DNA of 64,000 bases from Candidatus Anderseniibacteriota bacterium (GTDB taxonomy: Bacteria; Patescibacteriota; Andersenbacteria; UBA10190), in assembly GCA_016197005.1 (NCBI GenBank), contig JACPWO010000001.1, positions 474,544 to 538,543 on the forward strand, in the 5' to 3' direction. A program made the translations under genes and the position numbers. Of the stretch, positions 1 through 64,000 are shown one piece after another. Under the pieces are notes generated by a model, which did not search any database, was not told the DNA's origin, and saw only the letters and a program-made list of their open reading frames with translations. Every line of letters begins with the position of its first letter. Position 1 is the first letter of the stretch.

Positions 1-855
1 CAAGGAGGCCCGTCGTATTATTACAGCCCGGCTGGCATTCCGGTATATCTAACAAGAACTGCTTCTGCTGCTCAGATTCAACCACCACTGGCCACCCCAC
101 TCCCAGTACCGCAATTCAGCTTGGGACCAGCCCCAAGTTTTTCGCTAGCACCCAGTTCATTCCCGTCTTTGCCGCGTTTTTCTCCCCGTCCTGCTGACGG
201 GGTTTATGTAATTTTAGGTGATTCAATTGCTGCCGGCGCGTATGGCTTTCCCAGCTATCCGAATATTTACGAAGACAATTTAGAAAATACTAATCAGAAG
301 GAACTGGATTCGCGAAACCTGGCTCGAAGCGGCTGGCACAGCAGCCACCTTGCGGCCGCTCTCCAGCAAGATCCTTTGTTTCAACAAAATATTGCCGAAG
401 CTGACGTTATAACAATAAATATTGGTGGAAACGACCTACGAGCAGCCCGCGACCAGTATTACGCCGGCACTTGCGGCGGGGCGGACAATCAAGATTGTCT
501 GCGTCGAGCAGTGCGTGCCTTCGATGCCAACTGGGACGTCATTACCTCTGAGATCAACAGCCGTAAGCCTGCTGGTGCAATTGTCCGTGTCACCGACTTA
601 TATAACCCCTACGTTCGTGAGGATATGGCACAAGGAACGTTTTCAATCCTCCAGCCATATTTTGACCAAGTAAATACTCAGATTTACAACAGTGGTCTAC
701 CAGTGGCTCAAGTCCGTGATGCCTTTAATGGCAGCAATGGATTAACGGATCCAGCAGATCTCGGCTTCATTAGTGCTGATGGTTATCACCCCAACTCAGC
801 TGGCCATCGCGTCATTGCCGCTAAACTGGCTGAATTAGGAACGAGTCTTCCGTAA
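1..855 (+). CDS. SGNH/GDSL-family hydrolase (lipase/esterase-like), 5' partial; frame is open to window start
   Basis: GDSIAAG block near N-term of domain, GGNDL block, DGYHPN C-terminal block typical of SGNH hydrolases; Pro-rich linker upstream; no stop in frame back to position 1. Confidence 0.7.
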   Translation, partial: QGGPSYYYSPAGIPVYLTRTASAAQIQPPLATPLPVPQFSLGPAPSFSLAPSSFPSLPRFSPRPADGVYVILGDSIAAGAYGFPSYPNIYEDNLENTNQKELDSRNLARSGWHSSHLAAALQQDPLFQQNIAEADVITINIGGNDLRAARDQYYAGTCGGADNQDCLRRAVRAFDANWDVITSEINSRKPAGAIVRVTDLYNPYVREDMAQGTFSILQPYFDQVNTQIYNSGLPVAQVRDAFNGSNGLTDPADLGFISADGYHPNSAGHRVIAAKLAELGTSLP

Positions 856-1785
856 ATGAGTAAGGACTTGTTGAAGATCTTCCGGTAGCTCTGCTTCAAT
901 AATTTTCTTCTTACCCGACGGTAACTGAAAGGCAATTCTCTCCGCGTGAAGGAATTGATGGGTAACGCCTTCAGGGGGACGCTGACGCTTGAATGTATAT
1001 AGCGTGTCTCCAACTACTGGGTGTCCCAAAAAATGCATGTGAACGCGAATCTGATGCGTACGACCAGTGAAGATATATACCTGGAATAAGGAAAAATCAT
1101 TTCCGAACGTTTCTTTTAGTTTCCACTCAGTAATGGCCGGTTTACCTTCTAGGAGGTCATCGGATGTACCGGCTGGTATGACCATCCGGCGGTGCGGATT
1201 TCTTTTGCTGCGACCAATTGGGCGGGTAATGCGTCCAAATTTTTCTCCTGGAATACCAAAAACGAGCGCTAGGTACTCTTTACGTGGCCGGTGACGCTTG
1301 AATTGTTCCTTCAGCCTCGTATATGCCTCGGCCGTTTTCGCCAGCAGGAGAACGCCGCTTGTATCTTTATCTAGGCGATGCACAATTCCTGGCCGACCAG
1401 GATCACCCACCTCCGCACTTCGAGGATAGCGGGCAGCAAACCACGCACTAATGGTTGGGCCGCGCTCGGCGGGAGCGGGGTGAACCGAAATTCCTGCCGG
1501 CTTATTAATTGCCAGCATGTCCTTATCTTCATAGATAATGGGAATTTTGAGGCTGCTTGAGTCTGGGGCTGGCTCAGTATTTTCTGGTGGCACAATGTTT
1601 ACCGTAATGGTGTCATCGACGCGGAGAGTCTGTTTTGGTTTCACTACCACACCATTTAGCATTATGCCGCCTGCTTTAATCGCACGCTGGAGAGCAGCTC
1701 GAGAGTACTGCGGAAAATGCGCAGCACACCACACGTCGAGACGTTGTCCTGATTCTTCTTTACTTACGGTTAGTAGTTCTGGCAT
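835..1785 (-). CDS. rluD: RluA-family 23S rRNA pseudouridine synthase (RluD-like) with N-terminal S4 domain
   Basis: S4-like RNA-binding N-terminus; catalytic motif HRLDKDTSGVLLLAKT with conserved Asp. Confidence 0.85.
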   Translation of the reverse strand: MPELLTVSKEESGQRLDVWCAAHFPQYSRAALQRAIKAGGIMLNGVVVKPKQTLRVDDTITVNIVPPENTEPAPDSSSLKIPIIYEDKDMLAINKPAGISVHPAPAERGPTISAWFAARYPRSAEVGDPGRPGIVHRLDKDTSGVLLLAKTAEAYTRLKEQFKRHRPRKEYLALVFGIPGEKFGRITRPIGRSKRNPHRRMVIPAGTSDDLLEGKPAITEWKLKETFGNDFSLFQVYIFTGRTHQIRVHMHFLGHPVVGDTLYTFKRQRPPEGVTHQFLHAERIAFQLPSGKKKIIEAELPEDLQQVLTHLRKTRS

Positions 1786-1840
1786 ACTCTTTCTTCCTAG
1801 GCATCATGCTAGGATATCTTTAGAAGTCAAGTTTGTATCT

Positions 1841-3124
1841 ATGAAACGAGTACCTAAAATCATTATCGCAGTTGTCGTTATACTCCTAGGCGCCGGGATT
1901 GTTTTTGGCGTTATTCGGTCACGAGGCGGAGAGGAAGAAGCACGAACTACTACTGTCAGTCGAGGAACCGTAACCCAAGATGTTTCATTCACTGGCCGCA
2001 TTTTCCCTGCTCGTTCCTCAGATGTGAGTTTCTCAGCCGCGGGTGTAATTAGTGCGATTCACGTGAAAGCTGGTGAAGTCGTGCAGGCAGGGCAGCTTTT
2101 AGCCTCTCTTGATCCCCGTACTGCTCAACTCGATGTGGCTAAAGCAAAAGCCGATTTAGCTAGTGCTCAAGAAGAAACTCGCCTCACCTGGGAGAAGACA
2201 AAAGTAGAATACGAAAAAGTGAAGGGTGAAAATACTCAGCTTATTGAAGAACAAAAACAACGCGTACGAGACGCAAAGGCGGAACTCGATCAGGCTCTGT
2301 CTGCCTATCAAACTCGCGCTGATGATGAAGGAGACGACTCGTACCTAGCAAAAGCAGCTTACGCGAGCTATCTAAGTGCTCGCTCAGCATATAACAACGC
2401 GCAAGAAAGCCTTACGACGCTGCAAAAAACAGTGGCAAAATCCAACGCTTCAGCCAAAGCCGCTAGTGACGTAGCCGGTGAGCAACACGTATCTACCACG
2501 CAAGCAGCTAGCACGACAGCTGGACTTTCTTCCCTCGGCGCTCTCCAGCAACGCAGTGCGGTGACGCTGTCTCAATATAATCTGTACGCTCCGTTCGCCG
2601 GCACTGTTACGACAAGTGATGTTGAAGTAGGCGAGTACGCCACTTCTGCAGTGAGCGCGTTTACAGTTGAGACCACTGCAGAGTTACAAGTAAAAGCGGA
2701 CGTTACTGAAAGCGACACCATTAAATTAGCAGTGGGTATGTCAGCCGACATATCTTTTGATGCAATTCCTGACCAAACTTCACCCGCTCAGATCTCATAC
2801 ATTGCTCCATCAGCTAAAATTGTTGAGGGAGTACCGGTATATGAGGTTACGTTGCAGCTTAGTAGTGTCGCTACAAATGTGCGTCCAGGACTAACAAGTG
2901 ACGTCACTGTTCACGCTAATAAAGTAGATAACACGTTATTCATTCCGCGCCGCGCCCTTATTCAAAAAGATGGCAAAACCTATGTTCACATACTGGGATC
3001 AGACGGCCTCACCCAAGAACAAGAAATTGAAACCGGTCTTATCGGCTCGACTGGGTCAATTGAGGTAACTTACGGTCTTTCTGAGGGGCAGACCATTGTT
3101 TTGAGTAGACCTGATGGAGAGTAA
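1841..3124 (+). CDS. HlyD-family periplasmic adaptor (membrane fusion protein, MacA-like) of an ABC efflux system
   Basis: N-terminal TM anchor (MKRVPKIIIAVVVILLGAGIV), long coiled-coil-rich middle, beta-barrel-like C-terminus; immediately upstream of ABC ATPase and FtsX permease; ATG at 1841 chosen over the longer ORF that overlaps rluD. Confidence 0.75.
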   Translation: MKRVPKIIIAVVVILLGAGIVFGVIRSRGGEEEARTTTVSRGTVTQDVSFTGRIFPARSSDVSFSAAGVISAIHVKAGEVVQAGQLLASLDPRTAQLDVAKAKADLASAQEETRLTWEKTKVEYEKVKGENTQLIEEQKQRVRDAKAELDQALSAYQTRADDEGDDSYLAKAAYASYLSARSAYNNAQESLTTLQKTVAKSNASAKAASDVAGEQHVSTTQAASTTAGLSSLGALQQRSAVTLSQYNLYAPFAGTVTTSDVEVGEYATSAVSAFTVETTAELQVKADVTESDTIKLAVGMSADISFDAIPDQTSPAQISYIAPSAKIVEGVPVYEVTLQLSSVATNVRPGLTSDVTVHANKVDNTLFIPRRALIQKDGKTYVHILGSDGLTQEQEIETGLIGSTGSIEVTYGLSEGQTIVLSRPDGE

Positions 3125-3836
3125 TACGCATCGTATTATTCAGGCAGAAAATCTGAATAAAACGTATCAGACTGCTGATACCGAGACGATTGCCATCGCT
3201 GATATATCCCTTTCAATAAACGATGGAGAGTTCATATCAATTATGGGTAAGTCCGGCTCGGGCAAATCAACGCTGCTTCACATCCTCGGATTTCTTGATC
3301 GACCAAGTACGGGCACATATATATTCGGCGGAGTGGATACAACTTCTTTAACTGAAGAAGAATTGGCCTTTATTCGCAATGATAAAATTGGGTTTATTTT
3401 CCAAGCTTTTCATCTTCTCCCGAAACAAACTGTTTTAGAAAACGTGATGCTGCCGCTAGTATATTCCCGAATTCCTAGTCGTGAGCATCGCGCCCGAGCG
3501 GAAGAGGCGCTTGAACGGGTGGAGATGACCCATCGTCTCTATCACATGCCGCCCCAACTATCCGGAGGAGAAAAACAGCGAGTAGCGATTGCTCGAGCCT
3601 TGATCAATCGTCCTGATGTAATCTTCGCTGATGAACCGACCGGAAACCTGGACACCCGAACTGGGGAGAAAGTAATGCACACGATCTCTGAGCTCAATAA
3701 ACAGGGGCACACTGTTATTCTCGTCACGCACGAGAGTACGACTGCTTCTTTTGCCAATCGTATTGTTATTGTCCAAGATGGGCGAATTTTATCTGATCAA
3801 CCAAACGAGCGAAGACACGTTCATTACCAGAAATAA
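3114..3836 (+). CDS. ABC transporter ATP-binding protein (MacB/LolD-type)
   Basis: Walker [13 protein letters not shown] signature [15 protein letters not shown], Walker [13 protein letters not shown]. Confidence 0.9.
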
Positions 3837-3838
3837 CT

Positions 3839-5083
3839 ATGCGTTTCCTTGCTACTACTAAAATTGCTTTCGCCTCTCTTCGCTCCAATCTCTTGCGATC
3901 GTTTCTGACGATCCTCGGCATTATTATCGGTGTCCTTTCTATTGTTTTAATCGTGGCCTTGGGGCAGGGAGCACAGGACTTAATTTTAAGTGAATTCGAA
4001 GGGGTTGGAGCAACCGCAGTGATTTTACGTCCCGGTAAACAACCAACCGGGCCGGCAGACTTTAGTGACACCTTGTTTTCGGAATCTATAAAAGACCGTG
4101 ATATTGAAGCATTGCGAAAAAAAGAAAATGTACCCAACGCTGTTTCTATTGACCCCTCAGTAATTGTTCCGGGAGCGGTGTCCTACGGAGATGAGCTATA
4201 CCGCCCGACAACGTTTGGTTGGACTGCTACAGCCATAGAAGAACTCCTCGATATTCAACCAGAAAGCGGTGAATTTTTCACCGCTGACGACATCCGGGAG
4301 CGGGCAAAAGTGGCAGTTATCGGTTCAAAAGTAAAAGAGGAGCTATTTGGTGACGACGATCCAATCGGCCAATCTATTACTATTCGCAATCACAACGTTA
4401 AGGTTATTGGTACGTTCCCCTCCAAAGGACAGCTAGCCTTCTTTAATATTGATGAAGTTGTACTGCTTCCCTATACGACTGCGCAGCGGGATATTTTAGC
4501 AATTGATTATTATCAAGAAATATTTATTCGCGCCGATAGCGAAGAAAATATTAACTTCGTAGTACAAGATGTCGAAGCAACGATGCGCGAACAGCATAAT
4601 ATTACCGACCCGGAAAAGGATGACTTCTTTGTAAATACGCAAAAAGACGCGGTAGAGTCGATTAGCACTGTTACCGATGTACTCACGATTTTCTTAGTTG
4701 CCATTGCCTCAATTGCTCTCGTTGTCGGGGGTATTGGGATTATGAATATTATGTTGGTATCTGTTACCGAGCGAACAAAGGAAATTGGTCTACGTAAAGC
4801 AGTCGGGGCTACTAACCGCGATATTTTAACTCAATTTCTCATTGAAGCCGTCATGCTTACTGTCGGCGGCGGTTTAATTGGTACTACCGGTGCCATCGCG
4901 CTAGCGGCCCTGGCCGCATTAGTTATTCGCCAGCAATTTGCCCTTGATTGGCCCTTATCCGTACCGTTCGGCGCAATCGCGCTCGGTATTGGCGTGGCGA
5001 GCGCAGTTGGGCTGGCTTTTGGTCTGTACCCTGCTCGTCAGGCCTCCCGCAAACACCCTATTGAGGCGCTCCGATACGAGTAG
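3839..5083 (+). CDS. ABC transporter permease, FtsX/MacB family
   Basis: N-terminal TM, large periplasmic domain, C-terminal 3-TM FtsX-type bundle; operonic with ATPase. Confidence 0.85.
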   Translation: MRFLATTKIAFASLRSNLLRSFLTILGIIIGVLSIVLIVALGQGAQDLILSEFEGVGATAVILRPGKQPTGPADFSDTLFSESIKDRDIEALRKKENVPNAVSIDPSVIVPGAVSYGDELYRPTTFGWTATAIEELLDIQPESGEFFTADDIRERAKVAVIGSKVKEELFGDDDPIGQSITIRNHNVKVIGTFPSKGQLAFFNIDEVVLLPYTTAQRDILAIDYYQEIFIRADSEENINFVVQDVEATMREQHNITDPEKDDFFVNTQKDAVESISTVTDVLTIFLVAIASIALVVGGIGIMNIMLVSVTERTKEIGLRKAVGATNRDILTQFLIEAVMLTVGGGLIGTTGAIALAALAALVIRQQFALDWPLSVPFGAIALGIGVASAVGLAFGLYPARQASRKHPIEALRYE

Positions 5084-5106
5084 TTCGAACTCCTAAAGAA
5101 AAAATG

Positions 5107-5180
5107 TAGGCTCGCTGGGATTCGAACCCAGGACCTCGGCTTTATAAGAGCCGCGCTCTTACCAACTGAGCTACGAGCCT
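5107..5180 (-). tRNA. tRNA with anticodon UAU (Ile-like, decoding AUA)
   Basis: Manual cloverleaf on minus strand: acceptor AGGCUCG/CGAGCCU, D-arm GCUCAGUUGGUAAGAGC, anticodon stem CGGCU/AGCCG with loop CUUAUAA (U33, anticodon UAU, A37), T-arm CUGGG-UUCGAAU-CCCAG, discriminator A. Confidence 0.75.
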
Positions 5181-5230
5181 GTATATCTGTTTATTGCACG
5201 TTGCAGCGGCTTTGGCTATAGTTTCCTCGC

Positions 5231-5303
5231 GCGCGTGTAGCTCAGTGGTTAGAGCATCACATTGACATTGTGGGGGCCGAAGGTTCGATTCCTTCCACGC
5301 GCA
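5231..5303 (+). tRNA. tRNA-Val (anticodon GAC)
   Basis: Acceptor GCGCGUG/CACGCGC+A73; anticodon stem UCACA/UGUGG loop UUGACAU; T-arm GAAGG-UUCGAUU-CCUUC. Confidence 0.85.
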
Positions 5304-5337
5304 CCCATAAAAAGAGCCGATGCATGATCGGCTCACC

Positions 5338-5766
5338 TTAGAACAAACGCGCTTCCTCTCCGGAGATCAGTACCTTTACGTTGGACGGAGCTACACGAGT
5401 ACGTTTCTCGTCGCCCGGGTAAAGATCAACCAGGAGAGTATAGAGACTGGGAGGTTGTCCATACTTCTCGCGAACTTTTTCAATCTCTGCCTTACTCCTG
5501 ACGCAAAGACCAATTACTTCACCTATCCTTCCGCCGAAAGCACCGCGCCTGAGCCGTACCCGAGCCCGGTAATACGTGCGAAAAAACTTTCGTAATTGAC
5601 GGATGCGAGTTTCGGGCATTTCATCCGGTTTGCCTGTGCCTTGCAATATGAAGGTGATGAATGTGTCACACGCCTCACGCGTACTCGGGACTGGAAACTC
5701 CAAGACTTGCCCAATCCAATCTCTCTGTTCTTCAGAAGGCAGCCGCCTTTTTCTGTTTGTATCCAT
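5338..5766 (-). CDS. hypothetical protein (basic, Arg-rich)
   Basis: 142-aa ORF with GAGGGAG RBS-like sequence upstream; no recognisable motif. Confidence 0.4.
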   Translation of the reverse strand: MDTNRKRRLPSEEQRDWIGQVLEFPVPSTREACDTFITFILQGTGKPDEMPETRIRQLRKFFRTYYRARVRLRRGAFGGRIGEVIGLCVRSKAEIEKVREKYGQPPSLYTLLVDLYPGDEKRTRVAPSNVKVLISGEEARLF

Positions 5767-5823
5767 AGCTCCCTCTCGAAAAGAAAAGGCGGACGCGCAA
5801 TAAGGCGAATCCGCTTGTGATCT

Positions 5824-6153
5824 TTAAACCAGCACTGCTTCTTCCACTTGGAAGAAAGTCTTCAGCCCGGTGGCTTCTAGAGCTTCAGTCAGCGAGCGTG
5901 GTGGGTGAATGAGATAAAGATGGCGACTGCCACTCTTTCCATTCCGCCGATAAGAGATTAGGGTTCCCACCAACGAAGAGTTGGTTTGCTCTCGCGAAAC
6001 TGAGGAAAAATCAAATGTGACGCTATCGCTGGGGTGCTCATCCAAAAACGCACTCATCTCTTTCCTGACTTGTCCGACCCCTTCCTCATCACATACATCA
6101 TCTGGTTCGAAGACCAACGTTACGCCGCCTTCAGAAATACATAGAATCTTCAT
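5824..6153 (-). CDS. STAS-domain protein (anti-sigma-factor antagonist-like)
   Basis: ~110 aa; the VTFDFSSV...SSLVGTLI region resembles the SpoIIAA/STAS fold pattern; strong GGAGGAG RBS 6 nt before the ATG at 6153. Confidence 0.55.
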   Translation of the reverse strand: MKILCISEGGVTLVFEPDDVCDEEGVGQVRKEMSAFLDEHPSDSVTFDFSSVSREQTNSSLVGTLISYRRNGKSGSRHLYLIHPPRSLTEALEATGLKTFFQVEEAVLV

Positions 6154-6272
6154 GGCCGGACTCCTCCGAGAAAGAGGGTCAAGATGGGTGTCGGCCCGAG
6201 CCGGCACATACAACACATTGGGAAGGTGCTACCTTCGCTATACGCCTTTCCCAGTCAAAAGACAAGGATATA

Positions 6273-8213
6273 TCAAATCGTCGCTCCAGCTGGTTTCGGA
6301 GTAGTAGTCGGGGATGGTTCCGAAGAGGCCCCTGGAAGTGGGTCTCCGAGCGTATCTGGATCAATACCCCCCATAAGGTCAGCAAATTCAGTTTGGCCAA
6401 TCGTTTCTTTTTGCAGAAGCGTTTTGGAGATGAGCTCAAATTTATCCTGGTACTTCACTAGAATGTCATGTGCTCGCGTTTGGGCAGTCTTAAGCAACTC
6501 AGATACTTCTTCATCAATCGTAGCGGCTGTTTTTTCTGAGTATTCCCGCGCTTCATGCATTTCCTTGCCCAAGAAGACAAATTCATCTTTATGGCCATAC
6601 GTAACAGGCCCTAATTTACTCATTCCAAACTGAGTAACGATACGTCGAGCAAGTTTTGTTGCTTTGGATAAATCGCTACTGGCACCAGTTGTCAGCTCCT
6701 TGAACTTTAGTAGTTCAGCGGTATACCCACCCATCAGCGTTGCAAGTTCGCTCAAGAAGCCGGTACGGGTGTGATAGTGTTTGTCGTGCTCGGGTAACTT
6801 CAAGGTATAACCGCCAGCGTGACCGCGAGAAATGATAGAAATCTTTCGGACCGGATCAGAGTCTGGAGTGTAATAGGCCACAATCGCATGCCCAGCCTCA
6901 TGATAAGCCGTCAGTTCCTTATCTTTTTGTGAGAATACTCGACTGCGTTTTTCTGGCCCTAAGAGAACTTTTTCAATCGATTCCTCTAAGTGCATTTGCT
7001 CTACTTTTTCGGCATCCTTCCGGGCCGCGAAGATAGCAGCTTCATTCACCAGGTTGGCTAGGTCGGCGCCAGAAAAGCCCGGGGTGCGTTCAGCAATGTT
7101 GCGCATCTTCACATCGCTTGCCAACGGAACTTTAACAGAGTGAATCTTTAAAATTGCTTCTCGCTCCTGAATATCTGGGAGTTCCATCGTTACTTGTCGG
7201 TCGAAACGACCCGGACGAAGCAACGCTGGATCGAGAACGTCAGGACGATTTGTCGCTGCGAGAACAACCACTCGGTCAGTCTGCTCGAAACCATCCATTT
7301 CAACGAGAATCTGGTTTAAGGTTTGCTCGCGCTCATCGTGCCCACCGCCAAGACCAGCTCCGCGATGACGGCCAACGGCATCGAGCTCGTCGATAAAGAG
7401 AATCGCGGGAGCATGACGCTTCACTTTCTTGAAAATATCACGAGTACGAGCAGCGCCGACTCCAACAAACATTTCGACAAAATCTGATCCTGAAATACTA
7501 AAGAAAGGAACGCCAGCTTCACCCGCCACTGCTCGAGCCATCAACGTTTTACCTGTTCCTGGAGCGCCAATAAGTAATACACCCTTCGGAATTCGAGCAC
7601 CCATGCGATGAAACTTCTTTGGGTGCTTTAAGAACTCAACAACTTCTTGGAGTTCTTGTTTTGCTTCTTCATTACCAGCGACATCTTTAAATGTTGTTCG
7701 TTTTTTCCCTTTCTTAGCATCAACTGGAGCAGTCATCATCTGACCAAACGTCATCGCCCGATTTCCAGTGGCTTGAGCAGAACGCATCATGAACCACAAG
7801 AAAGCTCCTAGGAGAATAAACGGTAGGAGAAGCGGGATTAAGGTAGATATCCAGAAACCAAAGCCAGAAGGCTTTACTACTGTCAGCTCAATATTGTTGA
7901 GCTTACTTTCAGAAACACCAAGGTTACGAAACGTTTCCGTTACGGACGCATCCGGTTCTTTTTGCGTTACTAGTGTCGACGTCCCGTCTTTTAATTTTAC
8001 CTGCAGCTCGCTCTGGTCGACTGTTATATTTGAAACATTATCTTTGCTAATTTCGGAGGCAATGCGAGAAAGACTAGCGTCTTCGGTACGCTCCAAGGGG
8101 CGGCCATAGAAGCTCACAAGAGTGGCTCCAGCCAGAACAACGAGAAGAATAACACCTATGTTTTTACCTACGTTTTCCCGCCGAAATGGAGGGAGTGAAG
8201 TTGGAACTTTCAT
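6273..8213 (-). CDS. ftsH: ATP-dependent zinc metalloprotease FtsH
   Basis: Two N-terminal TMs, AAA Walker A GPPGTGKT, SRH region, Zn-binding HEAGHA. Confidence 0.95.
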
Positions 8214-8604
8214 ATACTAAAGCTATATCAATTAGGGCTATGAATAAAACGAGTGCGTTCCTGGAATATGCCGTGATCAGCCCCTCATTGCAAGTTTCTT
8301 CATTTTGGGCTAATTTGAGCCTCGGGTGGAAGCTCTTTTCAGTGGGTCATTCTCACACGGGAGATGGGAATGGCTCTGGTGAATCTCTTAACGCAAATCC
8401 ACGAAAGGAATGGAAGGGGTTTAAAAGCCCGAGATTCTCTGTTCAAAGTGTGCAGTAATTTCCGGGCAAAGAGAGCCTCTCTCAACGACGTCAGACAAGC
8501 TCAAAATGATTTTCGTGATGCGATTCGTTTGGCGCCACCTGCAGTTGCAGAGATGAAGAGGGAGTTGCTTGAAGGGCAATAACAACGAGTTAGCCCGCAA
8601 CCTA

Positions 8605-8637
8605 GCTAAGAATATGGATGTTCTTAGCTTTTTTTAT
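8605..8637 (+). terminator. Rho-independent terminator-like hairpin (GCTAAGAA-loop-TTCTTAGC followed by T8)
   Basis: Perfect 8-bp stem, 8-nt loop, then TTTTTTTATTT on plus strand. Confidence 0.5.
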
Positions 8638-8674
8638 TTGAGCTTTATCTCCTGATACTCGAGAATTGAGGCAA

Positions 8675-8749
8675 GCCCTCGTAGCTCAGTGGATCCAGAG
8701 CACTCCCGTCCTAAGGGAGGTGTCGTAGGTTCGATTCCTGCCGAGGGCA
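8675..8749 (+). tRNA. tRNA-Arg (anticodon CCU)
   Basis: Acceptor GCCCUCG/CGAGGGC+A73; anticodon stem CUCCC/GGGAG loop GUCCUAA; T-arm GUAGG-UUCGAUU-CCUGC. Confidence 0.8.
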
Positions 8750-8750
8750 C

Positions 8751-9398
8751 ATGATTGTCCCAACCTTCACATTCGAAGAACAATATTGGCAGCAAGGCAT
8801 TAGCCTCGTTGCAGGTATTGATGAAGTTGGTATGGGTGCTCTGGCGGGGCCGGTTGTAGCTGCGGCGGTTATATTTGAAAACGCAAAAGCAGTAGACGTA
8901 ACCAGCCCAACTATTCGCGACAGCAAAACACTTTCTTTAAAACAGCGAAGTACAGCAGCCACCTTTATTCAAAACCGAGCTGTCTCCTGGGCAATCGGGG
9001 AAGCGTCAGTTGAAGAAATTGGAAATCTAAATATTCGTGGTGCAGCACATTTAGCTATGCGCCGAGCGGTTGATACTCTCACCCAAATTCCTCAACTTTT
9101 GCTTATTGATGGTACGCCCGCACAACCCCACCCTCACATTCCCGCCTCCAATATCATCGATGGCGACGCCCTGTCTTTTTCTATTGCCGCCGCCAGTATC
9201 TTGGCCAAAGTTTACCGAGATAATCTTATGGTCAAATTAGACAAAGAGTTCCCAGTATATGGTTTTGCTGGACATAAAGGATATGGCAGCAAATTTCATC
9301 TAGAAGCACTAAAAACCCATGGCGTAAGTCCCTATCACCGTTTAAGCTATGCGCCTATTCAGGCACTTTTGACAAAATCAAGAATATCAATAAGCTAA
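8751..9398 (+). CDS. rnhB: Ribonuclease HII
   Basis: N-terminal IAGIDEVGMGALAGPVVAAAV (catalytic DE), conserved RNase HII core. Confidence 0.9.
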   Translation: MIVPTFTFEEQYWQQGISLVAGIDEVGMGALAGPVVAAAVIFENAKAVDVTSPTIRDSKTLSLKQRSTAATFIQNRAVSWAIGEASVEEIGNLNIRGAAHLAMRRAVDTLTQIPQLLLIDGTPAQPHPHIPASNIIDGDALSFSIAAASILAKVYRDNLMVKLDKEFPVYGFAGHKGYGSKFHLEALKTHGVSPYHRLSYAPIQALLTKSRISIS

Positions 9399-9410
9399 GA
9401 ATCTAAACCT

Positions 9411-9632
9411 ATGGCAGTACCAAAACGGCGGACATCTCGAACTCGACGCAATAACCGACGCAGCCATCACGGCGTGACGGCGATCCAGCTTGTAAAAGAC
9501 CCAGAAACTGGCCTGCCAACCCTTCCTCATGTCGCCAACCCAACCACTGGAAAATACAAAGGCCGAGAAGTTGTGAATGTTCTGCGGAAAGTAGAACGCG
9601 ATCAGAAACGTCGCCAGGCACAAAATCAGTAA
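9411..9632 (+). CDS. rpmF: 50S ribosomal protein L32
   Basis: MAVPKRRTSRTRRNNRRSHH N-terminus characteristic of bL32; C-terminal extension. Confidence 0.85.
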   Translation: MAVPKRRTSRTRRNNRRSHHGVTAIQLVKDPETGLPTLPHVANPTTGKYKGREVVNVLRKVERDQKRRQAQNQ

Positions 9633-9707
9633 TCGGGGTTTACCCCTGCCGCCCCTGGCGGTATAGTGAAGTGAAGTATGATCTTTAGTTCTTTATTGTA
9701 GAGTCGT

Positions 9708-10145
9708 ATGGCTAACAGACATCTATCACGCTCTGTTGCTCTTCAAAGTCTTTTTGAATGGGATGTTCGCGGGCAGAAGAAAAACACTTTGAAAAGCATC
9801 GTGAGTCACAATCTTACTGAGTTTGCGCCGGGTATGGAAGATACGGAATTTATTAATGACCTTGTTCTTGGAACCACGAAGTACCAAGACGAAATAGACA
9901 AACTCATTCAAGAGGCGGCACCAGATTGGCCACTGGAACAAATTACCAATGTTGATCGCAATGTTTTACGCCTTGGTATTTACGAATTGAAATATGCTGG
10001 TGCGGAAGACGTGCCACCGAAGGTAGCAATTAACGAAGCAATTGAACTCGCAAAATCATTTGGCGGCGCCTCCTCGGGAAAATTCGTGAACGGCGTCCTA
10101 GGAACTATTTATAAACAGATGGGGGAACCACGAAAGAATGAATGA
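9708..10145 (+). CDS. nusB: Transcription antitermination factor NusB
   Basis: [22 protein letters not shown] and NusB helical core. Confidence 0.85.
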
Positions 10146-10824
10146 TTTATCAAATCTTGAGAAAAAACTGGGGGCAAAATTTAACGACGAAAATATTCTC
10201 TGGCAGGCAGTAACCCACCGGTCATATCTTAACGAAAACCCAGATTGGAAACTCGATCACAATGAACGATTGGAGTTTTTAGGCGATGCTGTACTCGAAT
10301 TAGTAGTAACGGATCATTTGTACCATCACTACAACTTGCCAGAGGGCGAGCTTACTAACCTTCGCTCGGCGGTGGTGCGAGGAGAAATGCTTTCAAAGAT
10401 CGCAGAAGAGTTAGAAATTGATGATTTTATGCTCATGTCACGAGGCGAGCGTAAAGACACCGGCAAAGCCCGCCAGTATATTCTGGCGAACGCGATGGAA
10501 GCAGTTATTGGGGCGGTTTATTTAGATTCTGGATACGACGCTGCCAAAAAACTCATTGATACTTATATTGTCTCAAAGTTAGCAGCTGTCGTAGAACAAG
10601 GACTGCATATAGATAACAAAAGTCGCTTTCAAGAATTAGCCCAAGAAAAGTTTCGCGTTACTCCTACCTACAAAGTTTTGTCTGAGGCCGGACTTGATCA
10701 CGAAAAACAGTTTGTAGTGGGAGCATTTTTGCAAGATAAGAAGATAGGTGAAGGAGCAGGCAGCAGCAAACAAGAAGCCCAGCAAAAAGCCGCTAAAGAA
10801 GCCTTAATTCAATTGGATGTCTAG
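10138..10824 (+). CDS. rnc: Ribonuclease III
   Basis: RNase III signature [15 protein letters not shown]; C-terminal dsRBD ([16 protein letters not shown]). Confidence 0.9.
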
Positions 10825-11299
10825 CATCATTTTGTGGACCGTAACGACCGTCTTGTTCATTGTCGGCCTAGGAGGAACGGTTATTCCCGGTTTACCTGGG
10901 ATTGGTTTTGTATTCGCTGGAATTTTACTGTATGCCTGGGCCACAAGCTTTACGACGGTAAGTGGAGTTTCCGTCGTGGCTCTCGGTATAGTGGCGCTCG
11001 CAGCGTTAGCCGCTAGCTATCTCGGATCTGCAGTCGGTGCAAAGTATGGGGGAGGTAAGCAAAAAGCAATATGGGGCACCATTTTAGGAGCTTTGATTGG
11101 TGCAACCTTTGGTCCAATTGGAATTTTCGTTGGAGCATTTGTCGGTGGTCTTATTGGAGCACTTCTTGAAGGAAATTCCCATCAACAAGCACTGCGTATT
11201 GCCGCTCTTTCGATTCTTGGAACACTTGGAGCTTCGGTTATTCAATTTTTCCTAGCGCTCGCTATGATCGCCGCATTTCTGGTAGCGGTATTCGTGTAA
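10817..11299 (+). CDS. Gly-rich multi-TM membrane protein (DUF456-like)
   Basis: 160 aa, four hydrophobic helices with GxxxG-rich segments. Confidence 0.5.
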   Translation: MSSIILWTVTTVLFIVGLGGTVIPGLPGIGFVFAGILLYAWATSFTTVSGVSVVALGIVALAALAASYLGSAVGAKYGGGKQKAIWGTILGALIGATFGPIGIFVGAFVGGLIGALLEGNSHQQALRIAALSILGTLGASVIQFFLALAMIAAFLVAVFV

Positions 11300-11326
11300 T
11301 TTTTCCTAGCAACTTATCATACAGCC

Positions 11327-13537
11327 ATGAGGGTGGCTTCCATCGATATCCAAGGATTCAAATCCTTCGCTAAAAAGACTCGCATTGATCTAACCGAGGG
11401 GATAACGGCTGTTATTGGTCCTAACGGCTCCGGTAAAAGCTGTGTTGTCGACGCCGTCAGGTGGGTTCTAGGAGAACAATCAATAAAACAGCTGCGCGGT
11501 AAGGCAAATACTGACATTATTTTTCACGGCAGTGAAGTGCTGCCACCGGCCCGCCGAGCAGAAGTTACGATTACCTTCGATAACGAATCGGGACGGTTCC
11601 CCTTGCCCAGCGCCACGGTCGCAGTAACTCGCCGCCTTACACGTGATGGTGAGAGTAGTTACCAAGTAAATCGCGAAGATGTGCGACTGCTTGATCTCCA
11701 ACAAATGCTGGCGCAAGCCGGAATTGGGGCAAAAACGTTTACGGTAATTTCTCAAGGCATGGTTGACCGTTATATCACCGCCTCACCAGCTGAACGTAAG
11801 GAATTATTTGATGATGCCACCGGCATCAAGCCACTGCAGCTCAAACTCATGGAAGCTCACCGCAAACTGAAGAAAACGCAGCAGCACGCACTAGAAATTG
11901 AAACCACTATTCGTGAGCTGGAGCCTCGTCTTAAAGTTTTGGCACGACAAATAAAACGGTATGAGCAACGAGAAAAAATCCAGGAGGCTTTTACCGTTAG
12001 CCAAGTACAGTGGTTTTCTCATGCCTGGCACAATGTGCGTCAACGTTTGACTGATTTAACAGCCCAGCAAGCTGAAGTAAGTAGGACAATTAAACAAGCT
12101 CGATCGCACCGCGAAACGTTAGAGAAAAAACTTATTACTGGTACGGGAACCCATAATCATGGGCTACACGCAGAGCTAACAACAGCGAATCAGGAGCTAG
12201 CAGCTGCTCAAAAAATATATAACGAGCGCACGCACGCACGAGTTCAACTGGAAAAGCTAATACAAGAAGCGCAGCTACAACTACAGCGAGCAGATAAGGC
12301 TCTTCAGGCCGTTACAACAAGGAGCCAGCCACTCGATTGGGTAGGCAATGTCACTCAACTACTTGAGCGTTGTCAAAAACTCTTACTTAAGATTGCTAAA
12401 AATCCAGCCACGACCACAACTGAAGCAGAGGCTATGGCCGATCAAATTCAAGAAAGCCTACAAACTCTTAAAAATACTTCAGCGGACACATTAATTCGCT
12501 CCGCCGCTGACGAACTCACGCGACCAGCAGCAGAGCTAGCGCGGATCGAGGCAATCCTGGAAGAACGGAAAAGGCAACTAGATGCTCTCCCCCCTCTGGA
12601 GGCACCTTCCTCCGCTCAAGTGGAGAAATTAACAAAACAACTAGCCAACCAGGGTGCCGTGCCTTTATCTGAAGACTCATTGGCTAGTCAGTTATCTTCG
12701 GCCAGACAAAACGAGCTAGCCGCCGAACGAGCAGACGGGGCGCTCGAAGCTGCTCTCGAACAAGCACGCATTGACTTAGCTCAACTGGAAAACGATATCT
12801 TACGGGAGCGCGGATCGCAGGCCTTGTCCACAATGCAACAAAAACCACCAGCTGAAAGTGGTCATACTCCATCTGAAGAAGAGCTACGACAACTCGCTGG
12901 TAAATTAGCGGCCTTAGGCGAACCAGATCCTCTCGTCATTAAAGAATATGGCGAAGTAGAGGAGCGGTATGAAAATCTAACCGCACAAATTGCTGATATT
13001 CGTTCTGCAGCAACCAACATTGTTGATCTCATGGGAACACTCCACACCCAAATGCAGAAACAATTTGGAGAAAAATTTCATGTCATACGCGCGGCTTTTA
13101 CGCGAGCATTTGTCGAACTGTTTGGTGGGGGCAATGCCGAACTTATGTTGATAGAAGAAGGAATAGACATTTCAGTTACTCCTCCCGGGAAAAGATCTCG
13201 ACATATTGGGCTGCTGTCTGGCGGAGAGAGAGCCTTAACATCGCTGGCGCTCTTGATGGCTATTTTAGAAGCGCAGTCGCCGCCCTTTATTGTCCTCGAT
13301 GAGGTTGATGCCGCGCTCGACGAAGCTAACTCTCAGCGGTTCTCTCACCTCTTGAGAGAGCGCTGCCACAACACTCAATGTATTGTCGTTACTCATAACC
13401 GTGAGGCCATGGCCTCAGCCGATGTTCTGTATGGGGTGACAATGCAGCAAAAAGGTGTTTCCAGCGTATATTCGGTAAAACTAGCCGATATTACGGAGAC
13501 GGATATGGGACAAGCTCATCAGGAAATCTCCATTTGA
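11327..13537 (+). CDS. smc: SMC-family chromosome segregation ATPase, unusually short (736 aa), no recognisable hinge
   Basis: N-terminal IQGFKSFA + Walker A GPNGSGKSCVVDAVRWVLGE; C-terminal LSGGERALTSLALLMAIL signature and FIVLDEVDAALDE Walker B; coiled-coil-like middle. Confidence 0.75.
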   Translation: MRVASIDIQGFKSFAKKTRIDLTEGITAVIGPNGSGKSCVVDAVRWVLGEQSIKQLRGKANTDIIFHGSEVLPPARRAEVTITFDNESGRFPLPSATVAVTRRLTRDGESSYQVNREDVRLLDLQQMLAQAGIGAKTFTVISQGMVDRYITASPAERKELFDDATGIKPLQLKLMEAHRKLKKTQQHALEIETTIRELEPRLKVLARQIKRYEQREKIQEAFTVSQVQWFSHAWHNVRQRLTDLTAQQAEVSRTIKQARSHRETLEKKLITGTGTHNHGLHAELTTANQELAAAQKIYNERTHARVQLEKLIQEAQLQLQRADKALQAVTTRSQPLDWVGNVTQLLERCQKLLLKIAKNPATTTTEAEAMADQIQESLQTLKNTSADTLIRSAADELTRPAAELARIEAILEERKRQLDALPPLEAPSSAQVEKLTKQLANQGAVPLSEDSLASQLSSARQNELAAERADGALEAALEQARIDLAQLENDILRERGSQALSTMQQKPPAESGHTPSEEELRQLAGKLAALGEPDPLVIKEYGEVEERYENLTAQIADIRSAATNIVDLMGTLHTQMQKQFGEKFHVIRAAFTRAFVELFGGGNAELMLIEEGIDISVTPPGKRSRHIGLLSGGERALTSLALLMAILEAQSPPFIVLDEVDAALDEANSQRFSHLLRERCHNTQCIVVTHNREAMASADVLYGVTMQQKGVSSVYSVKLADITETDMGQAHQEISI

Positions 13538-13570
13538 AATTTTTTGCCCCTTACGCTAGGATCCACTCAC

Positions 13571-13906
13571 ATGTTAAAGCTTCGACTACAACGACGCGGC
13601 AAACGAAACTACGCCACTTATCGAGTGGTTGTTACAGAAGCCGGCGCTCCAATTAAAGGACGATTCATTGCCGACGTTGGCCATTACAACCCACACACGA
13701 ATGTATTTAGCGTTGACGCCGATGTGGTAAAAATGTGGCTTGGACGTGGTGTGCAAGCGTCTCCGACCGTTCATAATTTACTTGTAAATCACAAAGTTAT
13801 TGACGCCCCTAAAGTAACGAGCTGGCGTCCTAAGAAAAAAGCAACCGAAGCCGCTCCGACTGCTGCAATCGCGGCCCCTGCCGCTCAAGCGGAGAAAAAG
13901 GCGTAA
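13571..13906 (+). CDS. rpsP: 30S ribosomal protein S16 with Ala/Lys-rich C-terminal tail
   Basis: MLKLRLQRRGKRNYATYRVVV N-terminus typical of bS16. Confidence 0.85.
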   Translation: MLKLRLQRRGKRNYATYRVVVTEAGAPIKGRFIADVGHYNPHTNVFSVDADVVKMWLGRGVQASPTVHNLLVNHKVIDAPKVTSWRPKKKATEAAPTAAIAAPAAQAEKKA

Positions 13907-13935
13907 TTGACCGGCTGGGTCGTTTGTGATACTAT
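13907..13935 (+). promoter_or_regulatory. sigma70-like promoter (TTGACC -17- TACTAT) upstream of KH-domain gene
   Basis: -35 TTGACC at 13907-13912, 17-nt spacer, -10 TACTAT at 13930-13935. Confidence 0.45.
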
Positions 13936-13976
13936 ATTCATATTAATTTTTAATTTCTAACCGAACTATTTCGACT

Positions 13977-14357
13977 ATGGCAGATGATCGCCAATCTCAC
14001 GACGTTGAGTTTGTAGAATATGTGGTCAAATCAATCGTTGACCATCCTGATGATGTAAAGTTAGACCGCGCTATTGATGAAATGGGTGTTCTCATTACCC
14101 TAACTGTTAACCCAGAAGATATGGGTCAAGTGATCGGTCGCTCCGGTGCTACCGCTAAATCTATCCGTACTCTTTTGCGTGTTATCGGAGCTCGCAACAA
14201 TGCTCGCGTTAACCTGAAAATCAACGAACCAGAAGGTGGACGAAAGCCAGCTGCTGACACACCAGCGGTTGCTCCTACTGCTTTGCCTGTTGAGGCTCCA
14301 GCCCCTGATGCACCAAAGCCTTCTGTAGAAGAGGCAATCGACGACCTCGACCTCTAA
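13977..14357 (+). CDS. khpA: KH-domain RNA-binding protein (KhpA/YlqC-like)
   Basis: KH motif VIGRSGATAKSIRTLLRV; conserved position after rpsP. Confidence 0.75.
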   Translation: MADDRQSHDVEFVEYVVKSIVDHPDDVKLDRAIDEMGVLITLTVNPEDMGQVIGRSGATAKSIRTLLRVIGARNNARVNLKINEPEGGRKPAADTPAVAPTALPVEAPAPDAPKPSVEEAIDDLDL

Positions 14358-14377
14358 TAGCTACCGTCTTTCGAATA

Positions 14378-14408
14378 AATCCCGCCTGATGGCGGGATTT
14401 TGATTTCA
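14378..14408 (+). terminator. Rho-independent terminator (AAATCCCGCC-TGAT-GGCGGGATTTTGATTT)
   Basis: 10-bp GC-rich stem plus T-run directly after the khpA stop. Confidence 0.55.
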
Positions 14409-14448
14409 CAAAGGCACTTTTTCGTGCTATATTGATACAGTCCTTCGT

Positions 14449-17010
14449 ATGAAATTCCTGTACCGCGTATTTTCTCACCTTCTCCTTGCAACGCTCTTGT
14501 TGCCGGTTCATACTCTACACGCACAGCAAACACCTGAACTATCTCCAAGCTTGTTTGTCCGAGATATTGTAGCTTCTGCTGAAAACGAAACCATTTCTGG
14601 CTCATTCCGCGCTATTAGCCAAAGCGACAACATTGTTGGCGGTATCTACTACCAGATGGCAGTGCTTTCCACCCTGCCAGAAGCGCCAGAGGGAGAATTA
14701 ATTGCTGATGATCCGATTATATACAGTCAAGAAGTAGTTCCCGCTAATCTTAGCTTCCAACCAAAAGAAGAGCAGGTAGTTAATTTTTCTCATGCGTTAC
14801 CGACAGTCCCGACTGGCACTTATCGATTTCGTGTTCAGCTGACAACAGCAAACGGCCGAGATCTCGGTTGGTGGGATCAAGATGTTGTCTTAACTTCCGA
14901 TTCATCTGGATTTATTGATCTCAGACCAATAGCTGTCTTGGTTGATAGTGTCGATCCTCGCGTTAAGCTTTTTGATCAACAAGGGAGTGGTGACAACAAT
15001 ATTAATGAATTCTATCCGGAATTAACTGATTCCTTAAATCCCCCAGAAGCGAATCGATCGGAATGGGGACCGCTCGAAGGCGTTAATGTCGACGCTGGAG
15101 CTACTGCCCAATTGCGTGCTGATGCTACTAACATTGGCACCGGCTCATTGACTGGCACCATTACAGCTTCGGTTAAACGAGACCTCACCACCACGACGAC
15201 GGCCGAGTCTAAAGTGTTACGTGCAATATCACTCACACCGAACCAAACAGAAACTCTTACTATTCCATTTACGTCCCCGCAAGCTGCTGGTGCCTATGAA
15301 ATATTTTTGATGGTTCGAGATGAGAATAACAATTTGGTTAGTTCTATTGGTGAATACCGCCTGGTTGTTCGTGGTCCTTCAGCATCTGTCATCAGTGTGC
15401 TCACGCAAAAATTGAGCGTAACCAAAGGTGATCCGATTGAGTTCACCGTGAATATAGTTGGCCCAGCTGATGGTGAAACAACAATCGCCGGAACAGCAGA
15501 GGTTTCATTACTTGATGGCGCAACGGTGGTCAGTAGCCAAAGTACGGCCGTACAACTTGCGATGGAACCTATAACCATAGAGGGAAGCCTTGTCCCCGAT
15601 CGCGATATTACTGGTAACCCCAAGTTACGAGTAACGCTTAAGGATGGCACCGGAAATATTCTTGATACATATGAAGTCGAGTTTCCGCGCGATGGAATAG
15701 CAGCCGCATCAACATCGCAGGCAACGGATCCCAAGGGGTCCAGCACAAAAATCATTATTGCTGTTGGACTCGCTCTTCTCCTGCTGCTCCTAGGTCTTTT
15801 CTACCGGTATCGTTCTCCCAAGACTCCTATTCCTCCCGTTGCAACAACGACTCTGCTTCTTATCCTGTTAGTCGGTGGGTTATTCACAACAAATCAAACC
15901 GGGAAAGCGAACCATGAATACACTAGTAATTTGGCGGTGGGTAATTATTTAAAAAAGACTAGTGATGGCGGCGGAACAGAGACTTTCATAAACTCGCCGA
16001 TGCACAATGAAACCTTTGTGGGAGGACAGACTATCTCATATAGTGCTTCTTCTACTTTTTGGAACTGTAATAATACAGCACATCGATATAACTATTGGAA
16101 TGTAAACTTGGCTACTTCAGGAGGGAAAGTATCATCTCACGAACAAGCAAGTAGTTGGAATAAGGTACTGGCTTTTCCGACTGTTGCGTTTGGGAAAGGT
16201 AAAGTAACAAGAACGGTAAGCGGGACATTTACATTGTCTCCGTCATATCCTGGAAATTCAACAACTATGTGGAATGAAATATGGTGGAACGGTCATGGAA
16301 GTTATAGGTTGCGTAGTATCATGACGTGGCTCAACGTTAGCAGCCCAACACCTACAGCCACACCAACCGTAACTGCTACTCCGACCCCAACACCTACAGC
16401 CACACCAACTCCCACGCCGACAGAAACTACTCCTGTTCAAAGTCCGTCGCTTGTTTTCACTGCTGACCCAACATCTGTTCCGTATGGAGACAAAACCACC
16501 CTCCAGTGGTCAACAACGAATACAACGAGCTGCTGGGCCGAGCAAGGATGGACTGGCTGGAAAAATCATTTAGGTGGTACTGAGCTTTCTGCCGAGCTTA
16601 CCCAGACTACAACATTCAGTCTTGAGTGCTGGAATGCGGTGGGAGTATCAAGCGGTAAAAAGTTTGTTACTGTTCAGGTTACTCAACCTTCTGAACCCAT
16701 GCTCGTATTTACTGGCGACCCTTTATCTGTACCTATTGGCGGGACAAGCACACTTACGTGGCAAGCAACAAATGCCACCGCTTGCACGGCTAGTCTCGGC
16801 TGGAGCGGTAATAAAAATAACGTCAGCGGTACACAAGTTACTGCACCCCTGACTCAAAGCACAACCTACGCGCTATCATGTCAAAACGCCGCTGGGGTAT
16901 CGACGGGACCAAAGTTTGTAACCATTACGGTCATTGGCGGTCCACCTACACCCACACCCACGCCAACGCCTACGCCCATAGACGATGGACCATTCCAAGA
17001 AGAAGAATAA
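14449..17010 (+). CDS. Large cell-surface protein: signal peptide, extracellular domain, central TM hairpin, PT-rich linkers and two tandem ~85-aa repeat domains
   Basis: N-terminal signal peptide MKFLYRVFSHLLLATLLLPVHTLHA; two hydrophobic helices ~aa 437-480; PTPTATPT linkers; repeats SLVFTADPTSVPYG.../MLVFTGDPLSVPIG... each ending KFVTVQV/KFVTITV. Confidence 0.7.
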   Translation: MKFLYRVFSHLLLATLLLPVHTLHAQQTPELSPSLFVRDIVASAENETISGSFRAISQSDNIVGGIYYQMAVLSTLPEAPEGELIADDPIIYSQEVVPANLSFQPKEEQVVNFSHALPTVPTGTYRFRVQLTTANGRDLGWWDQDVVLTSDSSGFIDLRPIAVLVDSVDPRVKLFDQQGSGDNNINEFYPELTDSLNPPEANRSEWGPLEGVNVDAGATAQLRADATNIGTGSLTGTITASVKRDLTTTTTAESKVLRAISLTPNQTETLTIPFTSPQAAGAYEIFLMVRDENNNLVSSIGEYRLVVRGPSASVISVLTQKLSVTKGDPIEFTVNIVGPADGETTIAGTAEVSLLDGATVVSSQSTAVQLAMEPITIEGSLVPDRDITGNPKLRVTLKDGTGNILDTYEVEFPRDGIAAASTSQATDPKGSSTKIIIAVGLALLLLLLGLFYRYRSPKTPIPPVATTTLLLILLVGGLFTTNQTGKANHEYTSNLAVGNYLKKTSDGGGTETFINSPMHNETFVGGQTISYSASSTFWNCNNTAHRYNYWNVNLATSGGKVSSHEQASSWNKVLAFPTVAFGKGKVTRTVSGTFTLSPSYPGNSTTMWNEIWWNGHGSYRLRSIMTWLNVSSPTPTATPTVTATPTPTPTATPTPTPTETTPVQSPSLVFTADPTSVPYGDKTTLQWSTTNTTSCWAEQGWTGWKNHLGGTELSAELTQTTTFSLECWNAVGVSSGKKFVTVQVTQPSEPMLVFTGDPLSVPIGGTSTLTWQATNATACTASLGWSGNKNNVSGTQVTAPLTQSTTYALSCQNAAGVSTGPKFVTITVIGGPPTPTPTPTPTPIDDGPFQEEE

Positions 17011-17016
17011 ATAAAA

Positions 17017-17048
17017 CAATCCCGCCATAAACGGGGTTGTTTTCTTTT
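17017..17048 (+). terminator. Terminator-like hairpin (CAATCCCGCC-loop-CGGGGTTG then T-run)
   Basis: Stem-loop followed by TTTTCTTTT after surface-protein stop. Confidence 0.45.
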
Positions 17049-17072
17049 ATAATGCCCGCTAGGTTCAGTGGT

Positions 17073-17732
17073 ATGAGGATTGATATTCTAACTCTGTTTC
17101 CGCAAGCAGTTGAACCATACCTTGAAACAAGCATTATTGGCCGAGCCAAAGAAGCCCAGGTTATTGATATCCGTACCTGGAATATTCGCGATTATACGAC
17201 TGGCAAACATCGAACTGTTGATGATAGCCCGTATGGCGGTGGAGCAGGAATGGTAATGAAAGTAGAGCCAATTGATCTGGCGCTAAAAGCTGCGGTACAC
17301 GGACAAGACAATACCAAAAAGAAGATAGTAGTCTTGGCCGCTCGAGGCACCCCTTTTACCCAACAGAAGGCACTGGAATACGCCACACTGGATCAGCTGA
17401 TTCTTATCTGTGGTAGATATGAAGGAATTGATCAACGCGTTGCTGATCACCTAGCGGATGAGGAAATTTCCATCGGCCCGTACGTTCTGGCAGGAGGCGA
17501 GTTGCCAGCCCTAGTAGTGATGGAGGCCGTTGCCCGCCACATACCGGGCGTCCTTGGCAATCCCGAATCTTTGTCTGAGGAATCTTTTACCCAGGATGCT
17601 ATTGAGTATCCACAATATACTAAACCGGAAGAATATAACGGCTGGAAGGTGCCACCAGTTTTGCTTTCTGGTGATCACGCCACTATTAAAGCGTGGCGAG
17701 ATAAAAGCCGACATGATAATTTAAAATCATGA
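17073..17732 (+). CDS. trmD: tRNA (guanine37-N1)-methyltransferase TrmD
   Basis: MRIDILTLFPQ N-terminus; SPOUT-fold motifs (DDSPYGGGAGMVMK, ICGRYEGIDQRV). Confidence 0.9.
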   Translation: MRIDILTLFPQAVEPYLETSIIGRAKEAQVIDIRTWNIRDYTTGKHRTVDDSPYGGGAGMVMKVEPIDLALKAAVHGQDNTKKKIVVLAARGTPFTQQKALEYATLDQLILICGRYEGIDQRVADHLADEEISIGPYVLAGGELPALVVMEAVARHIPGVLGNPESLSEESFTQDAIEYPQYTKPEEYNGWKVPPVLLSGDHATIKAWRDKSRHDNLKS

Positions 17733-18178
17733 ATCCTATTATCTTCCTTATTCCTATAATCGTGGGAATTGCAGCTCAAGTATCTAAAGCTTTCTTAAAC
17801 AAGAACTGGCTGACCGAAAGTAAAATCCACGGGCGACATTTACCGCGTTATGGTGGCATGCCTTCCGCCCATACTGCTTTTGCGTTTTCTCTGGCTACGT
17901 TAGCTGCGTTAGCTGAGGGTATTGGGAGTATGAGTTTTGCAATTGCTTCAGCCTTGGTCATTTTACTTCTCGATGACGCCCTGCGCATGCGGGTATATTT
18001 AAGTCGCCACGGAGAAGCACTCGCTCAACTTATTAAATCTCAACCCCCTAGCGCACAGCAAAAATTCCCTCCTTTAGAGCGGCGTTTAGGACATTCTTTG
18101 CCAGAAGTAGTTGTGGGAGCGCTTGTAGGAATTGGGCTCACCATTGCCCTCTTTTGGCTGCTGGGCGGCCGCGCTTGA
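17729..18178 (+). CDS. Divergent PAP2-family (YuiD-like) membrane protein
   Basis: GGMPSAHTAFAFSL matches the GGMPSSHSA core of the divergent PAP2 family. Confidence 0.6.
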   Translation: MNPIIFLIPIIVGIAAQVSKAFLNKNWLTESKIHGRHLPRYGGMPSAHTAFAFSLATLAALAEGIGSMSFAIASALVILLLDDALRMRVYLSRHGEALAQLIKSQPPSAQQKFPPLERRLGHSLPEVVVGALVGIGLTIALFWLLGGRA

Positions 18179-18202
18179 CAGCCTTCAAGTCCTACCTATA
18201 CT
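18175..18202 (+). promoter_or_regulatory. Candidate 16S rRNA promoter (TTGACA -16- TATACT)
   Basis: Consensus -35 TTGACA at 18175-18180 overlapping the upstream stop codon; -10 TATACT at 18197-18202; ~205 nt upstream of 16S 5' end. Confidence 0.55.
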
Positions 18203-18408
18203 GATCAATACGATCCTTAACGGGTTGATACAATCCAAACAAAGAACACGCACTATTCTCAGTCAAAGTTCCAGACCAAAAGTGGTCACAGAGAATGTGC
18301 CCTCTTTTTTGTTTTAGGGGTCATGATCGTTTAACAATTTGCTACGGAATTATACGTTAAATTACGTTCTAGTCTGCGTATTTATACGCGACTACAAACG
18401 TCTTTCTA

Positions 18409-19878
<1,470 letters not shown>

Positions 19879-20118
19879 AGGGAGAAAACTGACGTTGTGT
19901 CGTGGTTAACCAGACACAACGCCCTAGAGGTCGACTTTGTCACTTTGACAAGGCTTGCTCGTAAAGAGCCGCGGAGAGCATATCCTCCACGAAAAACATG
20001 TGATATGCAACAAATAGAAAGACTACTTTGTAGTCGCGTATAAGAACGTAGAACATAGGCCGCCCTTAGGGCGGCTTTGTGTTGCAAAAGATACATTTTA
20101 AGGGTTAAATGGCACTAC

Positions 20119-20191
20119 GCGCGTGTAGCTCAGTGGTTAGAGCACCACACTGATAATGTGGGGGTCGAAGGTTCGATTCCTTCCACGCGCA
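20119..20191 (+). tRNA. tRNA-Ile (anticodon GAU)
   Basis: Acceptor GCGCGUG/CACGCGC+A73, anticodon stem CCACA/UGUGG loop CUGAUAA; near-identical to tRNA-Val at 5231. Confidence 0.9.
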
Positions 20192-20233
20192 CAAACAAAT
20201 GCACCTTCTGAACCTTTACCAAGGATCTATTAA

Positions 20234-20626
20234 ATGTCTAAATCTAGGCCAAAAACAAAGTTAGTTCGCTTTGGTCAGTATTTACAAGATTTACGGATAA
20301 CTAGAAAAAAGGGCTCTCAAAGAAAGGTTGCTACTGCCTTGAAATCACAAGGTCATCAGGTAACACAAGGCGCTATTGCACAGTATGAAGGGGGGCTGGT
20401 CACAAACCCGCATTACGAATTGCTCTCCGCCCTAGCACGACTCTACGATGAGCCATACGAAAACATGATCGTGCAATTAGTTGCCGATAAATACAAAGTG
20501 AAACCGCCTCCTGAGCAATTATCAGGTAGTTCTCTCCCAGTTCGCCCTGCGATTCGCTTGGAATTTCGAGACATCGACAGTTTGCGCGAAGCTGGTGAGT
20601 GGTTCTTCAACAAGATGCGACAGTGA
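20234..20626 (+). CDS. XRE-like helix-turn-helix DNA-binding protein
   Basis: N-terminal basic region followed by HTH-like segment (QRKVATALKSQGHQVTQGAIAQYEGG); 130 aa. Confidence 0.5.
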   Translation: MSKSRPKTKLVRFGQYLQDLRITRKKGSQRKVATALKSQGHQVTQGAIAQYEGGLVTNPHYELLSALARLYDEPYENMIVQLVADKYKVKPPPEQLSGSSLPVRPAIRLEFRDIDSLREAGEWFFNKMRQ

Positions 20627-20642
20627 GACTGTTACTTCAGCG

Positions 20643-20675
20643 CCCTCGCAGGTAAAACTGCGAGGTTTTATTTCC
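20643..20675 (+). terminator. Terminator-like hairpin (CCCTCGCAG-GTAAAA-CTGCGAGG then TTTTATTT)
   Basis: 8-9 bp stem and T-rich tail just after the HTH gene stop. Confidence 0.4.
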
Positions 20676-20712
20676 TGATTACTCATTCTTAATTACCAGT
20701 TACTATTCACTT

Positions 20713-22149
20713 ATGACACTGCCACCAGAAGTTCAATCTGCCCTGAAAATACTCCACGATGCTGGCTTTGCCGCTTATGGCGTCGGTGGTGGCGTACGGG
20801 ATTTGCTTCTGAATAAAAAACCAAAGGACTGGGACGTTACAACGAATGCCAAGCCTGAGGAAATTCAGAAACTATTTCCAAAAAGTTTTTATGCCAATCA
20901 GTTTGGGACCGTCACTATTCTCACGACGAGCGAAGATCCTTCTCTAAAAGAAATTGAGATTACAACGTACCGGTCAGAAAAAGGATACTCGGACCAACGC
21001 CATCCCGACGAAATAGCATTTGTTTCAAACTTAGAAGAGGACTTGGCTCGTCGTGACTTCACCATTAATGCAATTGCTCTCGACGAAGAGACAGTGGTTG
21101 ATCCTTTCGATGGCCAAGCTGACCTGGCAGGCAAACTGGTGCGAGCAGTTGGCAACCCGAAGGAACGGTTTGCGGAAGATGCGCTGCGTTTGTTACGAGC
21201 AGTGCGCCTCGCAACTGAACTTAACTTTGAGATAGAACCAAAAACACTCGCCGCTGTTACACAATATGCTCCCGCTATTACCGCCGTGTCGCATGAGCGG
21301 GTACGAGATGAATTAATAAAACTGGTAAAGAGTGACTATCCGGAAAAGGGAATGAATCTTCTCAAAGAGACAGGGCTCTTAGCGCTTATCCTCCCCGAAG
21401 TTGCTGAGGGTATTGCCGTCGGACAAAATCGTCACCACATTTATACCGTCTTTGAGCATAATATTAAGTCACTCCAGTACGCGGCTACGTACAAGTACCC
21501 CTTTCACGTCCGTCTAGCTGCTCTTCTTCATGACATCGGTAAACCGCGTACGAAACGATTCGATAAAAAGATTAATGACTATACGTTTTATGCCCACGAT
21601 ATTGTTGGATCACGCATGGCGGAAAAAGTATTGAAGCGTCTTAAGTTTTCGAAAAAGATGACCGACACTATAACGCATTTAGTTCGTCATCACATGTTCT
21701 ATTACGACGTTGGCAAAGTTACTGAGGCGGGCGCCCGGCGCCTGCTGCGACGAGTCGGCAAGGAACACTTCGACGATCTCATCAAGCTTCGCATTGCTGA
21801 ACGTAAAGGCTCGGGCGTGCCCAAGGCAGAACCATATCGACTCCGTCACTTGCAGTTCATGGTTGAAAAGGCCGCTCAAGAACCTATCTCCGTGAAGGAA
21901 CTTAAAATTACCGGTCGCCACTTACAGGAACTTGGCATGAAAGCAGGACCAATTTTTGGTGGTATTTTGAATGCTCTCCTCGCCGAAGTACTAGAAGATC
22001 CAATAAAAAATACGAAAGAATATTTACTCAAACGTGCAGTGGAGCTTAAGGATAAAAATCCTGATGAACTTAAAAAATTAGGTGAGGTAGCGGCGCAAGA
22101 AGAAGAATTGAAGCGTGAGGAAGACATTAAGAAAAAGTATCGGGTATAA
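20713..22149 (+). CDS. cca: CCA-adding enzyme (tRNA nucleotidyltransferase) with HD domain
   Basis: Pol-beta NTase head GVGGGVRDLLLNKKPKDWDVTT, RRDFTINA motif, HD-domain histidines (LLHDIGKP, HDIV). Confidence 0.85.
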   Translation: MTLPPEVQSALKILHDAGFAAYGVGGGVRDLLLNKKPKDWDVTTNAKPEEIQKLFPKSFYANQFGTVTILTTSEDPSLKEIEITTYRSEKGYSDQRHPDEIAFVSNLEEDLARRDFTINAIALDEETVVDPFDGQADLAGKLVRAVGNPKERFAEDALRLLRAVRLATELNFEIEPKTLAAVTQYAPAITAVSHERVRDELIKLVKSDYPEKGMNLLKETGLLALILPEVAEGIAVGQNRHHIYTVFEHNIKSLQYAATYKYPFHVRLAALLHDIGKPRTKRFDKKINDYTFYAHDIVGSRMAEKVLKRLKFSKKMTDTITHLVRHHMFYYDVGKVTEAGARRLLRRVGKEHFDDLIKLRIAERKGSGVPKAEPYRLRHLQFMVEKAAQEPISVKELKITGRHLQELGMKAGPIFGGILNALLAEVLEDPIKNTKEYLLKRAVELKDKNPDELKKLGEVAAQEEELKREEDIKKKYRV

Positions 22150-22156
22150 TAAAGAC

Positions 22157-22408
22157 ATGTCTTTTGGATCCTTCATCTTTGGTTTTCTTATTATGATCGT
22201 TGGTATGTTTATGGTTATCCGCACCAACTGGTTCCTGGAAAACTTGGGTGATCTTGGTTCTATGATTGGTGTCTACGATAAATCCTGGCTCAGCTGGAAA
22301 GCCTTTGGTGTTTTTCTCATCTTCCTCGGGTTCTCAATTGCTTTTAGTTTATTCACGATCCTGATAAAGGCAACGATCGGCCAACTCTTTGTCTTTGGCG
22401 GATTGTAA
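22157..22408 (+). CDS. small 3-TM membrane protein, hypothetical
   Basis: 84 aa, hydrophobic helices; first internal ATG after the cca stop chosen. Confidence 0.4.
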   Translation: MSFGSFIFGFLIMIVGMFMVIRTNWFLENLGDLGSMIGVYDKSWLSWKAFGVFLIFLGFSIAFSLFTILIKATIGQLFVFGGL

Positions 22409-22409
22409 G

Positions 22410-22480
22410 TGGACCTGGGGAGAATCGAACTCCCATCCCCCGGATGCAAACCGGGTGCTCTGCCACTAAGCTACAGGCCC
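22410..22480 (-). tRNA. tRNA-Ala (anticodon UGC), opposite strand to the rRNA genes
   Basis: Acceptor stem with G3:U70 identity pair, anticodon stem CCCGG/CCGGG loop UUUGCAU, T-arm GGGAG-UUCGAUU-CUCCC, discriminator A. Confidence 0.9.
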
Positions 22481-22521
22481 TTGGTATCAACTTTGAAGCA
22501 GTATGCCTAAAGGCGTTGCTT

Positions 22522-22551
22522 TTGACAACACACGTATTTCTGCGCTATAAT
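22522..22551 (+). promoter_or_regulatory. sigma70-like promoter (TTGACA -18- TATAAT) for the downstream membrane-protein gene
   Basis: -35 TTGACA 22522-22527; perfect -10 TATAAT 22546-22551; GAGAGGAGG RBS before ATG 22616; the -35 region is a near-palindrome (TTTGACAA) that could also serve a minus-strand promoter for tRNA-Ala. Confidence 0.5.
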
Positions 22552-22615
22552 AATTTCAGATACGAGACCGATTTTCCTTCGAAATTAATACTACGAGAGG
22601 AGGTGTTACGAGACT

Positions 22616-23317
22616 ATGGCTGTAAATTCATCATTCGGTACGTGGACTGACGCTGTTGTCACGTCGTTAACAGATTTGTGGCTTCAGTTTGTCTCTTTCA
22701 TCCCGAATTTAGTCGCAGCACTGGTTGTCTTTTTTATTGGATGGGCAATTTCTATCGCAGTTGGCCGTCTAATTGAAAAAGCTCTCGTTGTGTTGCGAAT
22801 CAATGAAGCATTTGGAAGTTTGCAAGGACTGAAGCAAGCAGTAGCTCAAGCAGGGCTTAAGCTCAACGTTGCTCACGTGGTTGGCGAAATCTTCAAGTGG
22901 TTCCTCCTTATCGTGACGGTACTCGCCACGACAGATATCTTGGGACTTAATGAAGTATCACAATTCTTGCGATCAGTATTGCTTTATATTCCGAACGTAG
23001 TAGTAGCCGCACTCATCCTCGTAATTTCGGTGGTGCTGGCAAACTTCGTTTATCGAACAGTACTCGCAAGCGTCGAAGCAGCTGGCTTTACCAGCGGCGG
23101 CGCAGTTGCCTTAGTAAGCAAATGGGCGATCATCATCTTCGCTATCTTTGCTGCTTTGCTCCAATTGAATGTAGCGACGCCTTTGATTCAGACATTCCTA
23201 ACTGCCCTCTTCGCCATGATCGCCATCGCTGGCGGTCTAGCGTTTGGCTTAGGTGGCAAGGAACTGGCTGCCAAATGGCTTAAGAAGTTCGAACAAGACC
23301 TTTCTGGACGTAAATAA
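22616..23317 (+). CDS. Multi-TM membrane protein with repeated conserved TM-helix motifs (MscS N-terminal-like)
   Basis: 233 aa, ~6 TM helices with internal repeat character. Confidence 0.45.
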   Translation: MAVNSSFGTWTDAVVTSLTDLWLQFVSFIPNLVAALVVFFIGWAISIAVGRLIEKALVVLRINEAFGSLQGLKQAVAQAGLKLNVAHVVGEIFKWFLLIVTVLATTDILGLNEVSQFLRSVLLYIPNVVVAALILVISVVLANFVYRTVLASVEAAGFTSGGAVALVSKWAIIIFAIFAALLQLNVATPLIQTFLTALFAMIAIAGGLAFGLGGKELAAKWLKKFEQDLSGRK

Positions 23318-23337
23318 TAACGACTAGAAAAACAAAA

Positions 23338-23366
23338 AACGGTGCCTGCAGTAGGGCCGTTTTTTG
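23338..23366 (+). terminator. Imperfect terminator-like hairpin followed by TTTTTT
   Basis: AACGGTGCC-loop-GGGCCGTT then T6, 20 nt after stop. Confidence 0.4.
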
Positions 23367-23382
23367 CGTTTTAAGGCTCCTG

Positions 23383-23410
23383 TTGACAGCTTTTGCAGGT
23401 TATATATAGT
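23383..23410 (+). promoter_or_regulatory. Candidate separate 23S rRNA promoter (TTGACA -16- TATAGT)
   Basis: -35 TTGACA 23383-23388; -10 TATAGT 23405-23410; ~355-nt leader to 23S 5' end. Confidence 0.5.
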
Positions 23411-24382
23411 GTCTATTAGCTATATGCAGAAAGCTTTTAACTGCAAGACCCCACGAAGCGGCTAGGCCGAAATCTTTTCGAGCCCACCAAAACCGCTTCC
23501 TCTGGACAAGCGGTTTTTTAGTAGCCGCTACAACACAAGCCATCGATAGAATAATGGTTCTCAACAATTATTCCTCTGTGGCTTGTTTGATTGAACACTG
23601 CCAATTGAATAAGCAATATCATTGCAATTGAACGATCACCAATAGTAGTAATTAGAAATCAAAAACAAGGAGCGATGTTGATCAGCGCTTGGGGCGCGGA
23701 TACGCATCGCTAGCTATACAAAAATAGCAAAGCATGCAGCTCATGACGGTGTGAATGAAATTCATACACCGTAAGGGTATACAGGTGGATGCCTTGGCAA
23801 TGGACGACGATGAAGGACGTGGCAGGCTACGATAAGCTGCGGGGAGGTGCCTAGCAACCGGCGATCCGCGGATGTCCGAATGGGGAAACCCGGCTTTGTG
23901 AATAACGAAGTCACTTTCTTACTGCAAGGTAGGATAGAGTAAACCTAGCGAACTGAAACATCTTAGTAGCTAGTGGAAAAGAAAAGAACGATCTTTGTTT
24001 CTCTTTAGAATTCCGTTCTCTCTTTCCCGTTTCCTGCAAAGGAAATTGGATTTGGGAGAACTGGTAATTTTACTGTTGAAGACAACGATTACATTCCCTT
24101 AGTAGTGGCGAGCGAAACGGGAACAGCCCAAACTTACATTTATGTAAGTGTTGTAGGGTATCGTTATATAGATAAGAGATATGTGCCTAGTAGAACGGGC
24201 TGGAATGCCCGGCCATAGAAGGTGAGAGCCCTGTAAACGAAAGGTATATTTCTTAACTTACGATATTCCTGAGTAGGGCGGGACACGTGAAATCCTGCCT
24301 GAACCCGGGAGAACTATCAAAATCCTCTGTGTTTTGGCTTCGGCCAGAACATAGTGGATCTCCCAAGGCTAAATACGACCAT

Positions 24383-24429
<47 letters not shown>

Positions 24430-25866
24430 GGAAGGGGAATGAAATAGACCTGAAACCGTATACCTACATCGAGTCGGAGGCTGCTCGCAAGAGCGGCTGA
24501 CGGCGTGCTTTTTGCAGAACGAACCACCGAGTTCGCTGTACACGGCTTAGGTTAAGTCTCATTCGAGACGAAGCCAGAGCGAAAGCGAGTGTTAATAGCG
24601 CGATTATGTCGTGTGCACGAGACCCGAAACCAGGTGATCTACCCATGAGCAGGGTGAAGTGTCGCGAAAGCGTACATGGAGGCCCGAACCGGTTGGCCGT
24701 ACAATACCATCGGATGACTTGTGGGTAGGGGAGAAATTCCAATCGAACCTGGAAATAGCTGGTTCTCGCCGAAATAGCTTTCGGGCTAGCCTCGTATAAT
24801 GAACTAATCAGTGGTAGAGCACTGCAAGGGATCTTCCGTCCTTTTGGATGGGGACCCTAGCAAACTCCGAATGCTGGTTAGGAATGTACGGGAGTCAGAA
24901 CGCGGGGGCTAAGCTCCGCGCTCAAAAGGGGAACAGCCCAGATCGTAATTTAAGGTCCCTAAATCTTACCTAAGTGGGAAAGGTAGTGGGATTGCTAAGA
25001 CAGCCAGGCAGTTGGCTTAGAAGCAGCCACCTGTTAAAGAAAGCGTAACAGCTCACTGGTCAAGCGATCCTGCGCCGAAAATGTAACGGGGCTCAAGGTA
25101 AGTACCGAAAATACGGAGTATTGTCTTTTAAGACAAAATTGGTAGGCGAGCGTTTCAGTCTGCGTCGAAGGTGTACCGTGAGGTATGCTGGAGCGGCTGG
25201 AAGTGAGAATGGTGGTATGAGTAGCAAGACACAAGGTGAGAGTCCTTGTCACCGAAAGCCTAAGGTTTCCTGGGCAATGTCGATCATCCCAGGGTTAGTC
25301 GGTCCTAAGGCGAGGCCGAAAGGCGTAGTCGATGGACAGCAGGTCGATATTCCTGCACCGTCTATAGCGTTCACAAGGCTTGACGGATCGTTAGAGCATG
25401 TCAGGACATATGACTTATCCTGCAGCAACTATTAGACAGAGTGTTTTGGTAAATCCGGACACTTGTTACGTTGAAAGTTGTTGGGCGAGCGCGGCCTTCG
25501 GGCCAAGCCGCTATATGGGAAAACGGTCCCCGGAAAAGCGTCGTGTGATTTCCGCTATGGGCGTCCGTACCGCAAACCAACTCAGGTAGGCAAGTGTGAG
25601 AGTACTAAGGTGATCGGGAGAAACCTCGTTAAGGAACTCGGCAAAAAAGCAGCCGTACGTTCGCAATAAGGCTTGCCCTGTCTTTATGGCAGGGCCGCAG
25701 CGACTGATCTCTGGCGACTGTTTAACAAAAACACAGGTCCCTGCTAACTCGTAAGAGGATGTATAGGGGCTGACGCCTGGCCAGTGTCGGAAGGTCAATC
25801 CTGGGGGTGAAAGCTCTCAGGCCAAGCCCCGATGAACGCCGGCCGTAACTATAACGGTCCTATGGT

Positions 25867-26166
25867 AGAGGAATTTGGCCACGATACGTCGTGGACTTTG
25901 CTGCCATAGTAAAATTGAGCTATATGCTGGAAACTCTGGTGTACTTAAAGAGAAATCTGACAAGTGCAGCCGTCCATTAGGACGAGCTACCAGACAATCA
26001 GCAGGAAATCCGCAAGGAGATCCTCAGAGACTACACGCTCAACCCAACGTATAAATCTTTACGTTGCGGAAGATATAGTCCGATCTGCATGGCGACATGC
26101 AGAACTCTACAGAAATGGAGAGTCACGTAAACTTAACGAAAGTAGATAAGTACGTCGTAACATTCG
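25867..26166 (+). mobile_element. Group I intron (ORF-less, ~300 nt) in 23S at the site equivalent to E. coli ~L1917-1925 (GGTCCTATGGT | AGCGAAATTCC)
   Basis: Exon sequence on both sides reconstitutes the conserved ACGGTCCTA(A/T)GGTAGCGAAATTCC; upstream exon ends in U and intron ends in G; intron contains P7-like strands CAGAGACTACACG and AAGATATAGTCC. Confidence 0.75.
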
Positions 26167-26738
26167 AGCGAAATTCCTTGGCACGTAAGTTGTGTCCCGC
26201 ACGAATGGCGTCACGACTGGAGAACTGTCTCAACGAGGTACCCGGTGAAATTGCAATGTCGGTAAAGATGCCGCCACCCTGCGGCTAGACGGAAAGACCC
26301 CGTGAAGCTTCACTACAGCTTGATATTGGCACGTCGAACTCAATGCTCAGTATAGGTGGGAGACTTTGAACCAGGTGCTTCGGCGCCTGGGGAGTCACAA
26401 TATGAGATACCACCCTTTGTGTTTAACGCGTCTAACGGCGCAGTGCAATCCACTGCCCGGACAGTGTCTGGCGGGTAGTTTGTCTGGGGCGGATTCCTCC
26501 TAAATTGTAACGGAGGAGCCTATAAGGTTACCTAGGTCCGGATGGAAATCGGACTCGTCGTGTAAAGGCACAAGGTAGCTTAACTGCGAGGCGTACATGC
26601 CGAGCAGGCGCGAAAGCGGAGCTTAGTGAACCGACCGTTCTCGAATAGAAGAGCGGAAGATCATCGGATAAAAGTTACTCCGGGGATAACAGGCTGGTCT
26701 CGCCCAATAGTCCACATAGACGGCGAGGTTCGGCACCT

Positions 26739-27093
26739 TAATTAAAATCGGGGTGCCCAAGGAGTGATCCTTGAAAGTCTGAGTTATAAGTCTTTCTGAA
26801 TAATTACAGATAAAAATCGAATAGTAAGTAAACCAGCTAAAAACGGTGAACTCTTACCTATCTTGATGCATTAAAAAGATAGAAGACAACGCCGTGGGAA
26901 GCATGAATCCAAGGTGGACTCATGCCCCGTAACGACTGACTCGAAAGAGGAGGCCCACAAAACACAGTTAAGGAAATCACTGTGGGCAAAAGGCTGGCTC
27001 TCACTAATAAAAAGATGTTATGGAATTTCCTACGACATCTCGTGAGATGAAGGCATAGTCTAATCTTCTTGGAAACAAGAAGTAGAACGACAG
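26739..27093 (+). mobile_element. Second putative group I intron (ORF-less, ~355 nt) in 23S at the site equivalent to E. coli ~L2500 (GGCACCT | CGATGTCGGCTC)
   Basis: Flanks reconstitute the conserved GGCACCTCGATGTCGGCTC; 5' exon ends in U and insert ends in G; insert contains GGCATAGTC (P7 3'-strand-like). Confidence 0.6.
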
Positions 27094-27577
27094 CGATGTC
27101 GGCTCAACCTATCCTGGAGGGGAAGCACCTTCCAAGGGTGTGTCTGTTCGCCACTTAAAAGGTTACGTGAGCTGGGTTCAAACCGTCGCAAGACAGGTTG
27201 GACCCTATCTGTCGCAGGCGTGGAAACTTGAGGAGCGTCCACAATAGTACGAGAGGACCTTGTGGGACCGACCTCTAGTGTACCAGTTGTCCCGTTCTGG
27301 GGCATCGCTGGGTAGCTATGTCGGGCTGGTGATAAGTGCTGAAAGCATCTAAGCACGAAGCCCACTCCAAGATCAGGTTTCAATAACGAGACTCCTAGAA
27401 GACTACTAGGTTGATAGGCAGGAGGTGTACGCGCAGTAATGCGCTCAGCCGACCTGTACTAATGTTCCAGTTGTATGATTCTTACCACCGACATGAGCAA
27501 ATTGCTTTGTTAATAGCTAGCGATGCGTATTTACGCAGTCGTTTAATTAATGATATTGCGTCGTTTCAATTCAGAGA

Positions 27578-27694
<117 letters not shown>

Positions 27695-27719
27695 TTTTCT
27701 GAATTGAAACCCTTCAAAC

Positions 27720-27748
27720 AAACCGCGCTATGCGGTTTGTTTTGTTTG
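27720..27748 (+). terminator. Rho-independent terminator after 5S (AAACCGCG-CTAT-GCGGTTT then GTTTTGTTTG)
   Basis: GC-rich hairpin and T-rich tail. Confidence 0.6.
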
Positions 27749-27767
27749 TGTATAGTATGATCGGATT

Positions 27768-28700
27768 ATGTATATCACATATACAGAAAACTCACAGGCA
27801 CTAGGAAAAGCTTTAGTAAAGCGCTTAAAAGGCGCCGTTTTGCCAGTGGAGCGCCGGCAGTTCGCCGATGGTGAACGATACCTGCGACTTTCTGTACCAG
27901 ATGCTACGACTCTGGCGGGCGAAGACGTCGTAGTTGTGGGCAGCACGCATACTGATGAAGATTTACTCGAGATCTATCGCCTTGGTTGCACGCTGGCGGA
28001 TATGGGTACCCGGCGGCGTATTTTTGTCATACCGTTTTTTGGATATTCAACGATGGATCGAAGCAAACGCGCAGGTGAATCGGTTGCAGCTAAACACAAT
28101 GCCCGTCTCCTGTCTTCTATCCCCAATTCAAATGAAGGCAACATGTTTGTGTTACTCGATCTTCATGAACCCGTCTTAGTCCACTATTTCGAAGGCAGTA
28201 CTGTTGCCATAGAAATTTCAGCAGAGGCGATGCTACTGGCAGCAATTCGAAAAATGAAATTAAAGTCATTTGTTTTAGGATCAGCTGACTTGGGTATGCC
28301 ACGACAAGTAATGAGTTTGGCCGAAAAATTAAACGTGCCGGTAGCACTGGTAAGTAAGGCGCGTGAATTTGAACATACACAAACACTCGCTTGCGTAGGA
28401 AATGTCCATGGTAACGATGTTGTTATGTACGACGACATGATCCGCAGTGGCAGTAGCCTCATTCAGGCTGCGGAAGCATACGAAGAAGCAGGGGCTAATA
28501 ATGTATATGCAGTTGTAAGTCATTTGGCGTTAACAACGGAAAACGTCCTTACTCAGCTAAAAAATTCTCCTTTAAAAGCGATTATTACAACGAATTCACA
28601 CCCAATGAGTCAATTGAAGAGCGTACAGAAATCCAAGCATATTACAGTACTGGATATATCTTCGGTGGTTGCCAACACCATTGAAAAACTCATATCCTAG
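27768..28700 (+). CDS. prs: Ribose-phosphate pyrophosphokinase (PRPP synthetase)
   Basis: N-terminal PRS domain pattern and PRPP-binding loop (VVMYDDMIRSGSSL). Confidence 0.85.
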   Translation: MYITYTENSQALGKALVKRLKGAVLPVERRQFADGERYLRLSVPDATTLAGEDVVVVGSTHTDEDLLEIYRLGCTLADMGTRRRIFVIPFFGYSTMDRSKRAGESVAAKHNARLLSSIPNSNEGNMFVLLDLHEPVLVHYFEGSTVAIEISAEAMLLAAIRKMKLKSFVLGSADLGMPRQVMSLAEKLNVPVALVSKAREFEHTQTLACVGNVHGNDVVMYDDMIRSGSSLIQAAEAYEEAGANNVYAVVSHLALTTENVLTQLKNSPLKAIITTNSHPMSQLKSVQKSKHITVLDISSVVANTIEKLIS

Positions 28701-28707
28701 TGTGACT

Positions 28708-28794
28708 GGACAGATGGCCGAGTGGTTGAAGGCGCGGCTCTCGAAAAGCCGTAGACGGGAAACCGTCTCGTGAGTTCGAATCTCACTCTGTCCG
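28708..28794 (+). tRNA. tRNA-Ser (anticodon CGA), class II with long variable arm
   Basis: GGACAGA acceptor, GCCGAGUGGUUGAAGGC D-arm, anticodon loop CUCGAAA, long extra arm, T-arm GUGAG-UUCGAAU-CUCAC, discriminator G. Confidence 0.85.
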
Positions 28795-28839
28795 CAAACC
28801 TAGACAAAACCCCTATTTTCCGGTAGATTTAGCCCCATT

Positions 28840-30801
28840 ATGGCTAAAGCAAAGATCAGAACAAAGAAGAATACCATCAAAATTGCAGACTTTTTGCAGG
28901 ATGCAAAGTTGACCGAAACTCGTCTCCAGTTCATCCTACGAGAGCTTAATATTCGCATGGCTGAAGGCCAGAAAAACCTTGATATACAAGAAGCGTCTGC
29001 GGTCCGGGGATGGATAAATGAGCAACGCCGTCGAGAAGAGCTCCGTAATAAAACGATTGTTTTGCCTTCAATTGTAAAAGCGCAAGAGTTAGCCAAACTC
29101 CTTGAATTACCAATTGGAAATGTGTTGAGCGCCCTCCTAAAGAATGGTGTCATGGCTAACCTTAATGATGACTTAGATTATGATACGGCAGCTATTATTG
29201 CGCAGGAATTAGGCTATCGAACCGAGGAAAGCGTAGAGGCGCTTGAAGAAGATGTACTGACGGGTGAAAAGTTAGATGAAATTTTAAAGAAAGAAGACCC
29301 AGCAAAACAAAAAGTTCGCCCACCAATTGTCACTATCCTAGGTCATGTCGATCATGGAAAAACGACTTTACTTGATTCCATTCGTCGAGAAAATGTCGCT
29401 GCGGGTGAAGCGGGTGGCATTACTCAGGCAATAAGTAGCTACCAAGCCCAGCACAAAGGACGAACGATTACGTTTATTGATACCCCTGGTCACGAAACGT
29501 TTGATTTTATGCGTCAGCACGGCGCTCAACTGGCAGATATTGCTGTTCTAGTAGTTGCAGCTGACGACGGGGTAAAACCACAGACAAAACAAGCAGCTCA
29601 ATTCGCAAAGGACGCAGGTATTCCAATTGTGGTCGCCATTAACAAAATGGATAAACCGGGAGCAAACGCTGACAAAGTGAAAACGCAGCTCGCCGAACAG
29701 CTCGACTTATCTCCAGAAGAGTGGGGCGGTAAAACAGTTATGGTACCGGTATCTGCGTTGAAAAAAGAAGGGTTAGATAACCTTCTTGAAATGATTTTAC
29801 TGACAGCAGACATTAATCCACCCAAGGCCGATCCAACTCGTCAGGCACTAGGAACAGTAGTAGAAAGTCGTCTCGATAAGAACTTAGGTTCCCTTGCTTC
29901 TATCCTCATTCATACCGGTACCTTACATGTTGGTGATCACGTAGCGGTCGGTCGATCCTCAGGACGCGTTCGTCGCATGCTGGATTGGCGAAACAAGAGC
30001 ATTCAAAAGGCTGGACCAGCTACACCAGTAACTTTAATTGGTCTACGAGACGTACCGACAACTGGTGATATTCTGCAGGCAGTTGAAGCTAAAGAGGAAG
30101 CAGTTCAAAAAGCTGCTCGGGGGCGAGGTCCACTCAAACGGATGGTGACTAGCAGTGATGATAAGCGACCAACGTTGGCACTCGTTATTAAAGCTGACTC
30201 TAAAGGATCGCTGCGTGCAATTGAACAAACAGTTACTGCGATGGTGCCACCAGAGATTCGCCTTTCAATTGTCCGAGCTGATGTTGGACCAATTTCTGAT
30301 TCTGACGTCTTAACAGCGCAAGCAGCGAAAGCTATTATGTACGGATTCAATGTAACGGTGGCCGGAATGTCTAAGAAACTGGCCGATAAAGAAGACGTGG
30401 TCATTAAAGTATTCGACGTTATTTATCGCCTCACGGACGATGTCCGACAAGAAATTGAAGAGCGACAACCGATGGATATAGTGCAAGAAGATACTGGTCG
30501 CCTGAAAGTACTGAAGGTTTTCTTCTCTACTCCAAAGAAGAAGATTATTGGTGGAGAAATTGCCGAAGGCTTTATTGAACCGAATTCTAAATTCATTATT
30601 CTGCGTGGCTCCGGCGATGCTCGAGAAGAAATTGGTCATGGCACCATTCAAGAATTACAGCGTGAACGACAGAAAATTACCAAAGGACAAATGGGTGATC
30701 AGGTAGGTATGACAGTTGAAGGTAAAGGGAAGATAAAAGAAGGCGACGTGCTCAAAATTTACGTTGAGAAAAAAGTGAAGCGTGTTCAAGGTAAAGTGTA
30801 A
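28840..30801 (+). CDS. infB: Translation initiation factor IF-2
   Basis: G1 GHVDHGKTTLLD, DTPGHE, NKMD motifs; beta-barrel C-terminal domains. Confidence 0.95.
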   Translation: MAKAKIRTKKNTIKIADFLQDAKLTETRLQFILRELNIRMAEGQKNLDIQEASAVRGWINEQRRREELRNKTIVLPSIVKAQELAKLLELPIGNVLSALLKNGVMANLNDDLDYDTAAIIAQELGYRTEESVEALEEDVLTGEKLDEILKKEDPAKQKVRPPIVTILGHVDHGKTTLLDSIRRENVAAGEAGGITQAISSYQAQHKGRTITFIDTPGHETFDFMRQHGAQLADIAVLVVAADDGVKPQTKQAAQFAKDAGIPIVVAINKMDKPGANADKVKTQLAEQLDLSPEEWGGKTVMVPVSALKKEGLDNLLEMILLTADINPPKADPTRQALGTVVESRLDKNLGSLASILIHTGTLHVGDHVAVGRSSGRVRRMLDWRNKSIQKAGPATPVTLIGLRDVPTTGDILQAVEAKEEAVQKAARGRGPLKRMVTSSDDKRPTLALVIKADSKGSLRAIEQTVTAMVPPEIRLSIVRADVGPISDSDVLTAQAAKAIMYGFNVTVAGMSKKLADKEDVVIKVFDVIYRLTDDVRQEIEERQPMDIVQEDTGRLKVLKVFFSTPKKKIIGGEIAEGFIEPNSKFIILRGSGDAREEIGHGTIQELQRERQKITKGQMGDQVGMTVEGKGKIKEGDVLKIYVEKKVKRVQGKV

Positions 30802-30807
30802 CTCGTC

Positions 30808-31152
30808 GTGTCTCGCAGGATTGAAAAAATAAATAAGCATATTCAAAAAACGTTAGGCGAGATATTTCAGCGTGAGACTGACATCCCCCCCGACGTGTTA
30901 GTTACAATTTCTCGAGTTGATACAACCCCGAACTTGCAATCAGCTGCAGTTTGGCTGTATATTCAGCCACTTGAGCGCGGGGAGGATACCTTAGAACTAC
31001 TCAAGAAACAGTTGTATGATATACAAGGAGCGCTTAATAGAGCCCTACAAATGAGGCCTCTCCCGCGCATCACATTACGTTTAGACTTAGGTTCATACCA
31101 TGCCCAAAAGCTGGAAGAAAAACTGGATGAAATCAAAAACGCCGGGGACTAA
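30808..31152 (+). CDS. rbfA: Ribosome-binding factor A
   Basis: RbfA KH-like fold pattern; canonical position after infB. Confidence 0.85.
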   Translation: MSRRIEKINKHIQKTLGEIFQRETDIPPDVLVTISRVDTTPNLQSAAVWLYIQPLERGEDTLELLKKQLYDIQGALNRALQMRPLPRITLRLDLGSYHAQKLEEKLDEIKNAGD

Positions 31153-32125
31153 CCTCTTGGAGCCGTACCGCGAAACAGCACTAGATATTGCTGCCAAACT
31201 TCGGGCCAGCAAACGCGTGCTTATTGGTACTCATGAACATCCTGACGGTGATGCGCTTGGCTCAACGTTAGCCCTCCTCCATGTCCTTGCTATTCAAGGC
31301 AAACAGGTGACTGCCTACATTCCAGATAGTCCACCAGACTTCTTTTCTTTTTTGCCAGCATTTGAAAAACTAACAACACAGAAGCCTGACGTTGCTTCTT
31401 TTGATACTGTCGTGCTCTTGGATTACACGCAGCTGTACCGCACTCATCTGGAGGCAGAAGCCAAAGCGCATCCTAATACTATCGCGATTGATCACCATCA
31501 CGATAACCTTCAAGAAACGAATATCCACCTCATTGTCCCGGAAGCTGCTGCTACTGCCCAGATATTGTATGAGCTGTTTCAAGACACCAACACTCCAATT
31601 ACAAAAGATGTAGCAACCTGCCTTTTAACTGGTATTTTTACCGATACCGGCTCCTTCATGCACGACTCGGTAACGCCTGACATCCTGGAAATTGCCTCGT
31701 TCCTAATGGGAAGAGGGGCTCGCTTGTCTCACATTGCCCACGAAACCTATCAAAAGAAAAATCTTGCTGCCTTACATATTTGGGGACGAGCATTTTCTCG
31801 TATTATGCTCAGCAAAGAAACAGGCGCGGCTACCTCTATTATTACCTACAAGGACTTACAAGAATGTGGCGCCACCCTCGATGATTTATCTGGAGCCGTA
31901 AACATGTTAAATACACTCCCAGATACAAAATTTGCTATGCTGCTCGTAGAATTTGAACCGGGAAAAATAAAAGGAAGTCTGCGCAGTGAACCACAAAAGG
32001 GTACGGATGTTAGTAAAATTGCTCATCGCCTAGGTGGTGGTGGCCACGTTCTGGCAGCTGGCTTTGAAGTACCAGGAACATTTGTACAACAGGATGGTAA
32101 ATGGCACATTAATCCAACTATCTAA
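31100..32125 (+). CDS. nrnA: DHH/DHHA1 phosphoesterase (NrnA-like oligoribonuclease/pAp phosphatase)
   Basis: DHH motifs GTHEHPDGDALGS, IDHHH; DHHA1 GGGH near C-terminus. Confidence 0.8.
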   Translation: MPKSWKKNWMKSKTPGTNLLEPYRETALDIAAKLRASKRVLIGTHEHPDGDALGSTLALLHVLAIQGKQVTAYIPDSPPDFFSFLPAFEKLTTQKPDVASFDTVVLLDYTQLYRTHLEAEAKAHPNTIAIDHHHDNLQETNIHLIVPEAAATAQILYELFQDTNTPITKDVATCLLTGIFTDTGSFMHDSVTPDILEIASFLMGRGARLSHIAHETYQKKNLAALHIWGRAFSRIMLSKETGAATSIITYKDLQECGATLDDLSGAVNMLNTLPDTKFAMLLVEFEPGKIKGSLRSEPQKGTDVSKIAHRLGGGGHVLAAGFEVPGTFVQQDGKWHINPTI

Positions 32126-32131
32126 GACCAT

Positions 32132-32927
32132 GAAATTTCTTGTCTTTGGCGATGTTGTCGGAAGAGTGGGCCGGAGCGCCATGACGAAGATCTTGCCGCA
32201 GCTCAGAAAAGAATATAAGCCGGACTCCGTTATTATTAACGTAGAAAACATGGCCCGCGGTAAAGGCATTACTCGCAACACCATGAACGAGGCTTTAACG
32301 TGGAAAGCCGATGTGTATACTACCGGCGATCATGCCTGGGATAACGATGGAGAGCTTGATGTATTGGATGACTTATCTATTCCTGTTATCCGCCCGGCTA
32401 ACTATCCTGCAAAAACACCAGGGCGAGGCTGGCACGTCTTTACAAATGGTGCCTGGCAAGTAGCCGTTATTAATCTTCAAGGTCAGGTTTTCTTCCGTAA
32501 CCACCCGCGTAGTCCTTTTGAGGCGCTGGATGAAATACTACAGAAGCCTGACGTTGCAGCTGCACATATTAAACTTGTAGATTTCCACGCTGAAGTGACT
32601 TCAGAAAAGCGTGCCTTCGGCTGGCATGCTGATGGTCGCGTCTCAGCAATGTGGGGAACTCATACCCATGTACCAACAGCGGATGCCCAAATTTTACCAA
32701 AAGGGACCGGATATATTAGTGACCTTGGCATGTGCGGTGGGCATAACACCATAATTGGTATGAAGCCAGATGGGCCCATGCGGATGTTCTTAACACAGAC
32801 AAAATCAAAATTTGAACCTCCAGAGGAAGGCTCAGCCGAGATTGGTGCCATGTTTATTGACATAGATCCCTCCTCAGGAAAGACAACTCATATTGAACAT
32901 GTACGTAGAATTGTGGAGAATGTATAA
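32132..32927 (+). CDS. ymdB: YmdB-like metallophosphoesterase (2',3'-cyclic-nucleotide phosphodiesterase family)
   Basis: MKFLVFGDVVGRVGR N-terminus, GDHAWD and GNHE-like metal-binding blocks typical of TIGR00282. Confidence 0.8.
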
Positions 32928-32960
32928 AGAGCTAAACTAAGGAACAATTTAACCTTCTCT

Positions 32961-33236
32961 ATGCTGAACAAACAATCTCTCATCGATCGCGTATCCGACA
33001 TTACTCGTAAGCCGAAGAAAGAGGTGGAGGAAATCGTAGATACTTTTGTTGAAACTATTATCGAGAAGCTTTCAATGGATGAAAAAATTAACTTATCCGG
33101 ATTCGGTGTATTTGAAGTACGAGAACGAAAAGGCCGTAAAGGAGTAGATCCTCGCACGCTTAAACCAACTCAAATTCCAACTGTTCGCGTTGCGAAATTC
33201 CGCCCAGGTAAAACTCTCAAAGAGGCGGTTAAATAA
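32961..33236 (+). CDS. hup: DNA-binding protein HU
   Basis: HU fold signature GFGVFEVRERKGRKGVDPRT, KPTQIPTVRVAKFRPGK arm. Confidence 0.9.
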   Translation: MLNKQSLIDRVSDITRKPKKEVEEIVDTFVETIIEKLSMDEKINLSGFGVFEVRERKGRKGVDPRTLKPTQIPTVRVAKFRPGKTLKEAVK

Positions 33237-33240
33237 CGTG

Positions 33241-33311
33241 TCGGGGTGCTGAGAATTGAACTCAGTCTACATGGTCCCAAACCATGCGTACTACCGGTAT
33301 ACGACACCCCG
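33241..33311 (-). tRNA. tRNA-Pro (anticodon UGG)
   Basis: CGGGGUG acceptor start typical of tRNA-Pro, anticodon stem CAUGG/CCAUG loop UUUGGGA (G37), T-arm CUGAG-UUCAAUU-CUCAG, discriminator A. Confidence 0.85.
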
Positions 33312-33352
33312 TATGCTTTGAGACTATAGCCAATAATGCCATACTGAGCAAC

Positions 33353-33739
33353 ATGACTGCGTCGTTTATTCTTTCCTTGATTATTTTGGCAGTTTCAGCT
33401 GGGTCTTTGTATTTTTTGATTCAGGCTGAAGGTGGGTACAAGGAAATTCCACGGCTTTTAAAACGTTCTGGACTTGAGATCAGTATTCCAACCCTACCAA
33501 CCTTGCCCAAGTCGACCCGTTCAAATCAATCTATCCCGCCAGAATTCCAATCTGGCACTTCTCGTTTCAGCCAAGGCTCATGCGCCACGGCTTCCGACTG
33601 TATGCCGGCGGGTTGTTCCGGAGAAGTATGTGGTAATAGCCCCGATGTAGTCACAACGTGTGAATACAGCGACTCCTTTCCGAATACCCAAGGGTATTCG
33701 TGCACGTGTCTACTCACAAAAGTGTGCGGGTGGAAGTAG
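33353..33739 (+). CDS. Small membrane-anchored protein with 8-Cys C-terminal domain, hypothetical
   Basis: N-terminal TM (FILSLIILAVSAGSLYFLI); C-terminal Cys pattern C-x5-C-x3-C-x4-C-x9-C-x13-C-x1-C-x6-C; ATG at 33353 chosen to avoid overlap with tRNA-Pro. Confidence 0.45.
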   Translation: MTASFILSLIILAVSAGSLYFLIQAEGGYKEIPRLLKRSGLEISIPTLPTLPKSTRSNQSIPPEFQSGTSRFSQGSCATASDCMPAGCSGEVCGNSPDVVTTCEYSDSFPNTQGYSCTCLLTKVCGWK

Positions 33740-33779
33740 GTTGAATATTTTCCCTTTTTCTCGTACAAAAGGATAACGC

Positions 33780-33850
33780 GCGGGTATAGTACAATGGCAG
33801 TACTCCAGTTTTCCAAACTGAGGACGCGGGTTCGATTCCCGCTACCCGCT
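33780..33850 (+). tRNA. tRNA-Gly (anticodon UCC)
   Basis: Acceptor GCGGGUA/UACCCGC + U73, anticodon loop UUUCCAA, T-arm GCGGG-UUCGAUU-CCCGC. Confidence 0.85.
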
Positions 33851-33947
33851 CTTACGCAAACATATACTTGAGTAAATACTCGCTCAGCTATTTCTCTACT
33901 TCCTTAGCACCGTAGGCGATGCCAATTCATTTCGGTATACTAGTGAC

Positions 33948-34364
33948 ATGAAATACGGTCGGTACGGCTGGAGCTATATTTTTATGAGTTGGGGACTAGG
34001 CATTGTCTTCTTGTGGATTGGACTTGATATCTTAGTACACCCAACCAACTGGATTGGATTCCTTCCAGAAAACATTCCGCTCGGTTTATCTCGGGAACGA
34101 GCATTGTTTTTGAATGGCATCGCTGATGCGGTTGCGGGTTCTCTTCTTATTCTCCACTGGTGGCCTCGCCTTATTAGTGGATATGCCATCCTTCACTTAC
34201 TGGGTATTTTAGTTACGAATGGAATTGATGCAGTGATTATTCGAGATGTGGGACTGCTAGGAATAGCCTTGGCACTCTTTTTCTGGCCCACTCATTACCG
34301 TCGCCATCGCTGGTGGAAATTCTGGCAACGCAGCTCTAGTAGTTATACAGAAGAAGAAGAATAA
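33948..34364 (+). CDS. 4-TM membrane protein, hypothetical
   Basis: 138 aa, hydrophobic helices, basic C-terminus. Confidence 0.45.
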   Translation: MKYGRYGWSYIFMSWGLGIVFLWIGLDILVHPTNWIGFLPENIPLGLSRERALFLNGIADAVAGSLLILHWWPRLISGYAILHLLGILVTNGIDAVIIRDVGLLGIALALFFWPTHYRRHRWWKFWQRSSSSYTEEEE

Positions 34365-34385
34365 ATAACTACTTTACGGAGATAA

Positions 34386-34414
34386 CAAAAATCCCGCCTT
34401 TTGCGGGATTTTTT
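34386..34414. terminator. Bidirectional terminator hairpin (AAAATCCCGC-CTTT-GCGGGATTTT) between convergent genes
   Basis: Stem flanked by A-run on one side and T-run on the other. Confidence 0.55.
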
Positions 34415-35720
34415 AGTAAAGACCGAGCGGGTTAACGGGAGTGCCGTTGCGACGAACCTCGAAGTGAAGGTGAGGACCGGTAGAGCGGCCAGTTGAACCC
34501 ATCTGACCAATGGCGGCGCCTTTCTCAACAGCCTGGCCCTTACTAACATAGAACTTATCCAAATGAGCGTAATACGTCGTCATACCACCACCATGGTTCA
34601 CAATAATGAGATTGCCGTATCCCCCAAGCCAACCCGTGAATTCAACTGTACCGCCAGCGGCTGCATACACAGCAGGACGAGAGCGGTTATCGATATCAAT
34701 ACCAGTGTGACCCCACTTGAAGTACTGAGAAATGTGTTTCGTTGTGGTTGGCCAGAGGAGACCAGAACCATCAGTTGGAGCGGGAGCAGGAGTTGGGCCG
34801 TCTTCGGCTTCACGAGCGACGCGAGTGTTACTTGATACAACAGAGGGGACAGCCTGAGCAGGGGTGCCATCTCCATCAGGAACAATAATCTTTTGCCCCA
34901 AAGATAATCGAGAACCGTCACCTAAGTTATTGTATTCAATGATGTCAGACTGTTTGGCATCATAATCAGCGGCAATGCCAGAAATAGTATCACCGTTGCT
35001 AACCGTATGTAGGACGCCTGTCACCGGTAAAATTGTTAAATGATCTCCCACCTTGATAACGTCTTTACTAGAAAGACCATTGGCCCACAAAATAGTATTT
35101 GCGCTGATATCAAATTGAGCGGCAATACTCGCAATCGTGTCATTTTCCTGAACGGTGTAGACACGAGGCTGGCTAGATTTTTGAGTAGAACCGGAAGGAT
35201 CACTGCCTGGTTCTGGAACGAGTGGAGAGAGGGGAGCTACTACTGCATTGCCACCAAGAGTTGCAGCAAATTCCACCTCTGGATCGTCAAATGTAATTAA
35301 CCCAACATCCGAAGCAATTGCTGCCGCGAGACGAGATCCGCCTGTTCCTGGAGCGTTGGTCTGTGCATACGTTACCGGATCGAGCGGTCCTTCAGTTATT
35401 TCCTCACCGGACATAAGACTGTACAAGAGAGAGTTGCGATCGATGGCTGCACCGGACTGACTTTGCCAAGCGAGGATACCAACTACCCCCAGAAAGACAG
35501 CGTGAGCAGCTGTGTTTTTAGATATATGAAATAGACGGCAACCTGAGCGGACAGCCAAAGCAATCGCCGCAGGCGCTTCTTTTAGAATTGAGCTTCCATT
35601 CGTCCTCTCCTTTTTAGGGGAAGATGTCTGGGGAGATAGTAAAATAGCAATACACCAAGGATGAGATGTTTGTAGTTTGGTGTGTTTGATGTTTGAGGAC
35701 TTGTCAGTGGTTCCTGACAA
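34413..35720 (-). CDS. M23-family metallopeptidase with two LysM domains
   Basis: LysM blocks (YTVQENDTIASIAAQF, HTVSNGDTISGIAADY); M23 motifs GHTGIDID, HLHFEV. Confidence 0.85.
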   Translation of the reverse strand: MSGTTDKSSNIKHTKLQTSHPWCIAILLSPQTSSPKKERTNGSSILKEAPAAIALAVRSGCRLFHISKNTAAHAVFLGVVGILAWQSQSGAAIDRNSLLYSLMSGEEITEGPLDPVTYAQTNAPGTGGSRLAAAIASDVGLITFDDPEVEFAATLGGNAVVAPLSPLVPEPGSDPSGSTQKSSQPRVYTVQENDTIASIAAQFDISANTILWANGLSSKDVIKVGDHLTILPVTGVLHTVSNGDTISGIAADYDAKQSDIIEYNNLGDGSRLSLGQKIIVPDGDGTPAQAVPSVVSSNTRVAREAEDGPTPAPAPTDGSGLLWPTTTKHISQYFKWGHTGIDIDNRSRPAVYAAAGGTVEFTGWLGGYGNLIIVNHGGGMTTYYAHLDKFYVSKGQAVEKGAAIGQMGSTGRSTGPHLHFEVRRNGTPVNPLGLY

Positions 35721-35834
35721 GATACAAGAAGGTATAGTACGCGACCGGGCGGGAGAGTCAACCTTGACAAATTATCAACTAATATTTGCTATAATGGCCT
35801 GGCAAAGCCTATCTCTGGGGTAAGGGTATATTCT

Positions 35835-37934
35835 GTGGATAAAAGAAGAGGTTTTGGGGGCTTTTTGGTATTATTAGCTCCTGTGACTCTACTTCTAGAC
35901 GGCCTTAATCCCGAACAGCAAAAGGCAGTAACGACTACTCATGGCCCTGTCCTTATTCTGGCTGGCGCCGGATCCGGCAAAACGAGAGCCCTAACTCATC
36001 GAATTGCCTATTTAGTACACCAAGGCATCGCTCGCCCCCAAGAGATTTTGGCGGTTACGTTTACGAACAAAGCAGCGGGGGAAATGAGAAGTCGTCTGAA
36101 AAAACTTTTAGGATCTCCCCTAAATGTGCCCCGTGCGGTTAGTACATTTCACAGTTTAGGAGCGCGAATGTTGCGAGAGACTACCAGCTTTCACCCTCGT
36201 TCCGCTACCTTCACTGTTCTCGACACAAAAGACAGCGAGAAATTAATTCGCCAAGCACTCAAAGAAGCAAACATATCTTTAAAGACATGGTCGCCATTAG
36301 CCGTCCGGCATATTATTTCACGTGCCAAGAACAGCGGATACACTCCCGCCTCCTTCGCCGAAAGAACTGGAAGCGAAGGATCAGAAGTAGCGGCGCTTAT
36401 CTGGCCTCGATACGAGACACTACTGGCTAGAAATGATGCGTATGACTTCGATGATTTACTTGTTGTGCCGGTGCGGATGCTCCAAGAACATTCGCAACTG
36501 GCAGCCACCTACCAACAACGTTGGCGCTGGCTACACGTGGATGAATATCAGGATACAAATGATTTACAAGAAGAACTCTTACGCCTCCTTTTGGGACCAG
36601 AAAAACATATCTGTGTAGTTGGAGACGACTATCAAGCTATTTATTCCTGGCGAGGAGCACGGGTGGACCATATATTAGGATTCGAAAAACGTTTTCCGAC
36701 ATGTCAGGTTATTCACTTAACTCAGAATTACCGCTCCACTCCACAAATTTTGGAAACGGCTGATCAAGTGATTGCTGGTAATACCAAGCAAAAGCACAAA
36801 CGGCTGTGGACAGAAAATGCCGCAGGCGGCGCAGTAAGTATTTTAGCTCTCCCCACTGACCGCGACGAAGCTGCCTGGGTTCGGCAGCAAATAGCTGAAC
36901 ACACCCAAAATGGCGGAAAGCTACGTGACTGTGCCATTCTGTACCGGACCAATGCGCAGTCTCGTATCTTAGAAGAAGAATTTCTTCGCGCTCGTATTCC
37001 CTACACTATTGTGGGTGGATTTCGCTTTTATGAACGACGAGAGATAAAAGATGCTCTCGCTCATCTTCAGTGGCTGGTAACTCCGGAGGCTCGACTACCG
37101 CTTGATCGGCTATCTGAATCTTTACTCCCACGAGTTGGCCCTAAAACAATTGGTCGTTGGGAGGAAGGTTCGCTTGAGTCGGGTCAGTCATTGCGGTCGT
37201 ACTTAAAAACTGCAACGGGCAATCTTCATGTGATAAAACTACTGCGAGCATATACAAATGTTCCAAAAGAAGGGTCGGTAGCAGACATCCTACGCCATCT
37301 TCTTCTGCGGAGCGGCTACCTCGACTACGTAAAATTGCTACCGGATAGCGAAGAACGTCTGCAAAACATTGAGGAGTTACTCAACGTTACGTCTGTCTAT
37401 CAAAACGTCAGCGAGTTTTTGCAAGAGGCAGCCTTGATGACCGACCTAGATACACAAAAAGCAGGTGAGAGTGATCGCCTGACCTGCATGACACTACACG
37501 CCGCTAAGGGTCTTGAGTTTAAGCGTGTCTTTATTGTGGGCTGCGAAGAAGAGCTCATTCCACACATCAATAGCATTGATGATACGGAAAAATTAGAAGA
37601 AGAACGACGCCTTCTCTACGTTGGCATTACCCGAGCTCGCGAGCAGCTCACCATGACGTATGTAGCACTCCGGTACCAAGCAGGGCAACTCACGCCTCGC
37701 ATGCCCTCTCGTTTCCTCGACCCTATTACCTCGGCTATTCGCCATGACGACCAAACATTACCTCAAGATCAATTCCCAGGAGACCCTAATTTGGTATATG
37801 CCAATCAAGGAGAAATCCTCCAGCATCCTCTCTTTGGTCGCGGCGTGGTGATCAGCGTGTCGGGTAGCAACTTAACGTGCGTATTTGAAGGACATGGCGT
37901 TAAAACAATTAGCGGCGCAGATATTACCCAATAA
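35835..37934 (+). CDS. pcrA: ATP-dependent DNA helicase PcrA/UvrD
   Basis: LNPEQQKAV, Walker A AGAGSGKTRALTHRIAYL, DEYQDTN, VGDDYQAIYSWRGA, TLHAAKGLEF motifs. Confidence 0.9.
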   Translation: MDKRRGFGGFLVLLAPVTLLLDGLNPEQQKAVTTTHGPVLILAGAGSGKTRALTHRIAYLVHQGIARPQEILAVTFTNKAAGEMRSRLKKLLGSPLNVPRAVSTFHSLGARMLRETTSFHPRSATFTVLDTKDSEKLIRQALKEANISLKTWSPLAVRHIISRAKNSGYTPASFAERTGSEGSEVAALIWPRYETLLARNDAYDFDDLLVVPVRMLQEHSQLAATYQQRWRWLHVDEYQDTNDLQEELLRLLLGPEKHICVVGDDYQAIYSWRGARVDHILGFEKRFPTCQVIHLTQNYRSTPQILETADQVIAGNTKQKHKRLWTENAAGGAVSILALPTDRDEAAWVRQQIAEHTQNGGKLRDCAILYRTNAQSRILEEEFLRARIPYTIVGGFRFYERREIKDALAHLQWLVTPEARLPLDRLSESLLPRVGPKTIGRWEEGSLESGQSLRSYLKTATGNLHVIKLLRAYTNVPKEGSVADILRHLLLRSGYLDYVKLLPDSEERLQNIEELLNVTSVYQNVSEFLQEAALMTDLDTQKAGESDRLTCMTLHAAKGLEFKRVFIVGCEEELIPHINSIDDTEKLEEERRLLYVGITRAREQLTMTYVALRYQAGQLTPRMPSRFLDPITSAIRHDDQTLPQDQFPGDPNLVYANQGEILQHPLFGRGVVISVSGSNLTCVFEGHGVKTISGADITQ

Positions 37935-38781
37935 TATGTTGCCAATTAACCTCACAGATAGTGACGCACTACGAGAGTTCCTGGGTCGACAAGGCATTTC
38001 ACCCAAGAAATCAATGGGCCAAAACTTTCTAGTAGCACCAGAAGTTGTTGAAGCAACAGTGGCAGCAGCCAAAGAGGGACCGCAACAGGTAACAGAGCTT
38101 GGTCCAGGCGTCGGTACTCTTACCCAAGGACTCGCGGCTAATAATTTTTCTATTAAAGCGATTGAAAAAGATGATGTGTTTGTGCAACTTCTCGCCAAAC
38201 AGTTTCCGGCTATTACGATTGTTCATGATGATTTAAAAAACGTCGATTGGTCCTGGCCCGACAAGTACCAAATAATTGGAAACATCCCATATAATCTTTC
38301 TGGTCTTATTATTCGCCGTATTACGGAAATGCAACCCGCTCCTGCTCAAGCAATTTTATTGGTTCAACGAGAAGTAGGGCAGCGCCTCCTCGCACAGCCG
38401 CCTGAAATGAGCCTTATGTCACTCGCGCTTCAGCTTTGGGGAACAGGAGAGCTGCTTTTACGAGTACCACGAAATTGTTTTTGGCCACAGCCTGAAGTAG
38501 ATTCCGCATTAGTATTACTGACGCCAGATAAGACATCAGCCCCAAAAGAACGAGAGGCTATTATGCAAATAGCTAAGCCCCTCTTCCAGCAAAAGCGAAA
38601 GCAGTTGGGTGGCAGCCTGCGTCGAATTCTTAATCTTTCTGCCACTGACATAGCAACGCTCTTAGAACAAATACATATTGATACTACTGCTCGACCGCAG
38701 GAACTTTCTCAACAACAGTGGCGCGCATTGCACCAGGCACTTGCATCTTCCTTACCCGAGATACCCCTTACGCCTCGCTAA
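37885..38781 (+). CDS. rsmA: 16S rRNA (adenine1518/1519-N6)-dimethyltransferase RsmA/KsgA
   Basis: GQNFLV and SAM-binding ELGPGVGTLT motifs, NIPYN catalytic block. Confidence 0.85.
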   Translation: MKDMALKQLAAQILPNNMLPINLTDSDALREFLGRQGISPKKSMGQNFLVAPEVVEATVAAAKEGPQQVTELGPGVGTLTQGLAANNFSIKAIEKDDVFVQLLAKQFPAITIVHDDLKNVDWSWPDKYQIIGNIPYNLSGLIIRRITEMQPAPAQAILLVQREVGQRLLAQPPEMSLMSLALQLWGTGELLLRVPRNCFWPQPEVDSALVLLTPDKTSAPKEREAIMQIAKPLFQQKRKQLGGSLRRILNLSATDIATLLEQIHIDTTARPQELSQQQWRALHQALASSLPEIPLTPR

Positions 38782-38811
38782 AGGTGACCATGATATACTG
38801 GGGAGGCAAGT

Positions 38812-40338
38812 ATGAACATGCCTTCATTCCTTCGCCCAAAAAGGGCGTTATTCGCAGTTGTCGCTGGTGTTGTAATAGTTGTACTGGCATTACTTATATG
38901 GGTTAGCATAATCCTCCTGCGTCAATCAGCTAACAATGTCCCGGCCATTCCTTTTTTCGGCACCCTGCCTGGATCCGACATACTTCAACGGCTAGTTGAC
39001 CAGGGGACTACTCCAGCGCCCACATCGCCGACACCCACGAGTAGCGTTTTGGCTACGCCCACATTACCACCCACGTCAGTGGGACAAAATCTTGAGGTAA
39101 CAGTGACCTTCACACGAACACCTCAGTTTACATTTCATATAGAGAGTGTTGGCTTTACGGGAGATGCGCCAAACGTGGCTGATTTTGATCCCCGCAATGG
39201 TGATCGATTTTTTAATGTGAATGTGATCGGTACCAGCAATCAAACAATCGCCACGTATCCAACGATGATAGCAACTACCGAGATCGCGGAAAATGCAACC
39301 TCCGCTCAAATACGTCCGTATGATAATTCTCGTGCTCGAATTATATTGCCCGCCACTACTACTCCACTAACAGGAGTTGAGTTGCGTTCAGTAACTGGTG
39401 CCTTGCTTGATTCCCAAACTATTAGCAGTAGTGAGATATCACTGCTTGATATAAAAAGAAAGTTAGCGGCTTTGCGAGGCGCCTTTACTGGATGGCGTCC
39501 GGTTGTACTAGCACAAGATATTCCACTTGACGATCCTTGCCAGGCCCTAGCACCAGTTGATCCTGAAACCGGGCAGCCGCGAAGTCTTTCACACTACACG
39601 ATTGCAATTACTAATGAAGGAACGACGAAGAGCGAAGAGGAGGTAAAAGTAATTCTAGAACAGATTGAAACGCAGGCAGACGCAATGATCAGCACAATTT
39701 CTCCTTGGTCACTCTATGCTCCTTGTATTGATGCTGTCATTGCAGTAAACGACCAAACATTCGGTGATTGCGTTCTCACCCAGGGCGCATTCCCTTCTTG
39801 CCCTAATCAAAAAACCGTCCCACGTCAAGATGGAGATGTGTCAATTGTCGTTCACCTTGATACCCCTTGTGATTGCACTACTACTCCAGAAAATTTCCCG
39901 GCATATACCGTAGTGGGAACTGGTATCAGTACAAATATGCTTGCTCACGCCTTAGGCCACGCCACCGGCAAGATGACTGACGAATATTTGTATCAGCAAA
40001 ATAATACGTATTCACTACCGGGGAAAAATTGTTTTCCTACGCAAGAGGCTTGTTCGTCGTTCGCTTCGTCTTCTGGGATTGGTATTGAGTGCACCTCTGG
40101 CTGCAGCACGGTAGAAGAATACCGTCCCTCGACCGCTATTATGCACAAGACAATGACGGGGACATACGGCGAGTTTGAAACGTGTATTTTGCGCAATAAA
40201 CTGGCCCGAGCAATTGGTTTCCGTGCCGATGATGAAGGTGGCCACATTAATCCCGCCTGTGATGGGAGTGGCGGACAAAGTCGACCGCAAGATCCCGCCC
40301 CGCAAGGCGAGTACTTTGGTGGTCGGCGTGTATTCTAA
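38812..40338 (+). CDS. Secreted/membrane-anchored Cys-rich hypothetical protein; contains AHALGHATG metzincin-like (E-less) motif
   Basis: N-terminal TM anchor, PT-rich linker, multiple Cys pairs, HALGHATG segment. Confidence 0.55.
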   Translation: MNMPSFLRPKRALFAVVAGVVIVVLALLIWVSIILLRQSANNVPAIPFFGTLPGSDILQRLVDQGTTPAPTSPTPTSSVLATPTLPPTSVGQNLEVTVTFTRTPQFTFHIESVGFTGDAPNVADFDPRNGDRFFNVNVIGTSNQTIATYPTMIATTEIAENATSAQIRPYDNSRARIILPATTTPLTGVELRSVTGALLDSQTISSSEISLLDIKRKLAALRGAFTGWRPVVLAQDIPLDDPCQALAPVDPETGQPRSLSHYTIAITNEGTTKSEEEVKVILEQIETQADAMISTISPWSLYAPCIDAVIAVNDQTFGDCVLTQGAFPSCPNQKTVPRQDGDVSIVVHLDTPCDCTTTPENFPAYTVVGTGISTNMLAHALGHATGKMTDEYLYQQNNTYSLPGKNCFPTQEACSSFASSSGIGIECTSGCSTVEEYRPSTAIMHKTMTGTYGEFETCILRNKLARAIGFRADDEGGHINPACDGSGGQSRPQDPAPQGEYFGGRRVF

Positions 40339-40347
40339 CTGCATCCA

Positions 40348-42147
40348 ATGATTGAATCATTTCTCACGATAATTCTTGCTCCCTTGATTGCTCTGGCAGC
40401 AACACAGCAAGTCTCTATTGTCCCACAAGATACACAGTATGGGGCACTAGCAGCCGCGCAGATATATAACAGCGGATTTTCGACTAACCCAGTCGGAGGA
40501 TCAGTACCAACAGCAGCGCGCGGAACACTAACCGCGTTTCTTATTACAAACCAAGAACACGGAACGCCAGGGGAGCCGGTGGTGGTACGAGCATTGATTC
40601 GTAATGATAGCGCCGGTCCCGCTCGAGATGTAGCGGTAGAACTTTTAGCAGAAGGCGGACTTGAAATAACATCCGTCGAACCAACGGCGGATGATCAAGA
40701 CGAAGACTCACTAACCTGGTTTGCACCTGATATTATTCCTTATGAATATCTGACATATGATATTACTTTCGCTACTTCTTCGCCCGGCCATCTTACCTTG
40801 CGCGTGCAATATCAGAATACAGACGGCAAAGCTTCCGTAGAAACAACTCGGGGGTTAGTGGCGGCTGACGAAGATACCAACCCGACGGAAGAATCGTCTC
40901 CCAGCAGCGCATCTCCGACGCTCGGCGTTAACTTTCAAACCGCGCTGAAAAACGGCACGTATGTCATATTCTGCGGTGATGAAAATGACAGTGAGTGCGC
41001 TGAAAAAAAACCGACACTTGGTAGTCGGTTTAACGAAGCGGTTGCTTCGATCGAACCCGGGGAATGCCGAGTAAACAGTGACGATATCATTGTGACCCCC
41101 GAATATCACGATGCGCTTGGACGAAAATCTCGGCCAGCAGCATATTTTATGTTTCCACTATACGAATCCGGTCAAGATTTTAAGAAATTAGTAGTAGAAA
41201 ATGAAATTGATGGCATTAAAAACATCATTGCAGTCCGCCGCAAACTACTCCCCATATGGCTCGCTTGCGTAAATAAAAAGCAGACACAGGCAGATTGCAA
41301 CCAAACATTAACGGAAGCTCAAAAGAATTTGCTCAAGGATTATGAGGCCATTCAAGATCGGCGGAAAGACCGATTTTCGCCCATTGCTAAACAAGCAGTT
41401 AATAATGCGAATGAATCAATTCGCCGTTCATGCGGTGTTGATTCCGAAAACAACTTACAAGGACCTATCGATGGTGTCCAAAAAGTCTACGAAAGCACAC
41501 TAGATGCTCGAGAGCAGGCCTATACGCCAACGCAAGCTACTTTTATTGCTCTTCTGGGAAACCCGCGTGATGTCAAAGACCCATATAGTGTGTTCGGATA
41601 CGCCCTAACAAACTCCTATCAAGCACACACAACAATTGATAAAAGTCGGGACGAAGCAGTTCGGCTGGAGAATTGGGAAGTCATGCTCGACTCTCCCAAG
41701 ACAGACGCAACGACCTGTGAGAAGGAAATTGTATTTAAAGAACGAGTAGAACGAACCGCTTGCGAGTCTGGTAATTACACGCAAGATATAATCCGAGATG
41801 CTCCAACGCCCGTGAAAGCGAGGCAAGGGTCCATTCAACCACCAAATATTCCTGGTAACATTCCAGAACAATATGCTAACAAACAAACCGTTACCATTGA
41901 AGATCAAGCGCTCGTCGGCGAAGTGTGCGGAGGCCGTCCCGGAGATCCGTATTGGGCCGCCGATTGTTCCTGTAAATGTAACGATGTTTTGAGCTCAGCT
42001 GGCAACGTAATTCCCAAAGGTGATGCAACTGGTGCTGGATTTAACTTATGCCAAGGACAAAAAGAAATAACCCGTCATGATATTTTTGTTACCGATCAGG
42101 CTGAATGCTTAAAACAAGGAGACGAAAGCGATGAAGAATCCTTTTAG
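40348..42147 (+). CDS. Secreted hypothetical protein with Cys-rich C-terminus
   Basis: N-terminal hydrophobic signal/anchor; no known motif; tight spacing within co-directional block. Confidence 0.55.
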   Translation: MIESFLTIILAPLIALAATQQVSIVPQDTQYGALAAAQIYNSGFSTNPVGGSVPTAARGTLTAFLITNQEHGTPGEPVVVRALIRNDSAGPARDVAVELLAEGGLEITSVEPTADDQDEDSLTWFAPDIIPYEYLTYDITFATSSPGHLTLRVQYQNTDGKASVETTRGLVAADEDTNPTEESSPSSASPTLGVNFQTALKNGTYVIFCGDENDSECAEKKPTLGSRFNEAVASIEPGECRVNSDDIIVTPEYHDALGRKSRPAAYFMFPLYESGQDFKKLVVENEIDGIKNIIAVRRKLLPIWLACVNKKQTQADCNQTLTEAQKNLLKDYEAIQDRRKDRFSPIAKQAVNNANESIRRSCGVDSENNLQGPIDGVQKVYESTLDAREQAYTPTQATFIALLGNPRDVKDPYSVFGYALTNSYQAHTTIDKSRDEAVRLENWEVMLDSPKTDATTCEKEIVFKERVERTACESGNYTQDIIRDAPTPVKARQGSIQPPNIPGNIPEQYANKQTVTIEDQALVGEVCGGRPGDPYWAADCSCKCNDVLSSAGNVIPKGDATGAGFNLCQGQKEITRHDIFVTDQAECLKQGDESDEESF

Positions 42148-42895
42148 CAGTCCGGCTACCTGGGTGGCTATTAGTTTTTTAGCAGTCGGTATTTTTCTCC
42201 TTGCTTGGTGGTATAGCAGCCAGGATACGACTGCGTTTCCTGCCAATACTCCATCTCTAAAAACAATTGCGCAAAAAATACTGGAGCCAGTGATGCCGAC
42301 TACTATTCCGGCTGAACCCAATGATGCGTTTACTACCTATCTAGAAGCGGCGACCGGAATATCCGAACAAACCTCTTATACGGCTCGATACAAACTATAT
42401 GCTGGCGTTACCGGTCAGATAACAGAAGGGCTTTCCCAAGAGGAAGAGGTAGCTGCATATGTTGAAGAAGAGAGAAAAAACTTACTGCCTTCAGACTTTG
42501 CAATTCCGCCGCTGGACGCGACGGCTACCGAAGTTACTGCCTACCAACAATCTATCTCACCTACCGCAAACCCAGCGATAACTGCGGTTACGAGCCCAGC
42601 GATTGCGGATGCCTTTCGTAAGTATTTTCAGAACCCCACCACCTCTGCCCTAGATAGGATTAATCAAGATCTCGAAACCACCATTGCTGAACTCAATCGC
42701 ATAGCTGTGCCTGAATCTTTGCGCCCTTGGCATACTGAATACATTCATCTCCATGCGCTCCTGTTAGAAAATATCCAGCTTCTTAAAACAATGCCAGAAG
42801 ATCCCATCGGTGGTCTCGTTGCCGCCCGGAATATTCAAGAACTCGGTGATCGCTTCAACCAACTAGCGAAGGCGCTCAATACGCTGGTACCATAA
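42131..42895 (+). CDS. N-terminally anchored hypothetical protein, paralog family member A
   Basis: N-terminal TM; C-terminal ~70 aa similar to the next two genes (IAELNRIAVPESL...LLENIQLLKTM). Confidence 0.55.
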   Translation: MKNPFSSPATWVAISFLAVGIFLLAWWYSSQDTTAFPANTPSLKTIAQKILEPVMPTTIPAEPNDAFTTYLEAATGISEQTSYTARYKLYAGVTGQITEGLSQEEEVAAYVEEERKNLLPSDFAIPPLDATATEVTAYQQSISPTANPAITAVTSPAIADAFRKYFQNPTTSALDRINQDLETTIAELNRIAVPESLRPWHTEYIHLHALLLENIQLLKTMPEDPIGGLVAARNIQELGDRFNQLAKALNTLVP

Positions 42896-42901
42896 GAAGT
42901 C

Positions 42902-43801
42902 ATGCCTTCTTCAATCAACCGTTTAGGAATAGTGGTCGCTGGTATTGCGGCGCTTGTCATCGTTGCCATTTGGACCCTTTTCATGGGTACACGAGCAGTG
43001 TGGCGACACTTTCATGAACCTGCACCGATCGCGACAGAAGAACATAAAACTGACGTATTATCCGATCAGGACACGGACCAAGACGGCTTAAGCGATGACT
43101 TAGAACCCATATACCGCAGTAACCCAGTTGTTGCTGATACTGACCTGGATGGGACAAACGATGGTGACGAGGTAGTAGCCTTACGCGACCCAACAACTGC
43201 TGGGCCAGACGATGCACTTTTTCCAGAAAACGTCACAAATAACGCCCTTAATGAGAATACGCTGACAAATAAATATCTTCAGACTCTCCCCGCCGATGCG
43301 CCTAGAGAAGAAGTGCTGTCGCCAGAAAAACTTGAAGGATTTGTCGATCAAAATCGCCAACAATTTCTTCCTCAACCTGCTTCTATCCTCATAAAAACCA
43401 CAACCGAGGAGGGGAGAGCAGCAATTGAGGCCTATTTAAACACTGTCTCTTCTTCGCACAATACTAAACTCGTTTTTATATCGAGCGATGACATTGCTCA
43501 GGCATTTCAAAAAAGCTTTGGGCAAGAACAGCATGCTGACTTAGACGCCATTATTGAAAAATTAAAAGCAAATATTGCCATTTTAAAAGAGGCGGCCGCA
43601 CCCGCTGAAGCGGCAGAATTACACAAGAAGCTTGTAGCTGCCAGTGAAGCCCTACTCCAGAACGTACAACTTCTGCGAAATATGAAGGTAGACTATGTAG
43701 CGGGCTTGATTGGTGCAAAAAATCTAGAAGGATTGGCGACAACGTTCACTGAGATAACTACGAGTATTAAAGACCTCGAGTCGAAGTACGGGCTTGAGTA
43801 A
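42902..43801 (+). CDS. N-terminally anchored protein with Asp-rich calcium-binding (thrombospondin type-3-like) repeats, paralog B
   Basis: DQDTDQDGLSDDLE and DTDLDGTNDGDE repeats; C-terminal region paralogous to genes A and C. Confidence 0.55.
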   Translation: MPSSINRLGIVVAGIAALVIVAIWTLFMGTRAVWRHFHEPAPIATEEHKTDVLSDQDTDQDGLSDDLEPIYRSNPVVADTDLDGTNDGDEVVALRDPTTAGPDDALFPENVTNNALNENTLTNKYLQTLPADAPREEVLSPEKLEGFVDQNRQQFLPQPASILIKTTTEEGRAAIEAYLNTVSSSHNTKLVFISSDDIAQAFQKSFGQEQHADLDAIIEKLKANIAILKEAAAPAEAAELHKKLVAASEALLQNVQLLRNMKVDYVAGLIGAKNLEGLATTFTEITTSIKDLESKYGLE

Positions 43802-43815
43802 GCTATACTAACGCC

Positions 43816-44778
43816 ATGTCACGGCGAATTGTTATCGCCATCCTAGTGGTCCTTATCCTTGGTGTCCTTGCCGGTACCGTGTGGCTTGTTATTTCTCGTT
43901 TACGCGCAAACGCTCCCACGGACACAGCCAATGACACCACTCCGGGAACATTGGAAGAAGCTCCTACAGGTGGCCAAAATATAGTAAATCCTACCGGTGA
44001 TGATGACGGGGATGGTCTTTCAAATGCCGATGAGTCTATTTGGGGAGCTGATCCTAAAAATGCCGATACTGACGCAGATGGGTTTAAGGATGGCGAAGAG
44101 GTACGCAATAGCCATAATCCAACGATTGCTGGGCCAAACGACATCCTACCGGATGGATTTACACCAGGAAAAGAAATAACACCTATTGAAGCCGCTCCGG
44201 CTCAACCAATTGCGGTTGACCAGTTTTTTGAAGAGAATGTAAATTTAGAAATTGCGCCAGGTAGAAATTTAACTCTGGAATATGAAAGCAAATACCCAGA
44301 AGATCAGCGAACAGAGGCCAGTTTAATGGATTTTGTCTATCAACAATCTATCGAAGTAAAACTGCCCACCCCTTCCGTTAACTCAACAAATATTTTACAA
44401 CGAGAAGCGAACGCTGCCGACATTAATGCATATGTAGAAGAAGTGGGAAGTTTAGATTTCTTAGGAAACGAGCAAGTAATACAACTAGCGTTGAACGAAC
44501 TACTCAACAATGAAGATCCAACTCTAATTCAAAGTCAAGCAGTACAATTGCAGGTATATCAACAGCTTTTAATTAAGACCCCCGTACCTAAACAAGCAGA
44601 GAGTGTTCACAAATTACTACTAGGCTATAGTGAACTTGCAACAGCCACTTATAATCAAGCCGCTCTTCACCCCGTTGATCCCGTGAAAGCCCTTGTAGCT
44701 ATAAACCAACTCGAATTGATAAATGGGCAATATTTGCCTTTAATTGAACAAGAATTAAATCGCCTTCTCTTAGACTAG
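43816..44778 (+). CDS. N-terminally anchored protein with Asp-rich calcium-binding repeats, paralog C
   Basis: DDDGDGLSNADE and DTDADGFKDGEE repeats; conserved C-terminal helical region shared with A and B. Confidence 0.55.
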   Translation: MSRRIVIAILVVLILGVLAGTVWLVISRLRANAPTDTANDTTPGTLEEAPTGGQNIVNPTGDDDGDGLSNADESIWGADPKNADTDADGFKDGEEVRNSHNPTIAGPNDILPDGFTPGKEITPIEAAPAQPIAVDQFFEENVNLEIAPGRNLTLEYESKYPEDQRTEASLMDFVYQQSIEVKLPTPSVNSTNILQREANAADINAYVEEVGSLDFLGNEQVIQLALNELLNNEDPTLIQSQAVQLQVYQQLLIKTPVPKQAESVHKLLLGYSELATATYNQAALHPVDPVKALVAINQLELINGQYLPLIEQELNRLLLD

Positions 44779-44860
44779 GAAGAACTTTGGCAGGCCGGTA
44801 TCTTAATTAGGCTATAGCTTCTTTCTTTGCCAAACTCTGTTAGAATATGTCTAACTTGCT

Positions 44861-46720
44861 ATGTCCTTCTTTCGCCCTGCTTTTTATGCTGTTGGCTTCC
44901 TAATAGTATTTGGCATTCTTGTTGCCGTTCCGAAAGCACACGCAGATCCACATGCAATGTTCTATACCGCAATTGGTCAACAGCAACTCTTTTTTAACGT
45001 TTTAGCAGCCTTGGACCAGGCAGATTATGTTGAGCCATCTACCAACACAACTGGAACTGATTCAGGAAGTTCTCGGGAAGAACTTATAAAAGAGCGTGAT
45101 GAGGCAGCTAAAGCACTTACTGAAGGTGAAACTGGATATCCAGCTGAAGATTTTCCAGTACTAAAAGCAACTGAGAGCGATCTAGCTTCAGTCTTAACTC
45201 GTAATATTTCACTTGAGGGACAAGATATTTGGACTAGTTATTTACTACGGGAAGCTGTGAAGGAAGAGGAGCGACGAGAACATTTTGAAAAACTCACTGG
45301 CATCTTATGTAACATAAGTCAGGGAGCATGTTCTGGTGAAAAAACTCCAAGAGAAGCGTTTGAAACAAGCCCTTTTGAAAAGGCTGTTAATTCCATTACA
45401 AACGGTGCAGTTGGCGCTCTCTTTTCAAGTAACGATCCTAATAGTTACGATCAAGAACGTCGCCGTAAGGCTTTAGAAGATCAGTTCAAAGGAGACGCAG
45501 CTGAATCTATTCCATACCGTGCGGATATCGCTGCGCTAGAGTCAGCCACAAGTGGAGATGTAACAAAAAAAACAACAATTACACAGCTCAAAAATGCTCA
45601 GCTCCGCGGACTACGAAACCCTGTGATAAATCCAAACGCTTTAAGTGGTATTGTTTTTGACCCCGAGACACAAGAACCCTCCCTTGCGTTTGATGAAAGC
45701 AGTGAAGAGTATGATGTTTCTGCATTTACTGGTTCTATTAGTAATTTCCTAACTCTTAATCAGGCGCTTGGTTCAGCCGCGTCAGAGGGAGCAAATAAGA
45801 GCATCGCAAGCAAAAACAGCACAACAGAAGACGGGGGGTACTTAGCAGAAACTATTCAAGCTGCTCGTCCTGCTGGGAACGGAGCAATTGGAGAACTATC
45901 GCCGCGAATACTTCGTCCAGCTGGTGCGGGTCCAGCTGTATTATCAGGAGTAATTTCTAGCTTAGGAATTTCTGAAGGTATTCCCTCTGATGTCAAATTA
46001 AGCGACAAGGAAGACAGCAAGGACGAAGACTGTGATATTAAAAAGGACGGGATCTGTGTAAAGAATAACAGCCCGATTTGTTTTGTAGGCGGCAGCTCTC
46101 TAACCGTTTCGTTTACCCTGAGTAGTACTGGCGGAGAGTCAAAAGCAGGAGTAGTAGCTTTATACCCAACCCAGCACGATGGCGAAATAGGAGGACCAAT
46201 TCGCGATCCGTCTTACTCTCCTCCGTCTAATAATTTTTACGGTAGCAGCGGAAGATCTTGGGGTAATCAATCTATTGGTAATCAAACATACTCTGTATCC
46301 GGAACAGCACAAGTAAACGGTGTACTTGGATATCGCATCCTCTTTAGATACGGTCAAAGCAGTTCCGTTGCTGCAACTTTAATTATTCCTGAGTGCAATG
46401 CCACTACTAGAAGTACCGATCAAAGTCGAATCTTTGGAGCCCAAGACTCGGTCACTGTTAGTCCTTCTTCACCTACTCCAGAAACAATCAATTCACCTGT
46501 AAATGGTTCGGTTTTAGGTACACGAGAAGACTTAAGGAGTGCGGACAATGATTATCTTCCTTTGCATGAGGAAAGTTATGAAGCTCAGAGCTTACTGCAA
46601 GCCCTATCACCGCTTCATTATCAACGCAAAAAACCTGGAAATTCTAGTTCCGGTGGTACCGTCAGTGGGGCAAGCACTACTTCTTATTTTCAGCAGGCGA
46701 TTACTAACTACTTCAAATAG
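44861..46720 (+). CDS. Secreted hypothetical protein (619 aa)
   Basis: N-terminal signal/anchor (FYAVGFLIVFGILVAVPKAHA), Ser/Gly-rich, no known motif. Confidence 0.5.
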   Translation: MSFFRPAFYAVGFLIVFGILVAVPKAHADPHAMFYTAIGQQQLFFNVLAALDQADYVEPSTNTTGTDSGSSREELIKERDEAAKALTEGETGYPAEDFPVLKATESDLASVLTRNISLEGQDIWTSYLLREAVKEEERREHFEKLTGILCNISQGACSGEKTPREAFETSPFEKAVNSITNGAVGALFSSNDPNSYDQERRRKALEDQFKGDAAESIPYRADIAALESATSGDVTKKTTITQLKNAQLRGLRNPVINPNALSGIVFDPETQEPSLAFDESSEEYDVSAFTGSISNFLTLNQALGSAASEGANKSIASKNSTTEDGGYLAETIQAARPAGNGAIGELSPRILRPAGAGPAVLSGVISSLGISEGIPSDVKLSDKEDSKDEDCDIKKDGICVKNNSPICFVGGSSLTVSFTLSSTGGESKAGVVALYPTQHDGEIGGPIRDPSYSPPSNNFYGSSGRSWGNQSIGNQTYSVSGTAQVNGVLGYRILFRYGQSSSVAATLIIPECNATTRSTDQSRIFGAQDSVTVSPSSPTPETINSPVNGSVLGTREDLRSADNDYLPLHEESYEAQSLLQALSPLHYQRKKPGNSSSGGTVSGASTTSYFQQAITNYFK

Positions 46721-46726
46721 AGTTAC

Positions 46727-48808
46727 TTGATGCCATCACTCAAAAAACTTTACCGACCACTACAGCTCCTTCTGATTGGAATGAGTTTTGCTTTTCCGGG
46801 TGGTGCCTCAGCAGAAGAAGTTTACGACATCAGAAACGCAGAACCCATGTACGTCCTTACTTACAATAAGGCAACTCTTATTAGCCAGTACGGGTGTCAA
46901 GAAGTACCAACAGAAGATCGAGTTAATGATTTAGGGTTTGTTGCCTTTGTTATTCCTGATGGTCAAGTGCTAATTAAAACAGTAGAAAGTGAAACCGGGC
47001 AAAATGCTCAAGCAACCAAAAAAGTGTTTGCGTTTGCGTGGGCAATGTGCACAGAAGCACAAGCAGAGGCGGCTTATAAATCACAACCTCAAATTGAAAC
47101 CGGTATCACGCTGGAAGGTGTCCAATATTACGCAGCACAAATAATAAGTTCGGTATTGTGGATGGTAGCCGAAATCGGATTATGGCTACTACAACTTGCC
47201 AGTAAGCTGCTTTTTCCGGTTTTAACCGCGGGGGCTTTTATTACGAACGATATCGTACAAAAGGGGTGGCCTTTCATCCAAGGCTTGGCAAACCTTGGCT
47301 TTATCCTAGCGTTACTAGCAATAGCAGCTTTAACTGTCCTGCGTATTGACGTTGGCGGCGGAGTAAAGCGGCTGCTTCCTCGCCTTTTGATTGCTGCACT
47401 GCTTATTAACTTCAGCCTTGTTATAGGCGGGGTTATTATCGATTCCTCTCGAGTTGTTATGGCTATTTCTTGGCAAATCCTTAAAGGTAGTTCAGGGGCA
47501 ACTCCAGATAAATTAGGGGCTCGGATCATAGATAATTCTCAGCTTATGAAGAATGTTTTTTGTCCGGTAGGATCAGGGGCAAATGCATCATGCGTAGGTG
47601 GTAGCTTCGAGCTTCAGGGGAAAATATATACAACCTGGGATGGTGTTTTAAAAGTTGCAGAGGCAACAATATTTATTTGGGTCATCACAGGAGCCTTGCT
47701 CGTGCTGGCAATTATGCTCTTCATACGCCACGTGGCTCTATTACTACTCCTTATAGTTTCTCCCTTGGCGTATCTGGCTGCCGCGATGCCAGCAGCTGGT
47801 AAATTTGCCTCGCAATGGTGGGAAAATTTCTTGCGATACGTTATTTATGGTCCGGTAGTCATGCTTATTCTCACAATCATTGCTGCCTTAACCGAATCCG
47901 AGAGTGCGGGTGCTGGAATCGATGTAAAATCTTCGTCACTGCGAAATATTATGGAAATGTCGGTGGTTACAGTCTTGATCATAGTAGCAGCAACTGCGGG
48001 TAAATATGTTGGAATGTACGGAGCGGGAGCAGCAGTCGGATTTGTGAAGGGTTTACCAGGACGCGCAGCTAGAAATCCCAAGAAAACTGCCGCCTTAGCT
48101 GCTGGCATTGCTACCGGAGGGCTTGGGTTAGTTCCTAGTCTAGCCGCTGCCGGCGGAACAGCCTATGGAATACGACGCACACAAGATGCCTGGAAAAAAT
48201 TCCAAACTGGTAGAAAGAAAACCCAAGAAAAGAAAGAAAAAGCCTCCTTTATGCAAAGAGCGGGCGAAGTCGGTTTTCGCAAAGCAACCAAAGAAGCAAG
48301 AGGTAGAAATGAAGCATTCAGAGACGCTCGAGTGCAGGGAGATCTTAGTCGCTTAAGTAGAGCTGAACTTACTACCAACCCAGCTCTTTCTCCAGAAAAA
48401 CTAGCTAATCCTTCATTCCTTACGGGGTTAGGAAAATCTAATATTCAAGAAATATTGAAACGAGGAACCAGGAGCCAGCGTGTCGGAATTGCAGCCAGTG
48501 TTGGATCTATGAAGCAAGAATCACCTGCCATGAAGACCGTAATTGACGGGGTAATTAACCAACAAACATTTGATGTTTACAACAGTGCTCAACAAGTTAT
48601 TAATGACCCTACTGCCACCCAAGGAGCAAAAGACAAGGCTGCAAATGAAATTGATGGTATTAATCGTGTTCTGCGCAGTTTGGCAAACAACGAAAAACTT
48701 GTTGATAAAATGGATGCAGGTCAGATACAGCAAATGCTAGAACACGAAGATACGAAAACCACAGATGATCTTTTAAAGAGCCTTAGTAAGACACGGTCTA
48801 GCGGATAA
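46727..48808 (+). CDS. Polytopic membrane protein, VirB6/TrbL-like candidate (T4SS-like inner-membrane component) with Lys/Ala-rich C-terminal tail
   Basis: Signal peptide, ~120-aa extracellular domain, >=6 TM helices, ~230-aa hydrophilic tail; lies next to a VirB4-like ATPase. Confidence 0.5.
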   Translation: MMPSLKKLYRPLQLLLIGMSFAFPGGASAEEVYDIRNAEPMYVLTYNKATLISQYGCQEVPTEDRVNDLGFVAFVIPDGQVLIKTVESETGQNAQATKKVFAFAWAMCTEAQAEAAYKSQPQIETGITLEGVQYYAAQIISSVLWMVAEIGLWLLQLASKLLFPVLTAGAFITNDIVQKGWPFIQGLANLGFILALLAIAALTVLRIDVGGGVKRLLPRLLIAALLINFSLVIGGVIIDSSRVVMAISWQILKGSSGATPDKLGARIIDNSQLMKNVFCPVGSGANASCVGGSFELQGKIYTTWDGVLKVAEATIFIWVITGALLVLAIMLFIRHVALLLLLIVSPLAYLAAAMPAAGKFASQWWENFLRYVIYGPVVMLILTIIAALTESESAGAGIDVKSSSLRNIMEMSVVTVLIIVAATAGKYVGMYGAGAAVGFVKGLPGRAARNPKKTAALAAGIATGGLGLVPSLAAAGGTAYGIRRTQDAWKKFQTGRKKTQEKKEKASFMQRAGEVGFRKATKEARGRNEAFRDARVQGDLSRLSRAELTTNPALSPEKLANPSFLTGLGKSNIQEILKRGTRSQRVGIAASVGSMKQESPAMKTVIDGVINQQTFDVYNSAQQVINDPTATQGAKDKAANEIDGINRVLRSLANNEKLVDKMDAGQIQQMLEHEDTKTTDDLLKSLSKTRSSG

Positions 48809-49413
48809 TGACTCTTATGCCGTCTACTAACTTCTCTGGTATACCTGCCGCATCCTTGGTAATGATTCCCGAGGATAGACGCGCAGAATATATTCGAGCG
48901 CTACGAGCGCTACCTGTAACTTTACTTAAGGCTACTACTTCCGCAAAAACTGGTGCCTACATACTAGGTCTAGCAAAAACGCATGATATCCCCTTGGCAC
49001 AAGTAGAGAATATTTCTTTTGCTATATTTGAAATATTAATTGGCAAAAAAATATTAGTTCAGTTACCTAGTATTTTTTCAACCGAGCTACAGGTTGCTAA
49101 TGACAAAGCTCAGACAATGGCAAGAGAAGTAGAACGTGACTTAATTGCTCCTATATCGTCCGAATTAAATCGATATCTAGCTGATCAAAAAAAAATACAA
49201 GGAAGCATAAGTTCTAAGATTGGAAAGCAAAAATCTAAGCCAGTAGCTACTTCTCCAGCGTTGTCACCAACAACCAACTCAAAACCGGAAATTAGAACAT
49301 TTTCCACCCCTCCATCATTAAAGCGAATACCAAATAAACCTGCAATTCCTCCAAACATTCTTGATCTAAAAAAGAAGTGGGAACAACCAAAGCCCCCACC
49401 AATTCCCAACTAG
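48808..49413 (+). CDS. hypothetical protein, Pro/Lys-rich C-terminus
   Basis: 201-aa ORF translationally coupled to the upstream gene (overlapping stop/start). Confidence 0.4.
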   Translation: MTLMPSTNFSGIPAASLVMIPEDRRAEYIRALRALPVTLLKATTSAKTGAYILGLAKTHDIPLAQVENISFAIFEILIGKKILVQLPSIFSTELQVANDKAQTMAREVERDLIAPISSELNRYLADQKKIQGSISSKIGKQKSKPVATSPALSPTTNSKPEIRTFSTPPSLKRIPNKPAIPPNILDLKKKWEQPKPPPIPN

Positions 49414-50102
49414 CGTTCTGTTTCCTCAATTTTTAGCTGTCCAACGTCGTGTAATCTCTGATTGTGGGATGTCATTGGGTTATAGAAGTTATAAAACAGC
49501 TCTAAAAGTTCAGGGGTTTTTAAAGGTACGGCCCGTAGTCCAATTGCTCGCAGACCGCTAGCCACTTGCTCAACCCGTTGATACAACTGGGCACGATAAT
49601 GTCCAAATTCTTGCTCCGTAATTTTCTGGTTCCCGGTTGCTGCTTTTGCTCCTTTAAATATACGAGCAAAGAATCCTTCTTTGGAGGCTTGAGTAACTGA
49701 AAATGGGATAGTTACAAAAAATGTTTTTGTCATAATACTACTGTCTTTTACTAATTCACTGACGAAGTTAATATATTCTCCCATTTGAACTCGGAGCAGC
49801 TCATTTTGTTGTTTTTCCCGTAGTACCTTGACTTCTTCGAGATAGGGGGTGATATCTGCTTTGCGAGAAGAAATAGTTATCTGAATAGGATAATCAAGAG
49901 AGTTGAGAAAGTCTTGGTAGGCAAAGATAATAGCACTCTGTTCGTCTTCAGACTTTAGGGCGAAGTTAATCGAGGAAACCATAATGACTGCTCGCATTGT
50001 CCCATCATTCAATACTAGAACTCCATCTCGAATTTCTTTAAGACGCACCAGTACCTGGGAGGGTTTCCCTTTCTTCTCTGTTGATTTCATTTCATCGACC
50101 AT
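49410..50102 (-). CDS. hypothetical soluble protein
   Basis: 230-aa ORF divergent from the VirB4-like gene; no motif recognised. Confidence 0.45.
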   Translation of the reverse strand: MVDEMKSTEKKGKPSQVLVRLKEIRDGVLVLNDGTMRAVIMVSSINFALKSEDEQSAIIFAYQDFLNSLDYPIQITISSRKADITPYLEEVKVLREKQQNELLRVQMGEYINFVSELVKDSSIMTKTFFVTIPFSVTQASKEGFFARIFKGAKAATGNQKITEQEFGHYRAQLYQRVEQVASGLRAIGLRAVPLKTPELLELFYNFYNPMTSHNQRLHDVGQLKIEETER

Positions 50103-50106
50103 AGTT

Positions 50107-50553
50107 CTACTGAGGGACAGTTAAAGGATCTTCTTCATCTACTTTAGAAATATTACCTTCTGTTTCAAGCGAACGCGAGGTAGCTGCTAAAGCAGAAAAG
50201 TCTTCTTGGGCTGATCCACGAGCGATGAGTAATTCCTCCCACTCTGCATCCTGAATAACAAGAATGCGAGGGGTCTTTGTGCGCTGCCAGATATATAATT
50301 GGCCACTAGAGTAAAAGCGGAAAGCAGACGACACCGTTGAAGCGAGAGACTTACCATTAACTTTCCAATGAGCAAATGCGGCCGCTATACCCAGCACAGG
50401 GAAAGCAGCAGAAAAAAAGAGAGCAAGATCAGAAAACAAGAATACTGGCACTAGCGTTAGAGCCGCAGCTACATACATAAGAAACTGTTTTAGGGTAAGC
50501 GGCCCCAAAATTTTATCTTCAATATCAACAAACTGCGGTACCTGATAACGCAT
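50107..50553 (-). CDS. Small 2-TM protein, PrgI/VirB3-like candidate
   Basis: 148 aa; N-terminal MRYQVPQFVDIEDKILGPLTLKQF followed by two adjacent TM helices, as in PrgI/VirB3-type proteins. Confidence 0.4.
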   Translation of the reverse strand: MRYQVPQFVDIEDKILGPLTLKQFLMYVAAALTLVPVFLFSDLALFFSAAFPVLGIAAAFAHWKVNGKSLASTVSSAFRFYSSGQLYIWQRTKTPRILVIQDAEWEELLIARGSAQEDFSALAATSRSLETEGNISKVDEEDPLTVPQ

Positions 50554-50600
50554 CGTCTTTGCATTATAGCAGAAACTAACGTGTGGTATGATGCAGAGAT

Positions 50601-52454
50601 ATGAGCATTGTGAAAGATGCCGTTTCTTACCTTCGCGGCAATAAAGGCGATAAAACCGCAGCTACAGCTGACCATAAAAAAGCTGAGGGAGAAAGCGAGC
50701 GCCAATTTAATGAAGGAATATCTTCATTGACGGATATTTTAGCTCCGGCCGGATATAAGGTGGGGCCACGCCATTTAGAAATAGACGGCAAGTATGTGAC
50801 TACTCTTTTCGTTACAACGTACCCCCGTTATTTAGACACAAACTGGTTTTCACCAATTGTGAACTTTGACGTTGAGTTTGACGTTTCCATGTTCATCTAT
50901 CCGCAAGATACAGCGGCTATGCTTAAAGTTCTTCTAAAACGAGTTACTCAGGTATCTGCCTCTATCTCCATGAAGACGGAGCAAGGGAAAGTTCGCGATC
51001 CACAATTAGAAACGGCTTACCAAGATATTGAAGAGCTGCGCGATCGACTGGTACAAGGCACGGAACGTTTTTACAAGTTCGGCATGTACTTAACTCTGTA
51101 TGCCGATAGCGAAAAGGACCTTGATGATGTGCTATCTCAGATCCAGGTACTTCTGGAGGGGCGCCTGGTATATGCCAAACCTGCGCTTTTCCAAATGGAC
51201 CTGGGCTTTACTTCCACACTTCCATTAGGAAATGATCGACTTGCAGTAAATACCAACATGAATACTTCACCTCTTTCCACAACATTCCCATTTGTTAGCT
51301 CCGACTTAACAAGTAATTCTGGTGTTTTATATGGCATTAACCTCCACAACAGCAGCCTTGTCTTATTTGATCGTTTCAGTTTGGAAAACGCGAATATGGT
51401 CATATTCGCCAAATCCGGTGCGGGTAAAAGCTATACGGTAAAGCTTGAAGTGCTGCGCTCTCTCATGTTTGGAACAGAAGTCATTATTATTGATCCGGAA
51501 CAAGAGTATCGCTATCTATCAGAGGCAGTGGGAGGAAGTTACTTAAAAATTGCTATTGCGTCTGATCACCGTATTAATCCCTTCGATCTACCAGAATTAA
51601 ACGAAGATGAAGAACCAGACTCAGTTCTTCGTGAAAACGTTATCCGCCTTATTGGTCTTGTTACTCTCATGGCTGAAGGACTTTCTGCTGAAGAGCAGTC
51701 GGTCGTAGATAAGGCCCTCTGGGAAACATATGCTTTGAAAGACATAACGCCAGGCGTTCGCTGGCAAAAACCAGAGGTACCTACTCTCCAAGACTTCTAT
51801 AACATCTTAAAAGAAATGGATGGGGGCACAAACGCTGCTACACGACTTCAACGATTCGTTGAGGGAACGTTTGCTGGCGTATTCAATAGACCAACCAATA
51901 TTGATCTAGATAAGCAGCTCGTTGTATTTAACATCCGCGACATGGAAGAGGAGCTGCGCCCGATTGCTATGCACGTTGTACTCGGATACATCTGGAATCG
52001 TGTGCGCTCGAAACTTAAAAGGCGCCTGTTAGTAGTAGATGAGGCGTGGATCATGATGAAACACGAAGAGTCAGCTAAATTCTTGTTTTCCATGGCGAAA
52101 CGCGCTCGTAAGTACTACTTAGGAGTCACTACTATTACACAAGATATTCAAGATTTCCTTGCATCAAAATATGGCAAACCAATTGTCACCAACTCCTCTA
52201 TCCAGCTTCTTTTACGGCAAAGCCCGGCAGCAATCGATATGTTAGCTCAGGTGTTTTACTTAACTGATCATGAAAAATTCCGTCTCCTGGAATCTGACGT
52301 AGGCGAAGGTATTTTCTTTGCTGGTTTAAAACATGTGGCAATCAAAGTTATTGCGAGTTACGCAGAAGATCAGATTATTACTTCCGATCCACGGCAAATT
52401 TTAGCTATTGAAGCCGCTAAGAAGGAAATGCAAGAGCAAGAACTTACTAACTAA
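50601..52454 (+). CDS. VirB4/TraC-family T4SS-like ATPase
   Basis: Walker A FAKSGAGKSYTV; Walker B LLVVDEAWIMM with the VirB4-characteristic DEAW; ~600 aa, no TM. Confidence 0.75.
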   Translation: MSIVKDAVSYLRGNKGDKTAATADHKKAEGESERQFNEGISSLTDILAPAGYKVGPRHLEIDGKYVTTLFVTTYPRYLDTNWFSPIVNFDVEFDVSMFIYPQDTAAMLKVLLKRVTQVSASISMKTEQGKVRDPQLETAYQDIEELRDRLVQGTERFYKFGMYLTLYADSEKDLDDVLSQIQVLLEGRLVYAKPALFQMDLGFTSTLPLGNDRLAVNTNMNTSPLSTTFPFVSSDLTSNSGVLYGINLHNSSLVLFDRFSLENANMVIFAKSGAGKSYTVKLEVLRSLMFGTEVIIIDPEQEYRYLSEAVGGSYLKIAIASDHRINPFDLPELNEDEEPDSVLRENVIRLIGLVTLMAEGLSAEEQSVVDKALWETYALKDITPGVRWQKPEVPTLQDFYNILKEMDGGTNAATRLQRFVEGTFAGVFNRPTNIDLDKQLVVFNIRDMEEELRPIAMHVVLGYIWNRVRSKLKRRLLVVDEAWIMMKHEESAKFLFSMAKRARKYYLGVTTITQDIQDFLASKYGKPIVTNSSIQLLLRQSPAAIDMLAQVFYLTDHEKFRLLESDVGEGIFFAGLKHVAIKVIASYAEDQIITSDPRQILAIEAAKKEMQEQELTN

Positions 52455-52463
52455 GACTAGATA

Positions 52464-52886
52464 ATGGCTACGTACAACGCAGAATCCCAAAATGCAGCAC
52501 GCTTAAATTTTGATCGCCGTCTCAGCCAGACACAACCGCAAGGTACTTCATCAAATCGAAATCCAGCAAGCAATTTAGCGAGCCGATTACCAGGCGCGTC
52601 AATGGCACAACGTCTGGGCCTTAACAAAAACCAGAGAGCGCAGAGAAAACAACCACAAGATATAAGCGAGAAAGCACTATCAACCGCACTGACTGCAGCA
52701 AAATTTGTTGCTAAAAGACTTGCGTGGATGCTTATGACGTGGCTATTCGGAATTCTCATCTGGCTTGCTCCATGGATACTACTTATTTCCTTAGTTCTGC
52801 TTATAATTATTGTTATCTTTGATGCAGGCGCCCTCGAAGCAGCTCGAGACACCTTCGTAGAATTGACCGTAAAAAGTCACCCATAA
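52464..52886 (+). CDS. Small membrane protein, hypothetical (T4SS-like module)
   Basis: 140 aa, long C-terminal TM hairpin (WMLMTWLFGILIWLAPWILLISLVLLIIIVIF). Confidence 0.4.
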   Translation: MATYNAESQNAARLNFDRRLSQTQPQGTSSNRNPASNLASRLPGASMAQRLGLNKNQRAQRKQPQDISEKALSTALTAAKFVAKRLAWMLMTWLFGILIWLAPWILLISLVLLIIIVIFDAGALEAARDTFVELTVKSHP

Positions 52887-52888
52887 TT

Positions 52889-53350
52889 ATGAGAACAAAA
52901 ATCCTATTTTCTCTTTTTGTTACCCTGCTTACATTCAGTGGGATACTTATTAATTCTATTCCCGTACTCGCACAGGACGAGGAGGATCCATGCGCAGAGA
53001 GTCCATTCGGATGTTTTGAAGCTCCTTTACCGGGCATATTTGATGGAAAAATTCTTGATTATGTAAAAGATAATGAAGGAAGTGCCCTAACATCTTACGT
53101 TGGCACTGTTGTTGAGTTTGTTACCGCTACGATTATCATCGTTGGCCTCATTCTTATTGTGGGCGGAGGTTATGTGTATATGACTGCTGGGGGCAGCGCT
53201 GAACGCGTAGGAACCGCTAAAACAATGATTGGCTCTGCTTTGCTAGGAATAGTTCTGGCCTTAGTAGCAGTTCTTATCTTAAATACGCTTAGCCCTCAAT
53301 TTGCTGAGCAGGCAAAAGAACCTTGTATTGGCGAAGACTGCCCAGAGTAA
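52889..53350 (+). CDS. Pilin-like protein (VirB2/TrbC-like topology)
   Basis: Signal peptide (cleavage near VLAQDE), then two hydrophobic helices (VVEFVTATIIIVGLILIVGG; IGSALLGIVLALVAVLILN); Cys at both ends. Confidence 0.45.
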   Translation: MRTKILFSLFVTLLTFSGILINSIPVLAQDEEDPCAESPFGCFEAPLPGIFDGKILDYVKDNEGSALTSYVGTVVEFVTATIIIVGLILIVGGGYVYMTAGGSAERVGTAKTMIGSALLGIVLALVAVLILNTLSPQFAEQAKEPCIGEDCPE

Positions 53351-54503
53351 GAGCTATTAATACAAAGTGTAGTATCGCTAAATCGTTCTTCCAAAAGATA
53401 GTGTCAGTAAAACCAAAGAGTATTAATACAAATAAAGCTAAAGCCACAGAAAACTTGAGACCTCTTTGGTAAAATATCCAGACGTGAAGAACAAGAAAGG
53501 CTCCTACCCCCACTAATCCGGTATTAAGCCAAAAAGAGAGAACCAAACTATGTGGATCCCTATACACAAATTCACTAAGTGGCTTTTTTTGTGATCTAGA
53601 GTTTTTAAAACTCTCAAAACGCTCGTGAAGTTTTCCTTGGTATGCCGGCTCAAAAGTTCCCAGCCCAATGCCAAGGATTGGGTTTTCTCGAATGAGTTCC
53701 CCCGAAATATCCCATAGTTGTAGTCGAACATATGCAGAACTGGCTGGTTGTAATAAGTAACTCGTCTTTTGAACGCTCACCCATACCGCAATCACCAACA
53801 AAATACTTACTGAGATTAAGACGAGAGGTTTTCTTGTTAACTGTATGTGTGGACGTAATGAGATTGTTCCTAAAAAAAGAACTACTATCACTGTCAGAAT
53901 ACCAGCCAGTGACTTTGTTCCCAGCAGGGCTATAAACATGGTACCGGCCATCAAGTAATTGATCTGCCATCCTCCAATTTTTATTCTTGTAAAAACGGCC
54001 AATACAATTAACGGCGCAAGAAAAAGTGCCAGGGATGCAGGGACATCATACACGCTCCGAATTCGATCAAGTGTTCCAATCTGACTAATGCCAATAAGCG
54101 CCACCACTACCCCTGATGTAATAAGCGCATTTAAGATATAGTCTCGTATCTTAGGAAATCTCCAAGTAGCTATATATACCTGAGCGGCATATAGCAAAGG
54201 GACTAATATCCACCCTTTTAAAACTCCAAGACTCGTCTCAGGGTGAGGAGAAATGATAGTAGAAACAACTGCTGCTGCAACAAAGAGAAGGAGACAAGTA
54301 GCTACTGGCCATGGTAGGACCCACATAACTTCTTTCCAACTTCGCCTCATTGTGGGTTGCAGAAACCCTGCAATTGTCACCCCAATAATCAGCACCTCAA
54401 GTACGTTTGTAGGAATACCCAATACGGAAAACCGCACCAGATACGTCGGTAAGAGAGCGGCTATCGCTATGAGGCCGTATCGGTAGAGAGGCTCAGTGCC
54501 CAT
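53289..54503 (-). CDS. Polytopic membrane protein, O-antigen ligase/Wzy-like candidate
   Basis: ~10-12 TM helices with a larger loop; adjacent to GT2 and Wzx genes. Confidence 0.45.
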   Translation of the reverse strand: MGTEPLYRYGLIAIAALLPTYLVRFSVLGIPTNVLEVLIIGVTIAGFLQPTMRRSWKEVMWVLPWPVATCLLLFVAAAVVSTIISPHPETSLGVLKGWILVPLLYAAQVYIATWRFPKIRDYILNALITSGVVVALIGISQIGTLDRIRSVYDVPASLALFLAPLIVLAVFTRIKIGGWQINYLMAGTMFIALLGTKSLAGILTVIVVLFLGTISLRPHIQLTRKPLVLISVSILLVIAVWVSVQKTSYLLQPASSAYVRLQLWDISGELIRENPILGIGLGTFEPAYQGKLHERFESFKNSRSQKKPLSEFVYRDPHSLVLSFWLNTGLVGVGAFLVLHVWIFYQRGLKFSVALALFVLILFGFTDTIFWKNDLAILHFVLIALTLGSLRQYKVLLPAQQIEG

Positions 54504-55792
54504 AAAATGCTTAAAGTAATAAGGAGATGTACATACAAAAAGCTATTAAGAAATTGAGAGTGAATAAGAAGCGTCAGAAAACAACCAAGCGGAGCAAGTA
54601 AGGGGAGAGCCCTTTCACTCAGAAATCGCCGCCATGTTTGTTGCAGGCCATATGTCCATGGAAGAAGAAACAAGATAACTCCTGGTATTCCAGTTGTAAC
54701 CCATAACATAAGCCAGCTGTTATCTACCCCGGCTCGAGAATGGAGAGAGAAGTCCGAAGCAAGACCTGCCCTGGCTGCTGCAAATTGATAGCTATTATAC
54801 CCAACCCCCACGAGAGCTGTCGTCGAAGCAAATTCTTGCCACACTGCTCTCAGTGACTGTAGCCGCAATTGAACAGTGGAATCATGCGTTATTGTTCCCA
54901 CCAGCCGATCGCCGAGTATCCACCCGGCTATGCTTACACTCACTAGCCCCAAGGCTCCAACGAGAACAATCTGAAGGATCCTATGCTTCCGATATATTGC
55001 GCCCGCAGCAGATACATACCGCCAGACAAGGAGGGGAGACATAAGTAAGCCGGCTGCCGCCAGCGCAATCAAGCTGCTGCGAGACTGGGTTAGGGCGAGA
55101 GCTAAAAAACTAGCCCCTATAAGAAAAGCACGCTGAATGGTCCAGCGTGCATTTGCGCCCCAAAAAATAAGCATGAGCATAAAAAACCCACCCAGGAAAT
55201 TCGGATCAAGCCAACTCGCAACCAGTCGCTTCTCGTGTGGATCCCAGCCCGTGCCAACCCAAGCTGGCAGATCATGTATGTTTGGCAGAATGAGTATCTG
55301 TAAAAATCCAAGAACAAGTAAAGCGACTGTAGCCCCCATCAAAATTTTATGGGCAAATCGTCGCAGCAGTGGATCCTGGAACAGAAGTAAAAGTGCCGGC
55401 AAGAGGAGAAGGTAAGAAGTAAGACGAAATAGGTAAGATATCGAAATGATTGATACCGACGTATCCATCGAAGGTAGGTGAATAACAAGTGTAAACAAGG
55501 ACCACATAAGAAATGGGAGAAGGAGCAAACCGTGATAAGTAGCTGTCCTACTTATCTGTTTTCTCTGCAGAACTCGCATGCTGCTAGCTACTAGTATAAG
55601 AATAACAGCCACGTCGCTGAGTAAGAGTCCTCCCGCTTGTCCGAAGACTGGAATACGTAAGACCTGCCCAGTGATAAGGGATATTCCGAGTATTCCAATG
55701 GCTATCCGTGGGAATACTACTGACCACCACCCTAACGGGAGTAAGGCGAGACCAAGCGGTATAAATGGCGCAAAAATCGCTGTAATAGCCAT
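54467..55792 (-). CDS. Polytopic membrane protein, O-antigen polymerase/ligase-like candidate
   Basis: 441 aa, >=10 TM helices; polysaccharide-cluster context. Confidence 0.45.
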   Translation of the reverse strand: MAITAIFAPFIPLGLALLPLGWWSVVFPRIAIGILGISLITGQVLRIPVFGQAGGLLLSDVAVILILVASSMRVLQRKQISRTATYHGLLLLPFLMWSLFTLVIHLPSMDTSVSIISISYLFRLTSYLLLLPALLLLFQDPLLRRFAHKILMGATVALLVLGFLQILILPNIHDLPAWVGTGWDPHEKRLVASWLDPNFLGGFFMLMLIFWGANARWTIQRAFLIGASFLALALTQSRSSLIALAAAGLLMSPLLVWRYVSAAGAIYRKHRILQIVLVGALGLVSVSIAGWILGDRLVGTITHDSTVQLRLQSLRAVWQEFASTTALVGVGYNSYQFAAARAGLASDFSLHSRAGVDNSWLMLWVTTGIPGVILFLLPWTYGLQQTWRRFLSERALPLLAPLGCFLTLLIHSQFLNSFLYVHLLITLSILWALSLSTDTAS

Positions 55793-56508
55793 ATCGATGG
55801 AGAATAGTGCTTTTTGAAGTACTTGTCTGCAGAGGCATCATATAGCCGGGCTTTCACTCGCTTATTACTCAAGCTTGCTCCACGTTCATGCCGTACTTTT
55901 ATCGTCGGCTCAATTACTACTTTCCACCCACCAACACGCGCCCGGCGACATAGGTCAACATCCTCCCAATACATGAAGAACTCTTCATTAAAGCCCTTTA
56001 GTTGTTCAAATGTCTGTCGGCGAATAAGCATGGCTGCTCCAGAGACCCAATCTGGCAATTGGTATTCCGATTGGTACGTTTTTCCTTTTTTAATAAGTGA
56101 CCATAGCGTTGGCTCCATGCCATACGCAAAGGTTTCTGGTTTACCATCAGAATCTTCTAAACCCAATCCGATAATACCTATTTGTGGGTCAGCTTCGAAT
56201 ACGGCCGTAGCAACGTCGAGCGAACTTTGTAACTCGGCATCAGGATTGATGAAAAGGAAATACGCAGGAAGCGTGGCTTGGTTAATAAGAGCAGCTACTC
56301 CCTGATTTATTGCCGCTCCAAATCCCTTGTTAGTAGCATTTACGATTGCAGTAACCGAAAGGGTATGTAATATCTCAACTGTTTTATCTTGAGAGGCGTT
56401 ATCAACGATAACGATACGAGAAATATTCGCCCGCTGCAGACTTTGTACACACTTTGTGATCGTGTGCTCATTGTTATGGGTAACAATAGCGACAGCAGTT
56501 TTGTTCAT
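55732..56508 (-). CDS. Family 2 glycosyltransferase
   Basis: AIVTHNNEHTITKCVQSL...IVIVDNASQD GT-A N-terminus, DxD-like motif. Confidence 0.8.
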   Translation of the reverse strand: MNKTAVAIVTHNNEHTITKCVQSLQRANISRIVIVDNASQDKTVEILHTLSVTAIVNATNKGFGAAINQGVAALINQATLPAYFLFINPDAELQSSLDVATAVFEADPQIGIIGLGLEDSDGKPETFAYGMEPTLWSLIKKGKTYQSEYQLPDWVSGAAMLIRRQTFEQLKGFNEEFFMYWEDVDLCRRARVGGWKVVIEPTIKVRHERGASLSNKRVKARLYDASADKYFKKHYSPSIWLLQRFLRHLYRLVSPYSR

Positions 56509-57287
56509 ATCACTATACTTTTTCTATCGACTAAAGCTTGTGCGAGATCAGTATGTCCAGACAGACGATGATAGAGATAACGACCAGAGTTTAGAGCCTT
56601 CCAATACACGCGCCAAAAAGAAGATGTATAGTTCTCCAGAACGTAAGCGCCATTCCGCACTAGGTAATACTTCTTCAGAGGAGGTAGAGGTTCTACTGCG
56701 TCATTATGCGTTATCCCTATACGAGGCAGGGGCAGAAGGGGGATACCAGCTTTGGAGACACTCCAGCTAAATACTACGTCTTCCCAATACATGTATAACC
56801 CCAACGGTAACTGTGTCACTTGAAAGACGTGAAGCGGAGCAACTAATACTGAGCCGTGAACATATTGCTTGCCCATTAATATTTCTGGCATTGGTGGCAG
56901 ATGAGCCCTCCCCGTAAACAGATTTACTACCCCCAATTTATCCCCCGCTAAGAAGGGATTGCTTCGGCTCTCTGCCCACTCACGTAATCCTTTCATCGTG
57001 CCACTTGAAATCTCAACGTCGTTATTAAGGCAAATAACAACATCATCCGATTGCCCTCCCAAGGATTGAATCACTTTTAACCCCACGGTTAATCCAGCAA
57101 CATATCCCTTATTTGACTGCCGTTTAACTATTACCGTCTTATCTGTCGGTAGGTCATAGGGAATATCAGCATGATCTACTATAACGGTGAAGTCAGGGCG
57201 GGCACTGCTACTGCCTAAAGCCTCAACAAGCCTAAAAGTGCTTCTAGGCGATGTATAATGGACAATTACAGCAAAATACCGTCTCAT
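56505..57287 (-). CDS. Family 2 glycosyltransferase-like protein
   Basis: VIVHYTSPRS...VIVDHAD N-terminal GT-A-like pattern. Confidence 0.65.
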   Translation of the reverse strand: MRRYFAVIVHYTSPRSTFRLVEALGSSSARPDFTVIVDHADIPYDLPTDKTVIVKRQSNKGYVAGLTVGLKVIQSLGGQSDDVVICLNNDVEISSGTMKGLREWAESRSNPFLAGDKLGVVNLFTGRAHLPPMPEILMGKQYVHGSVLVAPLHVFQVTQLPLGLYMYWEDVVFSWSVSKAGIPLLPLPRIGITHNDAVEPLPPLKKYYLVRNGAYVLENYTSSFWRVYWKALNSGRYLYHRLSGHTDLAQALVDRKSIVI

Positions 57288-57364
57288 ACTGGGGAATTAT
57301 ATGTGGAAAACTCTGTGGGAAAAGGGGTCGTCATCTGTGTACAAGTCTGGACACTAATACTAGT

Positions 57365-58288
57365 CTATTTCGACAATTTTCGCGGGATTCCAGCAACTAC
57401 CCCCCGACGATAGGCGTAGGCCGCGGCGTGCGAAAACAAACGAGGAAGCGTATATCGACGAGAGGTAAGGCGCACAACGGAAGTAAGCAAAGGAGCAATA
57501 AGGAAAGGATACAAAAAAAGTTGAAGCCGATGCCGAAAACTAAATTCGGATTCTGGCGAGGGCAGATGAAGAAGCTTTGCATAGAGGTGCCGACTTTTCC
57601 CAGCTGCATACTGCCGCTTCAGAAAGGCAGAGGTGGAATAGAAATGGTGATGAAGTCCCGTCGCTCGTTCCAGTATGTGCAATCGCAACCCCCTCGTCGC
57701 CAGTCTATCACCCAGTTCTGTATCTTCATGCCCATAGCCAGTAAACTGCTCGGAAAAGAGGTCAGAAGAAATAAGGTCACGCTTCAGAGAAAGGTTTGAG
57801 CCGTACAGGTACTTTCGAGCATCGACGATCTTTTCTCCTAATAAAGTATCGAAGTCATTTTGTGGCCCTCCGTGTATTGCCCATTGCATCAGGGGCGTTG
57901 GTCGCAACCGGGGGTCCCACATTACAAAACCAAGCGCACCGTCTTGCGTACTCGGATGTTGTTCATGAAAAGAAAGATGAGCTGCAAGCGCGCTTGGTCG
58001 GAGAATAATATCGGCACCAAGAAACAAAAGAATATCAGCCCTTGAAGCTTTAATACCGCGATTTCTCGCCGCGGCTGCACCATGATGCTCTCCGGATATA
58101 GAGATGGTTTCCAGGCAGTATTTCGTGCGAGATATCATTTCACGCGTTGCATCCGTTGACCCGTCATCACACAGGAGCACGCGTACTTTCCACGAAGAAA
58201 CAATCTCTTGCCTGTTGAGCTCTTCCAATACTAACGGGAGAGTCTCAGCGTTGTTGTACGTTGGAACAATAATGTCGCATGTTTTCAT
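57365..58288 (-). CDS. Family 2 glycosyltransferase
   Basis: IIVPTYNNAETLPLVLEEL...VLLCDDGSTD. Confidence 0.8.
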   Translation of the reverse strand: MKTCDIIVPTYNNAETLPLVLEELNRQEIVSSWKVRVLLCDDGSTDATREMISRTKYCLETISISGEHHGAAAARNRGIKASRADILLFLGADIILRPSALAAHLSFHEQHPSTQDGALGFVMWDPRLRPTPLMQWAIHGGPQNDFDTLLGEKIVDARKYLYGSNLSLKRDLISSDLFSEQFTGYGHEDTELGDRLATRGLRLHILERATGLHHHFYSTSAFLKRQYAAGKSRHLYAKLLHLPSPESEFSFRHRLQLFLYPFLIAPLLTSVVRLTSRRYTLPRLFSHAAAYAYRRGVVAGIPRKLSK

Positions 58289-59709
58289 GCTGTCTTCTGC
58301 ATAAGAAGTTTAAATTGTTTGGCTTTTAGTAAGCCCGCCGCCCATGCCCCCGCCCCATATACCATCATAGCTAAGATAAGCGCAGGAACAGTTGGTATAA
58401 CTCCAAGAAGCGCTCGACATACAAGCCAAGTGGCTACAGATAACACACTGATTGCCAGTAGCGCCCCAAAGGAAATACGGAAGTGAATACTTTTGTGTAC
58501 CAATACACCCGCAACTATAGCTGAGAGTGCCTCAGTGGCTACTGTTACCCACGCCGCGGCCGGTGCGCCAAAGTGAGGAATGGTAAGGGAGTTAGCGATA
58601 ACTGCAAAAATCACGAGCCCGGCGTATAACACAAGAAGACTACGCTGCTTTCCTTGAGCTACTAAAGTAAACCCAAATAAGTTACCAAAGAACATAACGA
58701 GAAGGGCAATTGCCAACGTAGACAAGAGAGGACCGGCTGGAGAAAATTCTGCGCCAGATAATATTGTAACAATGGGTGTCCCCGCGCTAATAAGTAAGGA
58801 ACAGACGAGCCCGCCGGCGATAAGCAGCGCATAGAGTGACTGTTCTAGTAACGCCCGAAGTTTAGTAGTGTCTCGAGTAGCACTTAGTTTTGGTAAGAGC
58901 AGCCCTCCAAAAGCAGCCGGGATGAAAAGTAAGCTTTCAACAATTCGGTAAGCTAAGCCGTACCACCCCACTTCTACCGCTGGCCTAAACCAGGACAACA
59001 TAAGAATATCGATACGAAAATAGATGGCGCTCAGAATGAGCATAAGAGCTAGTGGCCATGACGTCGTGAGTAGCTCTTTCCACTTTTCTCCCGCAAATGT
59101 TAAGCGAAAAGGCCGCAGTTGAGGCAAGAGTAAACTATGAATGAGGTAAGCTCCAGCTGCAGATACGGCAAACGCTGCCGTCGCAAAAACGACCGAGACT
59201 TTTCCATATTGATGTGCAAACACGCTTATGAACACTCCAACTACTACTACCTGCAAGAGACGACCAACAAAGTCACCAAGAGCGGCTCGCCACATGGCGC
59301 CATACGTTTGGTACACCCCCATAAAAAGTTGGCTCCAGGATTGAAACAAGAAGCCAAGAGCGGCAACTGCATACGCCGAAAGGAGAAAACGGTAGGTAGG
59401 TAGAAGAAAAATCGCTACTCCTCCCAAACCAAACACCACTACGGCGAGCACTAGCCGCAACGACATGGCTGAGGAAAGTATTGTTTGTTGCCGAGAAGCA
59501 GCTGCTCCTAGCTGTCGCGTTACCGTAAGATAAAGTCCAAAATCAGCTGCTGTTTGTAAAAGCGCTCCCAAAGAAAGCAGCAGAGCATAATCCCCAAAGT
59601 TATTAACTCCTAAGAGACGACTTATGAGGGCGGCAACGACTACCCCCAGGGCGCCACTAGCTACTCGCCCGGCGACCGACCAGCCGGTGTTAGCGAGGAC
59701 AGACGCCAC
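58285..59709 (-). CDS. Wzx-type polysaccharide flippase (MOP superfamily)
   Basis: 474 aa, ~12-14 TM helices, N-terminal pattern of polysaccharide biosynthesis protein family. Confidence 0.75.
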   Translation of the reverse strand: MASVLANTGWSVAGRVASGALGVVVAALISRLLGVNNFGDYALLLSLGALLQTAADFGLYLTVTRQLGAAASRQQTILSSAMSLRLVLAVVVFGLGGVAIFLLPTYRFLLSAYAVAALGFLFQSWSQLFMGVYQTYGAMWRAALGDFVGRLLQVVVVGVFISVFAHQYGKVSVVFATAAFAVSAAGAYLIHSLLLPQLRPFRLTFAGEKWKELLTTSWPLALMLILSAIYFRIDILMLSWFRPAVEVGWYGLAYRIVESLLFIPAAFGGLLLPKLSATRDTTKLRALLEQSLYALLIAGGLVCSLLISAGTPIVTILSGAEFSPAGPLLSTLAIALLVMFFGNLFGFTLVAQGKQRSLLVLYAGLVIFAVIANSLTIPHFGAPAAAWVTVATEALSAIVAGVLVHKSIHFRISFGALLAISVLSVATWLVCRALLGVIPTVPALILAMMVYGAGAWAAGLLKAKQFKLLMQKTA

Positions 59710-59721
59710 TTCAGTAGCGAA

Positions 59722-60192
59722 TTATAAGAAAACCGGACGGACAACAACCCGCCGATTTGGCTCTTCTCCTAAACTCTCGGTGCGAATATCTTTATGAGTC
59801 GCAAGTGCCGTGTGAATAGCTCGACGATCAGCTGCCGTCATCGGTTCCAGTACGACAGTTCGACCAGTGCGATGGGCACGCCTTGCTACTTCCTGCGCCA
59901 TCTCAAGGAGGGTACGCTCACGACGCAGTCGGTAACCGTTCACATCTACTAAGATTCGAACTTCTTCATTCTTTAAATTCTTGCGGAGCAAGCAACGTAG
60001 TACGTGCTGGAGAGCAGAGAGATGAGCACCATGAGCGCCGATTAATAGTCGCCCCTCATCCCCAGCCTCTATTTCCACTCGAATAAGGTGTTCTTCAGGA
60101 AGAGCACAATGCACTGTAACTTCGGCAAACCCGACCATTGCCAGTATATGCCTGACATGTTCCTCTATAAGTGCTGCCCCTTGCCGATCCAT
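59722..60192 (-). CDS. khpB: Jag/KhpB RNA-binding protein (KH + R3H domains)
   Basis: R3H block (HRTGRTVVLEPMTAADRRAIH); conserved position downstream of yidC; internal ATG chosen to limit overlap with yidC. Confidence 0.75.
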   Translation of the reverse strand: MDRQGAALIEEHVRHILAMVGFAEVTVHCALPEEHLIRVEIEAGDEGRLLIGAHGAHLSALQHVLRCLLRKNLKNEEVRILVDVNGYRLRRERTLLEMAQEVARRAHRTGRTVVLEPMTAADRRAIHTALATHKDIRTESLGEEPNRRVVVRPVFL

Positions 60193-60227
60193 ATTCGTAC
60201 AGTAAACAGGCGCTATACGCCCGTCAA

Positions 60228-60977
60228 TTACACCATCGGAACGTTGCCGGATACATGATACCAACGACGCAGGAGATACTGCTGAGCTGCTCCAAAGACA
60301 GTGGTCACAAACCAATAGAGAGCAAGAGCCGCTGGTAATCGCAAAGAGATAAATACGGTCATAGCCGGAAATATATAGGCCATATTCTTTTGCATGCTAT
60401 TCGTAACTGCAGCTGCATCATCATCGGCTGTCATCTGGGGAGGAGTGGGTGCCAGAAATTTCATCTGCGCAAATTGGGCAACGCCAGCCAGTATACCCAA
60501 TACCAGACTAGGCTGAGTTAAATTAATACCAAAGAACAAATTGTGTATGTCACCAGGAAACGGCACAAAGCTATAAAGCATTGATTGTATTTCAGGAGTA
60601 AGACCAGCTAAGAACACTCGGTACAGCGCAATCAAAATCGGGAGTTGCACCAACAGGGGCAAACAACCAGCCGCGGGATTAATACCGCTTTCACGGTAGA
60701 GACGCATGGTTTCCTCGGCTTGTTTTGCCTTGTCGTCTTTATGTTGTTCTTTGATGTGCTTGAGCCTGCCTTGAACAGCAGCCATCTTTGTTTGTTGCTG
60801 ACTGGCTCGCTTTACCTGATGTAAAGAAGACGGCAGAAGAATGAGGCGAACAATAAAAGTTACCACGATGATTGCCCACCCGACCGAGTGAGCAGGGATG
60901 ATGTTTGTTGTACCGACCAAGAGGTTCAGAAGCGGGCGAAACAGCCCTTCGGTATATACCAAAATAATAGGATTCAT
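60228..60977 (-). CDS. yidC: Membrane protein insertase YidC (short, Gram-positive-type)
   Basis: YidC/Oxa1 5-TM core; rnpA-yidD-yidC-jag synteny. Confidence 0.85.
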   Translation of the reverse strand: MNPIILVYTEGLFRPLLNLLVGTTNIIPAHSVGWAIIVVTFIVRLILLPSSLHQVKRASQQQTKMAAVQGRLKHIKEQHKDDKAKQAEETMRLYRESGINPAAGCLPLLVQLPILIALYRVFLAGLTPEIQSMLYSFVPFPGDIHNLFFGINLTQPSLVLGILAGVAQFAQMKFLAPTPPQMTADDDAAAVTNSMQKNMAYIFPAMTVFISLRLPAALALYWFVTTVFGAAQQYLLRRWYHVSGNVPMV

Positions 60978-61225
60978 ACTTTTGCGGACTTAAAAGCGGG
61001 AACATCATCACGACCACCTACTGCAAATGGATGACAGCGCAGAATACGCAATGCACCCAGTTTTAACCCTCGCCAGCCGTGGTGACGAAGGGCAAGCGCC
61101 ATGTACTGCGAGCAGGTTGGCTCGTATCTGCACACCCCGTGTGGAAAAAATATTTTCAACCAACCGTGATCAGGGGAAAGCGTGTGTTGATATATCGCAA
61201 TGAGTTTAAGGAGAATACGAATCAT
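60974..61225 (-). CDS. yidD: Membrane protein insertion efficiency factor YidD
   Basis: Conserved CRYEPTCSQY and HPFAVGG motifs. Confidence 0.85.
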   Translation of the reverse strand: MIRILLKLIAIYQHTLSPDHGWLKIFFPHGVCRYEPTCSQYMALALRHHGWRGLKLGALRILRCHPFAVGGRDDVPAFKSAKV

Positions 61226-61569
61226 TTTTTGGAGGTTAATAATTTTAAAAGTGGCTGCGCCTCTTCCATTATTTCGGCCAAGCTTGTAAGACGAGCGAGG
61301 GAAGGCTGAGCCACTACTACCATATCATAGCCGATTGGTGCTTCTTTTATCACGTCACGACAAACCTCGCGAAGCCAGCGTTGATACATGTGCCGTTTCA
61401 CCGCAAGTGCATGTACTCGTTTGCCCACAACTACGGCTGCCCGGGTTGGTTCTTTATCAGAACGCTGGGCTATGCGTACGACAAAAGATCGCCCGCGTAT
61501 AAGACGGCCTTCTCGTAGGGTGCGCCGAACGTCTCCTTGTCGGTGCAGCCGATTTGAGTGCGGCAGCAC
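61222..61569 (-). CDS. rnpA: Ribonuclease P protein component
   Basis: Basic RnpA fold; synteny rpmH-rnpA. Confidence 0.85.
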   Translation of the reverse strand: MLPHSNRLHRQGDVRRTLREGRLIRGRSFVVRIAQRSDKEPTRAAVVVGKRVHALAVKRHMYQRWLREVCRDVIKEAPIGYDMVVVAQPSLARLTSLAEIMEEAQPLLKLLTSKK

Positions 61570-61578
61570 AAGCGATTC

Positions 61579-61713
61579 TTAGACAGGTGCTATTCGAGCG
61601 CGCTTCTTGGCACGACGACGATTCAATACACGAACGTGCTTGCGAGCCCGGGCTAAGAAGCCATGGCGGCGGGCGCGACGACGTTTGCTAGGCTGGTATG
61701 TTCTTTTAGGCAT
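61579..61713 (-). CDS. rpmH: 50S ribosomal protein L34
   Basis: MPKRTYQPSKRRRARRHGFLARA...RRRAKKRARI matches bL34 (44 aa); internal start of the longer ORF. Confidence 0.9.
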   Translation of the reverse strand: MPKRTYQPSKRRRARRHGFLARARKHVRVLNRRRAKKRARIAPV

Positions 61714-61922
61714 TGTCCCGATTATGGAATCAGTGCACCGAGAAGTCAACTCGAGGAGGGCTTTGTGCTGTGTAAGCTCACTTACAGTTTTTAACATGTG
61801 AAAGGGCAACTTTTTCCTTACAAGGTCAATGTTTTAATTTTGTTCGGTGAAGCTGTATGATATTCACATCTTTTCAACATGTTTTTCACATACTGCATTA
61901 TGTCGAGTGATAGGATGAACCG

Positions 61923-63305
61923 ATGACTAATGATCAGTTGTGGAAAGCTGCGCTAGGACAGTTGGAGTTACGGGTAAGTCCTGGCAATTTTCTGACTTGG
62001 TTTCGCAGTACTCGTGCTAAGGAGCGTAAGCGCTCCACCCTCGTAGTAGAAACCCAGAACCCCTTTGCCTACGAGTGGCTCTCACGAAAGTATCGCTCTC
62101 TCATTCTCGAGGTACTGAAAGACCTCGATCAATCGATTACAGATATAAAGATAATGGCTACTCCCAAGAACCATGCGGCTGCTAGTCAGCGACGCAATCT
62201 ACGTATCGTTGCTCATAAACAAAAAGTAACGCGTCCATCCCTAACTACTCCCACCAGACAAGTCACGACTGGACAATCATCCGTTATTGCCCTGAACGAA
62301 AAATATACCTTTGAATCATTTGTGGTTGGTGCTAGTAATGAAATTGCTTACGCTGCTTGCCGTGCTGTAGCCGACAAACCAGGAGCGGCATACAATCCAC
62401 TTTTTATCTACGGGGGAGTAGGACTAGGAAAAACCCACTTACTCCAGGCCATTGGTACAACTATTTTAGCTCGTAATCCCAACTCCCGAATCCTGTATGT
62501 GGCTTCAGAAAAATTCATGAATGACTTTGTGCGATCCCTGCGAGAAAAGGCCACTCAGAAATTTAAGGATTTTTACCGTAATGCAGATGTTTTAATCGTT
62601 GATGATATTCAAATCCTAGCTGGCAAAGAAAAAACACAGGAAGAATTGTTTTATACCTATAACTCCCTTCATCAGCAAAACAAACAGCTCATTATTAGCA
62701 GTGATCGACCACCATCAGCCATTCCCGCTTTCCAAGAACGTCTTTCCTCTCGGCTCGCCGCTGGAATGATTGTTGATGTTAAGAAACCAGATTTTGAAAC
62801 ACGTCTTGCAATTTTAGAAGAAAAATCTAAGCACACCAGTATCACTATTCACGGAGACGCTCTAACTTTCATTGCAAAAAACATTCAAAGTAATGTCCGA
62901 GACTTAGAAGGAGCCTTAAATCGAGTTATTGGTCACGCTGAGATCCGAAAACAAGAGGTAACAGTCGAATATGCCAAAGAAACACTCCAAGATATCTTAA
63001 CCCAATCTCAACATAAAGCTGTAGATACTAAACAAATTATTCAAACTGTTAGTACCTACTACAACCTCACATCCGATGAAATCTGTGGTAAGCGCCGTAA
63101 TAAAGAAATTGTTCGACCACGCCAAATTGCTATGTACCTCTTACGAAAAGAAAATAATATGTCCTACCCCTCTATAGGGAATTACTTTGGTGGACGAGAT
63201 CATACTACCGCCATGCATGCTTGTGAAAAGATAGAAAAACTTATTGAACGAGACGAAGAATTATCCCAGGAAATTAATTTTTTACGAGAACGCCTCTATG
63301 CATAA
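61923..63305 (+). CDS. dnaA: Chromosomal replication initiator protein DnaA
   Basis: AAA+ Walker A GGVGLGKTHLL, Walker B LIVDDIQ, C-terminal DNA-binding HTH. Confidence 0.95.
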   Translation: MTNDQLWKAALGQLELRVSPGNFLTWFRSTRAKERKRSTLVVETQNPFAYEWLSRKYRSLILEVLKDLDQSITDIKIMATPKNHAAASQRRNLRIVAHKQKVTRPSLTTPTRQVTTGQSSVIALNEKYTFESFVVGASNEIAYAACRAVADKPGAAYNPLFIYGGVGLGKTHLLQAIGTTILARNPNSRILYVASEKFMNDFVRSLREKATQKFKDFYRNADVLIVDDIQILAGKEKTQEELFYTYNSLHQQNKQLIISSDRPPSAIPAFQERLSSRLAAGMIVDVKKPDFETRLAILEEKSKHTSITIHGDALTFIAKNIQSNVRDLEGALNRVIGHAEIRKQEVTVEYAKETLQDILTQSQHKAVDTKQIIQTVSTYYNLTSDEICGKRRNKEIVRPRQIAMYLLRKENNMSYPSIGNYFGGRDHTTAMHACEKIEKLIERDEELSQEINFLRERLYA

Positions 63306-63308
63306 GGA

Positions 63309-63494
63309 GGGGATAAGTATGGGGATACATAGTCCCCAACTCACCCAAACAACAACACTTATACCCACACCAACACCAACCCAATATACTTCGCTCCACT
63401 TATCACCAATACTCCACATGTTATACCCACGTCTTTTAGGAAAACTCATACTCAATAAAACCCTTAGTAAAGATACTAAGCAACCTTATCCCCA
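63309..63494. promoter_or_regulatory. Cluster of DnaA-box-like motifs (candidate oriC) in the dnaA-dnaN intergenic region
   Basis: Five TTATNCCCA/TTATCCACA-like 9-mers at 63309-63317 (reverse), 63359-63369, 63400-63408, 63421-63430, 63486-63494, each 1-2 mismatches from TTATCCACA, in a 240-nt A+C-rich spacer. Confidence 0.55.
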
Positions 63495-63548
63495 TTATTT
63501 CTAAACACTACAACAACAATAACTAATACTTATATAGCTATACGTAGT

Positions 63549-64000
63549 ATGACGACAAAAGAATCCACTCAATTCACTTTTACCTGCACTCAAGAAAATC
63601 TTTTACGCGGTCTTCAACGAACAGCGCCAGTAGCGGGAAGAAATTCTCAGCTTCCTATCTTGGGATATATTCTTTTTCAGGCAAAGAACGGAGTTATTCA
63701 GTTAACAGCTACTGATCTTGAAGTGGGAATTATAACAACGGTTGGAGGTGGTCTAAAGGGAAGTGGGGCGGCGGCATTGCCGGCGAGGAGTGTATTTTCT
63801 TATGTACAACAACTTCCTAATACACATCCTATTGTAATTGAATATAAAGATGCGGCAGTTCATATAACCACAACTCACTACTCCGCGGCTTTTCCTACTG
63901 CTAATACTGATGACTTTCCATTATTACCAAGTGGAACAAGTAAAACAACATATTCTGTTTCTGGTAAGGATTTAAGTAGTGGGATTGATCAAGTGTTGTT
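63549..64000 (+). CDS. dnaN: DNA polymerase III beta subunit (sliding clamp), 3' partial
   Basis: N-terminal beta-clamp pattern; follows dnaA; open to window end. Confidence 0.85.
   Translation, partial: MTTKESTQFTFTCTQENLLRGLQRTAPVAGRNSQLPILGYILFQAKNGVIQLTATDLEVGIITTVGGGLKGSGAAALPARSVFSYVQQLPNTHPIVIEYKDAAVHITTTHYSAAFPTANTDDFPLLPSGTSKTTYSVSGKDLSSGIDQVL

Follow-up and report, generated by a model that had tools for sequence, protein, structure and literature searches.

Does the 153-aa membrane protein encoded at 52889..53350 (+) in this Andersenbacteria chromosome belong to the T4SS cluster that surrounds its gene, and which component of that system would it be? Patescibacteria account for much of bacterial diversity and seem to live at the expense of host cells, and a monoderm-type T4SS is chromosomal in most of them. 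Their T4SS, pilin genes included, is essential in the sole species tested and is the foremost candidate for a physical connection with the host. From an analysis of the whole 64,000-nucleotide stretch of DNA (hereafter the window), we conclude with a probability of about 75% that the protein is the precursor of a pilin-like T4SS subunit and belongs to the PF18895 / NF045849 family, as the VirB2-like component of a monoderm-type (MPF-FATA-like) system.

Anatomy of the precursor

The open reading frame runs from ATG to TAA over exactly 52889..53350 (+), and its product is identical to the NCBI hypothetical protein HYR90_05010 from a Candidatus Andersenbacteria MAG. Signal-peptide and topology calls were based on hydropathy, the -3/-1 rule, charge bias and family conservation. 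The N-terminus starts with MRTK and carries a hydrophobic stretch over residues 3-28 (Kyte-Doolittle, 19-residue window, at least 1.6), followed by a Sec-type -3/-1 cleavage site, VLA/QD, after residue 28. The residue at -1 is Ala in 87 of 93 relatives and that at +1 is Gln in 58 of them. These features support the cleavable signal peptide (residues 1-28, 52889..52972) that the first-pass annotation had proposed.

The predicted extracytoplasmic N-domain (residues 29-65, 52973..53083) is acidic and contains Cys35, Cys42 and the motif FGxFE...LPG, in which G41 and E44 are invariant in alignment A1 and at least 90% conserved in alignment A3. Two strongly hydrophobic segments were placed at residues 69-102 and 107-140 by hydropathy, and the AlphaFold2 model (mean pLDDT 89.1) shows helices at residues 66-98 (53084..53182; pLDDT 92-97) and 104-134 (53198..53290), in line with the two hydrophobic helices and short loop that had been suggested earlier. 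The helices are connected by the polar stretch from T99 to K111 (TAGGSAERVGTAK; 53183..53221), which includes the start of helix 2. Together with G94-Y-V-Y-M98, it forms the family motif G-[YF]-x-Y-[MI]-T-A-G-G...A-K, and Y97, G102 and K111 are invariant across the 93 relatives. The acidic C-tail (residues 135-153, 53291..53347) opens with a conserved SPQF whose P136 is invariant in A1, and varies in length from 5 to 43 aa in the family. The net charges of the N-domain (-8), loop (+1) and C-tail (-4) are consistent with an N-out/C-out orientation and a cytoplasmic loop. The sequence thus fits a predicted topology of a cleaved signal peptide and two TM helices joined by a short charged cytoplasmic loop, with both termini outside.

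Cysteines had been noted near both ends and taken as a possible sign of a disulfide or cyclisation. They are present, at positions 35, 42, 146 and 151. The N-domain has two cysteines in 54 of the 93 relatives and none in 32, and 28 relatives have no cysteine anywhere; cysteines in the C-tail are rare, and the non-conserved Cys146/Cys151 pair (CxxxxC) is almost unique to this protein. Since cysteine counts in the family are overwhelmingly even, disulfides are plausible, and most likely the four residues form them; these cysteines are not conserved. Cyclisation through cysteines, on the other hand, is unsupported. The cyclisation of TrbC/VirB2 pilins is a head-to-tail peptide bond, as in the T-pilin and RP4 TrbC.

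Family membership

When scored singly, the protein fell below the cut-offs of PF18895 T4SS_pilin (15.6 bits against 26.6, E 0.017), NF045849, the Mbov_0395 pilin-like family (19 bits against 40, E 8.5e-4), and PF04956 TrbC/VirB2 (18.3 bits against 27.9, E 0.0028), and its own Pfam scores were no better than its matches to the unrelated TM families BaxI_1 and NicO. The curated cut-offs of PF18895 and NF045849 are an operational threshold and not a biological feature. Nine homologues were found at E 1e-13 to 1e-27, and the profile of alignment A1 found 37,359 representative clusters, with the query itself at E 1e-52. The ORF is thus a genuine, conserved gene and no chance reading frame. At E <= 1e-3, PF18895 was matched by 64 of the 93 relatives, NF045849 by 61 and PF04956 by 10 (best 1.6e-6). 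Two homologues exceed the PF18895 cut-off of 26.6 bits: P0003 (53% identical to the query, E 1.8e-25) at 31.3 bits and P0005 (54% identical) at 27.4 bits. In addition, hhalign aligned the family over both helices and the loop with a Pontibacillus plasmid protein (probability 93%, E 3.4e-7) that scores 47.4 bits on PF18895. By sequence comparison, the protein is demonstrably homologous to proteins that pass the PF18895 cut-off; it has their signal peptide, two-helix hairpin and loop motif G-[YF]-x-Y-[MI]-x-[AS]-x-G ... A-K, and it is encoded inside a VirB4-containing T4SS cluster. The earlier proposal of a T4SS pilin-like protein of VirB2/TrbC-type topology is borne out by these family-level matches and by VirB4 synteny, and the kind is a published one. 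The curated cut-offs under-call the PF18895 / NF045849 family, and family-specific profiles are therefore needed: current Pfam and NCBIfam thresholds miss this pilin, which NCBI labels "hypothetical".

VirB2-like pilins of Patescibacteria were described by Wang et al. 2023 (PMC10633639) and Quinonero-Coronel et al. 2025 (PMC12102498), and were found near virB4 in 1,135 Patescibacteria assemblies (PMC12102498). The protein resembles them in its signal peptide, two-helix hairpin and loop motif (G-[YF]-x-Y-M-T-A-G-G...A-K), and in the position of its gene near virB4 together with PrgI, TrsD and a VirB6-like gene. It differs in that it would fail the i-Evalue < 0.001 of the published screen for Pfam models, in its additional C-terminal CxxxxC, and in being encoded by a single gene rather than by an array of 2-11 pilins; the 64 kb window yielded no pilin paralogue. 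Some relatives join four to seven hairpin modules into a single covalent chain. One of these fused arrays also carries an SLT lytic transglycosylase, and a seven-module relative (P0019) reaches 54.9 bits on PF04956.

The classical VirB2/TrbC pilins (Agrobacterium T-pilin, RP4 TrbC, R388 TrwL) share with the protein a pair of hydrophobic helices around a short basic loop, a gene position within a VirB3/VirB4 cluster, and signal cleavage between Ala and Gln, the sampled alphaproteobacterial precursors conserving A-x-A-Q at the equivalent position. It differs from them in its extracellular N-domain, which at 37 aa is larger and carries a pair of cysteines. In a small sample of nine alphaproteobacterial VirB2/TrbC proteins from plasmids, hhalign gave a probability of 7.5% for a match to the pilin family. 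Family profiles A1 and A3 matched no pilin by sequence among all PDB chains. A Foldseek search of the PDB with two AlphaFold2 models (pLDDT 68.6 and 89.1) returned only generic helical hairpins (best E ~1), with no T4SS pilin in the top 50; the helical hairpin is a generic fold, and this outcome does not count against a pilin. Unlike diderm T4SSs, the system belongs to a monoderm host, has no outer-membrane core complex genes and has no identified VirB5.

The T4SS cluster around the pilin-like gene

The VirB4-type ATPase of the cluster (50601..52454, +) lacks the N-terminal domain; it scores 368 bits on NCBIfam conju_CD1110 (cut-off 325), covering model positions 185-733 of 752, and 89.7 bits on Pfam P-loop_TraG. 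A TrsD / TraC-like protein (49410..50102, -) is homologous to the VirB4 N-terminal domain: it aligns with the CD1110 VirB4 model over positions 11-121 (E 1.8e-9), hits NCBIfam TrsD (E 7.4e-6), is listed as PF26593 TraC-like, and matches a 274-aa Pontibacillus protein in phmmer (E 9e-29). Between this gene and virB4 lies a PrgI-family gene (50107..50553, -; PF12666, 30.5 bits, cut-off 27), whose orthologues, 37-68% identical, stand directly upstream of TrsD-VirB4 in 10 loci. On the opposite side of TrsD, a conserved soluble protein, p201 (48808..49413, +), has orthologues (28-44% identical) at the same position in seven loci and matched no Pfam or NCBIfam family. The next gene upstream (46727..48808, +) encodes a putative VirB6-like membrane protein. 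Its several hydrophobic segments, which fit a polytopic protein, and its conserved position, a Pfam TrbL/VirB6 match below the cut-off (E 0.0063) and a BLASTP match to a 779-aa TrbL-like protein of Pontibacillus (E 3e-4) point weakly to this assignment. Further upstream are p619 (44861..46720, +), a secreted or anchored protein with an N-terminal hydrophobic segment, with a 41% identical orthologue in a related locus (L001) and no Pfam or NCBIfam family match, and, at the start of the cluster, three N-terminally anchored proteins of 254, 299 and 320 aa (42131..44778, +) with orthologues in the same locus; the 320-aa protein has a bacterial TSP3 repeat.

The first-pass annotation had placed the pilin-like gene next to the ATPase. 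The two genes lie in the same T4SS cluster and on the same strand, VirB4 435 bp upstream, but they are not direct neighbours, because a 140-aa gene (p140, 52464..52886, +) sits between them, 9 nt after the VirB4 stop and 2 nt before the pilin. The pilin is probably co-transcribed with VirB4 and this small membrane protein. PrgI, TrsD and the VirB6-like gene are all less than 6 kb from the pilin. Scans for regulatory sites yielded no usable operon boundaries, since the terminator-like sites, although more numerous than in shuffled sequence, all lie inside ORFs with none after the pilin stop; a sigma-70 promoter scan found fewer sites than in shuffled sequence.

The intervening protein had also been suggested as a VirB3-like partner. 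The N-terminal 85 aa of p140 are basic (net charge +10) and of low complexity, and a hydrophobic segment follows at the C-terminal end (residues 86-129). In 12 related loci the slot between VirB4 and the pilin holds a protein of 113-261 aa built in the same way; these slot proteins have no detectable sequence similarity to p140, and jackhmmer among the 13 slot proteins found no link to it. No VirB3, PrgI or TraL match to p140 was found in Pfam or NCBIfam, and hhalign of five p140 positional orthologues against the PrgI of the window gave a probability of 0.1%. p140 and VirB3 / PrgI are both small membrane proteins encoded beside VirB4, but the architecture of p140, with its TM segment C-terminal after a long basic region, is the opposite one, and the suggestion was rejected. 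By its PF12666 score, it is the PrgI-family protein encoded at 50107-50553(-) that represents VirB3 in this cluster. The reading of p140 as a second, degenerate pilin was likewise rejected, hhalign with the pilin family giving a probability of 0.4%.

Related loci were sought with a 10-sequence pilin alignment. Twelve related CPR loci preserve at least the order VirB4, slot protein, pilin; the longer order VirB6-like, p201, PrgI, TrsD, VirB4, slot protein, pilin is preserved in the 5-8 related CPR loci whose flanks are long enough to show it. The PrgI-TrsD segment is inverted here relative to related loci, and no inverted repeats were found at its junctions to explain the inversion. Neither relaxase nor coupling protein (T4CP) was found in the 64 kb window by Pfam searches of large ORFs or by tblastn with the Embleya T4CP and relaxase. 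dnaA lies at 61923, 8.6 kb from the pilin, and KsgA at 37885. In Patescibacteria T4SSs, relaxases are mostly absent and the genes lie near dnaA and KsgA (PMC12102498). The absence of a nearby relaxase and the closeness to dnaA and KsgA are shared with the published loci; the locus is the published Patescibacteria T4SS arrangement, a textbook copy that adds little new.

Proposed role and origin of the pilin

Gram-positive T4SSs have a VirB2-like pilin, PrgF, which has been modelled on a VirB6 pentamer; PEG-labelling of residues in its loop speaks for exit of the subunit from the membrane (10.64898/2025.12.18.695078). According to its published description, PrgF (PrgF_B2 of Enterococcus pCF10; ter Beek et al. 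2025) is, like the protein studied here, a small two-TM protein with a charged loop, and its gene shares an MPF-FATA-type cluster with those for PrgI, PrgH/VirB6 and VirB4; its polymerisation on the VirB6 pentamer has been proposed. The Andersenbacteria locus differs in being chromosomal and near oriC, in lacking a relaxase or T4CP anywhere in the window, and in having the pilin gene downstream of virB4 rather than upstream of virB6.

By analogy with VirB2 and PrgF, and given that the pilin array is essential in Southlakia epibionticum (PMC10633639), a series of steps can be proposed. Cleavage by signal peptidase would release a 125-residue mature pilin that pools in the cytoplasmic membrane. 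The mature pilin would then be extracted and polymerised on the VirB6-like platform, with VirB4/TrsD supplying the power. The product would be a helical tube, its lumen lined by the pilin loop (R106, K111) and its surface displaying the acidic N-domain and C-tail, which disulfides may stabilise. Such a tube may serve host-cell contact or exchange rather than conjugative DNA export. The relatives with four to seven fused modules are hard to square with a simple polymer built one subunit at a time.

The protein could instead be a genuine T4SS subunit that builds no extended pilus. It would then remain within the membrane or just above it and, on the VirB6-like core, line a short channel or stalk that spans only the thin envelope. 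No pilus has been observed in Patescibacteria or Gram-positive T4SSs (10.64898/2025.12.18.695078; PMC12857230), and the fused arrays, including the one with the SLT lytic transglycosylase, would suit a fixed assembly in the membrane or cell wall better than a free polymer. The topology, loop motif and gene context are nevertheless shared with pilus-forming VirB2 and with PrgF, whose loop labelling argues for exit from the membrane, and we regard the short channel as a possible but rather unlikely alternative.

The genes downstream of the pilin raise a proposal that would supplement the pilin reading rather than replace it, namely that the pilin is O-glycosylated by this conserved block, which encodes two Wzy_C/O-antigen-ligase-like proteins, three GT2 glycosyltransferases and a flippase-like protein. 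PglL/PilO O-oligosaccharyltransferases carry a Wzy_C domain. The order pilin, Wzy_C(-), Wzy_C(-), followed by GT2 where annotated (L002, L004), is kept in related loci, and there is a convergent overlap of 62 bp between the pilin gene and the first Wzy_C gene, compared with 41 and 32 bp in two relatives. However, the linkage is confined to close relatives (VirB4 73-83% identical) and may therefore be mere inherited gene order; more distant family members have no Wzy_C neighbour, the pilin and Wzy_C genes lie on opposite strands, and no glycosylation sequon was identified. We regard glycosylation, proposed from this analogy, as improbable.

A still weaker case can be made for an unrelated small membrane protein with two TM segments, perhaps holin-like or accessory to a transporter, whose pilin matches are artefacts of hydrophobic composition. 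Its basis is that the single-sequence matches to TrbC and T4SS_pilin are no stronger than those to BaxI_1 and NicO and that the fold search is non-specific. Among the 93 relatives, however, each unrelated TM family was matched by one member only, against 64 and 61 for the two pilin models; what is invariant is a polar loop motif and not hydrophobic residues alone; VirB4 synteny is conserved; and the 93% hhalign match is to a PF18895 protein inside a Firmicute T4SS cluster. We consider this interpretation effectively refuted. A type IV pilus (T4P) pilin was rejected as the most improbable assignment: the conserved G-x-F-E (G41, F43, E44) superficially resembles a G/FxxxE prepilin site, but its G-to-E spacing is 3 residues instead of 6, it follows a normal Sec signal peptide with no hydrophobic helix after it, the two TM helices lie near the C-terminus in place of one N-terminal helix, and no T4P family match was found in Pfam or NCBIfam.

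For the pilin reading, the origin of the family can be considered from plasmids. The plasmid VirB4s closest to the VirB4 of the window come from monoderms (35-38% identity), and on monoderm plasmids that carry them (Pontibacillus, Embleya) PF18895 pilins adjoin a VirB6-like gene. tblastn of the pilin against 72,556 plasmids gave no match at E <= 1; the plasmid relatives surfaced only through the VirB4 neighbourhood and the profile. Whether the CPR pilin was inherited with a monoderm system or co-opted from diderms was left open in PMC12102498, and the presence of PF18895 in the closest monoderm plasmid T4SSs bears on this question. The PF18895 pilin could be the ancestral VirB2 of the monoderm MPF-FATA lineage, common to Actinobacterial and Firmicute plasmids, Mycoplasma ICEs and CPR, rather than a loan from diderms, and the Andersenbacteria tube a device that taps the host, importing or exchanging metabolites or macromolecules and not exporting DNA; we hold this combined proposal to be doubtful. 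A modest additional result is that Firmicute and Actinobacterial plasmid T4SS clusters with the closest VirB4 also encode PF18895 pilins, and that these homologues share the pilin loop motif.

Anatomy of the pilin gene and its product

The 153-codon ORF at 52889-53350(+), running from ATG to TAA, encodes a protein whose signal peptide consists of an MRTK start and a hydrophobic core (Kyte-Doolittle 19-residue mean of at least 1.6 over residues 3-28) with a -3/-1 cleavage site, VLA|QD, directly after residue 28. Two hydrophobic blocks follow at residues 69-102 and 107-140, with TAGGSAERVGTAK between them, and cysteines are located at positions 35, 42, 146, and 151. An AlphaFold2 model computed from 93 relatives (mean pLDDT 89.1) contained helices at residues 2-22 (signal peptide), 55-61, 66-98, and 104-134. 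The net charge was -8 in the N-domain (29-65), +1 in the loop, and -4 in the C-tail, a pattern that fits a mature pilin predicted to have outward-facing termini and a cytoplasmic loop. The ORF, hydropathy, cysteine, charge, and AlphaFold2 results therefore agree with the first-pass annotation, which had described a signal peptide followed by two hydrophobic helices with a short loop between them, and cysteines near both ends of the protein.

The exact protein is present in NCBI on a 575,969-bp contig, and nine homologues showed 41-58% identity to it (E 1e-13 to 1e-27). Searched against 1.84 billion representatives, a profile of these ten sequences matched 37,359 clusters at E <= 1e-3, of which 3,328 passed E <= 1e-10. 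The ORF is therefore a conserved gene belonging to a very large family. Local hmmsearch of all six-frame ORFs detected no second pilin gene in the window.

Two cysteines in total, both in the N-domain, were found in 47 of the 93 relatives and none in 28, while C-tail cysteines occurred in nine. The cysteine total was even in 60 of the 65 relatives having any, and this bias argues for extracytoplasmic disulfides, which are not a requirement of the pilin family. Two relatives with one N-domain and one C-tail cysteine suggest that these segments may lie close together. The 2 + 0 + 2 pattern was seen only in the query, where disulfides could be local (C35-C42, C146-C151) or crossed. Thus, of the two roles proposed earlier for the cysteines, disulfide formation is supported by the even-count bias, whereas cysteine-mediated cyclisation is without support. 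T-pilin and TrbC are known to cyclise through a peptide bond between head and tail.

Family assignment and relation to classical VirB2/TrbC

By itself, the query reached no curated pilin threshold: it scored 18.3 bits on Pfam TrbC/VirB2 (PF04956; cut-off 27.9), 15.6 bits on Pfam T4SS_pilin (PF18895; cut-off 26.6), and 19 bits on NCBIfam "Mbov_0395 family pilin-like conjugal transfer protein" (NF045849; cut-off 40). Since the Pfam families BaxI_1 and NicO matched at similar strength, single-sequence scores this low are noise for a hydrophobic protein. Among the 93 relatives, which are 33-53% identical to the query, PF18895 was matched by 64 (best E 1.9e-9), NF045849 by 61 (best E 2.4e-8), and PF04956 by 10 (best E 1.6e-6); unrelated membrane families were each matched by one member only. 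The close homologues P0003 (31.3 bits) and P0005 (27.4 bits) exceeded the PF18895 cut-off. Y97, G102, and K111 were invariant and G94, Y95, M98, T99, and A100 at least 90% conserved across the relatives, the loop motif of the family being G-Y-x-Y-M-T-A-G-G...A-K. Judged from these alignments, the conserved core of the family is more than mere hydrophobicity. The family-level matches, the scores of P0003 and P0005, and the loop motif point to the query being a divergent PF18895/NF045849 pilin, and we put the probability of this assignment, together with its role as a T4SS component, at about 0.9.

No solved pilin was found by sequence with either the ten-sequence or the 93-relative profile, and Foldseek searches of the PDB with either AlphaFold2 model returned generic helical hairpins only (E ~1). 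Nine VirB2/TrbC genes were taken from alphaproteobacterial plasmids, Ti among them; hhalign of the 93-relative alignment against these gave a match of only 7.5% probability (E 0.0047), in which the aligned stretch was the equivalent end-of-helix-1/loop/helix-2 region. The seven-module relative P0019 scored 54.9 bits on PF04956, and classical VirB2/TrbC proteins share with the query an Ala|Gln signal peptide end and an identical topology. These likenesses, together with the ten PF04956 matches among the relatives, are in favour of a remote VirB2/TrbC relationship, and by analogy the query may work like a VirB2, its own PF04956 score being below the cut-off. The earlier proposal of a pilin with VirB2/TrbC-type topology was right; sequence and structure searches did not lead to a solved pilin.

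The relatives P0019, P0048, P0020, P0031, P0102, P0086, and P0126 each carry, behind a single signal peptide, 3-7 tandem pilin hairpin modules in one ORF, with no obvious signal-peptidase sites between modules. P0019 has seven modules (PF18895, 159 bits). In P0020, four modules precede an SLT lytic-transglycosylase domain (76.5 bits), which makes it a VirB2x4-VirB1-like fusion. No mention of multi-module pilin fusions was found in the T4SS literature cited.

The surrounding T4SS cluster and its monoderm counterparts

The neighbours of the pilin are a monoderm-type T4SS core. The VirB4 ATPase (50601-52454, +) scored 368 bits on NCBIfam conju_CD1110 (cut-off 325) and lacks the N-terminal domain, because the match covers only model positions 185-733; a TrsD/TraC-like protein (49410-50102, -) matched positions 11-121 of the same model. 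The PrgI-family (VirB3) protein (50107-50553, -) scored 30.5 bits (cut-off 27), and a VirB6-like polytopic protein (46727-48808, +) gave a weak TrbL/VirB6 match (E 0.0063). KsgA (37885-38781) is located immediately upstream of the cluster and dnaA (61923-63305) 8.6 kb downstream of the pilin, which puts the T4SS close to the origin of replication, a position reported for many Patescibacteria. Neither a coupling protein nor a relaxase was found in the window using Pfam on large ORFs and tblastn with the Embleya T4CP and relaxase. In Patescibacteria, VirB4 forms a clade nested within MPF-FATA, TrsD, PrgI, VirB6, and VirB2-like pilins occur near virB4 (1,135 assemblies), and relaxases are mostly absent, with dnaA and KsgA close by (PMC12102498); all cluster features in the window match.

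Twelve related CPR loci were collected, three by exact-protein look-up and the others by scanning 185,579 species genomes. All keep the order VirB4(+), small variable gene, pilin, followed by a Wzy_C(-) gene and, in most, a second; TrsD or PrgI-TrsD lies upstream in ten, and the entire run from the VirB6-like gene is present in five. All 22 loci from the species-genome scan were Patescibacteria MAGs, and in the 11 most distant (Doudna-, Uhr-, and Magasanikbacteria) VirB4 was absent from flanks of at most 6 kb.

The pilin had been placed next to the ATPase; it is in the same cluster, but the gene of a 140-aa protein, p140 (52464-52886, +), separates the two, starting 9 nt after the VirB4 stop and ending 2 nt before the pilin start. 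The pilin is apparently co-transcribed with VirB4. The suggestion that p140 is a VirB3-like partner was wrong, as VirB3 is the PrgI-family protein. Pfam and NCBIfam gave no substantial match to p140, which has a basic 85-residue N-terminus (net +10; Ala/Gln/Ser/Arg-rich) without signal peptide and a single C-terminal hydrophobic stretch (residues 86-129). The proteins encoded between VirB4 and pilin in the 12 loci (113-261 aa, net +4 to +21, Gly/Ala-rich) share this architecture, with hydrophobic stretches of roughly 37-60 residues, and showed no similarity to p140 by tblastn, alignment (18-24% identity), or jackhmmer. Kinship of p140 with the pilin family (hhalign 0.4%) or the PrgI of the window (0.1%) was rejected. 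It is best described as a position-conserved, fast-evolving candidate partner, membrane-anchored and probably facing the cytoplasm.

When the VirB4 was searched against 72,556 plasmids by tblastn, the best matches were monoderm, in Embleya (37.6%) and Pontibacillus (35.8%). The Pontibacillus cluster (L037, NZ_CP062975) opens with two tandem PF18895 proteins (2483-3395; 47.4 and 23.8 bits), the first named "Mbov_0395 family pilin-like" in NCBI, followed by a 779-aa TrbL-like protein, which the VirB6-like protein of the window matched by BLASTP (E 3e-4), a PrgI/TraL-like protein, a TrsD homologue (E 9e-29 to the window TrsD), a CD1110-type VirB4, and an M23 peptidase. The 93-relative alignment matched the first Pontibacillus pilin at 93% (hhalign, E 3.4e-7, 69 columns). 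The Embleya cluster (L038, NZ_CP108778) contains, directly upstream of the VirB6-like gene, a 176-aa PF18895 ORF (2583-3113, 72.4 bits) that the PLSDB gene table lacks, as well as a fused PrgI-TrsD (349 aa), a T4CP, and a relaxase. In both plasmids, the PF18895 pilin gene adjoins the VirB6-like gene. These clusters show the pilin family together with MPF-FATA-type VirB4 in Actinobacteria and Firmicutes; judged from the NCBIfam model name, it also occurs in Mycoplasma ICEs. Because MPF-FATA had been thought to lack VirB2, co-option of the CPR pilin from diderm systems was left open (PMC12102498); the two plasmid clusters and a PrgF preprint (10.64898/2025.12.18.695078) tentatively favour its inheritance with the monoderm system.

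These analyses demonstrate that the query is a conserved, secreted, two-helix protein of a T4SS pilin family in a relaxase-less chromosomal cluster. The kind has already been described; the query adds a member that is labelled "hypothetical", scores below the thresholds, and lies in a textbook arrangement. On the analogy of VirB2 and PrgF, signal peptidase would cut after Ala28, the mature 125-residue pilin would pool in the membrane, and VirB4/TrsD would power its extraction on the VirB6-like platform. The subunits could then build a tube, with the loop (R106, K111) lining its lumen and the acidic N- and C-terminal segments on its surface; by the same analogy, the tube would serve host contact or exchange, not conjugation. 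That the query builds an extended pilus appears slightly more probable than the opposite. Epibiotic growth of Southlakia epibionticum requires the T4SS genes, among them the pilin array (PMC10633639; review PMC12857230).

Other features of the window

The PrgI-TrsD pair (49410-50553, -) is inverted relative to VirB4, leaving the divergent PrgI and VirB4 starts only 47 bp apart, and no inverted repeats flank the segment. In all 11 related CPR loci retaining PrgI and/or TrsD, these genes are co-directional with VirB4; L036, an independent Logan assembly, has the same inversion. A LysM + M23 peptidase (34413-35720, -) 3 kb upstream of the cluster, whose M23 domain matched the large Pontibacillus M23 protein directly after VirB4 (37% over 89 aa, E 1e-9), is a candidate VirB1-like partner for opening the cell wall. 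Five genes in a row at 38812-44778(+) (508, 599, 254, 299, and 320 aa) gave no family assignment, each product having a single hydrophobic segment at the N-terminus; at least three have same-place orthologues in the related locus L001, and one has a bacterial TSP3 repeat. Their products are probably surface proteins of, or travelling with, the T4SS cluster.

The pilin gene and a Wzy_C (O-antigen-ligase-like) gene converge and share 62 bp (53289-53350); in relatives the overlap is 41 and 32 bp. The block at 53289-59709(-) comprises two Wzy_C genes followed by glycosyltransferase-like ORFs, which have orthologues annotated Glycos_transf_2 in loci L002, L004, and L036, and by an ORF the size of a flippase. 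The Wzy_C pair accompanies the pilin in Andersenbacteria-like loci, with GT2 genes next where annotated. This linkage might be a sign of pilin glycosylation, or no more than an inherited gene order.

The rRNA operon (18406-27695) is interrupted between 16S and 23S by tRNA-Ile(GAT), an HTH protein gene (20234-20626), a CCA-adding/poly(A)-polymerase-family gene (20713-22149), tRNA-Ala (22409-22480, -), and a mechanosensitive-channel-like gene (22616-23317). At 3,723 nt, the 23S match is longer than its 2,925-nt model, and a group I intron (25851-26102) lies inside it. ARAGORN also predicted a tRNA-Ile with anticodon TAT (UAU) at 5106-5180(-), uncommon in bacteria, where AUA is usually read by a lysidine-modified CAU tRNA.
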